From positions 14,771 through 78,770 of the forward strand of contig JBAYFZ010000002.1 in NCBI GenBank assembly GCA_041666915.1: a stretch of DNA of 64,000 nt, in the 5' to 3' direction. Made by a program: the position numbers and the translations under genes. This document shows positions 1-64,000 of this stretch, one piece after another. This stretch comes from Minisyncoccota bacterium (GTDB lineage Bacteria > Patescibacteriota > Minisyncoccia > Phycocordibacterales > PALSA-1337). How positions within the stretch are numbered: position 1 is the stretch's first letter; the number at the start of each line of letters is the position of its first letter. A model generated the notes under the pieces. The model did no database searches, was not told the origin of the DNA, and saw only the letters and a list, made by a program, of their open reading frames with translations.

Positions 1-1173
1 GTTACAACCCCTGCCCCCACCGTCTTACCTCCTTCACGAACGGCAAACCTCTGCTTGTCTTCTAGAGCGACTGGAGCAACGAGTTTGACTTTGAAAGTAA
101 TAGTATCTCCTGGCATAACCATCTCTACCTTCTCAGGAAGAGTTACTTCACCAGTGACGTCTGTTGTACGGATATAGAACTGAGGCTTGTATCCTGTGAA
201 GAATGGAGTGTGGCGACCACCTTCTTCTTTCTTCAAAACGTAAACTTCAGACTCAAATTCTGTATGAGGCTTGACTGAACCTGGCTTGGCCAAAACTTGT
301 CCACGAGAAACACCATCCTTGGCGGTTCCACGGAGAAGAAGACCTGCATTATCTCCTGCCATACCTTCTTTGAGAGATTTGTTGAACATTTCAATACCAG
401 TAATAACGGTCTTACTTGTATCTTTGAAACCAACAATCTCAACTTCTTCACCAACTTTGATCATTCCGCGCTCTATACGACCTGTAACCACAGTTCCACG
501 GCCTTCAATGGAGAAGATATCTTCAATTGGCATAAGGAAAGGCTTGTCTACTTCACGAACAGGAGTAGGAATATATGAATCCAAAGCGGCCATAAGTTCA
601 TCAATCTTTGTTGACCATGTAGCATCACCGTTCAAAGCGTTTGATGCAGAACCACGGATAACTGGAGTGTTTTTACCATCAAACTTATTTTTGGTGAGAA
701 GTTCACGCACTTCTTCTTCAACAAGGTCAATAAGATCTTGTTCTGGTACTAGGTCGCACTTGTTCAAGAATACAACGATCTTTGGAACACCAACTTGGTA
801 AGCCAAAAGAACGTGTTCACGTGTCTGTGGCATAACACCATCAGTAGCTGAAACAACGAGGATAGCACCGTCCATTTGAGCGGCACCTGTAATCATGTTC
901 TTGATAAAGTCGGCGTGTCCTGGACAGTCAATGTGAGCATAGTGACGAGTAGCTGACTCGTACTCAACGTGCGACAAAGAAATTGTAACTGTCTTTGTTG
1001 CATCACGAACTGTACCTCCCTTTGTAATATCTGCGTAAGCTTTGACGTTAGCTAGACCCTTTTTGGACTGAACTGCCAAAAGAGCGGCTGTCAAAGTAGA
1101 CTTGCCGTGGTCAATGTGGCCGATTGTACCGACATTGATGTGTGGCTTCGTACGATTGAATTCTGCTGCCATA
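1..1173 (-). CDS. tuf: elongation factor Tu; C-terminus cut by the window edge, N-terminal Met at 1171-1173
   Basis: Minus-strand translation gives [31 protein letters not shown]...[23 protein letters not shown], the classic EF-Tu G-domain. The two plus-strand ORFs 271..801 and 297..578 are antisense artefacts. Confidence 0.95.
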
Positions 1174-1322
1174 TGATTATTGATTTAGTGCTTTAGCTCG
1201 CATTGCATGGGCGTGTGCCATACAGCGAGAGCCAAAGATAAATTATTACTAGTTATTAAAACGCCCTAAGGCGCGTACCAAATAAGATAACATAATGGTG
1301 ATAATTTCGCAAATTCCAACAC

Positions 1323-1592
1323 CTATCCATACAACTGACTATGTGTCCCTATTTCTATAAAAATAGCGAAAAAACCTTCCATTTTATATACAGCCCTTAT
1401 GTTACCTGTAATATTTATACTTCTATGCCTTACCCACTTACCCTGAAGAGAATGGTTATTCAACAAATGGTGTTGCTGGTCTATTAAAAGCAAATTTCTC
1501 CTTTCAATAAAAGCTTTTTTAACCTCAATATTTTGCCTAGGATAGGATTTCTCAAAATTCTTATGCAAAATGAATCCAACAATTTTCTTCAT
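1323..1592 (-). CDS. putative RelE/ParE-family type II toxin
   Basis: 89 aa; the C-terminal KWVRHRSINITGNIRAVYKMEGFFAIFIEIGTHSQLY resembles the RelE/ParE C-terminal motif (YRIIYxxxxxVYILRIGHR). Lies immediately downstream of a RelB/DinJ-like ORF. A hairpin followed by a T-run lies downstream at about 1265-1285 on the minus strand. Confidence 0.5.
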   Translation of the reverse strand: MKKIVGFILHKNFEKSYPRQNIEVKKAFIERRNLLLIDQQHHLLNNHSLQGKWVRHRSINITGNIRAVYKMEGFFAIFIEIGTHSQLYG

Positions 1593-1618
1593 GAGAATAA
1601 TGATGGATTCTTAATAAT

Positions 1619-1894
1619 CTATAAATTAGCCAAATAGCGATCCATTTTGTCCATATCAGTAAAAAGTGGTGAGAGGTTTTTACCATTTTTCAAATCTTTT
1701 TCTGATTGTTTGATGATTTTCTGTAGATTTTTAGAAGGTTTTGAAGGAACGTTGAAAGTTACACTTTGATCAGCGATAAATTTCTTCAAGAAAGCGTTTA
1801 CAACCGTACTCAAGGGCAGACCCATTAGTCCAGCTATCTTCACAGCCTCTTCCTTGACCTCTTTATCAGCTTTTATATTTATAACCGTTTTCAT
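1619..1894 (-). CDS. RelB/DinJ-family antitoxin (ribbon-helix-helix)
   Basis: 91 aa; VKEEAVKIAGLMGLPLSTVVNAFLKKFIADQSVTF resembles the DinJ/RelB N-terminal RHH. Positioned 5' of the toxin-like ORF with a 27-nt gap. Confidence 0.6.
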   Translation of the reverse strand: MKTVINIKADKEVKEEAVKIAGLMGLPLSTVVNAFLKKFIADQSVTFNVPSKPSKNLQKIIKQSEKDLKNGKNLSPLFTDMDKMDRYLANL

Positions 1895-1930
1895 ATCTAA
1901 AGTATATACAACGGTTAGAGATAGTCAATA

Positions 1931-4075
1931 CTATTTCCTCTTCTCCTTGATCTCCTCAGCAACATTGGCTGGTACAACATCATAGTGATCAAATTCCATC
2001 ATTGCACTACCTTGTCCAGAAGTCATAGAACGGAGTTGGGTGGTATAACCGAACATTTCTGAAAGTGGAACTTTGGCATGAATGGCCAATGCTTGACCCT
2101 TTGGCTCAGAACCTTCAATAGTACCGCGCTTGGAAGCGATAGAACCGTTGATGTCTCCCATGTATTTTTCTGGGGCAACAACTTCAAGTCTCATAATAGG
2201 TTCTAGAATAACAGGCTTGGCTCTCTTGGCAGCATCTTGGAAAGCTTGAGAAGCGGCGATTTTGTAAGCAATTTCTGATGAGTCCACATCGTGATATGAA
2301 CCGAATGTTAATTCACAAGAGACGTTGACCATCTTGTAACCAGCCAAAATACCGCGATCCATAGCTTCATGGACACCCTTTTCTACTGCTGGAATGAACT
2401 CATTTGGAATAACACCTCCCTTGATAGAGTTGATAAATTCAAAATCATCATAACGATGAACAGTCTTTGGAATTTTCTCCCCTTCTGGCCATGGTTCCAT
2501 AGGTTTCAAAGTTAGACGGACGTGTCCATATTGACCCTTACCTCCAGTCTGCTTGATATATTTGTTTTCAGCTTCTGCAGTGTTCAAGATTGTCTCTCTG
2601 TAAGCTACTTGAGGCTCACCGACATTGGCTTCAACACTAAATTCACGCTTCATACGGTCAACCATGATTTCCAAATGCAATTCACCCATTCCTGAAATAA
2701 TAGTTTCGCCAGTTTCCTGATTTGAAGAAACTCTAAAAGTAGGGTCTTCGTTACCAAGTTTACGTAATGCCATACCCATCTTTTCTTGGTCAGCTTTGGT
2801 CTTTGGTTCAATACGTAGAGAAACCACAGGTTCCATGAATTTGATAACTTCAAGAACAATAGGATTGTTTTCGTCGCAGAAAGTATGAGATGTCAAAGCA
2901 TCTTTGAGACCTACAGCTGCAGCAATCTCACCCGCAAAGACTTTCTTTACTTCTTCACGCTGATCGGCTTGCAAGCGAACGATACGACCGAGGCGTTCTT
3001 TTTTACCAGTTGTAGAGTTGTAAATATAAGTACCGGACTCAATAGTTCCTGAATAGACACGGAAGAATGTAAGCTGACCAACGAAAGGATCGTTCTGGAG
3101 TTTGAAAGCTAGAGCTGAGAAAGGTTCACTATCATCTGCATGACGGAAAATCTCCCCTCCTGTATTAGGATCTATACCCTTTATAGAAGGAATATCCAAA
3201 GGTGATGGTAGATAATCAACAACAGCATCTAGAACTAGTTGAACACCGACGTTCTTCAAAGCTGAGCCAGTAAATACTGGGAAAATCTTATTGGCGATGA
3301 CAGCAATACGTGTAATCCTCTTCAATTCATCAATAGAAATCTCTTTTCCTTCAAGATACTGTTGCATAGCAGTATCATCATTCTCAACAATCTTTTCAAT
3401 CATTTCTGCACGATATTTCTTTGCATCTTCTAGCATATCTGCAGGAATTTCCTTTTCAATAATATCAATACCTTTTTCTCCTTCAAAATAGAAAGCCTTC
3501 ATACGCATAAGGTCAACGACTCCGTTATGTTCTCCTTCTAGACCGATAGGAAGTTGGAAACGGATAGCGTGTTTATTCAATCTTTCTACAATAGACTTGA
3601 AAGACCTTTCAAATGAAGCACCCATACGGTCCATCTTATTGATGAAACAAAGACGAGGAACTTTTCCATCGTCAGCGTAACGCCAGTTTGTTTCAGATTG
3701 TGGTTCTACTCCAGCCACTCCGTCAAAGACAACAACAGCGCCATCTAGTACGCGTAGAGAACGCTTTACTTCTACAGTAAAGTCAATGTGTCCTGGTGTA
3801 TCAATAACGTTGAAACGAACCTTCTTGGAAAGATCCGTCTTTGGCATGTATGTAGGATTCCAAAAACAAGTGATGGCAGCCGCTGTAATAGTAATACCGC
3901 GCTCCCTTTCTTGTTCCATCCAGTCTGTGGTTGTCTCACCATCGTGAACTTCACCGATCTTGTGGATCATTCCCGTGTAATACAAGATACGTTCTGAAGT
4001 CGTGGTCTTACCGGCATCAATGTGAGCAATGATACCGAAGTTGCGCATACGCTCAAGAGGATAGTCGCGGTTCAT
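1931..4075 (-). CDS. fusA: elongation factor G
   Basis: 714 aa; AHIDAGKTTTSERIL, DTPGHIDF, NKMDR G-domain motifs with full-length EF-G architecture. Confidence 0.97.
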   Translation of the reverse strand: MNRDYPLERMRNFGIIAHIDAGKTTTSERILYYTGMIHKIGEVHDGETTTDWMEQERERGITITAAAITCFWNPTYMPKTDLSKKVRFNVIDTPGHIDFTVEVKRSLRVLDGAVVVFDGVAGVEPQSETNWRYADDGKVPRLCFINKMDRMGASFERSFKSIVERLNKHAIRFQLPIGLEGEHNGVVDLMRMKAFYFEGEKGIDIIEKEIPADMLEDAKKYRAEMIEKIVENDDTAMQQYLEGKEISIDELKRITRIAVIANKIFPVFTGSALKNVGVQLVLDAVVDYLPSPLDIPSIKGIDPNTGGEIFRHADDSEPFSALAFKLQNDPFVGQLTFFRVYSGTIESGTYIYNSTTGKKERLGRIVRLQADQREEVKKVFAGEIAAAVGLKDALTSHTFCDENNPIVLEVIKFMEPVVSLRIEPKTKADQEKMGMALRKLGNEDPTFRVSSNQETGETIISGMGELHLEIMVDRMKREFSVEANVGEPQVAYRETILNTAEAENKYIKQTGGKGQYGHVRLTLKPMEPWPEGEKIPKTVHRYDDFEFINSIKGGVIPNEFIPAVEKGVHEAMDRGILAGYKMVNVSCELTFGSYHDVDSSEIAYKIAASQAFQDAAKRAKPVILEPIMRLEVVAPEKYMGDINGSIASKRGTIEGSEPKGQALAIHAKVPLSEMFGYTTQLRSMTSGQGSAMMEFDHYDVVPANVAEEIKEKRK

Positions 4076-4183
4076 AAAGGTTTGGGCTTATAAATAAATA
4101 ATAATCTATGGTAAACAAAAAAGCAGGAACTGCTTATTGCCCCATACAATACAGTAAACGGGAGAAATAATCAACGCTTAAAG

Positions 4184-4966
4184 CTATATCATCCCAAGTA
4201 AAGTATCCTTCCAACCCTTCTTCTCTGGTGTACTCAAAAAGAACTCCGATGGACAAGTCGTTTTTGGATTGATTTCTCTATGACCAAAGATTCTATCTTT
4301 TGAGACATTAGAGTATTTCTTACGGATCAATCCTGCGATAGCTTCAAGCTCAATCTGGCTTGGTACACCATTTTCATGATCATCATCCAAACAAATAGCC
4401 GTACTTCTACAGTTGATATCCCAATTCCCCGCTTGCCAACCTATCTCATCATCATTCAACAACCTCTCGCACTTTCCATCTTTACGAACAATCCAATGAT
4501 ATGGCCAAAAAACTTGTAAACCATTTCTAAAATGTCCTGAATAAATAAAATTATCTTTTATTTCTTTGTTAGCATCATAAGTAGGACCTTTCCCTGCATA
4601 CTGTGGAGCATATAGACGAACAAGTTCTATAGCTGACAAACGTTCTTTGGTCAAACCAGGGAAAGAACTCGTATGATGAATAATTATAGTATCAATAGGT
4701 TTTCTTTCTTCATCAAAATTCTTACCTTCTTTACCCAAGGCCACATTTCCAAGTATCAACTGCTCCTCAAAGAAATCGTACACTCTTTCTTTTTGCTTTT
4801 CGTAAGCGGGACGATCCATATCATGTAAACGACTCAAATCCTTCAAGACTTGAGGAATCTCTTTATACCAGTGAGGATTCTTTATCTTTATTTTCCATTC
4901 AGAAATGTTGAAGGTGAACATAACTAAGATAAATAAGCATTTTCCCAACAACTGTAACATACCCAA
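4184..4966 (-). CDS. N-acetylmuramoyl-L-alanine amidase (Amidase_2/PGRP-like) with N-terminal signal anchor
   Basis: DTIIIHHTSS...GWQAGNWDINCRSTAICL...GHREINPKTTCP matches the amidase_2 zinc-amidase signature. Hydrophobic N-terminus. Confidence 0.75.
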   Translation of the reverse strand: MGMLQLLGKCLFILVMFTFNISEWKIKIKNPHWYKEIPQVLKDLSRLHDMDRPAYEKQKERVYDFFEEQLILGNVALGKEGKNFDEERKPIDTIIIHHTSSFPGLTKERLSAIELVRLYAPQYAGKGPTYDANKEIKDNFIYSGHFRNGLQVFWPYHWIVRKDGKCERLLNDDEIGWQAGNWDINCRSTAICLDDDHENGVPSQIELEAIAGLIRKKYSNVSKDRIFGHREINPKTTCPSEFFLSTPEKKGWKDTLLGMI

Positions 4967-5131
4967 CCAAATTTATCTTGGATTGTAACCGGAGTAAGAC
5001 CAAAATAATGCGCACCATACCAAGCCCCGTCACTTGATATTGTGACAAAAATCAAGCTGTGACATTCCACACAAAAAACGATTGCCCGTTGTTTCTGTGT
5101 AAGAATTATTGATTCTTGGATTGTATTCATA

Positions 5132-5380
5132 TTATTTTTTGTAATGATTTGTAATCTGAAAAACTTCAATCACGTCCCCTTTCACGAAAAATAAGGCTCT
5201 GTATTTACGATCAACCCTAAACGAGTAAATTCCATGCCATTTCGGTTCCAGTAATTCTGTGTTTAAAGAAGGATGTTTAATATTCGAAACAAGCAACACG
5301 GTAATCTTTTTCCACTTTGAAGTCAGCTTATGTATTGCCAAATATTCCAATAAATCTGAACGAAGAGGTAAAATCTTCAT
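5132..5380 (-). CDS. putative RelE/ParE-like toxin (second pair)
   Basis: 82 aa; KWHGIYSFRVDRKYRALFFVKGDVIEVFQITNHY resembles the RelE/ParE C-terminal signature. Preceded by a small ORF 11 nt upstream. Confidence 0.45.
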   Translation of the reverse strand: MKILPLRSDLLEYLAIHKLTSKWKKITVLLVSNIKHPSLNTELLEPKWHGIYSFRVDRKYRALFFVKGDVIEVFQITNHYKK

Positions 5381-5391
5381 AGATCAGATAT

Positions 5392-5601
5392 TTACTTTGA
5401 ATAAGAAGATTTTTGGAGACCGCTTTCTAGGTCGGAAATGAATTCTTTTGTATAGAGTTTTGAAGCACGAAAATCTTCGACAATATTCTTGACTGGATCT
5501 TTTATAAGCAATTCAAGTAAGCGTGTAGCCACATTACGATAGGCTTTTGACTCCTTCTTCAGCTTGCTATATTCAGTTTTTGAGATAGTAATTCGATTCA
5601 T
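5392..5601 (-). CDS. putative antitoxin partner of the 5132..5380 toxin
   Basis: 69-aa ORF immediately upstream of the toxin-like gene on the same strand. No strong family signature seen. Confidence 0.35.
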   Translation of the reverse strand: MNRITISKTEYSKLKKESKAYRNVATRLLELLIKDPVKNIVEDFRASKLYTKEFISDLESGLQKSSYSK

Positions 5602-5616
5602 AGAATAATGATAGCA

Positions 5617-5660
5617 AACAAAAACATCCAGTCAATATTGACCGGATGTTTTTGTTATTT
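5617..5660. terminator. bidirectional hairpin terminator between the TA pair and rpsG
   Basis: catccagtcaatattgaccggatg hairpin flanked by an A-run on the left and a T-run on the right. Confidence 0.5.
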
Positions 5661-5685
5661 CTTGAAATGACTCCTTTCGTAAAAA

Positions 5686-6156
5686 TTACCAAGCAAAGTG
5701 AGCAAAAGCTTTGTTAGCTTCGGCCATCTTGTGAACGTTTTCACGCTTTTTGACAGCTTCACCTTCATTCTTGGAAGCAGAGATGATCTCATCGGCCAAC
5801 TTCAAATGAATAGGAGCACCTTTCTTGGAACGAGCAGCTTCAATGATCCATTTCATTGAAAGAGCCATCTTACGTTCTGGGCGAACTTCGCGAGGAACCT
5901 GATAGTTGGCACCACCGACTCGGCGAGAACGAACTTCCATAGCTGGAGAAGTATTCTTGAGAGCAGCTTCAAAGACCTCTAGAGGATTTTCAACTTTGGC
6001 TTTCTCTTTGATAGCAGTCATACAATCAGCAACAATGCCTCGGGCAATGTTTTTCTTTCCTGATTCCATAACGTAGTTGGTAAATTTGGACAATTTCAAA
6101 GAAGCATAATTCGCATCAGGCTTCAATTCACGTTTTATATTGAGTTTACGTCGCAT
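5686..6156 (-). CDS. rpsG: 30S ribosomal protein S7
   Basis: 156 aa; [14 protein letters not shown]...[22 protein letters not shown] is the S7 signature. Confidence 0.97.
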
Positions 6157-6216
6157 GTTAGTTAAATTAAAATTGAAAAATCAAAATGACAATTCAAAAT
6201 AAAAAATTATGAATTA

Positions 6217-6636
6217 TTAAACCTTAGCTGCTTTTGGTCTTTTATTACCATATTGGCTACGACCTTTTCTTCGAGCTTCTACACCTGCACAGTCTAGAAC
6301 ACCTCGGACTACAGAATAACGCAAACCTACATCCTTTACGCGACCTCCCTTTAGAAGAACCACTGCGTGTTCCTGCAAGTTATGACCCATTCCTGGGATA
6401 TAAGCAGTAACTTCAAGACCATTAGTAAGACGTACGCGGGCAATCTTACGAATAGCTGAGTTAGGCTTCTTCGGAGTCTTGGTAGTAACTTTCACGCAAA
6501 CACCTCTCTTGAAAGGAGCTGGGAAGAAACTTGGTCGGTTCTTGATCGTATTGAAAGTACGAGTCAAAGCGACAGATTTTGATTTCTGCTTGAAACGCTT
6601 CCTTGACGACTTGGTCAACTGATTTATTGTTGGCAT
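6217..6636 (-). CDS. rpsL: 30S ribosomal protein S12
   Basis: 139 aa; MPTINQL...[52 protein letters not shown] is the S12 signature. Confidence 0.97.
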
Positions 6637-6842
6637 AATTAAGTGACAGAACTTCCATATTCGGAAGCTCTTTGATCCGCTTTTTTATAGCGAAATTATA
6701 ATTTTGTAGCAAACTGAATTTTTCACCAAAGATGATATGAGAAACACCATCCCCGATTACTCATTTTGCTTGATAATGTACCGATCTCCATCGACGGAGA
6801 CAGTGGGGATACATTAGCATGAGAATATGAATCGGGCAAATG

Positions 6843-7892
6843 TTACAGCAATGATTTTATGGATTCAGCGTTTAAGGTGTAGGCTCGAACAAAAGAATCG
6901 TCCACATGAGCATATAAAATTCCTTCACCTAGTTTTGTCTCTACGAACTGACTAGCAAACGTAATAGTTACCGCTTCAGTATCTTGGATAAACGGCTCAG
7001 GGGAAACCCAATCAATTTTTCCATTTTCGTAATCATAAATAAATAACCCCACTGAGAACATTCCGTATTTTATTTTGTCGCCCATTTTTTGGTTAGCTTC
7101 TCGTCCGTTCATTATACCCAATAACTTTCCTTCACCGACATCAATAAAGTTCTTTGGCAACAAAGGTCCAGGTGAGGCGTGGCCACCAATCCAAGCAATA
7201 TTATGTTCTTTAGGATGAAATACTGTCTCTCCATACCTCCACAGTTTGCTCATATCTTCTGCAATAGCAACTTTAACAATAGAATAAGTTGTATCAGTCT
7301 GACGATCTCGAGATTCAATAAGGTTATACCTGAAACCTTTAGAGTTAAGCGGAGCTATAGAAACTTCCTTTGCACTTAATTGTACTGTGTCCATAAGTAC
7401 AGGCATTGTCATTTCTAGAGAATCTAAATCTTTTCCAACAGCATGCCCAAGATGTATCTTCATTTTTTCTCCTTCATCATTCATCTTTTTTGATGGCCCT
7501 ATTGGAATTGTGAAATACAGATGTATTAAACCAGTAGTTTCATCTATCCAAATATCTGGATCCTCCAATCCAATAAAATCCCAGTCTTTAGGAGTCAAAC
7601 TGTCTATAATTTCTTTTTCGTTTCTAATTATTATACGATCACCAATTTCAAAATACTCCAGCGAATTTCCTCGTATTGTATGTAATTCACTTCTATCAAT
7701 ATATCCTTTTACCGTTACATCTCCCTCTCTACTTGTAATACATCTAATTATCCCTTCCTTATATTGAACTCTTGGGTCAAGAGCAATCGCCATAACGTGC
7801 GTAAACTTTTTATCTGTATTTATTACTCTACCCTCATGCTGAACATATAATTTTGACATAGATTTATTACTATAATTCTTTTTAATATTCAT
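6843..7892 (-). CDS. hypothetical protein, possible beta-propeller glycosidase-like (GH43/GH130-like); function uncertain
   Basis: 349-aa uninterrupted ORF; GLEDPDIWID resembles the EDPR-type motif of five-bladed propeller glycosidases. Weak evidence. Confidence 0.3.
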   Translation of the reverse strand: MNIKKNYSNKSMSKLYVQHEGRVINTDKKFTHVMAIALDPRVQYKEGIIRCITSREGDVTVKGYIDRSELHTIRGNSLEYFEIGDRIIIRNEKEIIDSLTPKDWDFIGLEDPDIWIDETTGLIHLYFTIPIGPSKKMNDEGEKMKIHLGHAVGKDLDSLEMTMPVLMDTVQLSAKEVSIAPLNSKGFRYNLIESRDRQTDTTYSIVKVAIAEDMSKLWRYGETVFHPKEHNIAWIGGHASPGPLLPKNFIDVGEGKLLGIMNGREANQKMGDKIKYGMFSVGLFIYDYENGKIDWVSPEPFIQDTEAVTITFASQFVETKLGEGILYAHVDDSFVRAYTLNAESIKSLL

Positions 7893-7920
7893 ATTCTATA
7901 AAAGAAACTGAAAAACAAAA

Positions 7921-8529
7921 TCAAAGTCCCACACCAGTAATCAGCTTAAAAGCCCAAGGGATTATCGGAGAAACAAATCTCCAGAGAAAGAAAACGACAA
8001 TGAGGACAAAAATAGGGGCATAGGTCTCCATCATCATCCTTATTTGTCCATATTGATTTGGTAACCAAGCGAACAATAACTTTGAACCATCTAATGGTGG
8101 TAAAGGAATAAGATTGAATATTGCTAAAACCAAGTTGATAATGACTATATATGAACAAATCTCTATAAAAGGAGCGCTAAAAGTTGCTCCACTGATTGCA
8201 AAACGAATGATCGTACCGAATACAAGAGCTAATAAGAGATTGGAAATAGGGCCAGCAATAGCAATGAGGAATTCCCCTTGTCTCTTATTCTTTAAATTAT
8301 AAGGGTTGTACTCTACAGGTTTTGCCCAGCCGAAAGTGAAACCCGACAGAGATGTGATGAGTGGAAAAAGAATAGAACCAACAGGATCTATATGTTTCAA
8401 AGGATTCAAAGTCAATCTTCCCTGCAATCTAGGGGTAGGATCACCCAACCTATCAGCCATAAAACCGTGAGAGATCTCGTGGATAATGATTGAGAAGATT
8501 AAAATGATTATGGAGAGAATTGTTAACAT
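7921..8529 (-). CDS. site-2 protease family (M50) zinc metalloprotease
   Basis: HEISH zinc motif in the first TM helix, multiple TM segments, NLIPLPPLDG motif. Confidence 0.8.
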   Translation of the reverse strand: MLTILSIIILIFSIIIHEISHGFMADRLGDPTPRLQGRLTLNPLKHIDPVGSILFPLITSLSGFTFGWAKPVEYNPYNLKNKRQGEFLIAIAGPISNLLLALVFGTIIRFAISGATFSAPFIEICSYIVIINLVLAIFNLIPLPPLDGSKLLFAWLPNQYGQIRMMMETYAPIFVLIVVFFLWRFVSPIIPWAFKLITGVGL

Positions 8530-8580
8530 GGGGTTGAATATCTATAAGCTCTATGTTAGCATATCACTCTAATCAACTTT

Positions 8581-8823
8581 ATGTCCAAAGTCTGTGCAAT
8601 AACTAAAAGAGGTTCAGTAATGGGAGGTCGTTATTCCAACGCCACTCGTGCTACCCAATTCAACCCTTGTGGAAAAATCCGCAAATATCCAAATCTTCAA
8701 AAGAAGCGTATTTATGTTCCTGAACTAAAGAAATCCTTTGTTTTGAATATCTCTACACGTGCACTTCGTACTATTGAAAAGAACGGTGCTTTCGTTACAT
8801 TGAAAAAGGCAGGTGTTATATAA
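8581..8823 (+). CDS. rpmB: 50S ribosomal protein L28
   Basis: 80 aa; MSKVCAITKRGSVMGGRYSNATRATQ...YVPELKKSFVL matches the L28 pattern. Confidence 0.9.
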   Translation: MSKVCAITKRGSVMGGRYSNATRATQFNPCGKIRKYPNLQKKRIYVPELKKSFVLNISTRALRTIEKNGAFVTLKKAGVI

Positions 8824-9004
8824 GACAGTTGATTAATCTTGATAGTATTTATTAGATTTGATATGCTTCTATTAGAAGTATGCAATAATAACTTATGAGG
8901 CGCTTTGGTGTTCCCTTAGAATATCTAGGGCTTGAGCTAAAGATAACCACCTTGTGAGACGCTACTTCTAACAAAGAACCCGCTAAGGCGGATTTTTTGT
9001 TAGA

Positions 9005-9655
9005 TTATTCTTTAAAAAGTTCCCTGCCCTCATCAATAATATTCCTTTGTAAAATCTTAAAAAATTCTTCCCCAAAATATCCACCTTCTAAATATCTAGC
9101 CAATGCGCCGACAACCCAATCAGCAATTTGGACATTAGCCATAGAAATAGAATCGACCATTTCAATTTGTAAAACCACATCTTTAGAAAGACTCAATAAG
9201 AGATAAGCTCTGAGAGATTCTTTAAATTCAGACTCTGACATTCCACCTAATCTTCTTCGATCACAAAATATCCTAAATTCCTTATCATCTGTTGGTAAAT
9301 ATGAGGCAAGTAATTCACCAACAATATTTGTATACAAGAGACCACTTCGTAATTTATTCTTATGGATATAATCTTTAGGAATATTCTTATTAAACACATA
9401 AACAAATCGTATATGTATATCGAGTCTAGAGAGTTCCCTCAACATTTTTAAACGTAAATCATCAGAGATTCCCGTATTTGACCATTTTATTTCATTCAAA
9501 TCACGCATCTTTACAGGAAAATGACTTCTGCACCATGCACGAAATCTTTTTGCTGTAATTTTTGGTTCTTCAATTGAAACAGATGCTATTACAAAATAAT
9601 TTTTATTATCACGTTTTGTAAATTGACCACTTTCATCCAGAAAAATATAAACCAT
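9005..9655 (-). CDS. DUF3800-family protein
   Basis: 216 aa starting MVYIFLDESGQF, the IDESG hallmark of DUF3800. Confidence 0.6.
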   Translation of the reverse strand: MVYIFLDESGQFTKRDNKNYFVIASVSIEEPKITAKRFRAWCRSHFPVKMRDLNEIKWSNTGISDDLRLKMLRELSRLDIHIRFVYVFNKNIPKDYIHKNKLRSGLLYTNIVGELLASYLPTDDKEFRIFCDRRRLGGMSESEFKESLRAYLLLSLSKDVVLQIEMVDSISMANVQIADWVVGALARYLEGGYFGEEFFKILQRNIIDEGRELFKE

Positions 9656-9674
9656 ATTCCTATATGATTAAAAA

Positions 9675-10583
9675 CTATTCCCAATTCACAACCTTAACTG
9701 TCTTTCCGTCAGAAGTTATCTTAACCGTTCCCTTCTCTTTCAAATTGAACTTCTTATCATCTTTAATATAAGCCAGAGGATCTATAACCTCTTTCTTTGC
9801 CTTCGCCCTTAAAACCGTAGACTTATTTGTAACCTTGCGTGAATACACCAAGTACTCTGGCTTAATTTCATTTATCAATTGTGAATAGATATTTTCCGGC
9901 AAAGCACTATGTGAAACTACTAGAACATCTGCATCGCCCAAAGTAGAAGATGGTGAAAAAACTATAGCCCTTTGGGTTTTATTAGAGGCACTACCCAAGA
10001 AGGTAATATTTGTTGAACCAAAAGAGATATTAAATAAAACCTCTGGTGAACTTGTCTTAGAATAAGTAAAATCACTATCTTTGATTGGAAATATGGATTT
10101 TATAGAAACTTTTCCATCTAAAACAATATTATCATCTGCCAAAACTTTGTCTGTTTTTATATTTTCAATATTTAAAGTATCAATAAAAGTAGAATAAATC
10201 TGATCCGTAGAACTAGCCAGACCAACAGTCTCTAATGTAACAGCAGGTACGAAGGCTTGATTGACTTTGTAACGCTCCACCACATCTATGAGGCCCGAGA
10301 CATTTTTACCATCGGTATTGGTAGCCATGATCATATCTATATAATGCGAATAAAAAGGAATAATCTTAGTCAATTCTCTTATAATCTCAGAATTTGGACC
10401 ACCATCAATAAGTATCCTTTTATCTTCTGGAGTACGTATGAACATGGAGCGTCCATTACTTAGAGAAAAAATGTATATCTCTAAAATAGGTGGCCTACTA
10501 GATTCTTTCCAAACGTAACCACCTAGACCACTAGCCAAGGCAGTAGAAGCTACAGCTATAACCAAAGGTTTTGATATATTCAT
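9675..10583 (-). CDS. metallo-beta-lactamase-fold protein resembling the C-terminal domain of ComEC/Rec2; N-terminal signal/TM
   Basis: 302 aa; IYIFSLSNGRSMFIRTPEDKRILIDGG resembles the ComEC MBL-domain opening motif. The separately encoded comEC at 11557..13392 lacks this domain. Shares an upstream box with comEC and comM. Confidence 0.55.
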   Translation of the reverse strand: MNISKPLVIAVASTALASGLGGYVWKESSRPPILEIYIFSLSNGRSMFIRTPEDKRILIDGGPNSEIIRELTKIIPFYSHYIDMIMATNTDGKNVSGLIDVVERYKVNQAFVPAVTLETVGLASSTDQIYSTFIDTLNIENIKTDKVLADDNIVLDGKVSIKSIFPIKDSDFTYSKTSSPEVLFNISFGSTNITFLGSASNKTQRAIVFSPSSTLGDADVLVVSHSALPENIYSQLINEIKPEYLVYSRKVTNKSTVLRAKAKKEVIDPLAYIKDDKKFNLKEKGTVKITSDGKTVKVVNWE

Positions 10584-10585
10584 AC

Positions 10586-10650
10586 CGTAATCATATAGAT
10601 ACGAGTTAAAATCCTGATTAAGAAAGGTTAAAGAAATGATGAAGATTTTT
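10586..10650 (-). promoter_or_regulatory. conserved upstream box (copy 1 of 3) preceding the MBL/ComEC-C gene
   Basis: Minus strand reads cttcatcatttctttaacctttcttaatcaggattttaactcgtatctatatgattacgg, then ATG. Near-identical to the box upstream of comM at 55012..55064 and similar to the one upstream of comEC at 13393..13450. Confidence 0.6.
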
Positions 10651-10757
10651 TGATGATTTTAACTAGGTATTACCTCATTAAAATCATTTACCGTAAACAA
10701 AAAAGGTCTTTTGGCGTATAATCAAGGTCTATTCTCAATAATAAATCTCAAAATAAT

Positions 10758-11372
10758 ATGAAACAATTCACCCTAAAAACATTCACCATTCCGGCTCTAA
10801 AAGGAATTTCTGCAAAAAATATTGAGGAGCATTTGAAGCTATACGCTGGCTATGTCAAAAACACCAATCTGATCCTTACGAAGATTGAGGAACTAAAAAA
10901 AGATACTGACTCATCAACCCCCTCAGGACAAGGTAATGCATATATCGTCGGAGAGATAAACAGACGTTTCGGTTTTGAATACAATGGTATGCGCAATCAT
11001 GAAATATATTTTTCTTCATTAGAAGGCGCAACCCCTCTTAGCGATAAAAGTTCCCTCAAAAAAACGATTTCTGAGACTTGGGGATCCTTTGATGCTTGGC
11101 TGGCAGAATTCAAACTTATTGGACTTACTCGTGGCATTGGTTGGGCTATTCTATATTATGATAATAAAGATGGTCGTCTCCTCAATGCTTGGATTGACGA
11201 ACAACATTTGGGACAACTTCAAGGTTGCTCCCCTATTCTCGCTATGGATATGTGGGAACATTCCTATGTAGCCGATTACCAGCCTTCTGGAAAGAAAAAC
11301 TATATTGAAGACTTTTTTGCAAATTTAAATTGGGAGGTTATTGAAGGAAATTTCAAAAAAGCGGTTAGGTAA
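10758..11372 (+). CDS. sod: Fe/Mn-family superoxide dismutase
   Basis: 204 aa; NHEIYF and DMWEHSYVADYQ match the NHxxYW and DxWEHAYY ligand motifs. The first ligand His is conserved (IEEH). Confidence 0.85.
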   Translation: MKQFTLKTFTIPALKGISAKNIEEHLKLYAGYVKNTNLILTKIEELKKDTDSSTPSGQGNAYIVGEINRRFGFEYNGMRNHEIYFSSLEGATPLSDKSSLKKTISETWGSFDAWLAEFKLIGLTRGIGWAILYYDNKDGRLLNAWIDEQHLGQLQGCSPILAMDMWEHSYVADYQPSGKKNYIEDFFANLNWEVIEGNFKKAVR

Positions 11373-11460
11373 TACAATTGCGAAATAAATCTATTATGTA
11401 AAGAAAAGGTGTGTTCAATTTCTTGACACCGCTCCTTATTTGGAATAAACTCCTACCAGT

Positions 11461-11557
11461 GAAATACTTTGAGATTTTTGAGATTCTCTAAGAGCGGAAA
11501 ATCCGGGTCGGCCGCCAGCGTTCGCTTCGGCGAATATGCAGTATGGAGGGATCGCTT
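11461..11557. other. GC-rich structured element immediately 3' of comEC, closed by a 10-bp inverted repeat; possible small ncRNA or complex terminator
   Basis: gagattctct ... agagaatctc encloses about 75 nt that is much more GC-rich than the surroundings and contains a gcttcggc UUCG-type hairpin. Confidence 0.3.
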
Positions 11558-13392
11558 CATGAAAATGAGGTGCCCGTCCTCCAGAGAATCTCAAAGTTCT
11601 TGAGGTATTTTTTATCGGTGACAAAAGAGGTGATAATGATTATCTCATCATTTACAGATTCAAAAACGATTACATGTGGTTCTCCTTCATTATCAGGAAA
11701 GAATTTAGTAATCAATAAACGATTATTCTTTCCCTTAAGAATAATATCTGGGTTCTTGAAAATTATCACCATCATTTCAAGTAAGTTTTTACCTTCCATA
11801 TCTTTCTCTGCAAGATGCTTAAAAGTCCTTCTAGAAAAATGTATCGATTTAAATTTTGTATTTAACAATTGAGATACAACAACCGTATTAAAATTAGTCA
11901 AAATCTTATCATCAGGATTATCAATCAAAACATTTTTTGGTAACTTCTGAAATTCTTTAAACAACAAAAGTAATGTATTTGAATCTGATCTTGATCTAAA
12001 AAGTTTAAAGCGGGTAAAAATCTTTCTTCTTAAGTAAACCCCCGCAAACACCACATAAAATCCAACGACCCACCAAAAGGAAAATGCTTCAACTTGTAAT
12101 GAAGCAAACGGGAATCTGGCGAAATTGTTGACCATAAAAAGTTCATAGGAAAGCAAGAGATGACTTGCCCAACCAAAAACTTGAGCCAGTGGTAACCAAA
12201 ACATTCCTACAATCCCAGTAATAAAAACAAAAAGCATGGTTACAGGAATAAAAGGTAGAACCAAAATATTGACCAACATTCCAATTATTGAAATCTGTCC
12301 CATCATATACAAGATGTAAGGTGAAACAAATATTTGTGTAGCTATAGTTGAAGCAACAATACCTCGTATACCAAATCTCTCCGTAATAAATGTCAGGCGC
12401 TTTTCTATTGGACCAGCAAGAATGATAAGTCCTAGAGTTGCCAAAAATGAAAGCTGGAAAGAAGGGTCATGCAAAAGTATCATCGGATTTTGAACGAGCA
12501 TGAGAAGACCAGCAAACATGAGCGCATGAATAACACTATAATCACGTCGGATAATGTCAGCGAAAAGAGCAATACTCGCCATCAGACAAGAACGAACAAC
12601 CGTGGCACCACCGCCAACCAAAATTCCAAACAAAGCGATACCAATACCACCAACTGATATTCCCCAAACTCTAGGCAAAAATGAAAGTAGGCGACGCATA
12701 GCGTCTGCAACAATAGTGATGTTGTATCCAGAAAGTACAACGATATGTATAAGTCCAACTTTTCTAAAATCATCTAACAGATCATTCCCCAGAGCAGACT
12801 TCTCCCCCACCACCAGACCAGATGCCAGAGCAGAGTGTGGTTCCCCTAAAGTTTTCTTCAAATTATTTACGAAATTTCTTTTCAGAGAAAATAATTGTGA
12901 AGAGAGTTTAGAAAAAAATGATTGAATTCCAAACCAAGATGAATTATTTTGTTGAACAATTTTCGTCAATGAAACAACCGCACTTTTCATCTCAAAATAA
13001 ATATCATCTTTTGCCAGATAATTTTTGTAATCAAAGATGCGACCCGAACCACTGTCAAAATTTGTCGGCTGTAATAATTTTCCTTTGAAAGAAACTTTAT
13101 CTCCAAAAGAAAATCGTGGATAAAGTTTGGTTTTCAAGCGAATGAGAAATTCTGTATTACAATATTTTGACGTACTCACTACCGAAAGATCCAAAACTGA
13201 GACAACAAAGACTTGTCCGTTTTCTTTTCGTTCTGGTTCATTCTCAATAATCCCAACTCCTTGAACATTCTGTTTCACACAATCACCTATATCTGGTGGC
13301 TCTATACCAAAAGATTGCCAGATACGAAAAATGGCAGTAGCTATGAATATACTCCAAAAAATAAAAACACCTCTCTTCATGAGAAGCATCAT
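11557..13392 (-). CDS. comEC: competence protein ComEC/Rec2 (DUF4131 plus Competence domain, no MBL domain) with an uncharacterised ~150-aa C-terminal extension
   Basis: 611 aa; N-terminal OB-like region, polytopic membrane core with GLIHIVVLSGYNITIV. The C-terminal MBL domain is missing and appears to be encoded separately at 9675..10583. Confidence 0.8.
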   Translation of the reverse strand: MMLLMKRGVFIFWSIFIATAIFRIWQSFGIEPPDIGDCVKQNVQGVGIIENEPERKENGQVFVVSVLDLSVVSTSKYCNTEFLIRLKTKLYPRFSFGDKVSFKGKLLQPTNFDSGSGRIFDYKNYLAKDDIYFEMKSAVVSLTKIVQQNNSSWFGIQSFFSKLSSQLFSLKRNFVNNLKKTLGEPHSALASGLVVGEKSALGNDLLDDFRKVGLIHIVVLSGYNITIVADAMRRLLSFLPRVWGISVGGIGIALFGILVGGGATVVRSCLMASIALFADIIRRDYSVIHALMFAGLLMLVQNPMILLHDPSFQLSFLATLGLIILAGPIEKRLTFITERFGIRGIVASTIATQIFVSPYILYMMGQISIIGMLVNILVLPFIPVTMLFVFITGIVGMFWLPLAQVFGWASHLLLSYELFMVNNFARFPFASLQVEAFSFWWVVGFYVVFAGVYLRRKIFTRFKLFRSRSDSNTLLLLFKEFQKLPKNVLIDNPDDKILTNFNTVVVSQLLNTKFKSIHFSRRTFKHLAEKDMEGKNLLEMMVIIFKNPDIILKGKNNRLLITKFFPDNEGEPHVIVFESVNDEIIIITSFVTDKKYLKNFEILWRTGTSFS

Positions 13393-13450
13393 ACAAGCGC
13401 GAGTTTAAATCCTGATTAAGAAAGGTTAAAAAAATGATGAAGAAAACTTA
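13393..13450 (-). promoter_or_regulatory. conserved upstream box (copy 2 of 3) preceding comEC
   Basis: Minus strand reads gttttcttcatcatttttttaacctttcttaatcaggatttaaactcgcgcttgtatgatg overlapping the ATG. Confidence 0.55.
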
Positions 13451-13470
13451 GCCAAGGCCTATCTCGTCAA

Positions 13471-14196
13471 TCAAATCAAATACGCCTCATATTCTTCTAT
13501 TATTTTATTTTCATCTTCTACACTAATAGCTTTTTTATATCTTGCACCTCTTGCACCCTTTACTCTTTTTTCACATTCAGACCATGAACGATGAGTCTCT
13601 ATGACACCACCAACAGAACTTACATATGAATATGCTTTGGTTTTGGAATGAGATGATGAAGATTTCTTATCGTCTTTCTTCTCTTCATTATGTGAAACAT
13701 CCAAAATATTTTGTAAAGCATATTTAGAAAGAGGACCTTTGTATAACCTGATTTCTTGACCATCTGCAAAGGCAGTAGCTATCTCATCACATCTCTCGTT
13801 GCCGACAATACCGATATGACCACCGACATATTTCCAACTAACAGTTTTACTTTCTACTTGTAGAGAAAGTTTCATCCACAAATCTTTATTTGAAACATCC
13901 TCTTTTGTCTTTGTCTTCCAGCCATTTTTTTTCCAACCTTTTATCCATTTTGTAATGCCATTTATTACATAAGAAGAATCCGTATTGACAGTACAAGCTG
14001 AACCATCTGATGTATGAGAAAGCCCCTCTATTGTCGCCATCAACTCCATCTTATTATTTGTTGTAAATTTTTCACCACCACCAAGCTCTAAAACTTCTGA
14101 TTTATCAGAATCAAGTCTTGATACCACAACAGCACCCCAACCACCGGGACCAGGATTACCTCGCGAAGATCCATCTGTAAAAATTATATTTTCCAT
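13471..14196 (-). CDS. rnhA: ribonuclease HI with C-terminal hybrid-binding (Cauli_VI-like) domain
   Basis: 241 aa; IFTDGSSRGNPGPGGWGAV RNase H core. The C-terminus KAYSYVSSVGGVIETHRSWSECEKRVKGARGARYKKAISVEDENKIIEEY resembles the eukaryotic RNase H1 HBD, here at the C-terminus. Confidence 0.85.
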   Translation of the reverse strand: MENIIFTDGSSRGNPGPGGWGAVVVSRLDSDKSEVLELGGGEKFTTNNKMELMATIEGLSHTSDGSACTVNTDSSYVINGITKWIKGWKKNGWKTKTKEDVSNKDLWMKLSLQVESKTVSWKYVGGHIGIVGNERCDEIATAFADGQEIRLYKGPLSKYALQNILDVSHNEEKKDDKKSSSSHSKTKAYSYVSSVGGVIETHRSWSECEKRVKGARGARYKKAISVEDENKIIEEYEAYLI

Positions 14197-14219
14197 ATTA
14201 TTAAAATCAGTATAGCAAA

Positions 14220-15986
14220 TTATTTGACAATGACATCTATTATCCTCAACCTCAATTCACTCCTTCCTCTGTACATAGATTTTTCCAAAGAAGCTACGAG
14301 ATCAATCGTTTTATTAGCTATAACTTTACTTGCCCAACTTTCTTTCGCCCCAAAAAATGATATGGCTGAGACTTTTTCTCCACTCTTTTTCTTGAATGAA
14401 AGCTCAACATGTTCTTTACCCTTTCCAAAAATTTTAACCTCAACAGGAACAACATCTCTAAAAAGAAAAACTGGTTTTGGATTACCGATACCAAACGGAG
14501 CTAACTTATTTATCTCATTATACAATCTAGAATCAATCATTTCTAAAGAAAGTTCCATATCTATAACTGAGTCAGATTTATTTTCAATACTATCAACCTC
14601 CAAATCAAAATCGCCAGTTTTTTTGATATTTTTATTTAGAGCTTTCTTCATATCACCAACCGCTTTGTTTAACCTTTGCTCCAAAAAGTGTACGTCATCA
14701 TTGGAAACAGCGAAACCGCCAGAATGGTGATGCCCACCAAATTGTAAAAATGTTTCTATTGGAGTAGCTCGCATAAGTTCTACTACATTGGTTTGCCCTT
14801 CAGAACGACAAGAGCCCTTTATGATATCGTCCCCATCTCTCCCCCAAAAGAAAGCTGGTCTATCAAATTCCTCTGCACAAGAGTTTGCAACCAAACCAAG
14901 GAGCGATGGTCGCCACAGAGGATTACCCAAAACTATTACGTCTGGCAAAGAATCTTGATATCTTTCATGTAAAATTTTCTTAACCTCTTTGACTAGAGAA
15001 GCGACGACCCCTTTTCTTTCATTATTTATCTTATCCAAATGATCTGCAAAAAAATGAGCATCTTCATCAGTGTCTGCAGAAAGAAGCTTGAAAGCGTCCA
15101 TAGGTTTCCCCATGCGTGAAGCCGCATTGATCCTAGGGGTGATCATAAAAGCAATATCATCTTCAGTTAGAAATCTTTGATTTATATTCAATTTACGCAA
15201 AAGTTGCATCAAGCCTTTCCTAGGACTCTTACGCAAAACTGCCAAACCAAAATGCGCAAAGATGCGATTTTCTCCAGTTAGACTGACCATATCTGAAAGT
15301 GTAGCAATACCGACCATATCCAATAACCATTTCTCGTGCCCTTCTTTCAAACCAAAACGATTCTTTTTTAGAATTGCTTGAATGAGTTTATAAGCAACAC
15401 CAGAACCGCATAGATTTTTATCAGGATAAGGACAATCTTTTTGTTTATGATCAACAATAGCAAAAGCTGGCGGTAAAGGAGTTGGTGGTTCATGATGATC
15501 TGTAATAATCACATCCATACCCAATTTTTTCGCACGAGTGACTGGCATAACATCAGTAACACCACAATCTACAGTTATGAGTAGCTTCACCCCTTCCCCA
15601 GCCAATTGTTCAACAGCTTCTACATTCAAACCAAAACCTTCATCATGACGATGTGGAATATATATAGAAAAATTACTGAAACCAATTCTTTTGAACAAAT
15701 CATTGAAAATGACAGATCCAGGGATACCGTCAGCATCATAATCGGCATATATAGCGATACGTTCATTATTATTTATTGCTTGAACGATACGATCGGCTGA
15801 TTTTTCGGCGTCTTTGAGAAGAAAAGGGTCATGAATATCTTTCTCATAATCTGGAGCCAGAAACTTTTCTGCGATTTTATTGTCCAAAATACCACGATGA
15901 AAGAGAAGGTGCGCAGTAATATCTGGCACACTATTCAATACAGCTCGCTCCTTATCATTTAATTGCCTACGGATATTGTATGACAC
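14220..15986 (-). CDS. recJ: single-stranded-DNA-specific exonuclease RecJ; 5' end uncertain (probably GTG/TTG near 15929-15986, not the 16133 codon in the ORF track)
   Basis: DHH motifs (DYDADGI, ITDHHEPP) and DHHA1 region. The long ORF to 16133 would overlap the plus-strand HIT gene start at 16035. Confidence 0.85.
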   Translation of the reverse strand: MSYNIRRQLNDKERAVLNSVPDITAHLLFHRGILDNKIAEKFLAPDYEKDIHDPFLLKDAEKSADRIVQAINNNERIAIYADYDADGIPGSVIFNDLFKRIGFSNFSIYIPHRHDEGFGLNVEAVEQLAGEGVKLLITVDCGVTDVMPVTRAKKLGMDVIITDHHEPPTPLPPAFAIVDHKQKDCPYPDKNLCGSGVAYKLIQAILKKNRFGLKEGHEKWLLDMVGIATLSDMVSLTGENRIFAHFGLAVLRKSPRKGLMQLLRKLNINQRFLTEDDIAFMITPRINAASRMGKPMDAFKLLSADTDEDAHFFADHLDKINNERKGVVASLVKEVKKILHERYQDSLPDVIVLGNPLWRPSLLGLVANSCAEEFDRPAFFWGRDGDDIIKGSCRSEGQTNVVELMRATPIETFLQFGGHHHSGGFAVSNDDVHFLEQRLNKAVGDMKKALNKNIKKTGDFDLEVDSIENKSDSVIDMELSLEMIDSRLYNEINKLAPFGIGNPKPVFLFRDVVPVEVKIFGKGKEHVELSFKKKSGEKVSAISFFGAKESWASKVIANKTIDLVASLEKSMYRGRSELRLRIIDVIVK

Positions 15987-16034
15987 AGAACGAGTATAAC
16001 ATGCGCAACCGCTTGCTTGTGGTAAAATAGAAAC

Positions 16035-16400
16035 ATGGATAATAACTGTATCTTTTGTAAAATTGTAAACAAAGAAATTCCTGCCAATATTGTCTATGAG
16101 GATAAAAACTTTTTGGCTTTTCTTGATATACATCCAAAATCACCTGGTCACACCCTAGTTATTCCAAAGAAACACTATAGATGGGTTTGGGACGTTCCAA
16201 ATCTTACAGAATATTTCAACGCAACAGGAAAAGTAGCCTTAGCTATTCGCAAAGCCTTTGGCCAAGAAATGATCCTTTCCAAGATTGTCGGTGAAGAGAT
16301 ACACCATGCACATATCTGGTTGTACCCATCAGATGCTACAAAAGGCGATAAAAACGATTTTACAGAAAATGCTATGAAAATTTCAAAATCTTTACTTTAA
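16035..16400 (+). CDS. HIT-family (histidine triad) protein
   Basis: 121 aa; [21 protein letters not shown] and the histidine triad [12 protein letters not shown]. Confidence 0.85.
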
Positions 16401-16569
16401 GGTACGAGACTTATGGTATAATAGTTAAAATTATGAAACCAAAAATTCAAGTTCAATTACCACTCTCTACTCGTATAATCCTATACGCCACTTTTGTATC
16501 AAACGTTATAGTTACCGCAATGATAATCATGCAGTATTTCAATTATGTAGCATTAGCCTCTGCTATCAA

Positions 16570-17697
16570 CTAACTGTTATTTAACACCTCAATTCCGGGT
16601 AAGGTTCCTTTTGCTAGAAATTCCAACATTGCTCCACCTCCAGTAGAAACAAAGGTGAATTTGCCTTGATCACCGTTTTCTGCAATAGCTGCCAAAGTAT
16701 CTCCCCCACCGACTATGGTCTCTGTACCATTGGAAGTAGCTTCGGCAATCATCTTTGCCAATTTCAAAGTATTATCTTTAAAACCCTTTTCATATACCCC
16801 CAAAGGACCGTTCCAAAGGATAAACTTCGCTCCTGAAACTTTCTGTTTCAATAATTCTAATGTTTCAGGACCAGAATCCATAGATTGATCTTCCTTATTC
16901 AAACCATTTACAGGCTTAATTTCACGATTTTGATTTGATAGATCCAAGGGTAATAATAATTTTGGATTATTTGCAAAACGAAGTAAATCAAAATCACCCT
17001 TTGATACCAAAGATTTTCCAATCTCATAACCCTTCTCCTTGAATATATCCGTAGCCAAGGCACCTCCTACAAAGACAAAATCTGCAATGTCCATAAATTT
17101 TTCTAGCAACGGCAACTTGGTTTCAAATTTTGCACCACCAAGAATGAATAGAAATGGATGAGCAGGATTAAAAACTTTGGAAAGATTGCCTATTTCCTTT
17201 TCCAACTGCAAACCAGCATAGCTTGATAAATATTTCGTAACTCCAACGACTGAAGCATGCGCTCTATGAGAAACAGAGAAGGCATCGTTTACATAAATAT
17301 CAGCCAAAGAAGCCAATTCTTTGGAAAACTTCGTATCATTTGCTTTTTCACCATCAAAATAACGAAGGTTTTCCAATAAGACGCAACCACCATCTTTCAT
17401 CTCATTTTCAATAATGTTATTGGCATTTTTCCAATTTTCAATAAAAACAACTTCTTGACCCAATTTCTTTAATTGTTTTGCAACAGGACTAAGTGAGCCA
17501 TTAGAACCATCACTTGCTTCTAAATGACTAATCAAAATAACTTTTGCCCCTTTTTCTCTCAAAAAATTTATAGTTGGTAAAGTCGCTTGAATGCGATAAT
17601 CATCAACTACAACATCATTTTTAACAGGCACATTGAAATCTGCACGCACCAAAACTTTAACCCCTTTCAATAATTGAATATCTTTAATTGTTTTCAT
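16570..17697 (-). CDS. pgk: phosphoglycerate kinase
   Basis: 375 aa; VRADFNVPV and SHLEASDG N-terminal PGK motifs, GGGA C-terminal motif. Confidence 0.95.
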   Translation of the reverse strand: MKTIKDIQLLKGVKVLVRADFNVPVKNDVVVDDYRIQATLPTINFLREKGAKVILISHLEASDGSNGSLSPVAKQLKKLGQEVVFIENWKNANNIIENEMKDGGCVLLENLRYFDGEKANDTKFSKELASLADIYVNDAFSVSHRAHASVVGVTKYLSSYAGLQLEKEIGNLSKVFNPAHPFLFILGGAKFETKLPLLEKFMDIADFVFVGGALATDIFKEKGYEIGKSLVSKGDFDLLRFANNPKLLLPLDLSNQNREIKPVNGLNKEDQSMDSGPETLELLKQKVSGAKFILWNGPLGVYEKGFKDNTLKLAKMIAEATSNGTETIVGGGDTLAAIAENGDQGKFTFVSTGGGAMLEFLAKGTLPGIEVLNNS

Positions 17698-17705
17698 TGT
17701 TTTAT

Positions 17706-18476
17706 TTAAGAAATTGTATCAACCACCTTCAAAAGTTCACTGAAACCTGTAATATTGACACTTTCTCTTCCAACCAAAAGACCGTCAACTTTACCAGTTG
17801 TAATAATATCAAAAGCATTTCTAAAATTTACCGATCCTCCATAGAGAACCACGGCTTTCATAGCTAAACTAGCATCAAAAATATCAGAAAGAACTTTTCT
17901 AATAAAAATAGTCATCTCGTATATTTGATCCGAACTCATAGGCTCACTTACGCCAATAGCCCATACAGGTTCATAAGCCAAGACTATATCTTTTGCATAT
18001 TTCTTTGGAACATCAGCGAAAGTTTCTTTGATCTGTTGTTTCAAAAACTCAAAATGAGAGCCGTTTTCCGTATCTCTTGCTTTTTCACCAACACAAACCA
18101 CCGGCTTCATCCCTGCATCAAGAATAATCTTTATTTTCTTTGATACAATCTCATTTGTATCACCACGCTCACGTTCTTCCGAATGACCAACTATGACATA
18201 CTCAACTCCCATATTTACCAAGATTTTTGCACCAACTTCCCCAGTATGAGGACCTTCTTCATCTTTAGAAACTGACTGGGCTCCCATATGAAAATTACTT
18301 ATCCTGTCTTTCGGTGAACATACCTGAATAAAAACAAATGGCGGACAAATCACGGTCTCCGTCTTTTTTAATTCTGGGCTCAAATGTTGTACCTTTTTCG
18401 CAATCTGTTTTGCCTCATCAATTGTTACAGGATTCATCTTCCAATTACCGATAATGAGTTTTTTGTTCATGGTCAC
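17706..18476 (-). CDS. tpiA: triosephosphate isomerase
   Basis: 256 aa; IIGNWKMN, AYEPVWAIG, YGGSV. Confidence 0.95.
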   Translation of the reverse strand: MTMNKKLIIGNWKMNPVTIDEAKQIAKKVQHLSPELKKTETVICPPFVFIQVCSPKDRISNFHMGAQSVSKDEEGPHTGEVGAKILVNMGVEYVIVGHSEERERGDTNEIVSKKIKIILDAGMKPVVCVGEKARDTENGSHFEFLKQQIKETFADVPKKYAKDIVLAYEPVWAIGVSEPMSSDQIYEMTIFIRKVLSDIFDASLAMKAVVLYGGSVNFRNAFDIITTGKVDGLLVGRESVNITGFSELLKVVDTIS

Positions 18477-18518
18477 ATTATACCTAAAAATTGATCACTT
18501 AAACAACACAAAACACAT

Positions 18519-18653
18519 AAATTTGGATGCGATTCTACCCAGTAGGCGATCCTGCTGGATCGGGAGCAAGCGAGGCTTGTGACTAGGCTGTATGAATAAT
18601 ACTGCCTAGTCACAAACGAGTGAAGCGACAACGAAGCGCGCCAAATTTACGCG
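18519..18653. repeat. intergenic repeat element, copy A (hairpin core ttgtgactaggc...gcctagtcacaa); carries a 25-nt insert relative to copy B
   Basis: About 110 nt near-identical to 36718..36824. Both copies lie directly 3' of a minus-strand gene stop. Copy A has the extra cccagtaggcgatcctgctggatcg. Confidence 0.7.
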
Positions 18654-18659
18654 TTTTGA

Positions 18660-20141
18660 CTAATCCAATTGTTGCCAAGAAATAACCTGATACTGATTGG
18701 TTGCTTGAGGAAAAGATGGCGGTGGACCATACATTAGATTTCCATCGTAAATAATGTCTCGGACATCATAACCTGTACCATCTGTATAACTAAAACCGTA
18801 TCGCAAAAATGTTGCGATCATGCCATATAAAGTGAGAGAACTTCTAGCATAACTCGTACAATTTGAATTATAATAAAATCTACCAACACGACCCTTCTCA
18901 GCCACCAAAGCGGCATCTATACGTAAAGTATTCGCACTAAGCATTCCAACATTTATATTACCTTGTGCAATAAGACCGATACTATCCACTCCGTCATAAT
19001 TCGTATACTTTAAATTTTCATTAACTGTTATATTTGCATTTTTAAGTGGATCAGTATTACCGATAATACCGGCCGCTACCGTTACTCGTGTATTGTTTAT
19101 CTGACCATCAACCCAAAGATGATCGTCAACAAAGATAACTCCATTAGTTGGAATAGGATAATTACCTAAAAGAGTTTGATTTGACGAAATAGGTGTCTTT
19201 ATACTCCATGTCCCCCACTGATAATACTTTGGACCATTGACTTGAGACCGTGCCGTAGCATCTGCCCCACAATCTGGAGAACCAGCAGTAGGAGGGGCTT
19301 GTAGAGCATTAACCTTGTACATATCGTAACTAGTTACACCTCCAGTAACCTTAAACACCATATGGTATCCAGACTTACCAGAAGACGTCCATTCTTTACC
19401 TCCGGCAGACGGTTGAGCCAATGCCTGTAATTGCGTCAAACCCAAAGTTAAACCTGTAAAATCTGAACTAGGAACAGGAAACTGTCTACCTGCGATAAAA
19501 ACATCTGGACGATTTAATACTGGAGTGTTAGGACGAGGGTCATCTGTACCAACTGTTGTATAAACTCCCCACTGAGTTAAACCTGTATCAGGATCTGTAT
19601 AAGTAGTTCTCGCACTAGAGATAAGGTTATGCGCCACACCATCAAACCTTATTCCCCCATTAGAATGGATTGGTCCAAAAACTTCTGTACCTTCTCCAAA
19701 ACGCATATTATCATTTGCAACGACAGCATATTTTGCGAGCGATGGTATAGCTAAAGTTTTTTCAATAGTTCTAGATATTGTAGAAGAAGCCAACGTCCCT
19801 TTAGAAACTATCTTCACAATCGTTGAACCAGTGATCGGCGGAGTGATAGTTAACGAAAATGTTCCTAAAATACTTCCATTTTTGTCTACAAAATCATGTA
19901 CGTAAGGACCAGAAGTAGCTGTTCCGTCTTTATAATCATTTGGTGATTGAGCCAAATGCCACTGATAATAATCGGCACCAGCTTCCGCTATTTGAAAAGC
20001 TTGTTCGCGTTGTGCAACGTTACGGATACTAGCCAACAATGTAGCTCCCCAATTGGTAAGACCAATGATGATAGTTATAGCGACAGACGCAAAGATTATC
20101 ACCGAGAGAATAATATCGCCACGATTATTGGAAATTTTCAT
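18660..20141 (-). CDS. large type IV pilus minor pilin / PilX-like protein (N-terminal TM helix)
   Basis: 493 aa; single N-terminal hydrophobic helix then a large Gly/Thr/Asn-rich extracellular region. Last gene of the pilB-pilC-pilin operon. Confidence 0.5.
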   Translation of the reverse strand: MKISNNRGDIILSVIIFASVAITIIIGLTNWGATLLASIRNVAQREQAFQIAEAGADYYQWHLAQSPNDYKDGTATSGPYVHDFVDKNGSILGTFSLTITPPITGSTIVKIVSKGTLASSTISRTIEKTLAIPSLAKYAVVANDNMRFGEGTEVFGPIHSNGGIRFDGVAHNLISSARTTYTDPDTGLTQWGVYTTVGTDDPRPNTPVLNRPDVFIAGRQFPVPSSDFTGLTLGLTQLQALAQPSAGGKEWTSSGKSGYHMVFKVTGGVTSYDMYKVNALQAPPTAGSPDCGADATARSQVNGPKYYQWGTWSIKTPISSNQTLLGNYPIPTNGVIFVDDHLWVDGQINNTRVTVAAGIIGNTDPLKNANITVNENLKYTNYDGVDSIGLIAQGNINVGMLSANTLRIDAALVAEKGRVGRFYYNSNCTSYARSSLTLYGMIATFLRYGFSYTDGTGYDVRDIIYDGNLMYGPPPSFPQATNQYQVISWQQLD

Positions 20142-20758
20142 AGGTTTGTCTTTAGGTTACGAAGACTTGCTTGTACACTATACAATATTGGTAAAGGAGA
20201 ATGAATCGGATCAACATCAATTTGTTGGTTTATCTTGATCAACCTGACAGCATAAGCCGAAACTGGTTGCACCAACGGAGAGCTGGTACCTGTATAGTTG
20301 GTATCATAATACTGAAATGATGGAAGTGCATTACCATTCATAACATTGGTAATCAAAGTTGTCGTTGATTGATTAGCTATCGGATATGTAGGAGGTGAAC
20401 CAGTTGGATTGATCACTGCGCGATACAAAGTGGTTCCGATAAGAGAATAAGTTATCTGCTCCGTCTTAGTATCGTTGTTTACATCAGAAAAGAAAGACAG
20501 TGTCGTACTACCAGTCCTCACCAAAGGATAAGCTCCGTTTGCACCAGGAGCTATTTCCCTCAATTCTTTCAACATTGTCCTTAAAATAGTCTGAGAATTT
20601 TGTGCAGCTGAAAATGAACTTGAGATTGAACTATTATAAGAAAAAATATTTGCAGAAAAAGTTCCAACCGCCATCATTATTATTGCAAAGATAGCCACAG
20701 CAACCATGACCTCGGCCAAAGTCATACCCCTTATTTTTAAATCTTTGTTATTTATCAT
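20138..20758 (-). CDS. prepilin-type N-terminal cleavage/methylation domain protein (type IV pilin / pseudopilin)
   Basis: 206 aa; KIRGMTLAEVMVAVAIFAII is a class III signal (G/FTLxE-like) plus hydrophobic helix. Confidence 0.7.
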   Translation of the reverse strand: MINNKDLKIRGMTLAEVMVAVAIFAIIMMAVGTFSANIFSYNSSISSSFSAAQNSQTILRTMLKELREIAPGANGAYPLVRTGSTTLSFFSDVNNDTKTEQITYSLIGTTLYRAVINPTGSPPTYPIANQSTTTLITNVMNGNALPSFQYYDTNYTGTSSPLVQPVSAYAVRLIKINQQIDVDPIHSPLPILYSVQASLRNLKTNL

Positions 20759-20777
20759 ATGAATGAATATTTTCTCG

Positions 20778-22547
20778 TTATAGACTCATCAAAATCGTCT
20801 GTTTCTGCCAACCGCTTCCAATAGTTACAAATTTAGATTGTGTAGCATATCCAGATTTTGTAACGGTCAAAGTGTATTCATCACCCAAAAGACCTTGGAA
20901 GATAACCTGCCCCGGTGGTAAACAAGCCGAAGTGTAAGAAAAGAAGACATCTGAAACTTTTGGAGTTACAGTAGCCGTTTCTGTCGTTAAATAAGTCTTG
21001 TAACGTACATATTCGTCACCATTATGAACAATATTTATCGGAGACCCAGGAACAGTGTAGTAAGTCCCTGATGTTCCATCTGGACCAAAATAATTCCAAG
21101 CTGATCCAGATGAACTTGCATTGGTTGCAAATTGCATCTTCACACTTGTTTCTCCAGACAAGATAGGCTGACTATTTGGATTCCAAGAAATAGTATAAAA
21201 ATTACTTGTAGTTCCTGTATCAAATATAGAAGATTCCAATGTACCCGTAGCGTTCACATCATAAGAACCAAAAAGATCTTTCAAGAGGATGTCTCCTGAG
21301 GAAGTGGCAGTATCAACCAAATTATTATCTGTGAAATATCTTCCGTCAGTAACATACATGTCTTGACCGCTTCCGCCAGACCAATCTGATTGGCTAAGAT
21401 AACCTTCACCTGTAACTTTAGCTTTGTAATAACCAGTCTTAGAAAGTTCAACAACAGCACCAGAGATCGGTAGATTCGTTGCACTATCCAAAACAGAGAC
21501 CATCAAACTATTGGAATCCTTTGGTACGACTACAATCTGTACATTCTGAGAATTGTCAGGATTCAAGGAAAATGGACTATCTGGATTTATACCAGCAACA
21601 TCATAAGAACCATCTGTAGGTGTAATAGTATATGTATCCCATTCCATAGAACTGAGATTCAAAAGACCAGATGCGTTGGTAGAAAGATTTTGTGAATATT
21701 TTGGTATTCCAGCACCAATTTCTTTTGCCCCAACCATTGAAAAGTCTACATTCCCAACAGGAACACAAAGTGGTGTAACACTAGAAAAGTGTAATGAGCT
21801 CAATTTATCTATGGAAAAACTTATCGGACTAACTTCCTGATTTAAAACAGTAACATTTGGCTTCGTAGGGTTGCTTACTTCTGCCAATGAATAAGTTTCT
21901 TCAGTAGAATAACCTTCTTTTGTTACAATGATTTTGTACATATCCTCGCCAGGGGGAACACCGATGATATTCAATATCCCAGAATTATTTGTTATATCAA
22001 CGTTAGTGACAGATGAAGTTGCAACACTTTGAACACTGACGGTTGCGCCTTGAACAGGTTCCCCATTACCATTGAATACTTGAACGACCAAAGCTCCCCC
22101 ATTTCCTGCAGATTGAAGATTGGCAGGAGAAATCAAACCCGTAAGAGATACCTGTCTAAAATTTTTACAATTTGAACAATCAACGTTTATTTCAACCAAC
22201 TTACTACTAGCTTGAACGGACGAGGTTGAAAGATTTATGTTACGGATAGTCAGACCGACATCAAAAGTCATACCTCCACGAGTCAATGTTTGCGTTTGAG
22301 GCAAAACTCCCAAAGGAATACCTGTCGTAAGACCAACGTTTACATATGGCATATTACGAATGATCTCAAATTGCTCTGCCACCAATTGAGTAGCCAAAGT
22401 CCTAGCCTGACTTCCACTAGCCAATTGAAGCAAGCTTACAAATGAGCCGTAAACAGCCATTGCTACAATTAGAAAAATTGCCGAGCCTACAAGCACTTCA
22501 ACGAGAGAGAAGCCTCTTTGTAATTTTTTAATTTTAAGACAAAACAT
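20778..22547 (-). CDS. large prepilin-type N-terminal domain protein (pilin-like)
   Basis: 589 aa; LQRGFSLVEVLVGSAIFLIVAMAV prepilin leader/helix followed by a long Ser/Thr/Asn-rich beta-like region. Confidence 0.65.
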   Translation of the reverse strand: MFCLKIKKLQRGFSLVEVLVGSAIFLIVAMAVYGSFVSLLQLASGSQARTLATQLVAEQFEIIRNMPYVNVGLTTGIPLGVLPQTQTLTRGGMTFDVGLTIRNINLSTSSVQASSKLVEINVDCSNCKNFRQVSLTGLISPANLQSAGNGGALVVQVFNGNGEPVQGATVSVQSVATSSVTNVDITNNSGILNIIGVPPGEDMYKIIVTKEGYSTEETYSLAEVSNPTKPNVTVLNQEVSPISFSIDKLSSLHFSSVTPLCVPVGNVDFSMVGAKEIGAGIPKYSQNLSTNASGLLNLSSMEWDTYTITPTDGSYDVAGINPDSPFSLNPDNSQNVQIVVVPKDSNSLMVSVLDSATNLPISGAVVELSKTGYYKAKVTGEGYLSQSDWSGGSGQDMYVTDGRYFTDNNLVDTATSSGDILLKDLFGSYDVNATGTLESSIFDTGTTSNFYTISWNPNSQPILSGETSVKMQFATNASSSGSAWNYFGPDGTSGTYYTVPGSPINIVHNGDEYVRYKTYLTTETATVTPKVSDVFFSYTSACLPPGQVIFQGLLGDEYTLTVTKSGYATQSKFVTIGSGWQKQTILMSL

Positions 22548-22557
22548 TTTTTTGATC

Positions 22558-23775
22558 CTACATTACATCTACCAACGAATACATAGGTTGAATCATAGAA
22601 ATTGCAAAGAAACCTACGGCCCCTCCTATAACCAATATGAGTATCGGCTCTATTATCGTAGACATGTCTTTGGTTTTCTGATTAACATCATTTTCATAAT
22701 ATTGAGCTACACCCATAAGCATCTCCCCTGTTTTACCGGTCTCTTCACCAACGCTCATCATTTCAATAAAAAAGACTGGGTAATATTTACCAAACTGACC
22801 GAAAGTCTTTGACATCAATTCTCCATTCTTTATTGAAAGAGAAGCTTTTTGTAAAATTCTTTGAAAATGAACATTCTGAACAACGTCTGCAGTAATATTT
22901 ATAGATTCAACAACATCAACCCCAGAACCCAACAATGAAGACATCGTCCTTGCTGTTCTAGCAGTATTAACTTCTTGAACGAGTTCTCCTATAACAGGAA
23001 TCTTAAGAATGGCAGAATGAAATATCTTTTTTCCAGAAGCTTTTTTTGACCACCAGACTAAAGAGCCGATAAGGATCAAAACAAGACCAAAGACGATCAC
23101 TCCTTGATCCCTGATGAGATTGCTTATATTCAAGACTACTTGGGTTGTCATAGGTAACGGAACATTGAGATCTGTAAAAGTCTTGAGCAAAGTAGGAATT
23201 ATAAAGATAAACATCAATACAGCGATAATTATCATTGCTGAAAAAATAACTGCAGGATACATGAGAGCACCACGGATTCTCTTATCCAAGGAATACGAAC
23301 TATCCATCTGACTGGAGACAATCTTCAGAGAATCAGCCAATGTTCCAGACTGTTCTCCGGCATGAACCATTGCGACGAATATCTTTGGAAAAACCTTTGG
23401 GTGTTTACTAAGCGCGTCAGCAAAAGTTATACCTTGATCAATATTCTTCACAAGATCAGCTACGACTTTCTTGAGAGATGCGTTGCGTGTTTGTTTCTCA
23501 AGGACTGCCAAAGCTCTAGAAAGAGCTAGACCAGCTTCCAACATTGCCCCCAAATTACGTGCGAAATTTATTTTCTCAATAGTCTTGACCCTATCAAAAA
23601 TAGATAGAGAAATATTCATATGCAGTCCTCTAGATTCACGCTTTTCTTTGAATTCAACTACTTCATCACCACCTTCTCGTAGAAGTTTGTACAATTCGTA
23701 ACGATCTACAGCATCTCTTTCGCTGTTATATATCTCTCCTGTAGATTTTTTTGCTTTGAAAGTGAAATGGGGCAT
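22558..23775 (-). CDS. pilC: type IV pilus assembly platform protein PilC (GspF family)
   Basis: 405 aa; two T2SS-F repeats and three TM segments. Confidence 0.9.
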   Translation of the reverse strand: MPHFTFKAKKSTGEIYNSERDAVDRYELYKLLREGGDEVVEFKEKRESRGLHMNISLSIFDRVKTIEKINFARNLGAMLEAGLALSRALAVLEKQTRNASLKKVVADLVKNIDQGITFADALSKHPKVFPKIFVAMVHAGEQSGTLADSLKIVSSQMDSSYSLDKRIRGALMYPAVIFSAMIIIAVLMFIFIIPTLLKTFTDLNVPLPMTTQVVLNISNLIRDQGVIVFGLVLILIGSLVWWSKKASGKKIFHSAILKIPVIGELVQEVNTARTARTMSSLLGSGVDVVESINITADVVQNVHFQRILQKASLSIKNGELMSKTFGQFGKYYPVFFIEMMSVGEETGKTGEMLMGVAQYYENDVNQKTKDMSTIIEPILILVIGGAVGFFAISMIQPMYSLVDVM

Positions 23776-23782
23776 TATAGTT

Positions 23783-23820
23783 TAGTGCAAAATTAAAAGT
23801 GCAAAATGAAAAGTGCAAAG
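23783..23820. repeat. tandem AGTGCAAA motifs (three copies) in the pilB-pilC intergenic region
   Basis: tagtgcaaaattaaaagtgcaaaatgaaaagtgcaaag. The same motif forms the arms of the palindrome at 26468..26601 and recurs at about 42745..42775. Confidence 0.5.
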
Positions 23821-23823
23821 TTA

Positions 23824-25572
23824 TTACTCTGAAACGACACGGAGCACTTCTTCAATCGTTGTCATTCCCTGTACACACTTGAATATACCGTCTTCTAACA
23901 TTGTGAGCATTCCTTCTTTCTTGGCCTGAATTTCAATATCATTTGAAGTAGCATTTTTCATTATAAGATCTTTGATAGATTGAGTCATAACCAAGACTTC
24001 GTGGATACCAACACGACTCTTGAAACCATCGTCATCTCCAGCTGGTACAGCTTTCCAGAAATTGATCTTATCCCAAGTGTCGGACGATTTTACTATTTTT
24101 TCTGTCTTCAAATAACCAAGGACTCTGTCTAGATCAACAACTTTTGCCAATTGATTGAATTCATCCTTGGATAACTTGTATTCCTGTTTTGAATCAGTAA
24201 GTTTACGAACCAAACGCTGACCGATAACAATATCCAAAGTAGAAACCAACAAAAATGGCTCAACACCCATATCCAAAAGACGAGGCATCGCTCCTGCTGC
24301 CGAGTTGGTATGCAAAGTAGAAAGAACCAAGTGACCAGTCAAAGCGGCATTGACTCCAAGTGCTGCGGTTTCACCGTCACGGATTTCTCCAACCATGATA
24401 ATATCTGGATCTTGACGGACCAAAGTTCTGATACCTTGTGGAAATGAGAAACCGATCTCTGGACGAACTTGAGTTTGATTGATACGAGCCATCTGGTATT
24501 CAATAGGGTCTTCAATAGTTGAAATATTCACATCTGGAGTATTCAAAATATCCAACATGGTATACAAAGTCGTAGTTTTTCCAGATCCAGTGGGACCTGT
24601 CATGAGTATCATTCCCGTCGTCTTATTCAAAGTTTTATGAATCGCTTCCAAGCCTTCGCCGTGGAAATTCAAATATTCCAAAGTGAATCCGGATATACTT
24701 TCTCTAAGTAAACGCATAACGATCTTTTCACCATAATATGTTGGCAAAATAGAGACACGGAATGAAACTTTTTCTTCATTCATGTCAACTTTGAAACGAC
24801 CGTCTTGAGGTAAACGTTTTTCATCCAATTTTAGATTGGCCAAAACTTTGATACGAGCAGATACCGAAGGACCGGCCTGTTTTGGAAGTACCATCGCATC
24901 ATGTAAAAGTCCATCTATACGATAACGAACCAAGACTTGTTCCTCCATTGGTTCTATATGGATATCGGAAGAATTTTGCAAGATAGCGTGTTTTATCAAA
25001 GTATCAACAATACGCACAACCGGCATATCTTCTGCGATCTTTTTTAAATCAGCTTCTGAGGCAGTATCCCCTTCTTCTTCTGAAATCATCTTGAGTGAAG
25101 CGGTCTCTTTTTGGATCAAATCACCAAATTCAGCCTTGAGACTCTTTTGATACTGAACCAATGCTTCTTTAATAGAATCCGAATCAGTCAAACGAGGTAA
25201 TATTTTCAAATTGACTTTCTTTTTAATGAAATCAATAGCGGGCAAATCGTTGACATCCAACATCGCAACTTCCAAAGCGACATCTGTCTTTTTAAAAGCG
25301 ACAATGTTATGAGCACGAGCAATCGGTTCTGGAATAAGAGAGAGGGTCTCAAAAGGTAATTTTTTACCTTTAAGGTCTACGAAAGGAATACCAAAGACAT
25401 AAGCTTGCATTCTACGGAGATTGTCTGCACTGATCTTGCCTGACGAAATCAATACATCGCCTAAATGCTTTTTCTTTTTCTCGCTTTCTTTCTTTGCATC
25501 TTCAAGGTCATCCTTGGTTACAAGACCAGAATCAAGAATAAATTTATATAATTGGGTATCTTCAACGAACAT
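23824..25572 (-). CDS. pilB: type IV pilus assembly ATPase PilB (GspE family); start placed at the MFVEDTQ Met
   Basis: N-terminal GspE-N region, Walker A TGPTGSGKTTTLY, Asp/His boxes. The longer ORF to 25644 would run into an upstream terminator hairpin. Confidence 0.9.
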   Translation of the reverse strand: MFVEDTQLYKFILDSGLVTKDDLEDAKKESEKKKKHLGDVLISSGKISADNLRRMQAYVFGIPFVDLKGKKLPFETLSLIPEPIARAHNIVAFKKTDVALEVAMLDVNDLPAIDFIKKKVNLKILPRLTDSDSIKEALVQYQKSLKAEFGDLIQKETASLKMISEEEGDTASEADLKKIAEDMPVVRIVDTLIKHAILQNSSDIHIEPMEEQVLVRYRIDGLLHDAMVLPKQAGPSVSARIKVLANLKLDEKRLPQDGRFKVDMNEEKVSFRVSILPTYYGEKIVMRLLRESISGFTLEYLNFHGEGLEAIHKTLNKTTGMILMTGPTGSGKTTTLYTMLDILNTPDVNISTIEDPIEYQMARINQTQVRPEIGFSFPQGIRTLVRQDPDIIMVGEIRDGETAALGVNAALTGHLVLSTLHTNSAAGAMPRLLDMGVEPFLLVSTLDIVIGQRLVRKLTDSKQEYKLSKDEFNQLAKVVDLDRVLGYLKTEKIVKSSDTWDKINFWKAVPAGDDDGFKSRVGIHEVLVMTQSIKDLIMKNATSNDIEIQAKKEGMLTMLEDGIFKCVQGMTTIEEVLRVVSE

Positions 25573-25624
25573 TAGGTAAATTATATCAGATATAAGAGAT
25601 GACTGCTTATGCACAGCTTTGAAT

Positions 25625-25660
25625 AAACGAAAACCCGCAACCATATTTCAGATTGCGGGG
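25625..25660 (-). terminator. rho-independent terminator (cccgcaa-N12-ttgcggg plus T-run on the minus strand) for the 25708..26217 gene
   Basis: Minus strand: ccccgcaatctgaaatatggttgcgggttttcgttt. Identical stem-loop to the terminator at 26618..26654. Confidence 0.7.
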
Positions 25661-25707
25661 AAATTTTGAGTGGTGTTTTCAGGTAACCACTTCATTACCT
25701 TATTATG

Positions 25708-26217
25708 CTAGACCCTAGCCCAGTCAGGAAGATAGAGATCCGGGACAGGACCGTCTTGACCACCTTTTGCAACTCTTGCTTTGATATAATCCTCCAAAGC
25801 ATTAGCTTGAAGCAAATCAAACGCAGTTGCGACGATAACCGTCGTCGCAAGCCACTCAAGAGCTAGGCCACCTGAGATATCAATCTCAAGCGGAGTGCCA
25901 TACCACGCATCCCCCATTGAAGTTCGGCGTAGCGGTATAGACTCAGAAGCAGAGGTTTCACCACTACCAAGTCCGTAGGCAATAATCTTTCCAAGCGTGG
26001 TCGAATTCCGCCTCCCGATAAGATGGAGCACGTTTTGAAAAACGTGTTTAGAGAAATCCTTTACGCAAGAATGTTTTTTTAAATCATCATTAGTGATTTG
26101 GAGCTCACCCATGATGTTCTTCGTCACATTGACGATGTACTCCTGATCCAACCACTTCTGTTGACGGATTCGAGTCGCGTAAAGTGGTAAGGACTTTGTT
26201 TCTGTTAATGTTCTCAT
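25708..26217 (-). CDS. hypothetical protein of unknown function (GC-rich, likely horizontally acquired)
   Basis: 169-aa ORF clearly GC-richer than its neighbours. No family recognised by eye. Flanked by identical terminators. Confidence 0.5.
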   Translation of the reverse strand: MRTLTETKSLPLYATRIRQQKWLDQEYIVNVTKNIMGELQITNDDLKKHSCVKDFSKHVFQNVLHLIGRRNSTTLGKIIAYGLGSGETSASESIPLRRTSMGDAWYGTPLEIDISGGLALEWLATTVIVATAFDLLQANALEDYIKARVAKGGQDGPVPDLYLPDWARV

Positions 26218-26376
26218 ATTTATCTCCTTTCGAGAGATTTCCCATTACCTTTATGGATCATGCTTCCGATTCAATTGTCGATGGACATATTATACTCCTA
26301 TTTAATGACGATGTCAAGCGTTTGTATACGGCTCTACTAAGCCATTAACATAAATAACACGGAAAATTCCTACTCT

Positions 26377-26460
26377 AAATTGCCTCAAATTGACACCTAT
26401 GCTATACTGTTGTCGTTACGTATCTGTTCGCCCACCGGCGAACTTATTTGTTAAAAGGGG
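26377..26460 (+). promoter_or_regulatory. promoter plus short leader hairpin, copy 1 (sigma70-like TTGCCT-17-TATACT followed by gttcgcc-cacc-ggcgaac and a T-rich tract)
   Basis: 84 nt near-identical to 28408..28491 (upstream of nusA). -35 at 26380..26385, -10 at 26403..26408. Confidence 0.55.
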
Positions 26461-26467
26461 CGATGTT

Positions 26468-26601
26468 TAGTGCAAAGTGAAAAGTGCAAAATGCAAAATT
26501 TTAGTTAATGGTTAATAGTTATTATATTCAAATACTATCTAACTCAAAAACTCAATAACTTTTCACTACAACTTTGCATTTTGCACTTTTCACTTTGCAC
26601 T
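26468..26601. repeat. long perfect inverted repeat: 29-nt arms (agtgcaaagtgaaaagtgcaaaatgcaaa) separated by about 75 AT-rich nt
   Basis: Left arm 26468..26497, right arm 26573..26601 as exact reverse complement. Arms are built from AGTGCAAA-type units. Confidence 0.7.
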
Positions 26602-26617
26602 TACAATACAATTTAAT

Positions 26618-26654
26618 AAAAACAAAAACCCGCAACCATATTTCAGATTGCGGG
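26618..26654 (-). terminator. rho-independent terminator for the 26681..27097 gene; identical stem-loop to 25625..25660
   Basis: Minus strand: ccccgcaatctgaaatatggttgcgggtttttgttttt. Confidence 0.7.
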
Positions 26655-26680
26655 GTGTGAAAGCTTGAACTTCCAGTAAG

Positions 26681-27097
26681 TCAGAGTGTGTAAACAACAA
26701 GTTTCTTCTTTGATTGTTCAATTCCCCCAAGGATAGCTTCCACGTCTGCACCTTGCATCCTACCGAAGAATCCGGAACCCATCAGTACGACAGCAATTTC
26801 CTCATCGTCGGGCGCCTCGATTTTATCGAGACATTCCCGAGCGACGCGTGGTGTGTCGTTCCAACCACCCTTATCAAGCGAATGGCAAACCAGAGCATAG
26901 TAAGTCTTCTCACCATCCTTACGTATGAGCACTTCGCCGAGTTGATTTCCACCAGTACGAATAAGTTCCGACCATTTTATTCGCAAAGATACCTGTTCTG
27001 CAAACCCATCGTCATTATCACCCTGAGTGTTGATTGCAAAAGCGATATGCTTTTGTGGCGCCAAGAATATGTCTCCTTTAACTCTATTTACAATCAT
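26681..27097 (-). CDS. macro-domain-like protein (putative ADP-ribose binding/processing); GC-rich
   Basis: 138 aa; VKGDIFLAPQKHIAFAINTQG and VLMGSGFFG loosely match macro-domain GDI...NAAN and G-x-G-x-x-G loops. The plus-strand ORF 26714..27133 is its antisense artefact. Confidence 0.3.
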   Translation of the reverse strand: MIVNRVKGDIFLAPQKHIAFAINTQGDNDDGFAEQVSLRIKWSELIRTGGNQLGEVLIRKDGEKTYYALVCHSLDKGGWNDTPRVARECLDKIEAPDDEEIAVVLMGSGFFGRMQGADVEAILGGIEQSKKKLVVYTL

Positions 27098-27329
27098 TCA
27101 TTTACCCGTCCTTTCTTTTTTATTATAGTTTGACTATAAGAGTAACTCTAAAAGCATGTTTTTATGCCATTAGAACCACTTCTAACAAGCCTCTCAATGA
27201 ACTCATTATTTTTCATAACATATCATCCTACTTCAAACTTGTCGAGTATTTTGTACTAGATGAGTACATGCAATTGATTGTTGAACTCGGGAGAACTGAA
27301 TTCAATAAGTATATTATAAATTAAGACCC

Positions 27330-28307
27330 TTACACTTCACTAATAACTTCAAAACCACTAAAGCTTCCAGTTATAGCGAGACCAATTACAGTATCTGCTA
27401 TATTTTGACTTTTTATTTTTCTGGCCGTTTCATTCAAAGTAGCGCCAGATCCCAGAGCATCGTCTATGAGCAAAATGGTTTTGAACTTCCTAGACTCATC
27501 TAGAATGATTGTGGACTTAGCATTCTCAATACGATCCTCTAGTTTAGTAAGAGTCTTCTGTGGAACAGATATTTCTTTTTTCACCTTTACCAATGAAATG
27601 ACCGGAACAGAAAGATTGAGTTGTCTTTCTATCTCTTTCATAAGCTGTAACTCTCTTTTAACAGTCGGAGGAATATAGCCAATAGCATCTACTGACCATT
27701 TTTTTATGAAAGATTCAATACGTGGCTTTATCTCACTTATCAATTCACGAATAAGTTCCTTGCTCTGACTTTGTTTTGCATAAAGCAAAATTTGACCGAG
27801 TTTTGTCTTACCAAACCTTTCTATACTATAAAAATCCAAATAAAAAACTTCGTCAAGGAATACTTCTTTGAATGTATGTTTAATTTTATATTTACCATCT
27901 ATAAAACCATCTTTTCTATACTCGGAGAATTTCTTGTACGACTGGACGTAATCATTGGCTGTTTTTATAGGATTCTCATTTCTCTTATTGCACCATTCTA
28001 TAAAACCTATAATTCCTTCTTTCCTTTCTCCGCTTGGGGATATGAGAAGAAAATTTTCATTTATAATCTTCTCTGTTTTCTTATCAAAGATGATTTCGGA
28101 AATAACATCCTTTTTTATGTCATTAATAAAATAGTACACTTTTGGAGGTGTACCTCTTTTGTGCACAAGATTTTGTTCCAACAAATTAAAAAGTTGTTTT
28201 CTAACTGCTCTAGTTGTAATACCAAGAAAATCAGCCAGCTCATTACCTGACGCTTGACCTTTATCTTTTATATAATTAATAATTTTTTCTGATGTCTTCT
28301 GGTCCAT
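27330..28307 (-). CDS. winged-HTH plus phosphoribosyltransferase-domain protein (PurR/ComF-like architecture)
   Basis: 325 aa; N-terminal GNELADFLGITTRAVRKQL wHTH. C-terminal ILLIDDALGSGATLNE is a PRTase PRPP-binding motif. Confidence 0.6.
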   Translation of the reverse strand: MDQKTSEKIINYIKDKGQASGNELADFLGITTRAVRKQLFNLLEQNLVHKRGTPPKVYYFINDIKKDVISEIIFDKKTEKIINENFLLISPSGERKEGIIGFIEWCNKRNENPIKTANDYVQSYKKFSEYRKDGFIDGKYKIKHTFKEVFLDEVFYLDFYSIERFGKTKLGQILLYAKQSQSKELIRELISEIKPRIESFIKKWSVDAIGYIPPTVKRELQLMKEIERQLNLSVPVISLVKVKKEISVPQKTLTKLEDRIENAKSTIILDESRKFKTILLIDDALGSGATLNETARKIKSQNIADTVIGLAITGSFSGFEVISEV

Positions 28308-28327
28308 GGAACAAGTATAGCATAAAA

Positions 28328-28356
28328 AGTTCCTAGTTCCTAGTATACTAGGAACT
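28328..28356. promoter_or_regulatory. perfect 22-nt palindrome agttcctagtatactaggaact with an extra tandem half-site, upstream of the HTH-PRTase gene; candidate operator
   Basis: aagttcctagttcctagtatactaggaactt, about 20-50 nt upstream of the minus-strand start at 28307. Confidence 0.45.
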
Positions 28357-28407
28357 TTATGATTCTAAATATACAGAAGATTTTCAAGCCTACACACCAA
28401 GCCGGCA

Positions 28408-28491
28408 AAAATTGCCTCAAATTGACACCTATGCTATACTGTTGTCGTTACGTATCTGTTCGCCCACCGGCGAACTTATTTGTTAAAAGGG
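28408..28491 (+). promoter_or_regulatory. promoter plus leader hairpin, copy 2, directly upstream of nusA
   Basis: Same 84-nt sequence as 26377..26460; nusA ATG at 28523. Confidence 0.6.
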
Positions 28492-28522
28492 TAAAAATTT
28501 AATAAAAACTAAATATAACAAC

Positions 28523-29689
28523 ATGTTTGATCTAAAAGTAATAAACTCCGTAGTACAGCAATTGGAAGAAGAGCGTGGTATTCCCCGCGAAAAGACTCTT
28601 GAAGCCATCTCTATGGCCTTCGCAACAGCCTACAAAAAGGAATACGGCAAAAAAGGACAGATAGTTCGCGCTTCATTTGACCAAAATTCTGGAAGTGTAG
28701 AATTCTGGCAGGTTAAAATTGTAGTTGACCGCAACCAAGTCATCATGGAGGGTGATGAGGAACATCAGGAAAATCTCAAAGATACAGCCTTGGAAGACAT
28801 CAAAATCCGTTTCAATCCAGAACAACACATGTTCATTGAAGACGCTCGCAAAATAAAGAGAGACGTTGTTATTGGTGATGAATTGGTATTTCCTCTAGAA
28901 ACCAAGGCTGACTTCGGCCGTATTGCCGCTCAAACAGCAAAGCAGATTATAATCCAAAAGATTCGTGAGGCTGAAAAAGTCTCTGTTATGAGTGAATATG
29001 GTAAAAAAGAGGGTGACATTGTCGCTGGTATAGTAGAACGCGTAGAACGTGGCGTTGTATATATAGACATGGGACGTGCTGTCGGTATTATTCCTTACGA
29101 GGAGCAGATTCCTAGTGAACGCTGGAAAACTGGAGATCGTATCCGTGCTTATTTGTACGCCGTAGAAGAAACACCAAAAGGCATTGTTTTGAAACTCTCA
29201 CGTGCTCATCCAAAATTCTTGGCAAAACTTTTTGAAACAGAGACTCCTGAAATCGCTAGTGGTGTAGTAGAAATAAAAACTATTGCCCGCGAAGCTGGTT
29301 CACGTTCCAAGGTTGCTGTCATCTCTCATGATGCCCATATAGATCCTATTGGTTCTATGGTTGGACAAAGAGGTGTTCGTGTTACAACCGTTACTAGTGA
29401 ACTCTCTGGTGAAAAAATAGATATCGTAGAATGGAATGAGGATCCTGCTCTGTTTATTGAAGAATCTTTATCTCCTGCTGAGGTTGTCTCTCTTGAACTA
29501 GATGAAAAAGAACATCGTGCAATAGTCACCGTAACTGAAGATGAACAATCTCTAGCTATCGGTAAGGGTGGTCAAAACGTTCGTCTAGCCGCAAAGCTTA
29601 CTGGTTGGAAAATTGATATCAAATCAATTGGTGGAATTGAAGATTTGAAAGTTGGCGGTGAGGACGAAGAAGAGGCTGAAAAGAAATAA
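28523..29689 (+). CDS. nusA: transcription termination/antitermination factor NusA
   Basis: 388 aa; N-terminal NusA domain, S1 and tandem KH domains (KIDIV...GKGGQNVRLAAKLTGWKIDI). Confidence 0.93.
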   Translation: MFDLKVINSVVQQLEEERGIPREKTLEAISMAFATAYKKEYGKKGQIVRASFDQNSGSVEFWQVKIVVDRNQVIMEGDEEHQENLKDTALEDIKIRFNPEQHMFIEDARKIKRDVVIGDELVFPLETKADFGRIAAQTAKQIIIQKIREAEKVSVMSEYGKKEGDIVAGIVERVERGVVYIDMGRAVGIIPYEEQIPSERWKTGDRIRAYLYAVEETPKGIVLKLSRAHPKFLAKLFETETPEIASGVVEIKTIAREAGSRSKVAVISHDAHIDPIGSMVGQRGVRVTTVTSELSGEKIDIVEWNEDPALFIEESLSPAEVVSLELDEKEHRAIVTVTEDEQSLAIGKGGQNVRLAAKLTGWKIDIKSIGGIEDLKVGGEDEEEAEKK

Positions 29690-29749
29690 TTGGATTAAAA
29701 TTTATAAGACAAAAAAGAGGCAGTGAGCCTCTTTTTTGTTTGTGTATAA

Positions 29750-30103
29750 TTATTTTCTTAAATAATTACTAACCCACTCCTTTAATTCCTCAAATCTTTT
29801 TTCATCAACTTTTGTTTTCTCAATATTTTGAACATATTCAAGAGTTATTTTCATATTCTCATCAAATTTATCCATCATGGCACCGTTTTGAACTCTTACA
29901 TCTTCTTTGAATTGATCGAAGTTACGGTTTAAAGCGAGGAGTTGTCTATCTATACTGTCAAAACGCTTATCGTAAGCAATCAACCTTGTCTCTGTTACCT
30001 CTCTAAAATCTCTCATATCTGCTACAAAATCGTTAAATTCCCTCTTGGAAACATAATCCAAGAGCTGATGTTTTGGAACCAATGCTGTATCGGTTTTTAT
30101 CAT
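29750..30103 (-). CDS. hypothetical coiled-coil protein
   Basis: 117-aa ORF, charged and heptad-like; no family recognised. Confidence 0.4.
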   Translation of the reverse strand: MIKTDTALVPKHQLLDYVSKREFNDFVADMRDFREVTETRLIAYDKRFDSIDRQLLALNRNFDQFKEDVRVQNGAMMDKFDENMKITLEYVQNIEKTKVDEKRFEELKEWVSNYLRK

Positions 30104-30282
30104 TTTGAAATCTTTAAATTAATTCTGATAATGTAGGCAGGTACGTGAATTATACCACCTCAAAACTTTTTGCAATCTATTCAAAATAATTTTTTTGTTT
30201 GGTAATGGAGAAAATGTGACGAAAAATCCGTCACATTTTCTTTTTACTTTAGAGACACATCTCGCGCGTACACATTTGTAAG

Positions 30283-30326
30283 CCAAATAAAACTGCCCGA
30301 CAAATCAGTAACGATTCGTCGGGCAG
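30283..30326 (-). terminator. rho-independent terminator (ctgcccgac...gtcgggcag plus T-run on the minus strand) downstream of the 30350..30838 gene
   Basis: 9-bp GC-rich stem then ttttatttgg on the minus strand. Confidence 0.6.
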
Positions 30327-30349
30327 ATAAGTAAAGCACTCCTTTCCAA

Positions 30350-30838
30350 TTATTGATCGTTTCCAATCAGTGACATTCCTCGGTACCAATGAAAACCGAG
30401 GCACTGCTCGTTTAAATCTAACACATGTTCCTCACCTGCGAAGTTGGCGAAGTCATTGCGTTCAATCTTGTTTACGTAAGTGAAACGTTCACCTCGAACA
30501 AACACTGGTCCGCGACCGCCGTAAAAACGACGCTCAGTGACATATGCTCTATGTAAACATGATTTCAGGAAGGGTATCGCAACATTTGTGTACCAGCCTC
30601 CGTAGTGCATAGTCCAGACAGGATCTTCTTTGTACCAAATTGTCGTAAGACCAGAACTTAGATTTGAAGATGGCGTCACAAGATAGATATCAAGTACACG
30701 GAAATCTCCAAAAACAAATGGAATTGCTTTGGAACCTGGAAACTCCGAAACCTCAATCTCTTGAACGTTTTGCGCCCAACCTACTGCCATAGCATTTAAA
30801 AAAACACCATGGACAAACTTTAATGATATTGGTTGCAT
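30350..30838 (-). CDS. hypothetical protein (GC-rich orphan)
   Basis: 162-aa ORF, noticeably GC-richer than neighbours, Trp/Tyr-rich; no family recognised. Confidence 0.45.
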   Translation of the reverse strand: MQPISLKFVHGVFLNAMAVGWAQNVQEIEVSEFPGSKAIPFVFGDFRVLDIYLVTPSSNLSSGLTTIWYKEDPVWTMHYGGWYTNVAIPFLKSCLHRAYVTERRFYGGRGPVFVRGERFTYVNKIERNDFANFAGEEHVLDLNEQCLGFHWYRGMSLIGNDQ

Positions 30839-31003
30839 AATAACCTCTTTTCTATGTTAATTTTTATGTGTCAAAAAACTACTTACTCTCTATCTTATAT
30901 CACAAATAACTCACATGTCAAGAAGCAAATCATTCAAATATCTGCTAGAATCTCGCGTATTGCTACAAATTAGCAGCAAATATTAATAATCACTATAAAT
31001 AAC

Positions 31004-32989
31004 ATGCATTCGTCCGAAATATTCGCCCTCGTTGCTTCAATCGTCGCCATCGTCTACGGCCTATCATTGGCCGCTTCAATCATGAAGAAGCCAGCCGGTA
31101 ACGACAAGATGAAAGAGATTGCTTCCGCTATTCAAGCCGGGGCAAAAGCTTATTTAAATAGACAATACCGCACAATCACTATGATCGCTGTCGTATTGTT
31201 TATCGTCCTCTGGATTTTCCTCGGTATCCAGATTGCTCTAGGATTCGTAGTTGGTGCCGTATTATCTGCTTTGGCAGGTTATATCGGTATGAACGTCTCT
31301 GTTCGTGCAAACATCCGTACAGCCGAAGCTGCACGCAGTGGCTTGGCATCAGCCCTATCTTTGGCTTTCAAAGGTGGTGCCGTTACTGGATTACTAGTAG
31401 TTGGTCTTGCTCTTCTCGGAGTAACTGGCTTCTATGTTATTACAGGAAGTGTCGCTTCTCTCATCGGTCTAGCTTTCGGTTCAAGTTTGATTTCAGTCTT
31501 CGCCCGTTTGGGTGGAGGTATATTCACCAAAGCCGCTGACGTAGGTACAGACCTCGTTGGTAAAGTTGAAGCTGGTATTCCAGAAGATGATCCAAGAAAT
31601 CCTGGAGTTATCGCCGATAACGTAGGAGATAACGTCGGTGACTGTGCAGGTATGGCAGCTGACCTCTTTGAAACTTACGCTGTTACTACTATTGCTGTCA
31701 TGATGCTCGGTGCAACTCTATTCCAAGGTTTCAACGGTGCTCTCATGTATCCTCTTGCTATCGGTGGAGTCGCAATCTTCGCTTCTATCATCGGAACATG
31801 GTTCGTCAAACTAGGTAAATCTGGAAACATCATGGGTGCTATGTACAAAGGCCTAGTCGTTGCCGGAGTTTTGTCTGCTATTGCTTTCTACCCTGTTACA
31901 AACGTCATCATGAAGGGTAACGGTTCTTATAGTGTTCTCAATCTATTCGGCGCAACTATCATCGGTCTCTTGGTTACAGGTTTCCTCGTAGTTATCACTG
32001 AATATTACACATCAACAAAGTACAAACCTGTACAATCCATCGCCAATGCTTCTGCTTCTGGTCATGGAACAAACATCATCCAAGGTCTAGCTATCTCAAT
32101 GAAATCCACAGCTTGGCCTCTCATCACCATCGTTGCTGGTATTCTAGCTGCTTACTACTTCGCTGGACTATACGGTATCGCTGTTGCTGCTATGAGTATG
32201 CTTTCTATGGCAGGTATCATCGTTGCTATTGATGCTTACGGTCCTATCACAGACAATGCTGGAGGTATCGCTGAAATGGCAAATCTTCCACAAGCAGTTC
32301 GTGATGTTACAGATCCTCTAGATGCAGTCGGAAACACCACCAAAGCTGTCACAAAGGGCTATGCTATCGGTTCTGCTGGTCTAGCTGCTCTAGTTCTATT
32401 CGCCTCATACACAGAGGCTACCGGCGGTAATTTCGCCTTTAGTTTGAGTGATCCAAAAGTTATCGTCGGTCTCTTTATCGGAGGACTTCTACCTTACTAC
32501 TTCGCCGCTCTATGTATGGAAGCTGTAGGTAAGGCTGCTGGTAAAGTCGTTGATGAAGTTCGTCGTCAATTCCGTGAGATCCAGGGTATTATGCAAGGCA
32601 CAGCAAAGCCTGATTATGCAAAATGTGTTGACATCGTCACATCTGCAGCTATCAAGGAAATGATCGTACCAGCTCTCATCCCTGTTCTCGCTCCTATCTT
32701 GGTTGGATTTATCCTCGGACCGGTCGCTCTCGGAGGTTTGCTCGTAGGTTCTATCGTTACAGGACTATTCGTAGCCATCTCTATGACATCAGGAGGAGGT
32801 GCTTGGGATAATGCAAAGAAACATATTGAACAAGGTAATCATGGAGGAAAAGGTTCTGACGCTCACAAGGCAGCAGTTACCGGTGATACTGTCGGCGATC
32901 CTTACAAGGATACAGCTGGTCCAGCTATCAACCCAATGATCAAGATCTTGAACATTGTCGCTCTATTGATCGTCGCTTTCTTGATGTAA
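31004..32989 (+). CDS. hppA: membrane-bound proton/sodium-translocating pyrophosphatase
   Basis: 661 aa polytopic; [56 protein letters not shown] are the H+-PPase signatures. Confidence 0.95.
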
Positions 32990-33114
32990 TCTTACTTACA
33001 ACTAGAATTAACAAAAAACTGTATGCACAGCGCATGCAGTTTTTTGTTTTCAACCATGGTAGAATAGTTCTCATCGTTAACAATTGTAATTACAATAATA
33101 TATACAAATATAAT

Positions 33115-33936
33115 ATGAAAAAAGATCCCATTTATTCAAAAACCCTCAAAACAGTAACTATCCTAACTATTGCGATTTTCACAGTTTTATTGATCAACAA
33201 TCATGCAACGAAGGCTCAAACTATCGTTGATACAACTTCCGCAACAAGTATTGGTAATACCCTAAATGGTGTCCCAGCCACTAATACAGCGAATATCAGA
33301 GAGAAGCTCCGTGCTGATCTTGAGTCAAAAGCTCAAAACCTCAAAATCAATCAGGAAACCAGAAATATCTTGACAGAGAAACGTATTTCAGCGACAACCT
33401 CATCTGTTTCCAATAATTCTACTTCACCACGAATCGTAAATACGATAAATAAGCCACCTCAAAATCCAGCAGAATTAAAAGCTCGTCTAGAAAACGAGAG
33501 ACGTCTAGGGGCTTCTACAACACCTATGATGCGTCGCGATGGTCAAGAAGATGAACGAACTACTATTCGTCAAAAGAAGGAGAATGTTGCCAAGCAACTT
33601 GAAGTTGCTGTCAAAAATCTAACAGAATTACGTAAACGCATTGGTTCTAGAATAGAAAAAGACCAACAAAGTGGTAGAGATATGACAAAAGCAAAACAAC
33701 TTTTAGGTATTGCTGATACAAAGTTGATTCAATTAAAAACTTCAATGGATACTTTAAAAGCTTACTCTACAGCTTCAACAACAGATTCCACCAACTTGGA
33801 TTCAGCACGAAAACTTATAAATGATGTTCAAAAGACTATAAAATACACTCATCAATCTTTAAATGATGTAGTTGTTGCGATTGCTCAGGCAATGGGATTG
33901 AAAAATGGCACGGCTTCTTCTACAACAGCACAATAA
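33115..33936 (+). CDS. hypothetical secreted protein (signal peptide, coiled-coil); start at MKKDPIY
   Basis: The ORF-track frame extends upstream to 33034, but a signal-peptide-like start is at 33115. Confidence 0.45.
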   Translation: MKKDPIYSKTLKTVTILTIAIFTVLLINNHATKAQTIVDTTSATSIGNTLNGVPATNTANIREKLRADLESKAQNLKINQETRNILTEKRISATTSSVSNNSTSPRIVNTINKPPQNPAELKARLENERRLGASTTPMMRRDGQEDERTTIRQKKENVAKQLEVAVKNLTELRKRIGSRIEKDQQSGRDMTKAKQLLGIADTKLIQLKTSMDTLKAYSTASTTDSTNLDSARKLINDVQKTIKYTHQSLNDVVVAIAQAMGLKNGTASSTTAQ

Positions 33937-33973
33937 TTAATAACCCACATAATTAACAATTTTTAATAAAAAC

Positions 33974-34465
33974 ATGGAACCAATACAAAAACAGTACGTA
34001 CCAAGTCAACCAGCTCCAACGCCAACACCAGCACCAGTACCAGCTCCAACACCAGTTCAGCCCTCAACCCCAGTCCAACCATTTACAGCCCCAGCACCAA
34101 TCCGACCTTCAACTCCGATTCAACAGCCTACTCCAACAAATACCGTTCCACCTATTTACACTGCAAATAATGGAAATGTAGTAAAAAATACCCCAAAGAA
34201 AGTTGGACCTATTGTTGCCGGACTTGTGGTCATTATCATTTTGATAGTTGTTGCTTTGTATATACTAGCTTCAAGAGTAAATCAGCAATCTACACCAGTA
34301 GATAATACAACAGCAATAAACGACCTCATTTCAACAGATACAACACCTGTAGTCACCGAGACTCCAGCGGAAATCAAGCCTGTAACAGGAACATCAGACG
34401 ATCTCCAATCTCTCCAAGCAGATCTAGACACTTCCATTGAAGGTGTTGACGCTCAAAGTATTTAA
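33974..34465 (+). CDS. hypothetical Pro/Thr-rich membrane-anchored protein
   Basis: 163 aa; PAPTPTPAPVPAPTPVQP repeats, one TM helix. A terminator hairpin follows at about 34487..34523. Confidence 0.45.
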   Translation: MEPIQKQYVPSQPAPTPTPAPVPAPTPVQPSTPVQPFTAPAPIRPSTPIQQPTPTNTVPPIYTANNGNVVKNTPKKVGPIVAGLVVIIILIVVALYILASRVNQQSTPVDNTTAINDLISTDTTPVVTETPAEIKPVTGTSDDLQSLQADLDTSIEGVDAQSI

Positions 34466-34523
34466 CAACCTTACTCTCTCGTTACCGTTAAAAAATCCTT
34501 TGCAAGTTTGCAAGGGATTTTTT

Positions 34524-34723
34524 AGTGCCACAATCGCAAGAACATTCCTTTTGAAAACCTGCGAGACTCGCTCCGTTTATTTTCTAAGTAAAATGCTCAG
34601 GAATTACGGAGGACTAATCGTCCTCTCGTAATTCCAAGGACATTCGCATTTTACTAAGAAACTAAAACTGCGCTCAGACAGGTTCTCGGTTTTCAAGAGG
34701 AATGTTCTTGCGATTGTGGCACT
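34524..34723. mobile_element. MITE-like palindromic element, copy 1 (about 170-nt core shared with 58101..58308; locus-specific 25-nt terminal inverted repeats)
   Basis: Outer inverted repeats agtgccacaatcgcaagaacattcc / ggaatgttcttgcgattgtggcact. Core gaaaacctgcgagactcgctccgttta...ggaggactaatcgtcctctcg...ggttttc is itself an imperfect palindrome and near-identical to the 58-kb copy. Confidence 0.6.
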
Positions 34724-34771
34724 ACCATCAACACCTTGCCAACTTGTCCCCTATTCGTTAGACTGGCTTTC

Positions 34772-35887
34772 ATGACAAATAAATCTTCAACCCCAAAAGA
34801 AGCGGTGAAATCATATAGCACCGCTGTTACAAAGAGTTTGGCCAAATCTCAAATTGAGATAAGTGCTTCCATACCTACCGAGGTTTGGGAAAAATTCCGT
34901 AAGCAAGCATTAAAAAATATAAATGAATCTGTCACTGTAGATGGATTTCGTAAGGGTATGGTTCCAGAAAACGTACTTGTTTCCAAAGTCGGTGAATCAG
35001 CTGTGAACGAAGAAATGGCAGAACTTGCCCTTTCAAAAGCTTATATTGAAATTCTGATTGATAATAAAATAGACGCTATCGGTAGACCTCAAGTTCAGAT
35101 TACCAAACTAGCAAAAGGTAACCCTATAGAATTCAAAGCTATCACTGCCATCGTCCCAGTCGTCACATTACCTGATTACAAAAAGATTGCTGAGAAAGAA
35201 GTAAAGAAGGACTCCAAGAATGAAATCAAAGTTGAAGAAAAAGATATTGAAGATGCTATCTTGAAAGTTAGAAAGTCTCACGCTTCTCATGAAGGTCATG
35301 ATCACAAGAAAATGTCTCCAGAGGAACACGAAAAAGCTATTATGGATTCCCTACCAGAATTCAATGATGAATTTGTAAGATCTTTGGGAGAATTCAAAGA
35401 CATAGCTGAATTCAAAGAAAAAATCCGTGAGATGATCGGTTTAAATAAAAAAGATGAAGCTCGTGAAAAACTTCGCATTCGTATAGCTGATGCTCTATCA
35501 GATGCAACAACTATTGAAATACCTGACATCATGATCGAAACCGAACTCAATCGTACTCAAGGTCAATTTGAAGATGACATAGAACGCATGGGTGTAAAAC
35601 TAGAAGATTATTTGAAGCATGCAAAAAAGACCATAGAAGAAATAAGAAAAGAATGGTTACCTCATGCCGAGAAGAAAGCAAAACTACAACTTATCTTGAA
35701 TGCCATTTCAGATGCCGAGAAAATAAAACCTGATCAAAAAGAGATTGAGGCCGAAGTTGCTCATATAGTAGAACACTACAAAGATGCTGATAAAGAAAGA
35801 GCTGCTGTATACGCAGATACAGTTCTAACAAATGAAAAAGTCTTTCAGATGTTAGAAAAATCTGGGGAAAAAGAAAGCAAGAAATAA
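34772..35887 (+). CDS. tig: trigger factor
   Basis: ISASIPTEVWEKFRKQALKNINESVTVDGFRKGMVPENVL is the N-terminal ribosome-binding domain. Start taken at the MTNKSS Met inside the longer ORF. Confidence 0.85.
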   Translation: MTNKSSTPKEAVKSYSTAVTKSLAKSQIEISASIPTEVWEKFRKQALKNINESVTVDGFRKGMVPENVLVSKVGESAVNEEMAELALSKAYIEILIDNKIDAIGRPQVQITKLAKGNPIEFKAITAIVPVVTLPDYKKIAEKEVKKDSKNEIKVEEKDIEDAILKVRKSHASHEGHDHKKMSPEEHEKAIMDSLPEFNDEFVRSLGEFKDIAEFKEKIREMIGLNKKDEAREKLRIRIADALSDATTIEIPDIMIETELNRTQGQFEDDIERMGVKLEDYLKHAKKTIEEIRKEWLPHAEKKAKLQLILNAISDAEKIKPDQKEIEAEVAHIVEHYKDADKERAAVYADTVLTNEKVFQMLEKSGEKESKK

Positions 35888-35958
35888 TAAATACAAAAAA
35901 ACACCCTGAACTTGTCAGGGTGTTTTTTTGTGAAACTTACTACCTGATGAAATTACTA

Positions 35959-36681
35959 TTACTCAAGCACTACCCTGGAAAGGGCAGCAATGACAGCGGT
36001 TTCTGATCGTAGAACTTGATTACCTAGACAGACTATGTCCATATTATTTTTGTGAAACAGCTCAATTTCCTTTTCAGACCAACCTCCTTCTGGACCAATG
36101 AAAATTCCAACTAAACTAGTCTTTACGGCATTATTCGTTAACTGGTAAGTCGCAAAATTCAAACCTTCTGTATGAAAAACCAAACGCTTTAAATTCACAG
36201 TACCAGACGTCGCAAGAATCACATCTTCCAACTTCATAATTTGACCAATTGTTGGGACATCACTTCTACCACTTTGTTCACTAGCTTCAATTGCAATTTT
36301 TTTCAAACGTTCTTCATTCAAAGATTTCTTCTCACTACGTTCTGCCATAACAGGAATAATATGAGTTACACCCAACTCTGTAGCTTTCTCAACAATCCAT
36401 TCAAAATTATCTTTCTTAACGAGAGCCTGATAAAGATAAACTTCTCTCTTTGGTACAAAGCGACTTGGTTCTGATTTTATAACTTTCAAAGCAACGGCTT
36501 CTTTCTCTAGACCAACAATCTCACATTCAAAATCAAGACCAGATCCGTCAAAGGTAATTACCATATCACCTTTCTTCAAACGAAAAACTCGCTGAATCTG
36601 ATTTACCAATTCAACAGAGTTTACCGTGATTTCGGTTTTGACACCGATTTTTTCTGAAATGTAAAAACGATGGAGTCTCAT
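35959..36681 (-). CDS. rsmE: 16S rRNA (uracil1498-N3)-methyltransferase RsmE
   Basis: 240 aa starting MRLHRFYI, PUA-like N-terminus plus SPOUT C-terminus. Confidence 0.85.
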   Translation of the reverse strand: MRLHRFYISEKIGVKTEITVNSVELVNQIQRVFRLKKGDMVITFDGSGLDFECEIVGLEKEAVALKVIKSEPSRFVPKREVYLYQALVKKDNFEWIVEKATELGVTHIIPVMAERSEKKSLNEERLKKIAIEASEQSGRSDVPTIGQIMKLEDVILATSGTVNLKRLVFHTEGLNFATYQLTNNAVKTSLVGIFIGPEGGWSEKEIELFHKNNMDIVCLGNQVLRSETAVIAALSRVVLE

Positions 36682-36717
36682 GATTTCAATATTTCAATTA
36701 TAACTGTAAAGACTTGG

Positions 36718-36824
36718 AAATTTGAATGCGATTCTAGGAGCAAGCGAGGCTTGTGACTAGGCTGTATGAATAATACTGCCTAGTCACAAACGAGTGAAGC
36801 GACAACGAAGCGCGTCAAATTTAC
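36718..36824. repeat. intergenic repeat element, copy B (same family as 18519..18653)
   Basis: ggagcaagcgaggcttgtgactaggctgtatgaataatactgcctagtcacaaacgagtgaagcgacaacgaagcgcg is shared. Lies directly 3' of the clpP stop. Confidence 0.7.
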
Positions 36825-36829
36825 AAGTC

Positions 36830-37411
36830 TTACTTCTTGACTGATGTAACCTGATCGACTAACCCATACTTCTTAGCTTCTTCTGCGTCCATGAAGAAAT
36901 CGCGATCAACATCCTTTTCAATCTTCGCCAAAGTCTGACCTGTATTTTTTGCAAGAATCTTATTCAACATCAAGCGAGTCTTCAAAATATGTTTTGCACT
37001 GATCTCAATATCAGAAGCCTGACCTTCTGCACCACCCAAAGGCTGGTGAATCATAACTTCAGAATTTGGTAAGGCTATACGCTTTCCTTTTGTACCAGCA
37101 GAGAGAACTAAGGCTGCACCCGATGCCGCAAGGCCAACACAAACTGTAGAAATATCATTTTTAATATGTTGCATCGTATCTATGATAGCCAAAGTCGCTG
37201 TTACAGAACCGCCAGGAGAATTTACATAAAGAGAAATCTCTTTCTTTGGATCTTCGGATTGTAAGAATAGAAGCTGAGCAATTACCAAGTTGGCAGTATG
37301 GTCATCTATAGGCCCGCCAAGAAAAATGATGCTATCTTTTAGCAAACGAGAATATATATCATAAGCGCGCTCTCCAAAACTTGATTTTTCTATTACTGTT
37401 GGTATTAACAT
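36830..37411 (-). CDS. clpP: ATP-dependent Clp protease proteolytic subunit
   Basis: 193 aa; [10 protein letters not shown] (catalytic Ser), MIHQP (His). Confidence 0.95.
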
Positions 37412-37681
37412 GGTTTTATATGGTTACTATATGATTCTGTATAATTATTTGGCTTTATTGACATACGATACATCATGTGACATCTTTTTTCAAGTACGAA
37501 AAACTAGACAACTGCCCTCCTCTGTTATAAGATACAATTGTTACTAAATTTTAATTTTGATACCGTTTTTTCCGAACTTGGCGTGACGTTCAAACTTATG
37601 AAACAACTTACAATTCAGATCCAGCTAAAAACTCATATGTTACTTTCACAATAGTTCGCAAAAGGCGGATCCAATCCGTAT

Positions 37682-39211
37682 ATGTCACTCAAACTAGTCG
37701 CACTTTACCTCTCCATCGCCGGAGTTGTCGGTGTGGCTGTCGGATATTATCTACGACTGATCATCTCATTGGGCAAAAAGGGTTCTATGGAACTTGAGAT
37801 CAAGGAAATGCTCCTTGCTGCCAAAGAGGAAGCAAAAAAGATCACCGCTGATACCGAAGCCAAAGCCGCCAAAATTCACGACGATGCAAAGATAGAGATC
37901 AAAGAGAAAGAAGATAAGATTCATCAAACCGAAGATCGTCTCGTAAAACGAGAGGATTTATTGGACAAACGTCAGTCAGATCTAGACAAAGAAGTAGAAA
38001 TGATCAAGCAACGCGTGGCTGAAATAAAGGCTATTCGTGAAAAAGCCGACAAAATGGAAGAAGATCGTAAGTCTGCTCTAGAGAAAATAGCAAAATTAAC
38101 GTCAGAAGAAGCCAAAGAACAACTCATCAAGCTCGTAGAAAAACAATCCGAAGAAGACTTGCTTGTTCGTATGAATAAGTTAGATACTCATGGCGAAGAA
38201 ATGTTAGATCAAAAAGCTCGAGATATTTTGGCTATATCTATCCAACGTCTTGCTTCATCAGTTGCTCAAGATGTCATGTCTACTTCCGTAGAGATTCCTA
38301 GTGATGATGTCAAAGGTAAAATCATCGGTAAAGAAGGTCGTAATATCAAAGCTTTTGAACGTATCACCGGTGTTGAAGTCATGGTTGATGATACTCCAGG
38401 AGCTATTACTATTTCATCATTTGATCCAGTTCGCCGTCATATCGCAAGAATAGCTCTTTCAGAACTCATCAAAGATGGTCGTATTCAACCAGCCAAGATT
38501 GAACAGGTTGTAGAAAAAGCCAAACAAGATATCAATAAAACCATAAAGGAAAAGGGTGAACAAGCTGCTTATGATTGCGGTATTATAGGATTAGACCCTA
38601 GAATTCTCCTTATTCTAGGCCGTCTCCATTTCCGTACTAGTTACGGTCAAAATGTCTTGCAACACTCCATAGAAATGGCACACATCGCAGGTATGATAGC
38701 CGAAGAACTAGGTGCCAATGTTCAAGTTGCAAAGGCTGGTGCTCTTCTACACGATCTAGGTAAAGCTCTAGACCATGAAGTTGCTGGTACTCACGTAGAC
38801 ATTGGTCGTCGTATCTTGCAAAAGTTTGGTGCATCAGAAGAGATCATCAAAGCTATGCAAGCTCATCATGAGGAATATCCTTACGAAACAGTTGAATCTC
38901 GTATCGTCCAAACTGCCGATGCAATTTCCGGAGCTCGTCCCGGTGCTCGTCGTGATAACATTGAAAATTATTTGAAGAGACTCGGCGATCTAGAAGCTCT
39001 AGCTAATTCATTCCCTGGTATTGAAAAATCTTACGCTCTACAAGCTGGCCGTGAAATAAGAATATTCGTTAAGCCAGAAGAGATCAATGATGTCGCAGCC
39101 AAGGAATTAGCTCGCAATATAGCCCTCAAAATAGAAAAAGACTTGAAATATCCTGGTGAAATCAAAGTTACTATCATCAGAGAAACAAGGACTATTGAGT
39201 TCGCTAGGTAA
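37682..39211 (+). CDS. rny: ribonuclease Y
   Basis: 509 aa; N-terminal TM, coiled-coil, KH (IIGKEGRNIK) and HD (LHDLGK) domains. Confidence 0.93.
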   Translation: MSLKLVALYLSIAGVVGVAVGYYLRLIISLGKKGSMELEIKEMLLAAKEEAKKITADTEAKAAKIHDDAKIEIKEKEDKIHQTEDRLVKREDLLDKRQSDLDKEVEMIKQRVAEIKAIREKADKMEEDRKSALEKIAKLTSEEAKEQLIKLVEKQSEEDLLVRMNKLDTHGEEMLDQKARDILAISIQRLASSVAQDVMSTSVEIPSDDVKGKIIGKEGRNIKAFERITGVEVMVDDTPGAITISSFDPVRRHIARIALSELIKDGRIQPAKIEQVVEKAKQDINKTIKEKGEQAAYDCGIIGLDPRILLILGRLHFRTSYGQNVLQHSIEMAHIAGMIAEELGANVQVAKAGALLHDLGKALDHEVAGTHVDIGRRILQKFGASEEIIKAMQAHHEEYPYETVESRIVQTADAISGARPGARRDNIENYLKRLGDLEALANSFPGIEKSYALQAGREIRIFVKPEEINDVAAKELARNIALKIEKDLKYPGEIKVTIIRETRTIEFAR

Positions 39212-39271
39212 AAAACGAGGTCCGACCTCACAGAAAAATACCCCTAGAAAATCATTCTTCGGGTATTTTTT

Positions 39272-39493
39272 GTGAAAAAATGGTATAATATAGCAATGAA
39301 TAAGCATTGGTCAGTTGATGAAAAAGAACTTGTCAAGAATCCAGAGGCACATACCATCTGGAAGCTTGAGCAACGTATAAACTGGGGTATCGGTGAGAAA
39401 ATCATGAGTAAAGTTGATTTACTTAAATTCTGGGATCGCCTAGATATAGATCCTTGGAAACGCAAGGCTCTCGCTCTTGCATTATTTGCATAA
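39272..39493 (+). CDS. small hypothetical ORF upstream of the AbiEii-like gene (possible truncated antitoxin partner)
   Basis: 73-aa ORF ending 18 nt before the 39512 start; no family recognised. Confidence 0.3.
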   Translation: MKKWYNIAMNKHWSVDEKELVKNPEAHTIWKLEQRINWGIGEKIMSKVDLLKFWDRLDIDPWKRKALALALFA

Positions 39494-39511
39494 TTTCTAG
39501 CTTACATAAAC

Positions 39512-40171
39512 ATGCAGTCAATTCTCTCCAAGAATCAACAGAATTTGCTTTCAATTCTTGCCAAAGAAAGCCTGATAACCGACAATTTCTATTTAACTGG
39601 CGGTACCGCTTTGACAGAATTTTATCTCCACCATCGCCTATCTGAAGACTTGGATTTCTTTTCCGAAAATGAATTTGATCCACAAGCTATTTCTACACTA
39701 TTTAAGAAAATCCAGAAAAGTGCTGGTATTAAAAAAGTCTCCTATGAGCAAAGCTTTAATAGAAACCTATTCTTTTTAGAATTGGAAAATGACTCTATAA
39801 AGACAGAATTCACCTATTTCCCTTTTGCAAGAATTGACCTCAAGCAAAAACTGGATGATTTATCAGTTGATAGTTTACTAGATATTGCCGTAAATAAGGT
39901 TTTTACCATATACCAAAAACCTCGTTCTCGTGATTTCATTGATTTATACTGCATATTGCAAGAGAAAAAGGACTGGACGATTGATGATCTAGCCAAAAAG
40001 GCTCAAGTAAAATTTGATAATTTCATTGATCCCCTACAGCTTGCCGCGCAATTCGTCAAATGCCAAGAATTGAAAGATTACCCTACGATGATTAAAAAGA
40101 TTGATGAAAAAGACTGGCAATCATTTTTTATGAATGAAGCCAAAAGACTTTCAAGTGGTGAGGTAAGGTAG
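39512..40171 (+). CDS. AbiEii/DUF1814-family nucleotidyltransferase (type IV TA toxin-like)
   Basis: 219 aa; YLTGGTALTEFYLHHRLSEDLDFF is the AbiEii/DUF1814 N-terminal motif. Confidence 0.6.
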   Translation: MQSILSKNQQNLLSILAKESLITDNFYLTGGTALTEFYLHHRLSEDLDFFSENEFDPQAISTLFKKIQKSAGIKKVSYEQSFNRNLFFLELENDSIKTEFTYFPFARIDLKQKLDDLSVDSLLDIAVNKVFTIYQKPRSRDFIDLYCILQEKKDWTIDDLAKKAQVKFDNFIDPLQLAAQFVKCQELKDYPTMIKKIDEKDWQSFFMNEAKRLSSGEVR

Positions 40172-40374
40172 GTACTAATATTTTACTTTTTAAATTTAAT
40201 TCAAAAAAATTCAAGAACAAATTGGCTATATATGTCAATAGTATAACTCCTGTTGCTTATAATACGGCTTACTATATAATTATAGCCACGGTTCGAGACT
40301 CGTCCCGCTCTCCTCTCGGAGATAGTGGTGCGGGGCGGGACCAGTTAGTAATTTATTAAGTAATAAAAACAACT

Positions 40375-40647
40375 ATGAACAAAGCAGGTATTGTAGATGC
40401 AGTTCACGCAATCCTCGGAGGAACCAAGGTTCAAGCCGAGCAAGCAGTCGAGACAGCCATTAATAGCATCATTGATTCACTCAAGAAGGGTGATGAAGTA
40501 TCTATCGCAGGTCTCGGTATCTTCTCAGTAAAACAGCGTGCAGCTCGCGAAGCTCGCAATCCTCGCACGGGTGAGGCCATCAAGGTCCCAGCTATGAAGG
40601 TTCCAAAGTTCCGCGCCGCAAAGGCCCTCAAGGACGCAGTTAAATAG
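40375..40647 (+). CDS. hup: DNA-binding protein HU
   Basis: 90 aa; GLGIFSVKQRAAREARNPRTGEAIKVPAMKVPKFRA is the HU arm signature. Confidence 0.93.
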   Translation: MNKAGIVDAVHAILGGTKVQAEQAVETAINSIIDSLKKGDEVSIAGLGIFSVKQRAAREARNPRTGEAIKVPAMKVPKFRAAKALKDAVK

Positions 40648-40717
40648 TAGCTCTGTAAGGCTATTACAAACAAACTCAATAGGATCACCAAAAGTCTTCT
40701 TATTGTTATCGAACAAA

Positions 40718-40746
40718 AGACCGCCTTAACAGCGGTTTTTTGTTTG
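40718..40746 (+). terminator. rho-independent terminator after hup
   Basis: accgccttaacagcggt hairpin followed by ttttttgtttg. Confidence 0.6.
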
Positions 40747-40814
40747 TACAGTTGACTTTACGGATACAATCGTATACAAACGAATATAAGCAATAAATCA
40801 AAACGTAATTTTCC

Positions 40815-41892
40815 CTATTGGGTTTTGATTGTTAGATTCCTAATCACGGCTTCCAACTTTTTACTATTACCATGACTTATCAACCCTAAATAGGACTGCA
40901 CTGTAGCTGATTTACCGTTACATGATTGTAATTTTCGAAACATTCTCCTTTTAGCACTTGTCCGCAGAACACGGTGGTCAGGAAAATTGATCCACCCAAG
41001 ATAATCGTTACCGGAAGCAATCGTACGTATAGAGACTTTTTTTGGATGTAGCTGGAGTATTAATCTATTCTTCAGAAAATCAGTGATCTTTTGAATAATT
41101 TGGTATAGCCAAGTTCGGTCAGGTGACAAAATTACAAAATCATCAGCATAACGGATATAATATTTCGCTTTTATTTTATGTTTCATATACTGATCAAATT
41201 CATTCATATATATGTTCACCAGCAACTGCGAAGTAAGATTGCCAAGTGGTAGACCGACACCTTTTCCAGTTGAAGAAAAACTATGCACGATTTCTGAGAT
41301 AAGAGCAACGATATCCTTATCTGGAATATACGTTTCAAGAATCTGAAGCAAGTTTCGCTGATCAATCGAGGCAAAGAATTTACGTATGTCGCATTTGAGC
41401 ACCCAAGCAGTTCGAGTATGGTTATGAGTGACTTTATTGGAGAAAACCATAAATCTATTGACGGCTTTATGTGTCCCCTTTCTCAACCGGCAAGAGTATG
41501 AGTCAGATATGAATGTCTTATCAAAAAATGTGTAAAGTATTCGATAGATGGCATGATGTAATAGTCTGTCACGAACAGTGGCTTTGTGTATGTCTCTCGG
41601 CTTGGGATCATTGATTTTAAATGCTTCATATGGCGAATGCTTGTAATTCCTATTTGTAAGATCCAGATGCAATGAAATCACATTACTCATCAAGTCACGT
41701 TCAAATTCCTGAACATCTTTTCTTGATTGCTTACCTTTCTTAAATTCTTTCCAAGCCAAAAGAAGATTTTCGATAGAAATGATATCATCATAGGTATGAT
41801 TAGATCTGATTCGTCGCAAACTATGAAAGCCCCCCCCAACCGGATTTTGCCGGTCTTGAATAATGTCAAAAATGCTTATTTGTTGTGGCATA
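40815..41892 (-). CDS. diversity-generating retroelement (DGR) reverse transcriptase; ATG at 41892 or, more likely, TTG at 41819
   Basis: RT motifs incl. YIRYADDFVI, and LPLGNLTSQLLVNIY with SQ in place of the QGxxxSP seen in other RTs, which is the DGR-RT hallmark. Overall collinear with Bordetella-phage-type DGR RTs. Confidence 0.85.
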
Positions 41893-42233
41893 GTTATTAT
41901 CAAGATTTACCAAAATTTAATCGGAACTCCTTCGGGTACCGCATCGATTCATTGTTTGTTGAAACAATTGAAGCTATTGTCACCGCCAGTTTCTTGTCAC
42001 AGCAAGAAAAGCATCCGTATATCCGACTTGCTATACGAAAACTTGATACACTCAAGATATTGCTCATGATCCTATGGGAAACTAAATCACTCAACGACAA
42101 GAAATACATCGCACTATCAGTAAAACTCGATGAAATCGGTCGCAACCTAGGTGGTTGGAGTGGACAACTTGCAAAATCTCTCGACAATACTCGAGATAAA
42201 CAAAACTCCCCCATGAAGACGAGGGAGAAATGA
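41823..42233 (+). CDS. avd: DGR accessory variability determinant (Avd-like four-helix-bundle protein), encoded on the strand opposite to the RT
   Basis: LDEIGRNLGGWSGQLAKS matches the Avd C-terminal motif (IAEVGRILGSWIARV-type). Belongs to the 23S-IVS/four-helix-bundle family. Confidence 0.7.
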   Translation: MKAPPNRILPVLNNVKNAYLLWHSYYQDLPKFNRNSFGYRIDSLFVETIEAIVTASFLSQQEKHPYIRLAIRKLDTLKILLMILWETKSLNDKKYIALSVKLDEIGRNLGGWSGQLAKSLDNTRDKQNSPMKTREK

Positions 42234-42238
42234 AGAGA

Positions 42239-42367
42239 GTTGCGTGACGGAGAGCCGGATTGTTACCGTTCCAATTGTTGTCGAGCCAGTTCCAATTGAG
42301 AATCACCTTGTCGCCGTTCTCGTAGAGATACGGGACATTGAGGTTACCGTTGCGGTTCCGCACGTAT
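42239..42367 (-). repeat. DGR template repeat (TR)
   Basis: About 128 nt, roughly 85% identical to 42791..42917. On the coding (minus) strand the mismatches sit almost exclusively at TR adenines (AAC/AAT codons). Shares an identical GC-rich 18-nt 3' end (cggctctccgtcacgcaa) with the VR. Confidence 0.85.
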
Positions 42368-42433
42368 ATGCAAAATGCCTCCCATACCACCACCCTTTGA
42401 ATACTCTCAAGGTTGAATCGAATTCGGCATCTC

Positions 42434-42630
42434 ATTCAGCAGAATGACCTACTGAGCTAATGCCATAGCATTTTACACCAAGTATCTTCAATTTTTGAAG
42501 TGTCTACATAAACCCTCCGAGAGAAGCCTGATTCAGCAGAATCACCTACTGGGTTGACCGCTCTCGTTCTCAGCTTATGGATACTGGATTCGGCCGCTGG
42601 AAGCCTTGACCGCCAGCAGATTCGCCTACT
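42434..42630. repeat. three degenerate direct repeats (cagcagaat[g/c]acctactg, cagcagattcgcctact) in the TR-VR spacer
   Basis: Copies at 42434..42456, 42531..42553, 42612..42630. Related to the 25-nt insert cccagtaggcgatcctgctggatc at 18541..18565, in inverse orientation. Confidence 0.5.
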
Positions 42631-42778
42631 ACCAGATATAAGTTTACCATATGCAGAAAACCCACACGATTTCATCATGTGGGTTTTGAATGTCAGCGGC
42701 TCATTCCATGCCGAGTGGTTAGACCACCAAATTTTTAGGACAAAGGTCAAAGTGCAGAAAGTGCAAAGTGACCAAGGT

Positions 42779-43414
42779 CTAAGTGCTAACTTGCGTGACG
42801 GAGAGCCGAAGAGTCCCGTACCAATCGTTGCCGAGCCAGTCCCAATTGAGAATCACCTTGTCGCCGCACCCGTAGAGATACGGGACAGAGAGGCTACCGA
42901 GGCGGTCCCGCACGACTGATGCCCAGCCGAAGACTGCCTTATCTTTAAAGTATTTCCTGAAAAAGACAATACCTTTCTTCTGGATTTCTTCAAGGTCTCG
43001 AAGACCAAGACAAGTCTTCAACGTGTCGGTTTCCCTGAGATGAGTGTAGATTTTGTTTCCCCCGATACACCCATCCTTCTGACCATCATGTAACCATTGC
43101 TCCACCTTGGTGATGTCATATTCCGTAGGACCGACATTCTCCAATTTCGGATGCATCACTTCCTTCACCCAATCTGGATATGAAGGACGAATGGAGCGAT
43201 CTACGCGGATAACAGGGTCAATCGCCAGTTCTGGTTCAAGGATGGGTTTGGGCTTGATGATTAATTCCGCTTCGCCACTAGCGAGCCGAATGACCGACTT
43301 AAGGTTATCACCAGTAGAAAGCCAATCCAAAACGGCTGTACTACCGCCGTTGCGTTGGAAAGCGAATTCCAATTTCTGACCCGCACCTTGACTCATTGTG
43401 AACGTGCTATTCAT
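42779..43414 (-). CDS. DGR target protein carrying the variable repeat at its 3' end (VR 42791..42917)
   Basis: 211 aa. The C-terminus ...VPYLYGCGDKVILNWDWLGNDWYGTLRLSVTQVST corresponds to the TR-encoded ...VPYLYENGDKVILNWNWLDNNWNGNNPALRH. Confidence 0.75.
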   Translation of the reverse strand: MNSTFTMSQGAGQKLEFAFQRNGGSTAVLDWLSTGDNLKSVIRLASGEAELIIKPKPILEPELAIDPVIRVDRSIRPSYPDWVKEVMHPKLENVGPTEYDITKVEQWLHDGQKDGCIGGNKIYTHLRETDTLKTCLGLRDLEEIQKKGIVFFRKYFKDKAVFGWASVVRDRLGSLSVPYLYGCGDKVILNWDWLGNDWYGTLRLSVTQVST

Positions 43415-43658
43415 AATAGCTTGTCCTTTCTTTATTGTGAGCGAGCCTTATTAAGGCATGCTCTGGTTTATTATGCTGGGCTCTTCGCCACAGCACTCAA
43501 AGCCCTAAAGTAAGGCGCTAAATGCTGTGGCGAACGCAAATTAGAGTATCAAAGAACTTATGTTATGATAAGTATTATATCATAACTGTTTTATAAGTCA
43601 AGTCAATGAAATAATGACTCTATTTAGGTATATATTTGTGTCACCCTATTCTACTTTG

Positions 43659-43729
43659 TGCGGGATGGGAGAATCGAACTCCCGACCGATGATTGGAAAT
43701 CAGCTGTTATACCATTTAACTAATCCCGC
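43659..43729 (-). tRNA. tRNA-Gly (anticodon UCC)
   Basis: GCGGGAT acceptor stem; D-arm GTTA/TAAC; anticodon arm GCTGA-TTTCCAA-TCATC (one C-U mismatch); T-arm GGGAG-TTCGATT-CTCCC; discriminator A. No encoded CCA. Confidence 0.7.
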
Positions 43730-43812
43730 ATATGTTGATTGAGAACAAAATCTATACTAGCAATAATATCCACCCGTAACAAGATGTAATGCTATATTTG
43801 TATTTTAAAAAC

Positions 43813-44247
43813 TTATTTACTTACTGACTTATCTTCAGGAGAGACTGCTTCTTTGATCTCATCAACTTCTTTCTTGATCTCTTTTATAGTCGCTTGAATC
43901 TGATGTATCTCTGCTTCCTCTTCTTGAACCTCCCTTTCAGTCTTGTCCGTAGCTTTCTTTTCTTTTTTGAGACCACTCATCACAATACTTTGTCCAATAA
44001 AAGAAGAAACAAAAAGACCTGTTGCAAGAAGTATTATTGTAACGATGATCGCGTTCACTGGTTCATAGAATAACCAGCCCAACCATCCTCCCCTAGCCTG
44101 CAAAATGTCTGCTGTATGCCATACACCGCGCCAGAAAAGCACAATGGCCGTACCTCCGATGAGAGTATAAACTATCGGATACCTGCTCAAATGACCACGT
44201 ACATTATCTTCAAATTTATCAAAGAAATTAACTATTTTTTTTATCAT
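43813..44247 (-). CDS. hypothetical membrane protein; start at MIKKIV
   Basis: Two TM helices. The longer ORF (to 44289) would run through the tRNA-Pro gene. Confidence 0.5.
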   Translation of the reverse strand: MIKKIVNFFDKFEDNVRGHLSRYPIVYTLIGGTAIVLFWRGVWHTADILQARGGWLGWLFYEPVNAIIVTIILLATGLFVSSFIGQSIVMSGLKKEKKATDKTEREVQEEEAEIHQIQATIKEIKKEVDEIKEAVSPEDKSVSK

Positions 44248-44248
44248 G

Positions 44249-44321
44249 TCGGAGCGCCGGGATTCGAACCCGGAGTCGCCTCTTCCCAAAAGAGGAATGT
44301 TAGCCGTTACACCACGCTCCG
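44249..44321 (-). tRNA. tRNA-Pro (anticodon UGG)
   Basis: CGGAGCG acceptor; anticodon arm CCTCT-TTTGGGA-AGAGG; T-arm CCGGG-TTCGAAT-CCCGG. Confidence 0.8.
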
Positions 44322-44343
44322 ATAACTAAACTATCCTAACATA

Positions 44344-44754
44344 TTATAAAATAATATTCTCTATCATTCTTAATTTCGCCATACGATTGGCCATATTCAA
44401 ATAGACGCATATAACGTGAAAACGAAATTCTATTTCAAGTCCTATATGGTTTTCATCCAAATAGGTTTCTACCATACGCCTAATATGCCTAATTTTCAAG
44501 CCATGAACATTATCTTCTGGACGACGAGTATCATTACCAAGATCGTGAAAAGATTGAACGGTAACACTTTTGACTTCAAAAAAATGTAGAATATTGTCTT
44601 TTTGAGCAATAATGTCTATTTCTCCCCAAACCTTTCTATAATTACGATCAACGATAATAAACCCTTTATTTACAAGGAATTTACAGGAAATGTCTTCGCC
44701 CTTATTCCCTGTCAACTTGTTATTAGACTTCCTATTTTGACGTATATTAGCCAT
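44344..44754 (-). CDS. YraN/UPF0102-family endonuclease-like protein
   Basis: 136 aa; KGEDISCKFLVNKGFIIVDRNYRKVWGEIDIIAQKDNILHFFEVKS is the YraN pattern. Confidence 0.65.
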   Translation of the reverse strand: MANIRQNRKSNNKLTGNKGEDISCKFLVNKGFIIVDRNYRKVWGEIDIIAQKDNILHFFEVKSVTVQSFHDLGNDTRRPEDNVHGLKIRHIRRMVETYLDENHIGLEIEFRFHVICVYLNMANRMAKLRMIENIIL

Positions 44755-44938
44755 AAAACCTGTCTTTTATACACCAAATCCACAGGGTTATCCCCAGTTG
44801 TCCATTACTTTTACGATTTTTAGCCGTATTCTTTAGGACTTAGTCTCATATAAGTCCTATGCAAAATTAGATGCGCAATAAAAACGCCTAAAAATATAAG
44901 TTAATTAGAGACAACAATATTTAATAACCTCTTCCCTG

Positions 44939-45009
44939 TGCGGGTAGGGAGAATCGAACTCCCAACTTATCGTTGGCAACGATACGTTTTACCACTAAAC
45001 TATACCCGC
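44939..45009 (-). tRNA. tRNA-Gly (anticodon GCC)
   Basis: GCGGGTA acceptor; anticodon arm TATCG-TTGCCAA-CGATA; T-arm GGGAG-TTCGATT-CTCCC. Confidence 0.8.
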
Positions 45010-45113
45010 TTTGATTACAAACAAGAGTATAACTGTATTAAGTCTTTTTTACAAATTATATCTATACTGTGCTTGCACTACGAAGCAATTGGCTATTAGC
45101 CAATTGCGAAGTA

Positions 45114-45186
45114 GTGCGCTCGGTAGGACTCGAACCTACAACCCCTTGGTCCGAAGCCAAGTGCTCTATCCATTGAGCCACGAGCG
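45114..45186 (-). tRNA. tRNA-Arg (anticodon UCG)
   Basis: GCGCTCG acceptor; D-arm GCTCAATGGATAGAGC; anticodon arm CTTGG-CTTCGGA-CCAAG; T-arm GTAGG-TTCGAGT-CCTAC. Confidence 0.8.
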
Positions 45187-45858
45187 CGTATCTCCATAAT
45201 ACTGTATTAATAGCTTTTGCCAAGCTCTCATAAGTCTGAAGACATAGACATCTGTTATATAAAGACACATACAACCCTTATAATCAGGGTTTTTCTTTAT
45301 AATACGCTTGGTTGGCTTATAAATTGTTCTGTGAAACAAGCTTGGATTTACACCCAATTTACCAGCCCAAAACATTTCTATATTTTCATATCCAGGAACT
45401 CTATGTATAAAAAGACGACATTTTATCCTATCGCTATCAACCTTTAGATATTTCTGAATCCAGTTATACATAAAAACAACCATGTCTGGATCAGAATTCA
45501 CAAATTGAAAATTATTGTGTCTTTTGGCACCTTCAGCCCAATATAAAGTAATCCCAATCAAAAACCGATGATCGGTCTGCATTTCCTTAAAAATCTTTTT
45601 TGCATCTTCAAAAGCCACTATTTCCCTATTGAGTCTTGACTGCCGATTGGTCGCGGCCGACTTCAACATACCCTTTCCTCTCCTATCAACTAACCTTTTA
45701 GCAATACCCTCTTTTTCTTCTCTAGAAAATTCCAAATCTTTGAACCAATATGACAATAATCCCCTTGATACGGGTACTATTTGTGTTATTTCAGAGTAAG
45801 TCATACCCTGTTTTCGTAGCTCTATTGCTTTATTTTTTTCTATTAATCTTGCTGTCAT
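45166..45858 (-). CDS. HTH plus possible LAGLIDADG-like endonuclease-domain protein; 3' end overlaps tRNA-Arg by about 20 nt
   Basis: 230 aa; N-terminal ELRKQGMTYSEITQ HTH. LIGITLYWAEGAKRHNNFQFVNSD is reminiscent of a LAGLIDADG block. Weak. Confidence 0.4.
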   Translation of the reverse strand: MTARLIEKNKAIELRKQGMTYSEITQIVPVSRGLLSYWFKDLEFSREEKEGIAKRLVDRRGKGMLKSAATNRQSRLNREIVAFEDAKKIFKEMQTDHRFLIGITLYWAEGAKRHNNFQFVNSDPDMVVFMYNWIQKYLKVDSDRIKCRLFIHRVPGYENIEMFWAGKLGVNPSLFHRTIYKPTKRIIKKNPDYKGCMCLYITDVYVFRLMRAWQKLLIQYYGDTRSWLNG

Positions 45859-45964
45859 GTTACATAACTATAATACACTGTTCAATTTTTGAATACAAGC
45901 ATGGATTTATCAACCGCAAACAACCTGATTGGAGAAAACCCCAAACTATTGTAGAATCAATGTC

Positions 45965-47449
45965 ATGAAAAACAAGGATGAAACAATCCCAAAGGAAGTT
46001 GCAGATACCCTTAGAACCCTAGAAAATGCCAAATTTGAGGCGTATCTAGTAGGGGGCTGTGTTCGTGACATCTTCTTAGGAAGAAAGCCTAGGGACTGGG
46101 ATATAACCACCAATGCCAAACCAGACCAGATTCAAGCTTTGTTTCCAAAAACCGTCTATGAAAATACCTTCGGTACAGTTGCTGTCATAAATGAACAAAC
46201 TGAAGACTTAACTCTAAAGAATATAGAGATAACGCCTTACCGAACCGAAACTGGTTATAGCGACCGCAGACACCCAAACGAGGTAACTTTCAGTACAAAG
46301 ATAGAGGACGATCTCAAAAGACGTGACTTTACCGTAAACGCCATAGCTATAAACTTGTCCAATGGAGCCATAAAAGACACTATTGATCTTTATGGTGGAC
46401 TAAAAGACATTCAGGATAAGACTATAAGGACAGTCGGGGAAGCCAAGGACCGCTTCAATGAAGACGCTTTGCGTATGATTAGAGCCGTTCGTTTGGCTGT
46501 GGAATTAGGTTTCACGTGTAACTCCGAAACTTTCAAGGCTATACAGAGCCATAATTCACTAATAAAAGAAGTATCCTTGGAAAGGGTTAGGGATGAGTTT
46601 ACCAAGATAATGATGTCAGAAAGTCCAAAGAAAGGTATTGAATTACTTCACGAATCAGGATTGCTTCAATACATTATCCCTGAATTAGAACAGGGAATTG
46701 GTGTAAAACAACCGCAAGCACACCTTTACGATGTTTGGGAACACTTGCTTAGGACCGTTCAACATTCAGCAGACAAGGGTTACGACTTGGATATGCGCCT
46801 ATCGGCTTTATTCCACGATATAGGTAAACCAAAGACCAAAGACTTTTCACGTGAGACAAATCAGCCTACTTTCTATGGTCATGACGTAGTTGGTTCACGT
46901 GAAACACGTAGAATACTAGAGAAATTGAAGTTTTCACGTGCAACAATAGAAAAAGTGACTAAATTGGTACGTTGGCACATGTTTTTTGCTGATCCTGAGC
47001 AAATAAGCCTTTCTGCAGTAAGAAGGATGGTTGTTAACGTCGGACCAGATAATATCTGGAACCTTATGAATCTACGTATGTGCGACCGTATTGGTACAGG
47101 AAGACCAAAAGAAGACCCTTACAGGCTTAGAAAGTATAAATCAATGATAGAAGAAGCTGTAAGAGCTCCTGTTTCTGTGAAAATGCTCAAAATTGATGGA
47201 AAGAGGATAATGGAGATTGCCAACATTCCACCAAGTCCAAAAGTTGGTATGGTTTTGAATGCTCTCATGGAAGAGGTTTTGGATGATCCAAAATTAAATA
47301 CAAAAGATTATCTTGAAGAAAAAACTCAAAAACTTATTGCATTATCCGAAGAAGAATTGAATAATCTTGCAACAAAAGGGAAAGAAAAGAAAGCAGAAGC
47401 CGAAGAAAAAGAAATAGAAGAGATTAGAAACAAGCACAGTGTTAGATAA
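45965..47449 (+). CDS. cca: CCA-adding tRNA nucleotidyltransferase with HD domain
   Basis: AYLVGGCVRD, RRDFTVNA, HD-domain LFHDIGK. Start may instead be at 45929. Confidence 0.9.
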   Translation: MKNKDETIPKEVADTLRTLENAKFEAYLVGGCVRDIFLGRKPRDWDITTNAKPDQIQALFPKTVYENTFGTVAVINEQTEDLTLKNIEITPYRTETGYSDRRHPNEVTFSTKIEDDLKRRDFTVNAIAINLSNGAIKDTIDLYGGLKDIQDKTIRTVGEAKDRFNEDALRMIRAVRLAVELGFTCNSETFKAIQSHNSLIKEVSLERVRDEFTKIMMSESPKKGIELLHESGLLQYIIPELEQGIGVKQPQAHLYDVWEHLLRTVQHSADKGYDLDMRLSALFHDIGKPKTKDFSRETNQPTFYGHDVVGSRETRRILEKLKFSRATIEKVTKLVRWHMFFADPEQISLSAVRRMVVNVGPDNIWNLMNLRMCDRIGTGRPKEDPYRLRKYKSMIEEAVRAPVSVKMLKIDGKRIMEIANIPPSPKVGMVLNALMEEVLDDPKLNTKDYLEEKTQKLIALSEEELNNLATKGKEKKAEAEEKEIEEIRNKHSVR

Positions 47450-47454
47450 AGGAC

Positions 47455-47880
47455 ATAATTATAGAGTTATCCACAGTTTGTCCTTTACACTCTATTGTAA
47501 AGGACATAGAATAGTACCAGACCAGTTTGTTGTCCGAGACGATCGCAGAATAATGTACACGAAAAAAATAGAGGTTAGAAAAAATTTCGCTGATATTATT
47601 CTGTGATCGTAACAAGCAATGTTCTTTTATAAAGGGAAAGGTAGGCTTCTACTCCTAGTTTGAAGTCTCTCTCAAAAACTTTTAAATCCATCCTTCCGTT
47701 GCTAAGGAAGAATGACGATGTATGACTCTCAAATATATTTATGCCTCCCTACGGGAGAGCAATTTCAAAAAGAGACTGCACATCGCCACCTTTAAGGAAC
47801 TGTCTGGATGAATTAGGTTCGACTTTTGAACCTAAGGGTCATGTGACCCACTTGTTCTTTCTTATTTTGAGAGGAACTTA
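47455..47880 (+). other. about 425-nt ORF-free, hairpin-dense intergenic region ending in a strong terminator; candidate structured ncRNA of unknown class
   Basis: No ORF of 60 aa or more on either strand. Alternative hairpins right after the cca stop (aaggaca/tgtcctt/tgtaaaggaca), a 14-bp stem at about 47548..47617, and a ctccctacgggag hairpin. Confidence 0.3.
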
Positions 47881-47885
47881 AAAAC

Positions 47886-47940
47886 CGCACACTTGCGCTC
47901 ATTCTGATCGCATATCTGTGCGGTTTTATTTTGTTCGTTT
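47886..47940. terminator. bidirectional rho-independent terminator (ccgcaca...tgtgcgg with T-runs on both strands) between the structured region and xth
   Basis: aaaaccgcacacttgcgctcattctgatcgcatatctgtgcggttttattttg. Confidence 0.6.
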
Positions 47941-47950
47941 TTTATGCTAA

Positions 47951-48745
47951 TCACCTAATCACCAACTCAATAGGGCAGTGATCTGAACCTATGACACTAT
48001 CTCGTATTTTGGTCTTTTCTATCTTCTTCAAAATCCCAGAAGTAACAAAGAAATAATCTATACGCCAACCAACATTCCTTTCTCTTGCAAAGGTTTTCAT
48101 ATCCCAATATGTATATTTACCAATCTCATTTGGATAAAAATGACGAAAAACATCCGTATAGCCGGCGTTTACAACTTCATCCAACCACGCACGTTCAACC
48201 GGAAGAAAACCTGTATTATCAACATTTTCTTTTGGTCTAGCTAGATCAATCTCTGTATGAGCAGTATTAATATCACCACAAAAGACTACTTCATAACCAT
48301 TTTTCTTCAATCCATTTATATATTTCAAAAACTCATCATAATATTTCAACTTGAATTCAAGTCTCTCTGGACCACCACCTCCGTTGGGGAAATAGACATT
48401 GAGTAAAACAAATTTACCCAACTTATTACCAAAAGCATTTTCTTCATAAAATAAAGCTAGAAAACGTCCTTCTTGATCAAATTCTGGGATTCCCATTCCA
48501 TATTCAACTTTCGTAGGTTTAACTTTGGAATATACGGCTACACCGCTATAGCCTTTGCGTCCTTTTGAATGATCAAAGTATGAAAAATAACCAACAGGAT
48601 TCCTTACACCAGCTTCTAGCTGTTCTGCTTCAGCTTTTACTTCTTGAATACAGTAAATATCAGGAGATTCGCTCAAAAACCAATCAAAACCACCTTTTTT
48701 GACGTTGGCACGATAACCATTTACGTTCCAAGAAATGATACGCAT
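47951..48745 (-). CDS. xth: exodeoxyribonuclease III (AP endonuclease)
   Basis: 264 aa starting MRIISWNVNG; ExoIII/APE fold motifs. Confidence 0.93.
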   Translation of the reverse strand: MRIISWNVNGYRANVKKGGFDWFLSESPDIYCIQEVKAEAEQLEAGVRNPVGYFSYFDHSKGRKGYSGVAVYSKVKPTKVEYGMGIPEFDQEGRFLALFYEENAFGNKLGKFVLLNVYFPNGGGGPERLEFKLKYYDEFLKYINGLKKNGYEVVFCGDINTAHTEIDLARPKENVDNTGFLPVERAWLDEVVNAGYTDVFRHFYPNEIGKYTYWDMKTFARERNVGWRIDYFFVTSGILKKIEKTKIRDSVIGSDHCPIELVIR

Positions 48746-48775
48746 AGGACAATGATAACATTATCTATATAATTT

Positions 48776-49693
48776 TTACTTCCTCTTATTATGAAACTGT
48801 TTATGAACTCTTTTTAATTCCGAATCCGTAACGTGAGTATAGATTTGGGTTGTACTTATATTGGAATGCCCCAAAAGCATTTGAACTGAACGTAGATCGG
48901 CACCATTGGAAAGTAAATCTGTGGCAAAGACATGTCGAATGACGTGGGGCGTAACTTTCTTTGATATACCAGCTTTTATGGCGCATTGCTTCACAATACG
49001 CTCAACAGAACGTGTATCAAGTCGCAAATCACCACCTCTAGCATTTTCACGACCTAGACGAACAAAGAGGGCATCGTCTATATCTGCACGCTTATCCAAA
49101 TACTTTTTGATGGCACTTTTTGCTTCAGAAGAAAGGAAAACTACACGGATTTTCTCTCCTTTACCTCTTATGGAAAACTCATCAGCACTAAGATCTATAT
49201 CTCTTGAAATGGAACAGAGCTCAGAGACACGAAGACCGGTAGAGAATAGGAGCTCTAATATGGCTTTATCACGTAATGATTTCAAATCATCACCATTGGA
49301 CGAATCTAGAAGTCTTTTCAATTCTTCAGAAGTTATGAGGTCTAGTGGACGTTCTCCAACCTTTGCTAACTCTATATGTTCAGGAGATAAAGACTTCACA
49401 CCACGCTTTGCCAAGAATTTCAGGAAAGAACGTAGGGCAATGAGATAATAGTTCTGAGTTTTCTTCTTCAGAGTCTCTTTTTCAGCCTTTCTATTGCTTG
49501 ATTGACGATTGAGCCACAAATGAAACTCCCTAACTATCTTTTCTGTAATGTCTTCACCCTTCTTTATTTTGGAATATTCTATGAAACGAGAGATGTAATG
49601 ATCATAATTCTCAACAGTTTTGAGAGAACGACCCTTTTCTATCTCAACATATTCCAAAAACTGCTGTTTGAGCTCATTGATATTTTGCGACAT
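48776..49693 (-). CDS. tyrosine site-specific recombinase, XerC/XerD family
   Basis: 305 aa; HVIRHVFAT, LLGHSNISTTQIYTHV (R-H-R-Y catalytic set) and N-terminal SAM-like domain. Confidence 0.85.
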   Translation of the reverse strand: MSQNINELKQQFLEYVEIEKGRSLKTVENYDHYISRFIEYSKIKKGEDITEKIVREFHLWLNRQSSNRKAEKETLKKKTQNYYLIALRSFLKFLAKRGVKSLSPEHIELAKVGERPLDLITSEELKRLLDSSNGDDLKSLRDKAILELLFSTGLRVSELCSISRDIDLSADEFSIRGKGEKIRVVFLSSEAKSAIKKYLDKRADIDDALFVRLGRENARGGDLRLDTRSVERIVKQCAIKAGISKKVTPHVIRHVFATDLLSNGADLRSVQMLLGHSNISTTQIYTHVTDSELKRVHKQFHNKRK

Positions 49694-49756
49694 AGGTACA
49701 TTGTAGTCTTAAAGCCGTCCTTGCGCCAATATTCCATTCATGCTATGATAATCGCC

Positions 49757-50023
49757 ATGTTAACACCGAGACAAAAGACCAAGATAATCAAAGAAACCGG
49801 CATCCACGAAAAGGATAGCGGTTCTCCGGAAGTACAAGTCGCTCTTTTAACAAAAAGAATCGACGAACTAACAGGTCATCTACGCAAACATCGCAAGGAC
49901 AATCACTCAAGACGTGGTCTCCTAGGCATGGTTGCAGATCGTCAGACTCACCTCAATTACCTCAAGAAGAACTATCCAAGACGTTATTCAGCTATCATAA
50001 AGAAGTTGGAACTCAAGAAATAG
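49757..50023 (+). CDS. rpsO: 30S ribosomal protein S15
   Basis: MLTPRQK...GSPEVQVALLTKRIDELTGHLRKHRKDNHSRRGLLGMV. The long upstream part of ORF 49502.. is antisense to the recombinase gene and is not counted. Confidence 0.9.
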   Translation: MLTPRQKTKIIKETGIHEKDSGSPEVQVALLTKRIDELTGHLRKHRKDNHSRRGLLGMVADRQTHLNYLKKNYPRRYSAIIKKLELKK

Positions 50024-50122
50024 TCTTTTCTCTTTCTCTCATATTTAACTACTTATACCCTCATTAGGGTATAATTGTATTAGTAAGACTTTTTAATAAG
50101 AAATAATTTATAAAACATTTTC

Positions 50123-50647
50123 ATGTCAATAATCAAACACAAAGAACAGCGCGTTGGTATTTTCATAGACGCACAAAATCTATATCATAGTGGTAAAAAT
50201 CTATATCACTCCAAAGTCAATTTTGGTCAAATAGTCAAAGACGCAATGGACGGACGCAAACTCGTTCGAGCCGTAGCTTACGTTATCGCTACAGAATCAG
50301 GTGAAGAAAACGCCTTTTTCGAGGCACTTACAAAGATGGGTATAGAAACCAAGGTCAAAGATCTCCAAGTCTTTAGTTCTGGAGCCAAGAAGGCCGACTG
50401 GGACGTTGGGCTTGCTATAGATGCAGTCAAACTATCACCAAAACTAGACTCAGTTATCCTTGTAACTGGTGACGGTGACTTCGTACCGCTCGTTGAATAC
50501 TTGCAAATGAACCAAGGTTGCCAAGTTGAAGTCGCTTCATTCGGTAAATCTACTTCTGCTAAGCTTATAGAAGCAGCAGATAACTTCATGGACCTAGATC
50601 AAGCTCCGAATAAGTATTTGCTAAGATCAGGAGGGAAGGGGAAATAA
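50123..50647 (+). CDS. NYN-domain (LabA/DUF88-like, PIN-fold) protein
   Basis: 174 aa; VGIFIDAQNLYHS...VILVTGDGDFVPLVEYL is the NYN/LabA signature. Confidence 0.7.
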   Translation: MSIIKHKEQRVGIFIDAQNLYHSGKNLYHSKVNFGQIVKDAMDGRKLVRAVAYVIATESGEENAFFEALTKMGIETKVKDLQVFSSGAKKADWDVGLAIDAVKLSPKLDSVILVTGDGDFVPLVEYLQMNQGCQVEVASFGKSTSAKLIEAADNFMDLDQAPNKYLLRSGGKGK

Positions 50648-50857
50648 TAAGATAAAAAATAAAACCTTACTTGTTGAACACAAGCCGACCGTGTTACATT
50701 TGATGTGTCCGAAGTACCTTTATTAATTATTACTGATCCCTAGATACACAGGTTTTCACGCAAGCAAAAATGCCTTGCAATCTGTAATCTAGGGGTGAGT
50801 CCTCTCGATGTTTCAAACATCCGCCAATTGGTGGAGCAGACACCGGGAACAAAACTT

Positions 50858-52999
50858 ATGAATAAAAAAGAATATTCTCTAGAGATCGGAGGAAAAACTC
50901 TCACAGCAGAGTTCAATGATCTTACTGACCAGACCAACGGGGCAGTTATGTTGCGTTACGGTAACACCGTAGTCTTGGCAACCGCTGTAATGGGTAAAAA
51001 TGCAAAAGATAGTGACTTCTTTCCATTGACAGTTGATTACGAGGAACGTTTTTACGCTACAGGCAAAATTCTAGGATCTAGATTTGTACGCAGAGAGGGA
51101 AGACCTTCTACAGAAGCTATCCTTTCCGGAAGAATCGTAGACCGCACTATCCGACCATTGTTTGACCAAAGAATGCGTCATGAAATCCAAGTTGTACTCA
51201 CAACTCTTTCAATAGACAAGGAAGATCCTGATGTAATATCAGTTATCGCCGCTTCTTTGGCTCTAAGCACCTCCAATATTCCATGGAATGGCCCTGCTTC
51301 TGCTGTAAGAATTAATAAGAAAAGCGATTTCATAATCAATCCAAATACCGAAGACCGTGAAAACCCTGAGGTTACTTTGGACATGATCGCTTGTGGTAAA
51401 GATGGAATGATCAATATGATAGAAGTTGGAAGTAAAGAAGTTAGTGAAGATACATTAAATAAAGGACTTACTCTAGCTTCAGCAGAAATTGAGAAGATTC
51501 AGGCTTGGCAGAAAAAGATAGCGTCTGAAATTGGAAAAAAGAAAACTGTAGTTGAATTGGCAGTTCCAACCGAAGGAACTCAGGAACTTTTTGATACTGA
51601 AATTGCTCCACTTTTGAAAAAATTCGTCTTCAGTGGCGAACCTGGAAAAGAAAAGATAGAGGAAATCACAAAGAAGTGGTTAACTCTATTTGCAGAAAAA
51701 TTCCCAGAAGGAAATGAGCCTATGGCATATGAAATATTTGAAGAAGCAGTCAACGACTTGCTACATTCCGAAGCAATTGATAACGACAAGCGTCCAGACG
51801 GTAGAACAATGGATGAAATCCGCCCATTATTGGCCAAAGCCGGTGGTATTTCCCCAATACTTCATGGAACAGGAACATTTTACCGAGGTGGTACACACGT
51901 CCTCTCTATTTTGACACTAGGTTCACCTGGTGACGCTCAAGTCATGGATAGCTTGGTTCCTCAGGAAAATAAAAGATTCATGCACCATTACAATTTCCCA
52001 CCATTTTCAACTGGTGAAGTAGGACGCATGGGTGGAACAAATAGGAGAATGATCGGTCACGGCGCTCTCGCAGAAAAAGCTTTGTCTGCAGTTATACCAG
52101 ATAAGGATAAGTTTCCTTATACTATCAGACTAGTGTCCGAAGCACTCGCTTCAAATGGTTCAACATCAATGGGTTCAGTTTGCGGATCTACAATAGCCCT
52201 CATGGATGGTGGTGTTCCTATCAAAGCTCCGGTTGCTGGTATCGCTTCAGGACTTATGATGCGTAGTCCAAAGGAATATAAGGTTTTGACTGATATCCAA
52301 GGACCAGAAGATCATCATGGTGATATGGATTTCAAAGTTGCTGGTACTAGAAATGGAGTTACAGCAGTACAAATGGATGTAAAGGTAGGTGGTATTCCTT
52401 TGAAAATACTTGCTGAAGCCTTTGAAAAAGCCAAGACCGCACGTTTCCAAATCCTTGATGTTATAGAAAAAGAAATTTCAACACCAAGAGCCAAGATTTC
52501 ACCAAACGCTCCCGAGATCATTGTTATGAAGATTAGACCAGATCAAATCGGACTAGTGATCGGTTCTGGCGGTAAAACTATCAACGAAATTCGTGACACT
52601 ACACTCGTAGAAGATATTACTATTGAAGATGACGGATCTATCTTTATCACAGGTAAAAATGAAACTGCTCAAAAAGCAAAAGATATCATATACGGCATGA
52701 CTCGTGAATATCTAGCCGGTGAAAAATTTGAAGGTGAAGTCGTTCGCCTTATGGACTTCGGCGCTTTCGTAAAGATTGGTCCTAATGCAGAAGGTCTGGT
52801 TCACGTTTCAGAAATAGCACCATTCCGAGTAGAAAGAGTTGAAACTTATCTCAAAGAAGGGGACAAAGTTCCTGTAGCGGTGAAAGAAGTAGATGAAAAA
52901 GGAAGAATCAATCTATCAATCAAAACTGCAAATCCAACATTCTTCACAAAAAAAGAAGAAGTCCCTAAACCAAAGACGGAATTTAAGAAAAGGTACTAG
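50858..52999 (+). CDS. pnp: polynucleotide phosphorylase
   Basis: Two RNase PH domains, KH and C-terminal S1. Start taken at MNKKEYSLEIGGKTLT. Confidence 0.95.
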   Translation: MNKKEYSLEIGGKTLTAEFNDLTDQTNGAVMLRYGNTVVLATAVMGKNAKDSDFFPLTVDYEERFYATGKILGSRFVRREGRPSTEAILSGRIVDRTIRPLFDQRMRHEIQVVLTTLSIDKEDPDVISVIAASLALSTSNIPWNGPASAVRINKKSDFIINPNTEDRENPEVTLDMIACGKDGMINMIEVGSKEVSEDTLNKGLTLASAEIEKIQAWQKKIASEIGKKKTVVELAVPTEGTQELFDTEIAPLLKKFVFSGEPGKEKIEEITKKWLTLFAEKFPEGNEPMAYEIFEEAVNDLLHSEAIDNDKRPDGRTMDEIRPLLAKAGGISPILHGTGTFYRGGTHVLSILTLGSPGDAQVMDSLVPQENKRFMHHYNFPPFSTGEVGRMGGTNRRMIGHGALAEKALSAVIPDKDKFPYTIRLVSEALASNGSTSMGSVCGSTIALMDGGVPIKAPVAGIASGLMMRSPKEYKVLTDIQGPEDHHGDMDFKVAGTRNGVTAVQMDVKVGGIPLKILAEAFEKAKTARFQILDVIEKEISTPRAKISPNAPEIIVMKIRPDQIGLVIGSGGKTINEIRDTTLVEDITIEDDGSIFITGKNETAQKAKDIIYGMTREYLAGEKFEGEVVRLMDFGAFVKIGPNAEGLVHVSEIAPFRVERVETYLKEGDKVPVAVKEVDEKGRINLSIKTANPTFFTKKEEVPKPKTEFKKRY

Positions 53000-53049
53000 T
53001 CAGATTTGTGAGGATTAGAGTTTCTCATAACTCTTGCTATAATAGAGAG

Positions 53050-54597
53050 ATGGATGATGATCTAATCAAACCAGCTCCTGTTCAAAATGTTCCAAATACT
53101 AGTCCTGCCGTAGAAGAACGTGAGGATGAAGCTACGAACGTACAAATGTTTGATATAACAGCGGACCTAAACATCTCACCCGCCAAAGATGATGTTGAAA
53201 ATCCTGCCCCCATATCACCACAGACAATTTCAGCGATCTCCACAGCTTCAATAAATACAGCCCGACCAATAAAAACAGAGATTCCAAAACCTATTCCAAT
53301 AAATATCCCAATAAGCACACCAAAGGTAGATCTAAAAAAGACGACTCTGGAAGAAGCTGTTTCAAAGATAACAATCCCAGGTACAAATCCTCCAACACCT
53401 GTAAGACCTGAACTTACCCCAAAACCACAGGCAACAACTTCTCAATACGGACCAGCAAACCCTCCTGCAAAGACTATAGGGTCTACAACTTTTTCCTTCA
53501 AACCAGTTGATCAAACAAAAAACATTCCTGCAAGACCAACTTCTTTACAAGAGGCGGTTTCATCTATAAGTCAATCAAATGAAGGTAAGACCATACCCAG
53601 TAAACCTGTAGAAATAAAAAATGGTCCGAATGTAAAACCAATACGAACATACGAGACTGATTTTGCTGAAGCAATGTCCAAGAGAAATCTATCAAAGGCT
53701 TCTTTTGCCATAGCTGAAGACAAAAAAGAAGAGGCTATAAAAAATGAAGTTGTAAGAAATGAGACAATCAAAGAAGACGATATAATCTCCAATGAAAATA
53801 TAGCGATTGCAGACCGTGTAAGGATGGTTGAACAAAAAGAACCATCCCATCTAATCAAAAACCTAATCCTAAGTATATTGAGTCTGATTTTGGTAGGAGG
53901 TGGAGCATATACTGCTTATTACTTTTATTCCAAGAGTCAATTATCTCTTGTAACTCCTCCTGTACCTGTAGCACAACCTCAATATTCCAGATCAATTATT
54001 AAATCTGACAGTCAAAGTATTATAAATATAGACAATCTGACTCAAGATCAGATAATATCTCGCATAAAAAAGGAAATAGACAAAACTCAAAAAGAAAATA
54101 GTATAAAAGAAATCCTCCTTACAAAAACACTAAACGATATAACCGAGAAAACTTCGGCCAAAAAGATACTTGAAATAGCAAGATTAACACCTCCAGATAT
54201 CTTCAGTAGATCACTTGGCACAGACTGGATGCTTGGTGTATACGCCAGCACTAATGGACAAAAAAATACTTTTGTAATAACGACAAACAACTTCTTCCAA
54301 AACACTTTCGCTGGAATAATTCAGTGGGAAAAGACTATGCCCGAAGATTTGGGACAATATCTATATCCAACATTTCCCAATAACGCTTCGTCTTCCGAAT
54401 TATCAAAGATAACATTACGTGGACAATACAAAGATCGTATTATAAAGAATAAAGATGTCCGTGAATATATAGCTGAAAATGGACACATTATCTTTCTATA
54501 TTCGTTCATAGACAACAATAAACTAGTCATAACGGATAGTGAAGAGACTTTACAAGAAATAATCTCAAGGCTTGAAAAAACAACACTTATAAGATAA
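53050..54597 (+). CDS. hypothetical membrane-anchored protein with Pro/Thr-rich N-terminal region
   Basis: About 515 aa; one TM helix (LILSILSLILVGGGAYTAYYFY). No family recognised. Confidence 0.45.
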   Translation: MDDDLIKPAPVQNVPNTSPAVEEREDEATNVQMFDITADLNISPAKDDVENPAPISPQTISAISTASINTARPIKTEIPKPIPINIPISTPKVDLKKTTLEEAVSKITIPGTNPPTPVRPELTPKPQATTSQYGPANPPAKTIGSTTFSFKPVDQTKNIPARPTSLQEAVSSISQSNEGKTIPSKPVEIKNGPNVKPIRTYETDFAEAMSKRNLSKASFAIAEDKKEEAIKNEVVRNETIKEDDIISNENIAIADRVRMVEQKEPSHLIKNLILSILSLILVGGGAYTAYYFYSKSQLSLVTPPVPVAQPQYSRSIIKSDSQSIINIDNLTQDQIISRIKKEIDKTQKENSIKEILLTKTLNDITEKTSAKKILEIARLTPPDIFSRSLGTDWMLGVYASTNGQKNTFVITTNNFFQNTFAGIIQWEKTMPEDLGQYLYPTFPNNASSSELSKITLRGQYKDRIIKNKDVREYIAENGHIIFLYSFIDNNKLVITDSEETLQEIISRLEKTTLIR

Positions 54598-54606
54598 TAT
54601 GAGGTT

Positions 54607-54969
54607 ATGAACAAAAGAGACTTGGAGCATTTCAAAACTAAATTATTAGAGGAAAAAAAGGATCTTGAAACCGAGCTTGGTGAAGTTGCCCAAAAAAATC
54701 CATCTTTAGCACAAGGTTGGGAAGCCACTTCAGGCAATATGGACGTTGACCCAGCCGATGAAAACGAGGTTGCAGACAAGTTTGAAGAATATGAAGGCAA
54801 CAAAGGTGTCATGGAAAAGCTAGAAAAACAGTTAAATGAAGTAAATTCTGCTTTAGAGAGGATTAACAATGGTAATTACGGTATATGTGAGGTTTGCAAA
54901 GAGCCCATAGAAAAAGAACGTCTAGAAGCAAACCCTTCTTCAAAAATTTCAATAAAACACAAGCACTAA
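54607..54969 (+). CDS. DksA/TraR-family C4 zinc-finger protein
   Basis: 120 aa; coiled-coil then GNYGICEVCKEPIEKERLEANP (the DksA/TraR Cys-x2-Cys half visible). Confidence 0.7.
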   Translation: MNKRDLEHFKTKLLEEKKDLETELGEVAQKNPSLAQGWEATSGNMDVDPADENEVADKFEEYEGNKGVMEKLEKQLNEVNSALERINNGNYGICEVCKEPIEKERLEANPSSKISIKHKH

Positions 54970-54978
54970 CAGAAAAAT

Positions 54979-55004
54979 CCCGAGATATTGTCTCGGGATT
55001 TTTC
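54979..55004 (+). terminator. rho-independent terminator after the DksA-like gene
   Basis: cccgagatattgtctcggg hairpin plus atttttc. Confidence 0.6.
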
Positions 55005-55011
55005 TTAATCA

Positions 55012-55064
55012 TTTCTTTAACCTTTCTTAATCAGGATTTTAACTCGTATCTGTATGATTATTAG
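55012..55064 (+). promoter_or_regulatory. conserved upstream box (copy 3 of 3) preceding comM
   Basis: atttctttaacctttcttaatcaggattttaactcgtatctgtatgattattag then ATG. One mismatch over about 50 nt to the box upstream of the MBL/ComEC-C gene. Confidence 0.6.
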
Positions 55065-56588
55065 ATGAGCTTAGCAAAAACATACAGCGCACAACTAATA
55101 GGACTCATGTCAGAAGTTGTGACAATAGAAGTAGACATTTCAAACGGTCTTCATTCATTTTCCGTAGTTGGACTCGGCGATAGGTCCGTAGAAGAATCAA
55201 AAGATCGTATATCTGCAGCTATAAAAAATAGCAACTTCAAATCTCCAAAGCAGAAAAACCAGAAAGTAGTCATATCACTAGCTCCAGCAGATATACACAA
55301 AGAAGGGCCTTCTTTTGATCTCGGCATGGCGATAGCTTATCTATCTGCATCAAAAGAGATAGATTTTTCTCCAGAAAATAAACTATTTTTAGGAGAATTA
55401 TCACTTGAAGGAAACTTGAGAAAAATCAGTGGTATATTACCGATTCTTTGCCAAGCAAAAGCCCAAGGTTTCACCGAAGCTTTCATTCCAAAAGACAATT
55501 CCGAAGAATCATCCTTGGCCCAAGGCATAACCACATATCCCGCCTCCACCTTAAATCAAATCATTGAACATCTTACTGGTATAAAAAATATAAAACCGAA
55601 TGAAACCATTTATTCAAATCCAGAAACATCTTCATCTTTTGGAACAAATATGAACAATGTTCGCGGTAACGAAACAGCCAAACGTGGTTTAGAAATAGCT
55701 GCAGCCGGTGCACACAATATCATCATGTGCGGTCCTCCAGGGACTGGCAAAACCATGCTTGCTCAATGTTTCACTTCAATATTACCGGATCTTTCGTACG
55801 AACAAGCAATAGAAGTCACTGGCATACACTCTACCGCTAGGACACTAGAACGAGGTTTGATATTCCGTCCACCATTTAGGTCGCCCCATCATACAGCCTC
55901 ATACCCATCTATTGTTGGTGGGGGAGGATTTCCAAAACCCGGCGAAATAACCTTAGCCCACAGAGGTGTATTATTTTTAGATGAATTTCCAGAATTTGAC
56001 CGCAGTGTCATAGAAGCTTTACGTCAACCATTGGAAGATAGGATGATAACCATTTCTAGAGCCAGAGGAGTAGTCACTTTCCCAGCACAATGTATCCTCA
56101 TTGCATCTATGAATCCTTGTCCTTGTGGAAAAGGTAGGCGCAATGGTTGTACCTGTACCCTAAAAGCCCTTGAAGCTTACAATAGAAAAATGTCCGGACC
56201 TATCATAGACCGACTAGATATATGGCTAAACGTTAGTAAAGTAGATTACAAACAACTTGGTGCCAAAGATTCGTCAGGAGAAAGTTCAGAAACTATAAAA
56301 GACCGAGTTATTGGAGCAAGAAAAATTCAAGAACAAAGATTTGCGTCCCACGGAATTCAAAAAGTCTTCAATGCCGAGATGAATGCTTTGGATATAGAAA
56401 AAATTGTTATTCTAGACGATGACGCTCGTATATTACTTACTTCATCAGCAGAAAAATTGGAACTTTCTGGTAGGGCTTTTCATAGGGTTATAAAGGTGGC
56501 ACAGACCATTGCTGATTTAGAAAAGAGCAGTTCAGTTAAAAAGCATCATATTTTGGAGGCACTGCAGTATAGGCAGAAAGTGGGGTGA
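55065..56588 (+). CDS. comM: Mg-chelatase-like AAA+ protein ComM/YifB
   Basis: 507 aa; N-terminal Lon-protease-like S5 fold, Walker A GPPGTGKTMLA, C-terminal ChlI-like. Confidence 0.9.
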   Translation: MSLAKTYSAQLIGLMSEVVTIEVDISNGLHSFSVVGLGDRSVEESKDRISAAIKNSNFKSPKQKNQKVVISLAPADIHKEGPSFDLGMAIAYLSASKEIDFSPENKLFLGELSLEGNLRKISGILPILCQAKAQGFTEAFIPKDNSEESSLAQGITTYPASTLNQIIEHLTGIKNIKPNETIYSNPETSSSFGTNMNNVRGNETAKRGLEIAAAGAHNIIMCGPPGTGKTMLAQCFTSILPDLSYEQAIEVTGIHSTARTLERGLIFRPPFRSPHHTASYPSIVGGGGFPKPGEITLAHRGVLFLDEFPEFDRSVIEALRQPLEDRMITISRARGVVTFPAQCILIASMNPCPCGKGRRNGCTCTLKALEAYNRKMSGPIIDRLDIWLNVSKVDYKQLGAKDSSGESSETIKDRVIGARKIQEQRFASHGIQKVFNAEMNALDIEKIVILDDDARILLTSSAEKLELSGRAFHRVIKVAQTIADLEKSSSVKKHHILEALQYRQKVG

Positions 56589-56766
56589 TTCCTGACAAGA
56601 CAGAATTGTCTTTTACAAACCCTGCGTATCCCGAGGAACTCCTCGCTCCTGCATTTCTCCTTACAATTTTTTTCGTGGCGCTTAATTATCTCTGGAAATG
56701 CTAGTTGCTCGTCGCTCGGGAGAAATACTCGGGTTTGAAAAAGACAATTCTGTCTTGTCAGGAATC
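56587..56766. mobile_element. MITE-like element with perfect 28-nt terminal inverted repeats (gattcctgacaagacagaattgtctttt), filling the comM / M23-peptidase intergenic space
   Basis: Left end overlaps the comM stop. The ends loosely resemble those of the 34.5-kb and 58.1-kb elements (gaaaacctgcg, caaaaagaatgtt). Confidence 0.5.
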
Positions 56767-56787
56767 ACTAACAATGATTAGAAATTT

Positions 56788-57891
56788 TTAATTACATCTT
56801 CCGTCAACAAAAGGGTTCTTGGCACCACGGATTTCAAAGTGTAGATGAGGTCCAGTAGAAAAACCTGTATTACCACTATAACCAATGATTTGACCCTTTG
56901 AGACTTGCTCACCAGGACCAATAGGACTTCTAAGCATGTGGGAATACAAAGTCTGAGTTCCATTAGAATGAGAAATGACTATATAGTTTCCATAACCACC
57001 GTTCCAAGCACCATTTGATTTACTGATTATGACCGTACCAGCAGCAGAAGCACGCAAAGGTGTCCCTATAGGCGTAGCCATATCTACAGCATTACGTCCA
57101 TGCAACTCCTGACTCAATCTTCCACCAATAAGTGGGCAACTATAATATCCAGGATATGAAGGTAAGTTACTGACATTTCCTATGACTGGCTCATAAATAA
57201 GTTTTTGATTGATTGTTTTTGAAACAGTTGCAGACAATCCCATTTCAGCATCAGGAATAATTAAATTTTGACCAATAACAAGCTTGGATGACGCATCTAG
57301 ATCATTGTAACTATATATTTCACCAGCATCTGCATGATATTTATTTGCAATACCCAAGACAGTATCGTTCCTTTGAACCGTATACTTGATACCAGTAACA
57401 GGGAGGATTATGAGTATTTGACCAACTTTAAGAACAGATTTGCTTGTTAGATTATTTGCCCAAAGTATTGTATTGACCGAAACATTAAACATTTTTGCTA
57501 TTCCAGAATATGTATCGCCAGATCTAACATTATAAATACTTATTTTTGTAGAAGTATCCGTTGAAACACCATTTGTACTGGCTATATCCGCAACCAGAGT
57601 CTCTCCACCGACAACTGGTACCGTATCAAAAGATTTGTCTGGATTTGGATCAAAATTAACAGCAACAATAGGTAATGGCATGTTCTGTGAATTTACCGAT
57701 ACGTTTTTGGAGATTTTTGCAGAAGCTTCTTCACTTCCAAACATTGAACCTATAAAAGAAACGAGACCTGCATGGGCGGTCTCTGAGAAAGTAATGGTTA
57801 TAATAAATATAGAAACACAAATAGCAATCCAGTTTGCTAGACGCTTAAAAGTAAGGTTATATTTAGTTTGTTTGTGAGTATTTAATTTCAT
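56788..57891 (-). CDS. M23-family peptidoglycan metallo-endopeptidase with two LysM repeats and signal peptide
   Basis: C-terminal AVDMATPIGTPL...GYSGNTGFSTGPHLHFEIR (M23); LysM motifs YNVRSGDTYSGIAKMF and YTVQRNDTVLGIANKY. Confidence 0.85.
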   Translation of the reverse strand: MKLNTHKQTKYNLTFKRLANWIAICVSIFIITITFSETAHAGLVSFIGSMFGSEEASAKISKNVSVNSQNMPLPIVAVNFDPNPDKSFDTVPVVGGETLVADIASTNGVSTDTSTKISIYNVRSGDTYSGIAKMFNVSVNTILWANNLTSKSVLKVGQILIILPVTGIKYTVQRNDTVLGIANKYHADAGEIYSYNDLDASSKLVIGQNLIIPDAEMGLSATVSKTINQKLIYEPVIGNVSNLPSYPGYYSCPLIGGRLSQELHGRNAVDMATPIGTPLRASAAGTVIISKSNGAWNGGYGNYIVISHSNGTQTLYSHMLRSPIGPGEQVSKGQIIGYSGNTGFSTGPHLHFEIRGAKNPFVDGRCN

Positions 57892-58100
57892 AACATATAG
57901 TTCGCGCTGGCAATAGTCCGTAAAGGTCTTTCTTTCGTTCGGTGTTGGTAACTTATATATTTATATGGCTCTACTTAGCCATAATTATTAAATCAAATTT
58001 CAAGTGACCTATCTAGACTAGCAAGAAGGAATTTATTGTCAATGATAGCTATACACAGTCATTTTAATTGATTAGGTGTCAAATAATGTGGTCGGAATCA

Positions 58101-58350
58101 GGTCAGAAAATAACAAAACATTCTTTTTGAAAACCTGCGAGACTCGCTCCGTTTACTTTCTAAGTAAAATGCTCAGGAATTACGGAGGACTAATCGTCCT
58201 CTCGTAATTCCAAGGACATTCGCATTTTACTAAGAAACTAAAACTGCGCTCAGACAAGTTCTCGGTTTTCAAAAAGAATGTTTTGTTATTTTCTGACCCG
58301 ACTCCTCTCTAAAAGAGTGGTTTTCGCAGGTTTTCAAAAAGAATGTTCTG
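58101..58350. mobile_element. MITE-like palindromic element, copy 2 (58101..58308), plus an adjacent partial inverted end fragment (58321..58350)
   Basis: Core near-identical to 34524..34723. Outer inverted repeats here are ggtcagaaaataacaaaacattc / gaatgttttgttattttctgacc. Confidence 0.6.
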
Positions 58351-58386
58351 CCAGTTTTCAATCATCTCTGTGTTAAACTAACCTCC

Positions 58387-60321
58387 ATGTCATCATTAAA
58401 CGAAGCACAACAGAGAGCGGTGGATACAACCGATGGTCCTGTCCTTATTATCGCTGGAGCAGGTACAGGTAAAACCAAGGCTATAACCCACAGGATTTTA
58501 AACTTAATCAAAAAAGGTACTGCTCCACATTCTATACTTGCAATAACTTTCACCAATAAAGCGGCGACGGAAATGCGAGAAAGGGTGGGTATGCTTTTGA
58601 AAGAAGATTCCGGTCTAAACATCCCCGTTTCTATGAATGAACGCCCTTTTATTAGTACTTTTCACGCTCTTGGAGTACACATCATTCGAGAAAATGCTTC
58701 ATTACTGGGTTTGACTAGGCATTTCACAATATTTGATCGTAGCGATTCAAAGAGAGCTATCAAAGAATCCATGGAGCAAGTCTCCATTGATCCAAAGAAA
58801 TTTGACCCGGGAACAATATTGAACCTCATCTCCAGAGCCAAAGGAGAGGGGATAGGATATTTGGAATACTTGGATCATTCAAAAGATTTCATGGAAGAAA
58901 CTGTCGCTAGTATCTGGGAGAAATATGACGCTATTTTGGCCAAAGAAAAAGCTTTGGATTTTGATGACCTCCTCTTGAAGACTTCTTACTTGTTAGGAAA
59001 ATACGAGGCTGTACGCAAACACTATAGTTCTATCTGGAAATACATCCACGTTGACGAATATCAGGATACAAACCGTGTTCAATACAAAATAGTTAGACAT
59101 CTAGCTGAAGAACATCATAATCTTTGTGTCGTTGGTGATGCTGACCAAAATATTTACAGTTGGCGCGGTGCAACTATTGAAAATATTCTTAATTTTGAAA
59201 AAGATTATCCAGAATCTACAGTTATTACACTAGAAAAAAATTATCGTTCAACAAAAACTATTCTTTTGGCAGCAAATAACGTCATTGAAAAAAATCGTTT
59301 ACGTAAAAAGAAAACTCTATACACAGACAATGATTCTGGTGAGAAAATTTCTCTTTCAGTTTCATATACAGAAAATGATGAGGCTAGAAATATTGCCGAC
59401 ACAACAAGGTCACTCATAGAAGCCGGCACTCAGGCTCGTGATATTGCTGTACTTTATAGAACAAATTTCCAATCACGAGTATTGGAAGAATCATTTATAA
59501 AGAAAAATCTTCCTTACCAACTTATCGGCGTGCGATTTTTTGAGAGAAAAGAAATAAAAGATGTTCTTTCTTACATCAAAGCTTCTTTGAATAGAAGCAG
59601 TTGGAGCGATATAGGTAGGATCATCAACGTTCCTGTACGAGGCATAGGTAAAGCCACCGTAGCCAAAATCATGTCTGAAAGAGAAGATCTTTTGCCACCA
59701 GCCATGAAAATTAAAATTGCTAATTTTTGGAAACTCCTAGAAGATATCAAGCGCGAAATTATAGAAAAGAAACCTTCTGAATCAGTGAAATTTGTAATAC
59801 AAGAAACTGGTATAGAACGTTCACTTCGTGAAGGTGATGCCGAAGATGAAGAAAGACTTTTGAACATTAGAGAATTGGTAACAGTAGCTTCTAGCTACGA
59901 CCATTTACCTCCAGAGGAAGGAATAGAAGCGTTTCTAGCTAACGTTGCTCTAGCTACAGATCAGGATGAACTACAAAAAGATAACGATGCAGTAAAACTC
60001 ATGACGGTTCATGCTTCAAAAGGTTTGGAATTCAAATATGTTTTCATTGCAGGAATGGAACAAGAACTATTTCCTTTCAAACACCTAAAGGAAGAAAATA
60101 TTGACGAAGCCGAAGAGGAAGAAGAGAGGAGACTCTTTTATGTAGCTCTGACTAGAGCAAAAATGAAAGTGTATTTGAGTTATGCTATTATCCGAAGCAT
60201 ATATGGAGCTCAAAAAGTGAATACTCCATCAGAATTCATAGATGATATAGAAAAAAGTTTGATAGAAGAACAAACGGCAGAAAAACCAAGTGGTGCAAAA
60301 GCTTTATTTATTGATTTCTAA
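58387..60321 (+). CDS. UvrD/PcrA-family ATP-dependent DNA helicase
   Basis: 644 aa; LNEAQQRAV, AGAGTGKTKAITHRI (Walker A), DEYQDTN, VGDADQNIYSWRGA, and C-terminal motifs V and VI. Confidence 0.9.
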   Translation: MSSLNEAQQRAVDTTDGPVLIIAGAGTGKTKAITHRILNLIKKGTAPHSILAITFTNKAATEMRERVGMLLKEDSGLNIPVSMNERPFISTFHALGVHIIRENASLLGLTRHFTIFDRSDSKRAIKESMEQVSIDPKKFDPGTILNLISRAKGEGIGYLEYLDHSKDFMEETVASIWEKYDAILAKEKALDFDDLLLKTSYLLGKYEAVRKHYSSIWKYIHVDEYQDTNRVQYKIVRHLAEEHHNLCVVGDADQNIYSWRGATIENILNFEKDYPESTVITLEKNYRSTKTILLAANNVIEKNRLRKKKTLYTDNDSGEKISLSVSYTENDEARNIADTTRSLIEAGTQARDIAVLYRTNFQSRVLEESFIKKNLPYQLIGVRFFERKEIKDVLSYIKASLNRSSWSDIGRIINVPVRGIGKATVAKIMSEREDLLPPAMKIKIANFWKLLEDIKREIIEKKPSESVKFVIQETGIERSLREGDAEDEERLLNIRELVTVASSYDHLPPEEGIEAFLANVALATDQDELQKDNDAVKLMTVHASKGLEFKYVFIAGMEQELFPFKHLKEENIDEAEEEEERRLFYVALTRAKMKVYLSYAIIRSIYGAQKVNTPSEFIDDIEKSLIEEQTAEKPSGAKALFIDF

Positions 60322-60323
60322 TT

Positions 60324-61124
60324 ATGTTTTTATTTGCAAAAAAATCATTAGGGCAACATTTTCTCAATTCCAAACATGTTTTGGAACAGATTATTGAATC
60401 TGCCAACATAAAAAAGGGGGAATTGGTATTAGAAATAGGTCCAGGCACAGGTATTTTGACGGAAGCACTTTTGAATACAGGAGCAAAAGTCATAACGGTT
60501 GAAAAAGATGATAGAGCAATAGAATTGCTAAGATCCAAATTCCAAACATCAATAACCAAACAACAACTAACATTAATTCATGGTGACGTGCTAGAAGATT
60601 CCTCAAACTGCATACCAAATGAGCCATATCTGATAGTTGCCAACATTCCTTACTACATCACTGGTGCAATCTTAGAAAAATTCCTAGAAAATGATCGTAA
60701 ACCAAATAGAATGATTCTCTTGGTACAAAAAGAAGTTGCCGACAGGATTACAACCAAAGATGATAAAGAAAGTATATTATCTATATCAGTCAAAGCCTTT
60801 GGTACACCAAAAATAGTCGCAAAAGTGCCTCGTGGAGCCTTCACACCACCACCAAATGTTGATTCAGCAATTCTCGCAATAGAAAATATTTCCGATAAAC
60901 TATTCAAAGAAAATAACGTCCAAATATCTAGCTTTTTTGCAGTTGTGAAGGCTGGATTTGCCCATAAACGCAAATATACTATAAGCAATTTGGGAGAAAT
61001 CATGGACAAAAATAAGCTTGCAGAGATTTGGAACACCTTAAAGATTGACCCGAAAATTAGATCCGAGAAAATGACACTAGAAAATTGGATCAATATCTCC
61101 AAACACCTCAACAGGCCTAACTAG
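60324..61124 (+). CDS. rsmA: 16S rRNA (adenine1518/1519-N6)-dimethyltransferase
   Basis: 266 aa; KKSLGQHFL, LEIGPGTGILTE, ANIPYYIT. Confidence 0.93.
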   Translation: MFLFAKKSLGQHFLNSKHVLEQIIESANIKKGELVLEIGPGTGILTEALLNTGAKVITVEKDDRAIELLRSKFQTSITKQQLTLIHGDVLEDSSNCIPNEPYLIVANIPYYITGAILEKFLENDRKPNRMILLVQKEVADRITTKDDKESILSISVKAFGTPKIVAKVPRGAFTPPPNVDSAILAIENISDKLFKENNVQISSFFAVVKAGFAHKRKYTISNLGEIMDKNKLAEIWNTLKIDPKIRSEKMTLENWINISKHLNRPN

Positions 61125-62164
61125 TTTGGTGATGAGCCAACGGTTGGAGTTATATGGCCTTCTGAAGGTAAACTTCCGCAAGTCTCTCCAGTATTTACCA
61201 AACATTGACCAGTAAGTTTTGTATAATCTCCCAAAAGCCAACTTGTTTTAGGAATATTATAAGAAAGATGAGCTTGCGAACCTACCGTATATGTTAAAAG
61301 AGTTACCATTGTAGGAGGCAAAGGTCCAATAGTGAGAAGCCAACTAGCACTACAATCACAATAAAATGAATAAATGAGTGGTCCGCCAAATGGTGTACCG
61401 ACACCAGCAAAGGCTTCTTTAGGAACAAAAGAATCTTTTAGAAGCTCAAAAACCTCGTTAAAGGCGGTTTTTATAGGAAATTGCCCGTCTATTTCGTTAT
61501 TTTTAGAGATATTTTTGTCATTTTCTACCAATTTCATAAATTCTTTCTTTAGATCTGTTGATGTAGCAACATCTTTTAAAATTTTATCTTTAAGAAAAGC
61601 AATTCTTTCATTGGATAAGCCTTGTTTTTTTGAAACCTTCTCAAAAGAATCAATAAAGGTACTGAGATTGTTAAGATTTGGATTTGCTGGAACTTTCGGA
61701 ACTGTTACGGTAGTAGAAATAGGTACAATTGTGGGATTTGTAGGAATATTTATATTTGTAGCTGTAGAATTGGTAGGTATAACTGTAGTAGAAACTGTTG
61801 CCGAGCCCTGAAATAGCAAAGAAAGTACCTTGAGAGTACTTGGACCAACGATACCTGTGCCAAAAGACAGGCCATTTGGTGTCAAAATCTCATTTTTATA
61901 CTTTTCTTGAAGGCGAATGACTGCATTACGTGTTAAAGCACCGAAATATGTTGATTCTTGACCGGAAGACCCGATACCAACACTAGATATTCTCGTAGTA
62001 GAGTCTTGATTGAGTATTTTTTGTAAAACTTTCACATCTTCTCCAGACATTCCAACTTTTAACGTTCTTGAAATAGGGAATTGCACGGCTTGTGCAAGAT
62101 TTCCTGAAGACAATAAAAATATTGACGTGACTATTATAAAAAATGTGTAATTCTTTTTAATCAT
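61121..62164 (-). CDS. secreted protein with N-terminal peptidoglycan-binding (PG_binding_1-like) domain and Cys-rich C-terminal domain
   Basis: GMSGEDVKVLQKILN...YFGALTRNAVIRLQEKY is the PGBD motif. The C-terminus has several Cys. Convergent 4-nt overlap with rsmA. Confidence 0.55.
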   Translation of the reverse strand: MIKKNYTFFIIVTSIFLLSSGNLAQAVQFPISRTLKVGMSGEDVKVLQKILNQDSTTRISSVGIGSSGQESTYFGALTRNAVIRLQEKYKNEILTPNGLSFGTGIVGPSTLKVLSLLFQGSATVSTTVIPTNSTATNINIPTNPTIVPISTTVTVPKVPANPNLNNLSTFIDSFEKVSKKQGLSNERIAFLKDKILKDVATSTDLKKEFMKLVENDKNISKNNEIDGQFPIKTAFNEVFELLKDSFVPKEAFAGVGTPFGGPLIYSFYCDCSASWLLTIGPLPPTMVTLLTYTVGSQAHLSYNIPKTSWLLGDYTKLTGQCLVNTGETCGSLPSEGHITPTVGSSPN

Positions 62165-62308
62165 TAAGAATAATTATACCACTTAACTTAAAAAAGTATC
62201 ATTTTTATAACACCTGATTGTTGTCCGACAAATTACCTTCATAAAATCAACACTATCCCCACATTTTCATGATAAAAACCTGTCTTTTAAGCTATAATTG
62301 TGATTAGT

Positions 62309-63205
62309 ATGGCTAAATACTACCCACATAAACAGACGGTGCTTATTGCCATTATATGTACATTAATCGTAATCTGTACATTGGTATATATTCGCCCTCA
62401 AATTTTGATTAAAAATAATAGTCTTTCAAATGTAGAGATAAAAGCCGTCAATGAAGAGCAAAAAAATACAATATCCGATGTATCCAACACCGATTGGAGA
62501 AAAGCTTTTCTGACAACATCCAGCACAACTTCTGTATCTACAAAAACTTCAAACGGTTCCACAAAAAATACTACTGAAGAAAAATTAACTCTGACCGATC
62601 AACTCAGCAGGGATTTTTTCACCCGTTACGTAGAATTGAAGAAAAACAATCTATCAGAAGATAATGAATCCGTACAAAAGATTGTTGACCAAACTTTGAA
62701 CACCACTATAAATTCTGCTTCGCAACCAAAAATATACAACCTCTCTCATCTGACAATAATAGAAGACACTAGTTCCAATACTACCCATAGTTACGGAAAT
62801 AATATAGGAACGGTCTTTTCAAAAGACGGTCCTCGAGCAGATCCTGTCATGATAGTAAGTGACGCTTTAGAAAAAGGGGATATGAATTTACTAAAAAACA
62901 TAAAACCTATAATAACTTCTTACGATAAGATGATAAGAGCTGTCATAGCTACTCCAGTACCACGACCACTCGCAAATTACCATCTCAATCTCGTTAACTC
63001 TTTGAGCTCCATGCTTTTTGTTACACAAGGCCTAGAAAAAGTTTCTACCGATCCAGTACAGAGTATGCTGGCTATCAAACTTTATACCCCTACACAAGAG
63101 GCTATAAGGTTAGCACTCCTCAGTATGAATAGTTATTTCAATACAAATCGTGTCTATTTTACTAACAATGAACCAGGAATATTATTCGTAACTGTTCCAC
63201 AATAA
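62309..63205 (+). CDS. hypothetical membrane-anchored protein
   Basis: About 298 aa; N-terminal TM (LIAIICTLIVICTLVYI). A tataat -10 lies just upstream at 62293..62298. Confidence 0.45.
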   Translation: MAKYYPHKQTVLIAIICTLIVICTLVYIRPQILIKNNSLSNVEIKAVNEEQKNTISDVSNTDWRKAFLTTSSTTSVSTKTSNGSTKNTTEEKLTLTDQLSRDFFTRYVELKKNNLSEDNESVQKIVDQTLNTTINSASQPKIYNLSHLTIIEDTSSNTTHSYGNNIGTVFSKDGPRADPVMIVSDALEKGDMNLLKNIKPIITSYDKMIRAVIATPVPRPLANYHLNLVNSLSSMLFVTQGLEKVSTDPVQSMLAIKLYTPTQEAIRLALLSMNSYFNTNRVYFTNNEPGILFVTVPQ

Positions 63206-63212
63206 CAATTGT

Positions 63213-64000
63213 ATGTTTACAAAAAACAAAATAAAAAAGTTCGTTTCAGGAGTTTGTGTAATAGCAATTGTCTTCGTGTCATCCGTATATCCTTTGATAC
63301 AAACTGCACAAGCACAAGCACCAGCACCATCGCTAGGTGTTCCTATATCAACTGGTCAAGATTTTCAGAGTGTCATGAACTATCAAAAGAATTTCACTCT
63401 AGACAAGATCGCTACAATGATAGCAAAGCAAATACTTCACCAGATGACAGCTAGTGTAGTGAACTGGATAAACTCTGGTTTCAAAGGTAGTCCTGCATTT
63501 CTCACCAATCCAGAAGCTTTCTTTCTTGACGTTGGAGACCAGATAACTGGAGCATTCCTAGCCGGTAATGGACCTCTTTCATCTCTTTGTTCTCCATTTG
63601 TCATAGACCTTTCATTATCTCTAGCCCTAGGTCAGACCTCTATGGCGGACCAGAGATATACTTGTACATTGGGCAGGATTATTGAGGCACAGAAAAATGG
63701 ACCCGAGATCATCGTCAACGGAAGGTCAGTTCGTTCATCTTCTGGTTCAATGAACGGCTTCTTGGGTGGAGATTTCAATCAAGGTGGTTGGCCAGCATTC
63801 ATAGCACTCACAACAGAACAACAAAACAATCCTTACGGAGCAACCTTAGCTGCACAAAGTGATTTACGTTCAAGGATAAGTGCAAGACAAAATGTTATCA
63901 AAGCCGATATACAACTGGGAAGTGGTTTCATGTCATGGCAAAGTTGCAAAGATATCCCAGGGGCTTCAAATGTTGATCCCGAAGATCAGGTATCTGAAGT
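63213..64000 (+). CDS. hypothetical secreted/membrane protein, 3' end beyond the window
   Basis: Open frame from ATG 63213 to the window end: MFTKNKIKKFVSGVCVIAIVFVSS... It is not in the supplied ORF track because it has no stop in the window; the listed 63209..63454 ORF is a different frame. Confidence 0.5.
   Translation, partial: MFTKNKIKKFVSGVCVIAIVFVSSVYPLIQTAQAQAPAPSLGVPISTGQDFQSVMNYQKNFTLDKIATMIAKQILHQMTASVVNWINSGFKGSPAFLTNPEAFFLDVGDQITGAFLAGNGPLSSLCSPFVIDLSLSLALGQTSMADQRYTCTLGRIIEAQKNGPEIIVNGRSVRSSSGSMNGFLGGDFNQGGWPAFIALTTEQQNNPYGATLAAQSDLRSRISARQNVIKADIQLGSGFMSWQSCKDIPGASNVDPEDQVSE

What the first reader, a model, noticed from the sequence alone, without database searches (positions are those of the whole stretch)
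1323..5601. Two toxin–antitoxin-like pairs and a peptidoglycan amidase inserted into the str operon
The universally conserved rpsL-rpsG-fusA-tuf operon is intact in order, but with insertions.

- A small ORF plus RelE-like toxin pair and an amidase_2 cell-wall hydrolase lie between rpsG and fusA.
- A RelB/DinJ antitoxin plus RelE/ParE-like toxin pair lies between fusA and tuf, with its own terminator.

The RelE/ParE signatures are weak in both toxins; the RelB/DinJ match is stronger. TA modules embedded inside this operon are unusual.
Basis: partly seen in the sequence, partly recalled or inferred. Interest (0 to 1): 0.6.

Follow-up and report, generated by a model that had tools for sequence, protein, structure and literature searches.

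The report
Toxin–antitoxin cargo flanking fusA in Patescibacteria
In this small-genome groundwater-type bacterium, two ordinary-looking toxin–antitoxin gene pairs and a cell-wall amidase sit in the two gaps on either side of the elongation-factor G gene, and related genomes often carry other accessory genes, most recognisably toxin–antitoxin genes, in those same two gaps.

Summary
All genes lie on the minus strand in this order: rpsL, rpsG, [69-aa ORF, 82-aa toxin-like ORF, 68-aa CxxC…CxxC ORF, Amidase_2], fusA, [RelB/DinJ-like, YafQ-like], tuf.

- **Pair 2** is a DinJ–YafQ-type module. Its HMM scores sit at or just under the curated cut-offs, and its best solved-structure matches are DinJ and YafQ/HP0894.
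- **Pair 1 toxin** belongs to a large, tightly conserved YoeB-like family with 972 homologues. Its predicted fold matches YoeB (TM about 0.7) and the YoeB catalytic residues are conserved.
- **Pair 1 partner** belongs to a family absent from Pfam. It always precedes this toxin, in at least five unrelated genomic contexts, and both genes are under purifying selection.

The organism is a Patescibacteria (Paceibacteria-type) bacterium. In 80 related loci, the rpsG–fusA gap is at least 300 bp in 26 of 65 and the fusA–tuf gap in 44 of 50. The rpsL–rpsG gap never reaches 300 bp (0 of 61). Gap cargo is diverse, and TA families are the commonest recognised class (about 17 of 87 small ORFs against 5 of 150 in flanks).

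These are ordinary type II TA modules sitting in a lineage-wide insertion hot spot. Toxicity was not tested. Interest is modest.

The parts
6217..6636 (-). rpsL (ribosomal protein S12), first gene of the str cluster
   Evidence: PF00164, 2.4e-31.
5686..6156 (-). rpsG (ribosomal protein S7)
   Evidence: PF00177, 2.7e-53.
5617..5656 (-). 20+20-nt palindrome followed by a U-run. Predicted intrinsic terminator of rpsL-rpsG. It overlaps the -35 of the pair-1 promoter and may also serve as an operator.
   Evidence: RNA fold gives an 18-bp stem, -26.7 kcal/mol, z = -5.5. Inverted repeat I1. Conserved in L097; the core GTCAATATTGAC is conserved in L098.
5608..5635 (-). Promoter-like site TTGACT-16-TATCAT with an extended TG. 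The -10 ends 6 nt before the AT1 ATG, so the mRNA may be leaderless.
   Evidence: Consensus scan, 10 of 12 matches. Function is inferred.
5392..5601 (-). AT1: 69-aa putative antitoxin of an uncurated family with a conserved C-terminal motif VEDFR..LY..EF..DL..GL.KSSY
   Evidence: - No Pfam, NCBIfam or PADLOC hit.
- 12 close homologues and 166 distant clusters; none of 150 members has a Pfam family.
- Always followed by a T1 homologue.
- Against L097, 21 synonymous and 3 nonsynonymous codon changes.
- Three-helix model, pLDDT 81, with no fold match.
5132..5380 (-). T1: 82-aa YoeB-like toxin of the RelE/ParE superfamily
   Evidence: - Weak YoeB, HigB, ParE_like and RelE HMM hits; PHROG RelE-like toxin.
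- 972 homologues, some named YoeB family by their sources.
- The family profile hits only YoeB structures.
- AlphaFold2 model, pLDDT 87, matches YoeB, YafQ and RelE at TM 0.69-0.73.
- E42, R55 and H79 are invariant; R61 and Y80 nearly so.
4924..5130 (-). 68-aa CxxC…CxxC (zinc-ribbon-like) ORF. Lineage-restricted, function unknown. Its end overlaps the amidase start by 37 nt.
   Evidence: - Called as a gene in L081 and L082.
- Only two homologues among 5.8 billion proteins.
- The core is conserved in L097 (77% identity), with 16 synonymous and 15 nonsynonymous codon changes. Only a remnant survives in L098.
4184..4960 (-). N-acetylmuramoyl-L-alanine amidase (Amidase_2, T7-lysozyme/AmpD/PGRP type) with a hydrophobic N-terminus
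   Evidence: - PF01510, 2.2e-15, 57.6 bits against a cut-off of 26.
- PHROG amidase/endolysin families.
- BLASTP to T7 lysozyme aligns the equivalents of Y46, H122, K128 and C130 (the T7 sequence was recalled from memory).
- Replaced by multi-TM proteins in L097 and L098, and absent in L083.
4121..4135 (-). Terminator-like hairpin and T-run after the amidase, upstream of fusA
   Evidence: Terminator scan.
1931..4075 (-). fusA (elongation factor G), 714 aa, intact
   Evidence: ORF. 60-90% identity to EF-G in 80 Patescibacteria loci.
1901..1928 (-). Promoter-like site TTGACT-16-TATACT immediately after the fusA stop codon. The -10 ends 6 nt before the AT2 ATG.
   Evidence: Consensus scan, 10 of 12 matches. 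Function is inferred.
1619..1894 (-). AT2: 91-aa RelB/DinJ-family antitoxin
   Evidence: - PF04221, 26.5 bits against a cut-off of 22.4.
- TIGR02384, 7.6e-11.
- Best solved-structure matches are E. coli DinJ in the DinJ-YafQ complex, over residues 5-78.
1323..1592 (-). T2: 89-aa YafQ-like toxin of the RelE/ParE superfamily
   Evidence: - PF15738, 8.8e-7 (29.6 against 30).
- TIGR02385, 27.6 against 27.9.
- Solved-structure matches are HP0894 and E. coli YafQ.
- The equivalents of H50, H87 and F91 are kept (H47, H84, Y88). H63 and D67 are both Asn.
1191..1274 (-). Weak hairpin plus UUU (about 1261-1274), followed by a long imperfect hairpin (1191-1237) just upstream of tuf
   Evidence: RNA fold; z is only -1.96 for the whole spacer. 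Role unknown.
3..1172 (-). tuf (EF-Tu). The first 390 codons are in the window and the 3' end runs off it.
   Evidence: Translation, and 63-84% identity to tuf in related loci.

Best explanation
The region holds the normal rpsL-rpsG-fusA-tuf cluster of a Patescibacteria (Paceibacteria-type) bacterium. Accessory cargo sits in the two gaps that flank fusA.

**Gap 1 (rpsG-fusA)**
- A two-gene type II toxin-antitoxin module. The antitoxin comes first (AT1, uncurated family). The toxin follows 11 nt later (T1, YoeB-like, presumably a ribosome-dependent mRNA endonuclease).
- A small zinc-ribbon-like ORF.
- A probably membrane-anchored or secreted Amidase_2 peptidoglycan amidase.

**Gap 2 (fusA-tuf)**
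- A DinJ-YafQ-type module (AT2 then T2).

**How it most likely works (inferred)**
- Each insert looks like its own transcription unit. A strong terminator closes rpsL-rpsG. A sigma-70-like promoter lies right in front of each antitoxin, and a terminator follows the amidase.
- Antitoxin and toxin would work as in other type II modules. The antitoxin binds and neutralises the toxin and represses its own promoter. When the antitoxin is lost, the toxin cleaves mRNA in the ribosomal A site.

**Why they are here**
- The two fusA-flanking gaps are a lineage-wide hot spot for accessory genes in this clade.
- The likely mechanism is that the extremely conserved flanking genes serve as homology arms for recombination, and that co-oriented inserts are tolerated. 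This part is inferred.

**Shown:** gene identities, family and fold assignments, mobility of the AT1-T1 pair, purifying selection on it, and the hot-spot statistics.

**Not shown:** toxicity, neutralisation, autoregulation, transcription units and the recombination mechanism.
For: **Gene content and HMM assignments:**

**Pair 2**
- AT2 matches RelB above Pfam's cut-off, and matches DinJ from the DinJ-YafQ complex in the PDB.
- T2 matches YafQ and HP0894 with H50, H87 and F91 equivalents conserved.

**Pair 1**
- T1 has 972 homologues.
- Its profile hits only YoeB structures.
- Its pLDDT-87 model matches YoeB at TM about 0.7.
- Catalytic-site equivalents are invariant.
- AT1 is always followed by T1 in at least five contexts:
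  - the str operon;
  - a TA island containing PIN, DUF4258 and DUF2283 genes;
  - next to an ABC transporter;
  - directly downstream of tRNA-Trp;
  - a Bacteroidota contig.
- Both genes show mostly synonymous change against L097.

**Independent transcription signals:**

**Hot spot**
- The rpsG-fusA gap is at least 300 bp in 26 of 65 loci, the fusA-tuf gap in 44 of 50, and the rpsL-rpsG gap in 0 of 61.
- Cargo is diverse, with TA families on top: PhdYeFM x6, YafQ x3, RelB x2, ParE x2, HepT, MNT-type Polbeta x2 and DUF2283 x2.
- L040 carries a TA array in both gaps. L016 has a RelB-YafQ pair after fusA. L006 has a YafQ pair before fusA.
- About 17 of 87 small gap ORFs are TA-related, against 5 of 150 in flanking DNA (Fisher p = 8e-5).
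- 111 of 145 gap ORFs are co-oriented with the operon.

**Cargo turnover among close relatives**
- L083 has AT1-T1 only.
- L097 and L098 carry membrane proteins in place of the amidase.
- L037 has an ORF6N protein.
- L081 diverges inside the 3' end of fusA and lacks AT2-T2.

**Elsewhere in the window**
Ten candidate small ORFs elsewhere in the window (of 21 small ORFs outside this region) gave no TA-family Pfam hit.
Against: - No functional data of any kind.
- Several curated cut-offs are missed:
  - T1 falls below the YoeB, HigB, ParE_like and RelE cut-offs.
  - T2 is marginally below the YafQ and RelE_StbE cut-offs.
  - AT2 falls below TIGR02384.
- T2 has Asn at the positions of YafQ H63 and D67, so it may be attenuated or may use a different mechanism.
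- AT1 has no recognisable DNA-binding fold and no structural match. Its antitoxin role rests on position and co-occurrence only.
- The T1 family is unusually well conserved for a toxin (60-87% identity across hundreds of clusters), which could hint at a housekeeping role.
- The TA count in gaps was taken from a family-level census, so the figure of 17 is approximate. The flank control includes the densely packed S10 operon, which inflates the contrast.
- Gap lengths come from tblastn alignment ends, not gene calls.
- The L081 divergence could be a chimeric metagenome assembly rather than strain variation.
Confidence: 0.8

Rival explanations
1. The inserts are the decayed remnant of a prophage or other mobile element that integrated into the str cluster. 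On this reading the amidase is an endolysin, the zinc-ribbon ORF a lysis or regulatory accessory, and the TA pairs element-borne stabilisation or abortive-infection genes.
For: - The amidase matches PHROG lysis families (phrog_822, 9e-11, and several endolysin families) and T7 lysozyme.
- T1, T2 and AT2 match PHROG 'moron' RelE-like and unknown-function families.
- The closest relative, L037, has an ORF6N (KilA-N/antirepressor-type) protein in the same gap.
- A reverse transcriptase occurs among the gap cargo of relatives.
Against: - No integrase, recombinase, capsid, terminase or holin gene was found.
- No flanking direct repeats.
- Only one weak (26%) amidase relative among 2.9 million viral contigs.
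- The modules vary independently among relatives. AT1-T1 persists while the downstream gene changes. That pattern fits piecemeal cargo better than a single element.
- No PADLOC defence hit.
Confidence: 0.1
2. T1 and AT1, and possibly T2 and AT2, are domesticated translation regulators rather than selfish addiction modules. They would be kept next to fusA and tuf because their expression is coupled to that of the translation apparatus, for example for growth-rate or dormancy control in an episymbiont.
For: - Both toxins belong to families that act in the ribosomal A site, the site used by EF-G and EF-Tu (established knowledge of YoeB and YafQ).
- AT1-T1 is retained at the same spot in several diverged relatives (T1 73-100% identical) under purifying selection, while neighbouring cargo turns over.
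- The T1 family is strongly conserved.
- Inserts are mostly co-oriented with the operon.
- Both recognisable TA pairs found in the 64-kb window lie here.
Against: - The pair is absent from the str operon of all 80 representative relatives.
- It is found in unrelated contexts, including a TA island, a site downstream of a tRNA, and another phylum. This is typical of mobile modules.
- A strong terminator and the module's own promoters separate it from the operon.
- The gaps also hold cargo unrelated to translation, such as pilins, a peptidase and nucleotide-metabolism genes.
Confidence: 0.08
3. The arrangement is an assembly or binning artefact, that is, chimeric joins at conserved genes in a metagenome.
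For: - The source is evidently a metagenome-assembled Patescibacteria genome.
- L081 matches the window at 100%, then 98%, then not at all, switching inside fusA. This is the pattern a chimeric join would give.
Against: - The rpsG-AT1-T1-Zn68-amidase-fusA order is reproduced at 100% identity in two other samples.
- With sequence divergence, it recurs in L083, L084, L097 and L098.
- Reading frames are intact throughout.
- Only the fusA to AT2-T2 to tuf joins lack independent confirmation.
Confidence: 0.03

Closest known systems
YefM-YoeB (Axe-Txe) type II toxin-antitoxin system
   Same: - T1 has the size of YoeB (82 aa).
- It has the predicted alpha-alpha-beta4 RelE/YoeB fold; the top Foldseek hits are S. 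aureus, S. pneumoniae, A. tumefaciens and E. coli YoeB.
- It ends in the C-terminal H-Y motif.
- It carries the equivalents of Glu46, Arg59, Arg65, His83 and Tyr84.
- The antitoxin gene comes first, separated by an 11-nt spacer.
   Different: - T1 scores below the YoeB cut-offs (21.1 against 27; 22.3 against 51.8).
- It forms its own tight subfamily.
- The partner is not a Phd/YefM protein. It is a roughly 70-aa helical protein of a family with no Pfam model.
DinJ-YafQ type II toxin-antitoxin system (E. coli; HP0894/HP0895 in H. pylori)
   Same: - AT2 aligns to DinJ over almost its whole length.
- T2 aligns to YafQ and HP0894 with H50, H87 and F91 equivalents kept.
- Gene order is antitoxin then toxin, with a 26-nt spacer.
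   Different: - T2 has Asn at the H63 and D67 positions. The H63-to-Asn change is shared with the T2-like protein of L006.
- HMM scores are a fraction of a bit below the curated cut-offs.
Chromosomal integration hot spots flanked by conserved core genes (as described for bacterial pangenomes; TA and defence islands)
   Same: - Cargo varies between the same two conserved genes across related genomes.
- TA genes are over-represented in the cargo.
- Cargo turns over between close relatives.
   Different: - The flanks are the str-cluster genes themselves. In most bacteria these are contiguous and co-transcribed; from general knowledge, the E. coli spacers are a few tens of bp.
- I found no paper describing this for Patescibacteria.
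- PMC12455944 notes that predicted genomic islands of Patescibacteria often include tuf, rpsL and ribosomal protein genes.
T7 lysozyme / AmpD / PGRP family (Amidase_2) peptidoglycan amidases
   Same: - A full-length PF01510 match.
- The Tyr, His, Lys and Cys active-site and zinc-site residues are aligned.
   Different: - It has about 85 extra N-terminal residues, including a hydrophobic segment.
- There is no close solved relative by sequence.
- It is preceded by, and overlaps, an orphan zinc-ribbon ORF.

Membership tests
Type II toxin-antitoxin module (generic) | Two small adjacent co-oriented genes, closely spaced, one encoding a toxin-fold protein | tested here: met
   - AT1/T1: 69 and 82 aa, 11-nt spacer.
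- AT2/T2: 91 and 89 aa, 26-nt spacer.
- Toxin folds and families.
Type II toxin-antitoxin module (generic) | The toxin arrests growth, and the cognate antitoxin binds and neutralises it | not testable with these tools
   Needs expression and rescue assays. Co-occurrence of AT1 with T1 in every context is only indirect support.
Type II toxin-antitoxin module (generic) | Autoregulated promoter with an operator bound by the antitoxin or the complex | tested here: inconclusive
   - Promoter-like sites lie in front of both antitoxins.
- A 20+20 palindrome overlaps the AT1 promoter.
- That palindrome doubles as the rpsG terminator, and it is not conserved in other contexts of the pair.
YoeB/Txe toxin family (PF06769, TIGR02116) | HMM score above the curated cut-off | tested here: not met
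   - PF06769: 21.1 bits against 27.
- TIGR02116: 22.3 against 51.8.
YoeB/Txe toxin family (PF06769, TIGR02116) | RelE/YoeB microbial RNase fold | tested here: met
   The model has pLDDT 87. The top nine Foldseek PDB hits are YoeB-type toxins plus H. pylori HP0894, at TM 0.69-0.73 and probability 1.00.
YoeB/Txe toxin family (PF06769, TIGR02116) | Catalytic Glu46, Arg65, His83 and C-terminal Tyr84 (E. coli numbering, from established knowledge) | tested here: met
   - E42 and H79 are invariant.
- R61 and Y80 are conserved in at least 90% of 35 family members.
- The alignment to S. pneumoniae YoeB places them in register.
YoeB/Txe toxin family (PF06769, TIGR02116) | Partner antitoxin of the Phd/YefM family | tested here: not met
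   AT1 and 149 relatives have no PhdYeFM hit, nor any other consistent Pfam hit.
YafQ toxin family (PF15738) | HMM score above the curated cut-off | tested here: not met
   - PF15738: 29.6 bits against 30, short by 0.4 bit.
- TIGR02385 RelE_StbE: 27.6 against 27.9.
YafQ toxin family (PF15738) | Catalytic H50, H63, D67, H87 and F91 (E. coli numbering, from established knowledge) | tested here: inconclusive
   The equivalents of H50, H87 and F91 are kept (H47, H84, Y88). H63 and D67 are both Asn.
YafQ toxin family (PF15738) | Partner antitoxin of the DinJ/RelB family encoded upstream | tested here: met
   AT2 scores 26.5 on PF04221 against a cut-off of 22.4. Its best solved-structure match is DinJ.
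RelB/DinJ antitoxin family (PF04221, TIGR02384) | HMM score above the curated cut-off | tested here: met
   The Pfam cut-off is met (26.5 against 22.4). The NCBIfam subfamily model falls just below its cut-off (42.1 against 45.65).
Amidase_2 (PF01510) N-acetylmuramoyl-L-alanine amidase | Domain match above the cut-off, and conserved zinc and catalytic residues | tested here: met
   - 57.6 bits against 26, covering model positions 2-130 of 131.
- The equivalents of Y46, H122, K128 and C130 align with T7 lysozyme.
- The first zinc ligand (IIHHT motif) was seen by eye only.
str operon (rpsL-rpsG-fusA-tuf) | Conserved gene order and orientation | tested here: met
str operon (rpsL-rpsG-fusA-tuf) | Co-transcription of the four genes as one unit | not testable with these tools
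   Predicted terminators after rpsG and after the amidase, and promoter-like sites, suggest the unit is split. Only transcript data can tell.

The most novel reading that the evidence does not exclude
In Paceibacteria, the two gaps flanking fusA may be a dedicated, clade-wide landing site where ribosome-targeting toxin-antitoxin modules are preferentially kept. Some, such as AT1-T1, which persists at this spot through speciation, may have been recruited to couple A-site mRNA cleavage to expression of the translation-factor genes. That would give these tiny episymbionts a built-in translation brake. A lesser version is that AT1 defines a new antitoxin family for YoeB-like toxins.
Probability: 0.1. 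Interest if true: 0.6.

Novelty: new member of a known kind. Interest (0 to 1): 0.35.

Why it matters
On its own the locus adds two more type II TA modules and one amidase to the catalogue, which is ordinary.

Three things are mildly useful:
- **A variable site inside a stable cluster.** One of the most conserved gene clusters in bacteria is routinely interrupted at two specific junctions in a major Patescibacteria lineage. The third junction, rpsL-rpsG, stays closed. This gives a well-defined variable site bracketed by universal marker genes. It is relevant to binning, to marker-gene phylogenies and to genomic-island predictors, which may flag tuf or rpsL as 'transferred' (compare PMC12455944).
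- **TA modules in streamlined genomes.** It is direct evidence that streamlined CPR genomes do keep and exchange TA modules.
- **A testable toxin-partner pair.** A very large, tightly conserved YoeB-like toxin subfamily is paired with an antitoxin family that no curated database describes. This is an easy target for biochemical characterisation.

Tried and rejected
**Searches that gave nothing informative**
- PADLOC defence models gave no hit for any of the six inserted proteins.
- AT1 gave only chance helical matches (TFIIA and similar) in a sequence and profile search of the PDB and in Foldseek.
- The zinc-ribbon ORF has only two homologues and no family.
- The amidase has no solved relative by sequence and one weak viral-contig relative.
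- Searching for the exact EF-G protein returned nothing.
- There are no meaningful direct repeats or att-like sites around the inserts.
- Profiles of the T1 and AT1 families against the gap ORFs of 80 related loci gave no hits, so this particular pair is not a general str-operon resident.
- Literature searches found no description of TA modules in the str operon of CPR bacteria.

**An analysis I discarded**
- A phmmer-based enrichment test seeded with gap-derived TA queries was circular. I replaced it with a Pfam census of a random control set.

**Readings I considered and rejected**
- Longer fusA matches reported for some loci suggested inteins or introns in fusA. They are cross-matches of the EF-G GTPase domain to the downstream tuf gene.
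- An alternative genetic code is ruled out because fusA and the other genes are intact under table 11.

Full report
**1. What is there**

All relevant genes are on the minus strand. In order of transcription:

| Gene | Coordinates | Evidence or note |
|---|---|---|
| rpsL | 6217-6636 | |
| rpsG | 5686-6156 | |
| AT1, 69 aa | 5392-5601 | |
| T1, 82 aa | 5132-5380 | |
| Zn68, 68 aa, CxxC…CxxC | 4924-5130 | |
| Amidase_2 protein | 4184-4960 | |
| fusA | 1931-4075 | |
| AT2, 91 aa | 1619-1894 | |
| T2, 89 aa | 1323-1592 | |
| tuf | 1172 down to the window edge | |

- The ribosomal genes and the amidase have strong Pfam matches.
- The G+C content drops from about 0.43-0.46 in the core genes to about 0.29-0.34 across both TA pairs.

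**2. Transcription signals (consensus matches and folding only)**

- Directly after rpsG there is a 20+20-nt palindrome plus U-run. It folds into an 18-bp hairpin of -26.7 kcal/mol, z = -5.5 against shuffles.
- It overlaps a TTGACT-16-TATCAT promoter-like site. The -10 of that site ends 6 nt before the AT1 start codon.
- A hairpin with a T-run follows the amidase at 4121-4135.
- A TTGACT-16-TATACT site lies between the fusA stop and the AT2 start, again 6 nt before the ATG.
A longer imperfect hairpin sits just before tuf.
- I infer that the cluster is cut into several transcription units and that both antitoxin mRNAs may be leaderless. This needs transcript data.

**3. Pair 2 is a DinJ-YafQ-type module**

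- AT2 passes the Pfam RelB cut-off (26.5 against 22.4) and scores 7.6e-11 on TIGR02384.
- Its only meaningful solved-structure matches are E. coli DinJ chains from DinJ-YafQ complexes, aligned over residues 5-78.
- T2 is 0.4 bit below the YafQ cut-off and 0.3 bit below RelE_StbE.
- T2 matches H. pylori HP0894 and E. coli YafQ in the PDB.
- In those alignments the equivalents of YafQ H50, H87 and F91 are kept (H47, H84, Y88). H63 and D67 are both Asn.
- The H63-to-Asn change is shared with the T2-like protein of L006. This is therefore a subfamily trait rather than decay, but activity could differ from that of YafQ.

**4. Pair 1 is a YoeB-like toxin with an uncurated partner**

Toxin T1:
- On its own, T1 gives only sub-threshold hits to YoeB, HigB, ParE_like and RelE and to a PHROG 'RelE-like toxin' family.
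- It has 972 homologues at E no higher than 1e-3. Nearly all are 82-83 aa and 60-87% identical. Most come from Patescibacteria metagenomes, and a few are named 'YoeB family toxin' by NCBI or JGI.
- A profile of 35 members hits only YoeB chains in the PDB.
- An AlphaFold2 model (pLDDT 87, helix-helix-four strands) matches YoeB structures best (TM 0.69-0.73), followed by YafQ, RelK, HigB and ParE.
- E42, R55 and H79 are invariant, and R61 and Y80 are nearly so. They align with YoeB Glu46, Arg59, Arg65, His83 and Tyr84. The residue roles come from established knowledge of E. coli YoeB.

Partner AT1:
- AT1 has no hit in Pfam, NCBIfam or PADLOC.
- It has 12 close homologues. A profile search finds 166 clusters of 50%-identity representatives.
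- Many of those match only the C-terminal half, which carries the motif VEDFR..LY..EF..DL..GL.KSSY.
- None of 150 members has a consistent Pfam family.
- Its model is three helices (pLDDT 81) with no fold match.

**5. AT1-T1 behaves as a mobile two-gene module**

Every AT1 homologue I could place is followed immediately by a T1 homologue, even where no gene had been called. The contexts differ:

| Locus | Context |
|---|---|
| Window, L081/L082, L097, L098, L083/L084 | Between rpsG and fusA |
| L087 | TA island with PIN, DUF433/DUF5615 and DUF4258/DUF2283 genes |
| L091-L093 | In front of an ABC transporter |
| L094/L095 | 46 nt downstream of tRNA-Trp |
| L085 | Bacteroidota-type contig with T9SS-tailed proteins |

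- Against L097, AT1 shows 21 synonymous and 3 nonsynonymous codon changes. T1 shows 22 and 5. Both genes are therefore under purifying selection.
- This pattern fits a TA module.

**6. Zn68 and the amidase**

- The amidase has a full-length Amidase_2 domain.
- It aligns with T7 lysozyme so that the Tyr46, His122, Lys128 and Cys130 equivalents match (the T7 sequence was recalled from memory).
- Read from the ATG at 4960, it begins with a hydrophobic segment (MLQLLGKCLFILVMFTF), which suggests export or membrane anchoring.
- Zn68 overlaps its start by 37 nt. It has only two homologues in 5.8 billion proteins.
- Its core is conserved in L097, but with as many nonsynonymous as synonymous changes. 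It is a remnant in L098.
- In L097 and L098 the amidase is replaced by multi-TM proteins. In L083 nothing follows T1. The cargo downstream of AT1-T1 therefore turns over quickly.

**7. Organism and comparative picture**

- EF-G is 60-90% identical to proteins of Patescibacteria MAGs, labelled Taylor-, Zambryski-, Nomura- and Kaiserbacteria or Paceibacterota. The best is L037 at 90%.
- In the 80 related loci I located rpsL, rpsG, fusA and tuf by tblastn. Spacer lengths were:

| Spacer | Median | At least 300 bp |
|---|---|---|
| rpsL-rpsG | 28 bp | 0 of 61 |
| rpsG-fusA | 156 bp | 26 of 65 (up to 4.9 kb) |
| fusA-tuf | 819 bp | 44 of 50 (up to 4.75 kb) |

- A Pfam census of 145 gap ORFs found 56 families.
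- The commonest class is TA-related: PhdYeFM x6, YafQ x3, RelB x2, ParE x2, HepT, Polbeta/MNT x2 and DUF2283 x2.
- Other cargo includes PG_binding_1, pilin-like proteins, ORF6N, a reverse transcriptase, a subtilase and purine and pyrimidine enzymes.
- Examples:
  - L040 has RelB-YafQ, DUF2283 and ParE genes in a row between fusA and tuf, and MNT and DUF2283 genes between rpsG and fusA.
  - L016 has RelB-YafQ right after fusA.
  - L006 has a T2-like pair right before fusA.
- 111 of 145 gap ORFs run in the operon's direction.
- As a control, I sampled 150 of 251 small ORFs from 408 kb flanking the cluster. Only 5 had TA-related hits, against about 17 of 87 small gap ORFs (Fisher p = 8e-5).
- That control has limits. 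The flanks include the packed S10 operon, and the gap count is read from a family-level table.
- Ten candidate small ORFs elsewhere in the window, of 21 small ORFs outside this region, gave no TA hit.

**8. Strain-level variation**

- L081 is 100% identical to the window from rpsG through 2.8 kb. It is then 98% identical, and then unrelated from the last codons of fusA onward, with no AT2-T2.
- This is either a recombination breakpoint inside fusA or a chimeric contig.
- The closest species-level relative, L037, has an ORF6N protein instead of AT1-T1.

**9. Interpretation**

- These are two ordinary type II TA modules plus an amidase, sitting in two junctions that are open to accessory DNA throughout this lineage.
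- The mechanism I favour for the hot spot is homologous recombination across the extremely conserved flanking genes, with co-oriented inserts tolerated. This is inferred, not shown.
- It agrees with a report that predicted genomic islands in Patescibacteria often include tuf, rpsL and ribosomal protein genes (PMC12455944).
- I found no paper describing TA modules inside the str cluster of CPR bacteria.

**10. Verdict**

- Novelty is low for the modules themselves. They are a new member of the DinJ-YafQ kind and a YoeB-like toxin with an uncurated antitoxin family.
- The locus architecture is a modest, apparently undescribed regularity.
- Function is untested.

Noticed in passing
window 6843-7892 (-); L091 1639-2700, L092 1081-2142: A 349-aa ORF with no Pfam, NCBIfam or PDB match is wedged between the conserved M50-like protease gene and rpsL. 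Among all fetched loci its only homologues (62% identity) are in L091-L093, where they lie directly upstream of the AT1-T1 pair. This may be a chance effect of relatedness, or a link between this gene and the TA pair.
   Followed up: partly
window 8874-8969 (+): A DUF3800-V RNA (Rfam RF02964) matches at 76 bits, well above the gathering score of 37.4. It lies between an L28-like small ORF and the next gene.
   Followed up: no
window 7921-8529 (-): A 202-aa HExxH membrane protein (site-2-protease/RseP-like, weak NCBIfam hits) is syntenic upstream of rpsL in about 55 of the related loci. The conserved block in this clade is therefore M50-like protease, rpsL, rpsG, fusA.
   Followed up: partly
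window 1191-1237 (-): A long imperfect hairpin lies immediately upstream of the tuf start codon, without a U-tract. It could be a leader structure for tuf. Conservation in relatives was not examined.
   Followed up: no
window 5608-5613 and 1901-1906 (-): In both TA modules the -10-like hexamer ends 6 nt before the antitoxin ATG, with no Shine-Dalgarno sequence in between. A similar -10-to-ATG distance is seen upstream of AT1 homologues in L091 and L098. This suggests leaderless antitoxin mRNAs.
   Followed up: partly
window 5489-5503 (-): Inside the AT1 coding region there is a 15-nt copy (one mismatch) of one arm of the rpsG-terminator/AT1-promoter palindrome (ATCCAGTCAA core). It could be chance or a second operator half-site.
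   Followed up: no
L081 3664-4189: A contig otherwise identical to the window switches to unrelated sequence inside the last codons of fusA. Downstream it carries a different ORF in place of AT2-T2. This is either strain-level cargo replacement or a chimeric assembly.
   Followed up: partly
L037 8143-14142: In the closest relative (EF-G 90% identical), fusA is followed by an fn3-repeat protein and two hypothetical proteins, then rpsH-rplF-rplR-rpsE. There is no tuf or S10-operon start within 6 kb. The cluster is rearranged there, or the contig is misjoined.
   Followed up: no
L083 5396-7541: fusA is split into two overlapping gene calls (542 and 189 aa) in this relative. This is probably a frameshift sequencing error, less probably a pseudogene. 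The M50-like gene upstream also appears frameshifted.
   Followed up: no
L094 2147-2218 and L095 2152-2223: An AT1-T1 pair sits 46 nt downstream of a tRNA-Trp gene, a classic integration position. The T1 gene there was not called by the source annotation.
   Followed up: partly

What the first reader, a model, noticed from the sequence alone, without database searches (positions are those of the whole stretch)
9675..13392. ComEC split into two genes separated by a superoxide dismutase gene
The 611-aa comEC at 11557..13392 has the DUF4131 and Competence-channel regions but no C-terminal metallo-beta-lactamase domain. A stand-alone MBL-fold protein with the ComEC-type opening motif (FIRTPEDKRILIDGG) is encoded 1 kb away on the same strand with the same upstream box. 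A plus-strand Fe/Mn-SOD gene sits between them. The comEC ORF also has an uncharacterised ~150-aa C-terminal extension (…FKNPDIILKGKNNRLLITKFFPDNEGEPHVIVFESVNDEIIIITSFVTDKKYLKNFEILW).
Basis: partly seen in the sequence, partly recalled or inferred. Interest (0 to 1): 0.55.

Follow-up and report, generated by a model that had tools for sequence, protein, structure and literature searches.

The report
Split ComEC with fused RNase gene
In this tiny-genome (CPR/Paceibacteria) bacterium the DNA-uptake channel ComEC is encoded in two co-regulated pieces, the detached piece being a catalytically dead nuclease domain, and the odd tail on the channel gene is a phage-type RNase gene fused in frame that carries a previously undescribed antisense structured RNA.

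Summary
11557..13392(-) encodes DUF4131 + Competence domains with no MBL domain. 9675..10583(-) encodes a membrane-anchored protein whose closest sequence and structural relative is the ComEC beta-lactamase-like domain. A Fe/Mn SOD gene lies between them on the other strand.

What changes:
1. The split is not local. The order recJ-rnhA-comEC(no MBL)-[SOD]-MBL-like-rpmB-M50 holds in all 10 related Paceibacteria loci examined.
2. The detached domain has lost nearly all residues shown to be needed for ComEC nuclease activity, and 0 of 120 relatives keep the H-x-[HD]-x-D-H motif. It is a pseudo-nuclease, probably a structural subunit.
3. The "same upstream box" is real. It has a third copy in front of comM, which argues for a competence regulon.
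4. The ~157-aa "extension" is not ComEC. It is a PBECR2-family RNase gene that is separate and overlaps the comEC stop in some relatives, and is fused in frame here and in others.
5. The last ~55 nt of that ORF overlap a ~155-nt structured RNA on the opposite strand. The RNA has its own conserved promoter and strong covariation, has no Rfam match, and always travels with this RNase domain, even inside a phage-like gene.

The toxin/RNA-antitoxin reading of points 4-5 is inference.

The parts
12031..13392 (-). comEC channel part (residues 1-454): two N-terminal TM helices plus OB fold (DUF4131, residues 9-137), then the Competence channel domain (193-454). The last TM helix is residues 436-454 and is followed by the basic stretch RRKIFTRFKLFRSRS.
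   Evidence: Pfam and NCBIfam. Residues 179-448 align to residues 217-484 of solved M. glycerini ComEC 30bt. Hydropathy. NCBI names it a ComEC/Rec2 family protein.
11971..12030 (-). Linker (residues 455-474) joining comEC in frame to the RNase gene. In relatives this stretch holds the comEC stop codon and the overlapping RNase start codon in another frame.
   Evidence: Three-frame comparison of the junction in the window, L002, L004, L031, L032, L012, L014 and L018.
11557..11970 (-). PBECR2-family (BECR-fold, metal-independent endoRNase type) domain, residues 475-611 plus the stop codon. It is fused to ComEC here and is a stand-alone 124-157-aa protein in most relatives.
   Evidence: Pfam PBECR2 scores 26.6-26.9 bits against a cut-off of 27.1. 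28 of 37 family members hit PBECR2, best E=7e-9. Larger relatives exceed the cut-off. Homologues. His52, Thr114 and Thr118 are invariant.
11423..11451 (+). Sigma-70-like promoter (TTGACA-17-TAAACT) of the antisense RNA.
   Evidence: Promoter scan, 10 of 12 matches. An equivalent -35/-10 pair (9-11 of 12 matches) sits at or near the same offset in 13 of 14 loci.
11458..11613 (+). Structured RNA of about 155 nt, antisense to the last ~55 nt of the RNase ORF. It has a long closing helix, three internal hairpins, a GAAA tetraloop and a 3' U-run. The ends are inferred, not mapped.
   Evidence: MFE -66.9 kcal/mol, z=-6.1. RNAalifold results. Covariance model R1 matches 11437..11615 at 197 bits. 94.9% of cells paired, and 19 pairs with compensatory change versus 3-7 in slid controls. 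Strand test: 101 G-U against 9 A-C. No Rfam match.
10758..11372 (+). Fe/Mn superoxide dismutase gene, convergent with comEC.
   Evidence: Pfam Sod_Fe_C E=3.5e-23; NCBIfam SOD models. Found in the same slot in L002, L004, L014, L020, L023, L025, L027 and L031, but not in L018 or L032.
9675..10583 (-). Detached ComEC beta-lactamase-like domain (302 aa) with an N-terminal membrane helix (residues 5-28). Catalytic and metal-binding residues are lost.
13400..13439 (-). Shared upstream box, copy in front of comEC. It contains direct repeats TTTCTTWAWC at about 11-nt spacing and continues into TATGAT just before the ATG.
10602..10641 (-). Shared upstream box, copy in front of the detached MBL-like gene.
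55007..55046 (+). Shared upstream box, third copy, 19 nt upstream of comM.
55065..56588 (+). comM/yifB-type gene (ChlI + Mg_chelatase + Mg_chelatase_C), preceded by the same box.
   Evidence: Pfam; ORF.
13471..16133 (-). rnhA (13471..14196) and recJ (14220..16133) directly upstream of comEC on the same strand. This order is conserved in all related loci examined that extend far enough upstream.
   Evidence: Pfam; synteny.

Best explanation
**What it is.** This is a Paceibacteria-type split ComEC locus that has picked up a selfish RNase/RNA module.

**Shown**
- comEC here encodes only the OB fold and the membrane channel.
- The ComEC beta-lactamase-like domain is encoded about 1 kb downstream as its own membrane-anchored protein.
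- That protein's nearest sequence and fold relative is the ComEC nuclease domain, but it lacks the residues that bind the two metal ions and act as general base.
- comEC, this gene and comM each carry the same ~40-57-nt upstream box.
- The split, and the order recJ-rnhA-comEC-...-MBL-like-rpmB, are conserved across distantly related Paceibacteria.

**Inferred**
- The break lies in the short cytoplasmic loop between the last two membrane helices of a full-length ComEC.
- The detached domain still sits on the outer face of the channel as a non-catalytic subunit that guides or holds DNA. The non-imported strand would then be cut by some other nuclease, or not at all.
- The three genes form one competence regulon.

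**The 'C-terminal extension'**
- Shown: it is a PBECR2-family RNase gene that in relatives overlaps the comEC stop codon by 4-25 nt in another frame. Here, and in at least L005, L012 and P0135, it is in frame, giving a channel with a cytoplasmic RNase domain.
- Shown: its 3' end is overlapped by a conserved, independently promoted, highly structured antisense RNA.
- Inferred: the RNase and the RNA form a toxin/RNA-antitoxin-like (immunity) pair of phage origin that landed at the convergent comEC/SOD junction. It is not a replacement for the lost DNase.
For: **The detached protein is a ComEC-type MBL domain**
- Profile against PDB ComEC: E=1e-13.
- Foldseek top hit is 9ic4, E=7e-18.

**Its catalytic site is degenerate**
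- M. glycerini H598/D600/D602/H603/H667/D700/H725/S728 correspond to N89/D91/K93/N94/F165/S198/H225/L228 here. The functional residues come from PMC12455585; the mapping is.
- D602 is K in 21 of 27 relatives, and H667 is F in 27 of 27.
- 0 of 120 relatives have H.[HD].DH.

**The split is conserved**
- 137 homologues are all stand-alone, 232-367 aa.
- A comEC without MBL lies upstream on the same strand in L002, L004, L014, L018, L020, L023, L025, L027, L031 and L032.

**Co-regulation**
- Three copies of the box, in front of comEC, the MBL-like gene and comM.
- L002, L023 and L025 share their own version of the box between the comEC and MBL-like upstream regions.

**Split point**
- The comEC core aligns to residues 217-484 and the MBL-like profile from residue 531 of the 801-aa ComEC.
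- The MBL domain and OB fold are extracellular (PMC12455585).
- A basic stretch follows the last TM helix.

**The extension is a fused PBECR2 gene**
-.

**The RNA**
-.
- It is present in 14 of 14 loci that have the RNase ORF or its remnant, and in 0 of 3 split-comEC loci without it.
- It is intact where the ORF is deleted or truncated (L013, L014, L018).
Against: - No experiment or transcript data are available: neither expression of the RNA nor toxicity of the RNase is shown.
- Loss of canonical ligands does not strictly prove loss of all activity. The H725 equivalent is kept in 18 of 27 relatives and an acidic residue at the D600 position in 21 of 27.
- Physical association of the detached domain with the channel is untested.
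- The RNA alignment used for pair counting was fitted to the model, and 9 of the 13 aligned sequences are near-identical. Most covariation therefore rests on L029-L032 in the counted alignment; L033 adds separate support.
- The recurrent placement of the RNase gene at the comEC stop codon (11 loci) could reflect a functional tie to DNA uptake rather than a selfish element.
Confidence: 0.72

Rival explanations
1. The PBECR2-like domain functionally replaces the lost MBL nuclease: tethered to ComEC, it degrades the non-transported strand or processes incoming nucleic acid.
For: - It is a nuclease-fold domain sitting exactly at the ComEC C-terminus. It is either translationally coupled (overlaps of 4-25 nt) or fused, in 11 loci.
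- The MBL domain is catalytically dead.
Against: - BECR-fold enzymes are metal-independent RNases (PMC5512222). From general knowledge, their chemistry needs a 2'-OH, so they should not cut DNA.
- The domain is on the cytoplasmic side (stand-alone forms have no signal peptide, and a basic stretch follows the last TM helix). Strand degradation happens on the outer face (PMC12455585).
- It is absent or deleted in L014, L018, L023, L025 and L027, which have the same split ComEC.
- The same domain plus RNA occurs away from comEC (L029, L030) and inside a phage-like gene (L033).
Confidence: 0.1
2. The 611-aa ORF is a frameshift or assembly artefact. In reality comEC and the RNase gene are two overlapping genes, as in L002 and L004.
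For: In L002, L004, L031 and L032 the two genes are in different frames and overlap by 4-25 nt, so a single-base error would fuse them.
Against: - The identical fused ORF is on a second contig from a Logan assembly, and NCBI holds a 607-aa version of the fused protein.
- In-frame fusions also occur in L005/P0121, L012 and P0135, and the L014 remnant derives from a fused form.
Confidence: 0.1
3. The conserved ~155-nt element is not an RNA gene. It would instead be a protein-coding tail reached by frameshifting, a bidirectional terminator, or a DNA-level recombination or uptake site.
For: - One sense frame of the element reads ..PPYCIFAEANAGGRPGFSALRESQ. This resembles the residues that follow LLWRT in large PBECR2 proteins, and in L029 and L033 the ORF reads straight through the element.
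- The element lies between convergent genes and ends in a U-run.
Against: - In the comEC-linked loci the tail peptide falls in different frames and is cut by stops, including a stop-bearing 12-nt insertion in L005, L012 and L013 that still keeps the hairpin.
- There are 19 helix positions with compensatory change.
- 101 G-U against 9 A-C cells favour the antisense strand.
- A -35/-10 pair is conserved in 13 of 14 loci, even inside the L033 ORF.
- A four-helix, 155-nt fold with a GNRA loop is far more than a terminator.
- A role as single-stranded DNA cannot be excluded.
Confidence: 0.15
4. The 302-aa gene is merely a neighbouring MBL-fold hydrolase with no role in DNA uptake.
For: Pfam and NCBIfam give no hit for it, and NCBI calls it a hypothetical protein.
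Against: - Its best sequence and fold matches are specifically the ComEC MBL domain.
- Its upstream box is identical to those of comEC and comM.
- Synteny with comEC is conserved in all 10 related loci examined.
- Its N-terminal helix corresponds in position to the TM helix that precedes the MBL domain in full-length ComEC.
Confidence: 0.05

Closest known systems
Canonical three-domain ComEC (DUF4131/OB - Competence - beta-lactamase-like), e.g. Moorella glycerini or Bacillus subtilis ComEC (PDB 30bt, 9ic4; PMC12455585)
   Same: The same three modules occur in the same order along the chromosome. The OB fold and channel are recognisable. The MBL fold is specifically ComEC-like. A TM helix precedes the MBL domain.
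   Different: The modules are encoded as two genes with other genes in between. The metal-binding and general-base residues are replaced. An RNase domain is appended to the channel's cytoplasmic end.
Streptococcus pneumoniae ComEC (inactive MBL domain, with EndA doing the strand degradation) and Helicobacter pylori ComEC (no MBL domain), as described in PMC12455585 and PMC5031224
   Same: Both are precedents for competence channels whose MBL domain is inactive or missing, with strand degradation done elsewhere or in an unknown way.
   Different: In S. pneumoniae the dead domain is still fused, and in H. pylori it is gone. Here it is kept as a separate, conserved, co-regulated gene. No EndA-type partner was looked for or identified.
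CPR/Patescibacteria ComEC family without the MBL fusion (Meheust et al. 2019, PMC6744442), and the 'DC' domain profile of Pimentel & Zhang 2018 (PMC6299819)
   Same: The window's comEC is exactly this type (DUF4131 + Competence). The absence of the MBL fusion in CPR genomes is already published.
   Different: The passages of those papers retrieved here treat the MBL domain as absent. Here a divergent, Pfam-invisible ComEC-type MBL protein is found next door in every related locus examined. No mention of a split was found in the papers searched.
PBECR2 domains of phage polyvalent proteins and solo phage proteins (Iyer et al. 2017, PMC5512222; Pfam PF18810)
   Same: There is family-level HMM membership. 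[quoted passage not shown] Relatives sit inside large multidomain proteins, one of them in a phage-like tail-gene context.
   Different: This one is chromosomal, in CPR bacteria, and coupled or fused to ComEC. It is always accompanied by an antisense structured RNA, which no passage of that paper mentioning PBECR describes.
Type I toxin-antitoxin systems with 3'-overlapping convergent antisense RNAs (e.g. B. subtilis bsrG/SR4, txpA/RatA; from general knowledge), and type III systems (ToxIN)
   Same: A toxin-type gene is overlapped at its 3' end by a convergently transcribed small RNA with its own promoter. The RNA persists as an orphan where the toxin gene is deleted.
   Different: Type I toxins are small membrane peptides, not RNases. 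Type III antitoxins are tandem repeats upstream of the toxin gene. This RNA is a single, complex, highly conserved fold. Neither toxicity nor neutralisation has been tested.

Membership tests
ComEC/Rec2 (channel part, 611-aa ORF) | Competence (PF03772) membrane channel domain | tested here: met
   E=1.7e-50 at residues 193-454. Aligns to solved ComEC structures 30bt, 9vc6, 9vcb and 9vcf.
ComEC/Rec2 (channel part, 611-aa ORF) | N-terminal DUF4131 / OB fold | tested here: met
   PF13567 scores 37.3 bits against a cut-off of 31.6, residues 9-137.
ComEC/Rec2 (channel part, 611-aa ORF) | C-terminal beta-lactamase-like domain in the same polypeptide (full-length equivalog TIGR00361) | tested here: not met
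   TIGR00361 scores 76 bits against a cut-off of 190 and matches only model positions 83-400 of 663. There is no lactamase Pfam hit.
ComEC beta-lactamase-like domain (302-aa protein) | MBL alpha-beta/beta-alpha fold most similar to the ComEC nuclease domain | tested here: met
   AF2 model with pLDDT 89.2. Foldseek top hit is 9ic4, E=7.3e-18, TM 0.72/0.81. Family profile against 30bt residues 531-746 gives E=9.7e-14.
ComEC beta-lactamase-like domain (302-aa protein) | Metal-binding and catalytic residues (H598, D600, D602, H603, D700, H725 in M. glycerini; H-x-[HD]-x-D-H motif) | tested here: not met
   The equivalents are N89, D91, K93, N94, S198 and H225, and H667 corresponds to F165. 0 of 120 relatives carry the motif.
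ComEC beta-lactamase-like domain (302-aa protein) | Mn2+-dependent DNase activity; requirement for transformation | not testable with these tools
   Needs biochemistry and genetics.
PBECR2 (PF18810), BECR-fold RNases | HMM score at or above the Pfam gathering cut-off (27.1 bits) | tested here: inconclusive
   The window scores 26.6-26.9 bits, E about 6e-6. 28 of 37 close relatives hit the model, best E=7.4e-9. Larger relatives score 28.9-34.1 bits.
PBECR2 (PF18810), BECR-fold RNases | Active-site His in the N-terminal helix plus a C-terminal Thr/Ser (Iyer et al. 2017) | tested here: met
   His52 (in RRTLKH), Thr114 and Thr118 (in ITSFVTD) are invariant in 37 sequences. Their assignment to secondary-structure elements is inferred.
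PBECR2 (PF18810), BECR-fold RNases | BECR fold (N-terminal helix followed by a 4-5-stranded sheet) | not tested
No solved relative was found by sequence.
Fe/Mn superoxide dismutase | Sod_Fe_N and Sod_Fe_C domains | tested here: met
   The C domain gives E=3.5e-23. The N domain scores 23.3 bits, below the cut-off of 27. The DMWEHSY motif is visible in the sequence.
Type I / type III toxin-antitoxin systems | RNA antitoxin encoded next to or overlapping the toxin gene | tested here: met
   A convergent RNA with its own promoter overlaps the ORF's 3' end in 14 of 14 loci. Expression is inferred only.
Type I / type III toxin-antitoxin systems | Type I: small hydrophobic peptide toxin. Type III: tandem-repeat RNA processed by the toxin. 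| tested here: not met
   The protein is a ~130-aa soluble RNase-type domain. The RNA is a single copy with no repeats.
Type I / type III toxin-antitoxin systems | Toxicity of the protein and its neutralisation by the RNA | not testable with these tools
   Needs expression experiments.
Rfam RNA families (any) | Covariance-model match | tested here: not met
   There is no match at gathering score in the window apart from tRNAs and DUF3800-V. Only chance snoRNA hits with E<=10 fall in 11300..11750.

The most novel reading that the evidence does not exclude
The PBECR2 RNase domain and the ~155-nt structured RNA encoded antisense within its own 3' end form a previously undescribed protein-toxin/RNA-immunity cassette.

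- The RNA gene (promoter, fold and terminator) is written into the complementary strand of the last codons of the domain. The pair can therefore move as one unit into any reading frame.
- It is found inside giant phage polyvalent proteins, as solo genes, and fused to the cytoplasmic end of the ComEC DNA channel in Paceibacteria.
- At ComEC, a channel-tethered RNase kept in check by its RNA could act as a guard at the DNA entry gate.
Probability: 0.3. Interest if true: 0.8.

Novelty: new variant of a known kind. Interest (0 to 1): 0.6.

Why it matters
- **CPR ComEC is not simply missing its nuclease domain.** CPR/Patescibacteria are thought to rely on ComEC for DNA uptake, and their ComEC has been reported as lacking the nuclease domain. 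This locus shows the domain is still there, detached and catalytically disabled, yet conserved and co-regulated with comEC and comM. That points to a structural role for the MBL domain that is separable from catalysis. It also raises the question of which enzyme, if any, removes the second DNA strand in these organisms.
- **A handle on competence regulation.** The shared upstream box gives a concrete way into competence regulation in an uncultured lineage.
- **A new RNA family.** The RNase/antisense-RNA pair is a structured RNA absent from Rfam. It has an unusual dual-coding layout and a tight link to a phage-type toxin domain. If it is an RNA immunity factor, it would explain how toxic RNase domains embedded in polyvalent phage proteins are tolerated by the cell that makes them.

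Tried and rejected
- **Group I/II intron or intein splitting comEC.** Rejected. There is no Rfam intron hit, the structure is on the antisense strand, and an opposite-strand gene lies in the gap.
- **Element as a known small RNA** (SRP RNA, 6S, tmRNA, RNase P RNA, riboswitch, ribozyme). No Rfam match. I noticed a 13-nt identity to the 5' region of 16S rRNA (GAACGCTGGCGGC) from memory only and did not pursue it.
- **Programmed frameshift into a conserved tail peptide.** The tail-like reading (..ANAGGRPEFSALRESQ) appears in different frames and after stops in different loci. It is interrupted in L005, L012 and L013 while the hairpin is kept. So the constraint is on nucleotides, not protein.
- **Exact 20-mer scan of one-genome-per-species contigs.** 15 stretches were returned. 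Ten were chance hits in high-GC genomes and only five were real.
- **Metagenome pattern scan.** Only 2 contigs.
- **Viral and phage collections.** Nothing real was found. Pattern scans are; the single hit, L034, failed the covariance model. The protein scan is. Cultured phage records were searched with tblastn and blastn. PHROGs and PADLOC gave no hit for the RNase domain.
- **Sequence search of the RNase family against the PDB.** Noise only.
- **Not done.** I did not scan the rest of the window for an EndA-like nuclease.

Full report
**Organism and observation**

The window comes from an uncultured Candidatus Paceibacterota (CPR/Patescibacteria) bacterium. The 302-aa protein is NCBI MFA6554383.1, and a 607-aa version of the comEC product is MFA6554385.1.

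- 11557..13392(-) is 611 aa. It has DUF4131 at residues 9-137 and Competence at 193-454, with no lactamase domain.
- 10758..11372(+) is a Fe/Mn SOD.
- 9675..10583(-) is 302 aa and contains FIRTPEDKRILIDGG.

The fused 611-aa ORF is also present on a second contig from a Logan assembly.

**The 302-aa protein is a ComEC-type MBL domain, but a dead one**

Pfam and NCBIfam see nothing in it. It nevertheless has 137 homologues, all stand-alone at 232-367 aa. Those that carry an organism name are labelled Paceibacterota, Patescibacteria group, Taylorbacteria, Parcubacteria or Minisyncoccia.

Evidence that it is ComEC-type:
- A profile of 27 family members hits solved ComEC (30bt, 801 aa) at residues 531-746 with E=9.7e-14, and the isolated M. 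glycerini ComEC nuclease domain 9ic4 with E=1.1e-12.
- An AF2 model (pLDDT 89.2, pTM 0.85) shows an N-terminal helix at residues 5-28 followed by an MBL sandwich.
- Its best Foldseek match is 9ic4 (E=7.3e-18, TM 0.72/0.81), well ahead of Pce, RNase J and true lactamases.

Evidence that it is catalytically dead:
- The NAR 2025 study of 9ic4 showed that H598, D602 (the general base), H603, D700 and H725 are needed for Mn2+-dependent nuclease activity and transformation. D600 and S728 contribute (PMC12455585).
- In the HMM alignment these positions, plus H667, correspond to N89, K93, N94, S198, H225, D91, L228 and F165 in the window protein.
- Across 27 relatives, D602 is K in 21, R in 2 and N in 4, and H667 is F in all 27.
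- None of 120 family members has an H-x-[HD]-x-D-H motif.

This is a conserved pseudo-nuclease. Other motifs are invariant (TPxDxRxLxxGG, PFYS, FP...FxYSK). That argues for a retained non-catalytic role.

**The split is lineage-wide**

Contigs encoding relatives of the 302-aa protein (40-50% identical over the compared loci) all show the same order: recJ - rnhA - comEC (450-479 aa, DUF4131 + Competence only) - gap - MBL-like - rpmB (opposite strand) - M50 peptidase. The loci are L002, L004, L014, L018, L020, L023, L025, L027, L031 and L032.

The gap usually holds SOD on the opposite strand. L018 has no SOD. L032 has a pyrophosphatase gene instead. L023 has an additional NADAR gene. SOD is therefore a frequent passenger, not the essence of the arrangement.

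On prior knowledge:
- It is already published that CPR ComEC lacks the MBL fusion (PMC6744442).
- DUF4131 + Competence ComECs are common (PMC6299819).
- I found no paper describing a detached ComEC MBL gene. That is an absence in the library searched, not proof.

**Where the break is**

The comEC core aligns to residues 217-484 of the 801-aa ComEC, and the MBL-like profile starts at residue 531. The channel part ends with a TM helix (residues 436-454) followed by RRKIFTRFKLFRSRS. The 302-aa protein begins with its own helix.

The MBL and OB domains of ComEC lie outside the membrane (PMC12455585). The break therefore falls in the short cytoplasmic loop between the last two TM helices. This is inference.

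**Co-regulation**

- A 40-nt pattern, CATCATTTNTTTAACCTTTCTTAATCAGGATTTWAACTCG, precedes comEC (13400..13439) and the MBL-like gene (10602..10641).
- It continues into ..TATGAT, 6-7 nt before the ATG. For comEC this is the Met5 start that NCBI uses.
- A third copy at 55007..55046 precedes a ComM/YifB-type gene at 55065..56588.
- Chance expectation is 0.00.
- The box consists of TTTCTTWAWC direct repeats about 11 nt apart.
- In L002, L023 and L025 the comEC and MBL-like upstream regions likewise share their own version of the box.

I read this as a competence regulon operator/promoter (inferred). It is independent evidence that the detached domain still belongs to the DNA-uptake system.

**The C-terminal extension is a fused PBECR2 RNase gene**

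- Residues 454-611 hit Pfam PBECR2, a phage Barnase-EndoU-ColicinE5/D-RelE-like nuclease, at 26.6 bits against a cut-off of 27.1.
- The closest homologues are stand-alone proteins of 124-132 aa.
- In L002, L004, L031 and L032 this gene starts 4-25 nt before the comEC stop codon, in another frame.
- In the window, L005 (P0121), L012 and P0135 the two are in one frame. L014 keeps a fused stub.
- A profile search finds 47 relatives in one database and 130 cluster representatives in another. These include domains embedded in proteins of 640-6660 aa, several of which exceed the Pfam cut-off.
- 28 of 37 close relatives hit PBECR2.
- The His in RRTLKH and the Thr residues in ITSFVTD are invariant. 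This matches the His + Thr/Ser active site described for PBECR domains (PMC5512222).
- The module also occurs away from comEC: in L029 next to a serine recombinase gene, in L030, and inside a 1519-aa protein beside a peptidase-domain (endolysin-like) gene and a tail-fibre gene in L033.

**A structured antisense RNA overlaps the RNase ORF**

All relatives end in a near-identical ..KYLKNFEILWRT... The DNA there is 76% identical on average, and almost invariant over about 130 nt, between genomes whose flanking proteins are only 40-70% identical.

- **Fold.** The + strand of window 11458..11613 folds with MFE -66.9 kcal/mol and z=-6.1. It forms a long closing helix around three hairpins, one capped by GAAA, and ends in a U-run.
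- **Distribution.** A covariance model built from nine copies finds the element in every locus that has the RNase ORF or its remnant: 13 loci at 70-203 bits, plus L033 at 93 bits. It finds none in L023, L025 or L027, and no second copy in the window.
- **Covariation.** On the 13-sequence alignment, 94.9% of cells pair, against 42-54% when partners are slid. 19 pairs show compensatory change, against 3-7 in the slid controls. 0 of 500 shuffles reach the observed values. The alignment was fitted to the model.
- **Strand.** There are 101 G-U cells against 9 A-C cells. Pairing is 94.9% on this strand against 81.6% on the complement. The RNA is therefore antisense to the ORF.
- **Promoter.** A TTGAC[ACTG]-16..18-TA[ACG]A[CA]T-type promoter sits at or near the same offset in 13 of 14 loci, even inside the L033 ORF.
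- **Coding is not the constraint.** One sense frame of the element resembles the peptide that follows LLWRT in the large proteins. In the comEC-linked loci that reading is in varying frames and interrupted by stops, while the helices are kept.
- **Persistence.** The RNA and its promoter stay intact where the ORF is deleted or truncated (L013, L014, L018).
- **Novelty.** Rfam 15 has no match.

**Interpretation**

Most likely this locus is a conserved two-gene ComEC. Its outer "nuclease" domain survives as a non-catalytic subunit and is co-regulated with comEC and comM.

A phage-derived RNase/RNA cassette has settled at the comEC stop codon and is fused to the channel in this genome. Reading the cassette as a toxin plus RNA antitoxin/immunity pair fits three observations: the convergent 3'-overlap layout, the orphan RNAs, and the embedding in polyvalent phage proteins. 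It remains untested.

The RNase is unlikely to replace the lost DNase, for three reasons. The chemistry is wrong (BECR enzymes are RNases). It is on the wrong side of the membrane. It is absent from many genomes with the same split ComEC.

Which enzyme degrades the second DNA strand in these bacteria remains open. The conserved recJ-rnhA-comEC order hints that imported single strands may be fed to RecJ. That would be consistent with the nucleotide-scavenging idea for CPR bacteria (PMC6744442), but it is speculation.

Noticed in passing
window 8874..8969 (+) and 9005..9655 (-): A DUF3800-V RNA (Rfam RF02964, 76 bits) lies convergent to, and 36 nt beyond, the 3' end of a DUF3800 gene. The protein also hits the candidate defence family PDC-M04A in PADLOC (E=1e-9). 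This protein + RNA pair sits between the MBL-like gene and rpmB, where the relatives examined have nothing, so it looks like an insertion. Its layout (protein gene with a convergent RNA gene at its 3' end) parallels the RNase/RNA cassette.
   Followed up: partly
window 55007..55046 (+) and 55065..56588 (+): A third copy of the comEC/MBL upstream box lies in front of a ComM/YifB-type gene. The box consists of 3-4 direct repeats of TTTCTTWAWC followed by TATGAT, 6-7 nt before the ATG, which suggests leaderless transcripts and a common regulator.
   Followed up: partly
window 13471..16133 (-); loci L002, L012, L014, L018, L023, L025, L027, L031, L032: recJ and rnhA always lie directly upstream of comEC on the same strand in these Paceibacteria. 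This may link DNA import to single-strand degradation.
   Followed up: no
L033 4001..8560 (Logan SRR21686418 contig): A 1519-aa protein in a phage-like region (peptidase-domain and tail-fibre neighbours) carries the PBECR2 domain at residues 183-319. The antisense RNA element and its promoter are embedded in the coding sequence at 4914..5080 (93 bits). The closing helix is kept by several compensatory changes.
   Followed up: partly
L029 1787..5537: Here the RNase gene (P0146) reads in frame through the whole RNA element. It follows a large serine recombinase gene and a 396-aa gene with no Pfam hit, which hints that the cassette can sit in mobile-element contexts.
   Followed up: no
window 6843..7892 (-): A 349-aa ORF next to the M50 peptidase gene has no Pfam hit. 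It was not examined further.
   Followed up: no

Follow-up and report, generated by a model that had tools for sequence, protein, structure and literature searches.

A phased hexamer array at the promoters of comEC, an MBL-like gene and comM in a patescibacterial genome, and a candidate OmpR-family regulator

Genes and phased hexamer arrays in the window

The 64-kb window, by which we mean the whole stretch of 64,000 nucleotides that was analysed, carries three near-identical boxes of ~55 nt directly 5′ of an MBL-like gene, comEC and comM, a recurrence beyond chance (Table 1). The MBL-like protein, WCS89_02630 of a Candidatus Paceibacterota metagenome-assembled genome (MFA6554383.1, 100% identity, annotated as hypothetical), counts more than 130 patescibacterial homologues and, searched singly, gave no Pfam or NCBIfam match. 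A profile built from 23 members of this family and compared with the PDB matched residues 530-746 of ComEC (30bt_A) with an E-value of 1.2e-13 and 9ic4_A with an E-value of 2e-12, and PF00753 was matched by 3 of the 23 members. The family has a degenerate motif, ATNTxGKNVSGL, in place of the metal-binding HxHxDH of ComEC, and the domain is probably catalytically dead because the His/Asp motif has been replaced. The DUF3800 gene downstream is probably co-transcribed with the MBL-like gene from copy 1; the box stands directly before a DUF3800 gene at another locus (L170).

The comEC product matched PF03772 (1.7e-50), PF13567 (2.7e-9) and TIGR00360 (over the cut-off), scored 76 bits against the full-length equivalog TIGR00361, which has a cut-off of 190, and resembled the PBECR2 nuclease domain over its C-terminal ~137 aa with a score just under the Pfam cut-off (E 5.8e-6, 26.9 against 27.1 bits). 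Its most likely start codon is the ATG at position 13380 and not that at 13392, given that MKRGVFIFWS aligns with the N-termini of the relatives and that the ATG at 13392 falls inside the −10 hexamer. The comM product is a full-length match to the YifB family and contains the Pfam domains Mg_chelatase, ChlI and Mg_chelatase_C; an exact look-up of its sequence gave no match. The domain, family-profile and TIGR00368 matches thus confirm an earlier note on this DNA, which had named the genes as two ComEC pieces and comM.

Table 1 Coordinates of the arrays, −10 hexamers and genes in the window
Feature	Position	Strand	Description
DUF3800 gene	9005..9655	−	PF12686; separated by 19 nt from the MBL-like gene upstream, same strand
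MBL-like gene	9675..10583	−	302 aa, membrane-anchored; homologue of the ComEC C-terminal beta-lactamase-like domain
Copy 1, −10 hexamer TATGAT	10590..10595	−	9 nt past the last hexamer, 6 nt ahead of ATG 10583
Copy 1, array	10605..10643	−	TTCATC 10643-10638, TTTAAC 10632-10627, TTAATC 10621-10616, TTTAAC 10610-10605
comEC	11557..13380	−	DUF4131 and Competence channel domains, no MBL domain
Copy 2, −10 hexamer TATGAT	13388..13393	−	9 nt past the last hexamer, 7 nt ahead of ATG 13380
Copy 2, array	13403..13441	−	TTCATC 13441-13436, TTTAAC 13430-13425, TTAATC 13419-13414, TTAAAC 13408-13403
Terminator-like hairpin AAAAATCCCGAGA / TCTCGGGATTTTT	54973..55003	+	of the upstream dksA/traR-type gene (PF01258); read from the sequence
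Copy 3, array	55005..55043	+	TTAATC 55005-55010, TTTAAC 55016-55021, TTAATC 55027-55032, TTTAAC 55038-55043
Copy 3, −10 hexamer TATGAT	55053..55058	+	9 nt past the last hexamer, 6 nt ahead of ATG 55065
comM	55065..56588	+	YifB-family Mg-chelatase-like AAA ATPase; TIGR00368 556.9 bits, cut-off 362.4

The 24-mer TTTAACCTTTCTTAATCAGGATTT occurred exactly three times in the window, at 10609-10632 (−), 13407-13430 (−) and 55016-55039 (+), each time with a gene start ahead of it on the same strand, and did not occur in 100 shuffles of the window with 3 mismatches tolerated. A repeat finder paired the copies with 87-88% identity across 56-77 nt, and copies 1 and 3 shared 44 identical nt with a single difference across ~51 nt. 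The three exact matches bear out the shared box that had been proposed 5′ of three start codons, and the single difference claimed for copies 1 and 3 over ~50 nt was likewise found. A weight matrix trained solely on the copies of other genomes, with the window sites left out, scored copies 1, 2 and 3 at 60.5, 52.5 and 49.3 bits, respectively, while the next independent position in the window, shifted registers of the three sites excluded, reached about −23 bits and the shuffled maximum was −5.8. A scan for four phased hexamers returned the three known sites only (0.3 matches in shuffles), and the weight matrix detected no box in the window upstream of the pilB-pilC-minor-pilin operon, recJ or rnhA.

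The box is made up of four hexamers of the form TT(T/A/C)A(T/A)C with an exact 11-nt period, rather than one long motif, and the hexamers lie at about −27, −38, −49 and −60 on one face of the helix. The period was exact in all copies collected in this study, with 3 to at least 7 units per array. Measured against this anatomy, the interval previously given for copy 2 (13393..13450) contains the box and just misses the −10 hexamer, and that given for copy 3 (55012..55064) contains the box and misses its first hexamer.

The core promoter behind the array is of an ordinary kind. No −35-like hexamer was present 16-18 nt upstream of the −10 at the three window sites, and a sigma-70 consensus scan called no promoter at any of them because the −35 is absent. 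The three promoters also lack a correctly placed TG. As the ATG follows 6-7 nt after the −10, the mRNAs of the MBL-like gene, comEC and comM are predicted to be, and probably are, leaderless, with transcription predicted to begin at the A of the ATG at 10583, 13380 and 55065. Many other genes of the window have a TAnnnT 5-9 nt before the start codon, often with TGn, and no Shine-Dalgarno sequence, which makes the core promoter and the leaderless layout ordinary for this genome and the upstream array the special part.

The distinction bears on whether the box could be read by a competence-specific alternative sigma factor, as a true com-box/cin-box or SigH analogue, a reading that would account for a conserved sequence at a fixed distance from the −10 before competence genes. 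We consider it very improbable, as the arrays consist of 3-7 direct repeats that extend with their 11-bp period to about −70 or beyond, do not form a −35/−10 pair and leave no hexamer 16-18 bp upstream of the −10, and as the −10 itself is not a dedicated extended element (TACGAATA-like) and is of the TATGAT/TAnnnT type, with or without TGn, that unrelated window genes also have.

The start of copy 3 falls within the T-run belonging to the terminator hairpin of the dksA/traR-type gene, so that the comM promoter must lie inside the box. A conserved block of ~50 nt directly 5′ of start codons might in principle be a transcribed 5′ leader, riboswitch-like or targeted by a small RNA, yet the terminator that abuts copy 3 leaves no room for a promoter upstream, the −10 comes after the boxes, the repeats all run in one direction and are not complementary to each other, and Rfam at its gathering threshold reported no RNA family at the window boxes, nor at the box-driven non-coding stretches of related loci. 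The block might also be an array of DnaA boxes with DnaA acting as a transcription factor, given that TTATC also makes up the first half of a DnaA box and that the low-affinity DnaA sites of oriC are also 11 bp apart. Only TTATC, however, is shared with the 9-mer TTATNCACA, and the specificity positions 6-9 (CACA) vary between boxes (AGG, TCT, GTT, AAA). We find the leader and DnaA explanations scarcely credible.

Conservation, spacing and targets of the array

Seven relative loci were chosen through homologues of the MBL-like protein (40-63% identity), and the motif was not used in the choice. All seven had the gene order comEC, a sodA-like gene on the opposite strand and the MBL-like gene, and in six of them comEC and the MBL-like gene were each preceded by a phased array, degenerate in one of the six (L174); the seventh, a more distant relative (L175), had no recognisable array. 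The expected conservation in relatives therefore held in 6/7 of the loci fetched by homology. In four of them (L002-L005), 4-6 hexamers with an 11-nt period, mostly TTTATC and also TTTAAC and TTGAAC, precede the two genes and are followed by a 9-nt gap, a TAnnAT hexamer and, usually 6-8 nt further, the ATG; the scan for four phased hexamers matched only those two promoters in each 20-kb locus. An array was also present at the sixth locus (L176).

We then looked at copies collected by pattern. A loose pattern of three hexamers plus TAnnAT, run against public genomes with one genome per species, gave at least ~24 Patescibacteria loci among the matches listed, of which about three quarters overall were chance matches or unrelated arrays in AT-rich genomes; the window's own metagenome-assembled genome (MAG) was not among these matches. 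A tighter pattern without the −10, run against metagenomes, gave 48 stretches, nearly all of the box type, with 45 distinct copies. Taxon labels are unreliable for several of the MAGs. A TAnnnT stood exactly 9 nt past the last hexamer in 40 of the 45 distinct metagenome copies and 10 nt past it in 4 more, and 26 of the 40 with the 9-nt gap had TG at −15/−14. In the consensus of 68 distinct copies, the fourth hexamer was strongly TTTATC though the search patterns did not constrain it, and an AGGAW spacer, free in the first scan, was conserved as well. The consensus hexamer of the lineage is thus TTTATC, and the −10 of the relatives is often TGnTAnnnT.

The downstream genes, pooled from both scans, clustered and annotated, and counted as copies not de-replicated by genome, extend the target list well beyond the window. 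The most frequent was an LCAT-like secreted lipase/acyltransferase of 800-960 aa (at least 8 copies), followed by ComEC (at least 7, plus the window), ComM (at least 6), an N-methyl (type IV) pilin and a PemK/MazF-like protein (at least 5 each), a short GspE/PilB/ComGA-type ATPase and the MBL-like protein (at least 4 each), and an 85-aa coiled-coil protein and an IS200/Y1_Tnp-like protein (at least 3 each). DprA, PBECR1, DUF3800 and an rpsF leader were each found at least once, and two kinds of apparently non-coding transcript had several copies. In the species representative CAZHHB01, all five sites among the matches listed preceded comEC, the MBL-like gene, comM, the ATPase and the pilin. 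On one metagenome contig, the window-type box was also seen before a lipase gene and before an rpsF leader. A tblastn search of the window with the other regulon families returned only a pilB paralogue.

Further copies at com and pil genes, as had been predicted, were therefore found, at comM, comEC, dprA, the GspE/PilB/ComGA-type ATPase and the type IV pilin. On these sequence comparisons, the shared promoter/operator marking a DNA-uptake regulon that the earlier note proposed is supported. Its description as a small DNA-uptake regulon holds in that uptake genes share the element, and does not hold for small or uptake-only, as the lipase, the MazF-like protein, the IS200-like protein and at least two non-coding RNAs recur. 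Several targets have no obvious tie to DNA uptake.

Spacers between hexamers are nearly identical within a genome and divergent between genomes, and the copies of one genome hardly differ over 45-60 nt, a length that takes in the spacers. This identity goes beyond what a regulator would need and hints at module copying or gene conversion, which suggests that promoter modules are copied or homogenised within genomes, a process compatible with promoter function. It also raises the question of whether the box is a dispersed or mobile repeat, either of the MITE/REP kind or a promoter cassette that gene conversion has spread, that stands before com genes incidentally. Consistent with such a repeat, the same genome-specific hairpin always precedes the array in some genomes, and IS200/RAYT-like genes flanked by such hairpins are box-driven. 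However, all copies are aimed at gene starts with a fixed −10 spacing and usually a fixed ATG spacing, orthologous genes retain the array across genomes in which the array sequences have diverged, and no copy was found inside genes or in a collection of viral contigs. Moreover, the repeats are direct, unlike the terminal inverted repeats or hairpins of MITE/REP elements, and the spread of a cassette would explain the origin of the copies and leave their promoter role intact. An incidental mobile repeat is, in our judgement, improbable, and a functionless dispersed repeat belongs with the alternative-sigma element, the DnaA array and the RNA leader among the explanations that we regard as unlikely.

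A candidate regulator and its proposed action

A tblastn search with an E. coli PhoB sequence found OmpR-family genes in three box-bearing Patescibacteria loci, each of them on the strand of the array and ending ~95 nt ahead of it. The candidate regulator has the Pfam domains Response_reg and Trans_reg_C, and its nearest NCBIfam subfamilies are CusR/CopR-like, below cut-off. A regulator gene with an array of 49-71 bits lying 30-100 nt downstream was present at L131, L132, L169/L179, L177 and L178; as L179 duplicates L169, the arrangement is found in five distinct genomes. Three further loci were fetched through homologues of the regulator, and all three carried an array of 49-64 bits 30-70 nt after the stop codon. 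The family comprises more than 1250 homologues at E <1e-40, with 57-70% identity, in Paceibacterota and Taylorbacteria, and the adjacency of regulator and array may go back to one ancestral event, given the strong synteny of the lineage.

The window itself contained no regulator gene detectable by tblastn with E. coli PhoB. L178 carries the exact box variant of the window, TTAATCATTTCTTTAACCTTTCTTAATCAGGATTTTAACTCG, and its regulator is MFA6554008.1, an accession number 375 away from that of the window's MBL-like protein, MFA6554383.1. Because the box variant is identical and the accessions are close, the L178 regulator and the window very probably belong to one MAG. No partner kinase was found beside the candidate regulator. 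Two other genes of the window were considered as regulators and gained no support, a PurR-like gene with a wHTH and a PRTase domain (27330..28307) and the dksA/traR-type gene upstream of comM, proximity to the boxes being the only tie of either.

In each genome with the regulator-array arrangement, the array is followed by the conserved hairpin GTTATGnGTCGACATAAC and then by ~150-200 nt free of open reading frames with a hairpin at the end, a stretch that we regard as a putative small RNA. Outside the Candidate Phyla Radiation (CPR), many of the loose-scan matches were arrays of three TTAATC hexamers with an 11-bp period. At five loci (L040, L043, L044, L064 and L072), such an array directly followed a regulator gene and a gene for a kinase-sized membrane protein, and at another (L113) the array lay directly upstream of the regulator gene. 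These arrays of other phyla give independent support to the OmpR-family type of the regulator. The recognition helix of the window-type regulator reads AHITNLR against AHIRNLR, an R-to-T change that coincides with the TTAATC/TTTAAC variant; this is a single case and a lead only.

Taking these observations together, we favour, with somewhat better than even confidence, an activator-dependent promoter array resembling Pho boxes and a regulon centred on competence. Activation by an OmpR-family regulator is favoured because the repeats at helical-turn spacing, the 9-bp gap, the missing −35 and the adjacent OmpR-family gene all match promoters of the Pho-box type. Regulator binding to the array, activation, the transcription starts and the signal are, as we infer them, parts of a scheme in which a phosphorylated response regulator of the OmpR/PhoB family would occupy the repeats head-to-tail as tandem dimers and, once bound, would take over the role of the absent −35 by recruiting RNA polymerase. 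In the window, the ComEC channel, the split-off MBL-like domain and the ComM helicase would be co-induced; in relatives, DprA, the GspE/PilB/ComGA-type ATPase and pilin would be induced together with them, and secreted lipase, toxins and small RNAs could be induced along with the uptake machinery. Several observations count against this model, among them that the good extended −10 of many copies might fire without an activator, and that the pilB-pilC-minor-pilin operon of the window is boxless. The link to the regulator through gene adjacency, the CusR/CopR-like subfamilies nearest to it, the window free of a regulator gene, the near-identity of whole modules in a genome, the targets with no evident part in uptake and the arrayless L175 weigh on the same side.

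The main rival to activation is repression through the same array and over the same regulon, whereby an oligomer would coat the region from −22 to −66 and block a constitutive extended −10 until a signal arrives. The boxes do overlap the −35 and spacer region, TG stands at −15/−14 in 26/40 copies, and similar leaderless promoters with only a −10 occur elsewhere in the window, so that the core promoter might need no help. By contrast, the fixed 9-nt gap between box and −10 (40/45) is expected for a contact with RNA polymerase and needless for occlusion, and the three promoters of the window, having no well-placed TG, appear weak on their own. OmpR/PhoB-type arrays in such a position are also typically activating, which counts against a repressor. 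We therefore hold repression to be unlikely and retain activation by an OmpR-family regulator as the preferred reading.

Few systems are conserved throughout the CPR, and the competence genes belong to them. ComEC-dependent natural transformation has been demonstrated in Saccharibacteria (PMC10633639). The main text of that study does not discuss the regulation of com genes and contains no word beginning with 'regulat' (PMC10633639), and in our full-text literature search no account of a com regulatory element or regulon turned up for Patescibacteria. The array supplies a defined cis element with a simple, testable architecture that recurs throughout the lineage ahead of competence genes, pilus genes and others; MFA6554008.1 and its family supply a concrete candidate regulator. 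The target list ties DNA uptake to pilus parts and a secreted lipase. Together they offer a first handle on how, when and why these uncultivated, ultra-small bacteria (Paceibacteria/CPR) switch on DNA uptake, and the array could serve as a ready-made inducible promoter for CPR genetic tools.

We further speculate, and consider it doubtful, that the array makes up, with an orphan regulator of the OmpR family and the small RNA beside that regulator, a master switch by which Paceibacteria control a programme of host exploitation, with the module having spread as a cassette. If this were true, a single signal would co-induce DNA uptake (ComEC, ComM, DprA and pilus parts), the large secreted LCAT-like lipase and toxins, and bacteria that are unable to make nucleotides or lipids would obtain the two from a host or from neighbouring cells that have lysed. 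The propagation of the cassette between genes would then also explain the near-identical copies within a genome.

Comparison with known systems

The closest counterparts in mechanism are response-regulator box promoters. The Pho-box class includes the pho box of E. coli PhoB, the B. subtilis PhoP sites with four repeats of TT(A/T/C)ACA and the KdpE site TTTATA-N5-TTTACA, all with the same geometry; there, regulator dimers sit in tandem, head-to-tail, and touch RNA polymerase. As in these promoters, direct repeats of hexamers or heptamers at 10-11 bp replace the −35 and end ~10 bp before the −10, there are sites for at least two dimers, and an OmpR-family regulator is present in the genome and adjoins one array. 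Unlike them, the present box is TTTATC/TTAATC/TTGAAC with up to seven units, and the mRNAs would be leaderless. The targets also differ, being DNA-uptake, pilus and lipase genes instead of phosphate or potassium genes, and the predicted regulator is apparently an orphan with no adjacent kinase.

Among competence systems, ComE of Streptococcus pneumoniae is a response regulator of the LytTR family that binds two 9-bp repeats ~21 bp apart and activates the early genes and comX, with no direct control over the uptake machinery. The likeness lies in a response regulator, here a candidate, on imperfect direct repeats upstream of competence genes; the differences are that the candidate is of the OmpR family, that 3-7 hexamers are spaced at 11 bp, and that the array stands directly on comEC, comM, dprA and pilin genes. 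The com-box/cin-box of streptococci is an extended −10 element read by the alternative sigma factor sigma-X, with SigH in other Firmicutes. There too, a single cis element is common to the late competence genes (comEC, comM/radA-type, dprA, pilin and ComGA), whereas here the −10 is ordinary, the shared element is the upstream repeat array and the defining feature of sigma-X promoters is absent. The idea of a com-box analogue put forward for the window accordingly stands for function and not for anatomy, which is that of a direct-repeat array upstream of an ordinary −10. At the level of function the array resembles ComK boxes as well, as the marker of a competence regulon.

In gamma-proteobacteria, the CRP-S/Sxy (TfoX) regulons depend on a 22-bp palindrome to which a CRP dimer binds along with Sxy (PMC1635313). 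Similar to the CRP-S regulon, the present one was drawn from comparative genomics and has a non-standard activator site, here a putative one, before comEC/rec2, comM, dprA and pilus genes in many genomes (PMC1635313), but it differs in the direct-repeat array and in a candidate regulator from another family.

The ComEC protein itself departs from the canonical form (30bt), in which DUF4131, Competence and MBL domains follow each other in one chain. The comEC gene of the window encodes the first two, and the MBL part is encoded separately, cut off from comEC by the opposite-strand sodA-like gene, as in all relatives examined. The split MBL homologue has lost the metal motif, and the ComEC of the window has gained a PBECR2-like C-terminal domain.

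Response regulators and candidate sites

In non-CPR phyla, the direct repeat TTAATC-N5-TTAATC-N5-TTAATC and a −10 element lie directly after an OmpR-family response regulator gene and a kinase-sized gene, and in one of these loci (L113) the array is located upstream of the regulator gene. In two others (L040 and L044), the array drives a conserved ORF of 80-95 aa. Comparison of the regulator of a window-type genome (P0135; boxes TTAATC/TTTAAC) with those of TTTATC-box genomes (P0121, P0125, P0202, P0205, and P0220) revealed the recognition helix AHITNLR in the former versus AHIRNLR or close variants (AHMRNLR, THIRNLR, AHIRNVR, and AHIRNIR) in the latter, in which the R is kept throughout. Judged from sequence, the helix change in P0135 together with the box variant is a possible single case of regulator-site co-variation.

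Box-driven RNAs, leaders and hairpins

Directly 3′ of the OmpR-family regulator gene, arrays drive an ORF-free stretch of ~150-200 nt that starts with the hairpin GTTATGnGTCGACATAAC, ends with another hairpin, and is followed by a gene with its own promoter encoding a 70-74-aa membrane protein. This stretch returned no Rfam family and is regarded as a putative small RNA within the regulon. Arrays also drive a tRNA-like RNA; the ARAGORN call is an odd tRNA whose anticodon loop is oversized. In L093, a canonical TTGACA-17-TATACT promoter follows this RNA and precedes a short transcript, which contains a 17-nt complement to the anticodon arm of the tRNA-like RNA.

The box-driven genes that bear a leader (pilin, lipase, and an 85-aa protein) have in common the sequence ATTATT-N2-4-AATAAT, which begins 6 nt past the −10 element and may serve as a second operator or form a hairpin at the 5′ end. 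Genome-specific REP-like hairpins are located directly 5′ of many arrays, and REP-like hairpins also flank the box-driven IS200/RAYT-like genes, which together hint that the promoter modules may spread along with such hairpins.

Features of the window and of related loci (L-numbers, loci from other genomes or metagenomes)
Feature	Location	Strand	Remark
DUF3800-V RNA	window 8874-8969	+	Rfam, 76 bits
DUF3800 gene	window 9005..9655	-	
MBL-like gene	window 9675-10583	-	
sodA-like gene	window 10758-11372	+	
PBECR2-like ComEC tail	window 11557-11970	-	
95-nt repeat	window 18563-18657 and 36737-36831		96% identity
pilB-pilC-minor-pilin operon	window 20138-25644	-	
TTTGCAC/GTGCAAA repeats	window 23780-23826 and 26465-26601		period ~14 nt
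PurR-like gene	window 27330-28307	-	winged helix + phosphoribosyltransferase
~200-nt element	window 34523-34724 and 58094-58305		two copies, 97% identity
Reverse transcriptase gene	window 40815-41903	-	
99-nt repeat pair	window 42266-42364 and 42816-42914		87% identity; beside reverse transcriptase gene
ORF-free box-driven stretch	L131 1573-1760; L132 4291-4110 (-); L169 1691 (-); L177 4817; L178 4855; variant in L021		~150-200 nt
tRNA-like RNA, box-driven	L093 5227-5000 (-); also L056, L128, L160, L167		
ATTATT-N2-4-AATAAT	L020, L030, L059, L071, L078, L109, L119		about +1 to +16 after −10
Hairpins upstream of arrays	L002 7180-7250 and 9830-9895; L127, L132, L134, L137, L144		
Box sites in L081 and L116	5821 and 7076	-	
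Non-CPR TTAATC x3 loci	L040, L043, L044, L064, L072, L113		Desulfobacterota, Elusimicrobiota, Bdellovibrio and others

ComEC and its separate MBL domain

The MBL domain of ComEC is encoded by a gene of its own in every relative examined, and the separate protein contains ATNTxGKNVSGL in place of the metal-binding motif. The C-terminal ~137 residues of the window ComEC resemble the barnase/EndoU/colicin-like nuclease domain PBECR2 (E 5.8e-6; 26.9 bits versus a cut-off of 27.1), while ComEC of relatives comprises 460-480 aa and has no such tail. The tail may substitute for the lost MBL nuclease. In the window and in every relative examined, a sodA-like (superoxide-dismutase-like) gene in the opposite orientation sits between comEC and the MBL-like gene; in the window, the latter is box-driven, and 19 nt past it starts a DUF3800 gene adjoined by a DUF3800-V RNA. 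Separately, an array in L133 drives the gene for a PBECR1 protein.

Other regulatory and repeated elements of the window

The pilB-pilC-minor-pilin operon carries a TTTGCAC/GTGCAAA motif, not the TTTATC array, with repeats 5′ of pilC and an inverted pair 5′ of the pilB region. A protein of PurR-like architecture, a possible nucleotide-sensing regulator, is encoded behind its own leaderless-type promoter; considered as a candidate, it had no link to the boxes beyond proximity.

The ~200-nt element lies directly 5′ of the trigger factor gene in one copy and directly 5′ of a UvrD-like helicase gene in the other. It contains nested inverted repeats with arms of ~40 nt, 128 nt apart; neither copy had a match in Rfam, and a structured RNA and a MITE are both conceivable. 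The 95-nt repeat, containing a 39-nt palindrome (TTGTGACTAGGC...GCCTAGTCACAA), is REP-like or terminator-like. L002 encodes bAvd and a reverse transcriptase; in the window, the reverse transcriptase gene and the 99-nt repeats look like a diversity-generating retroelement with its template/variable repeat pair.
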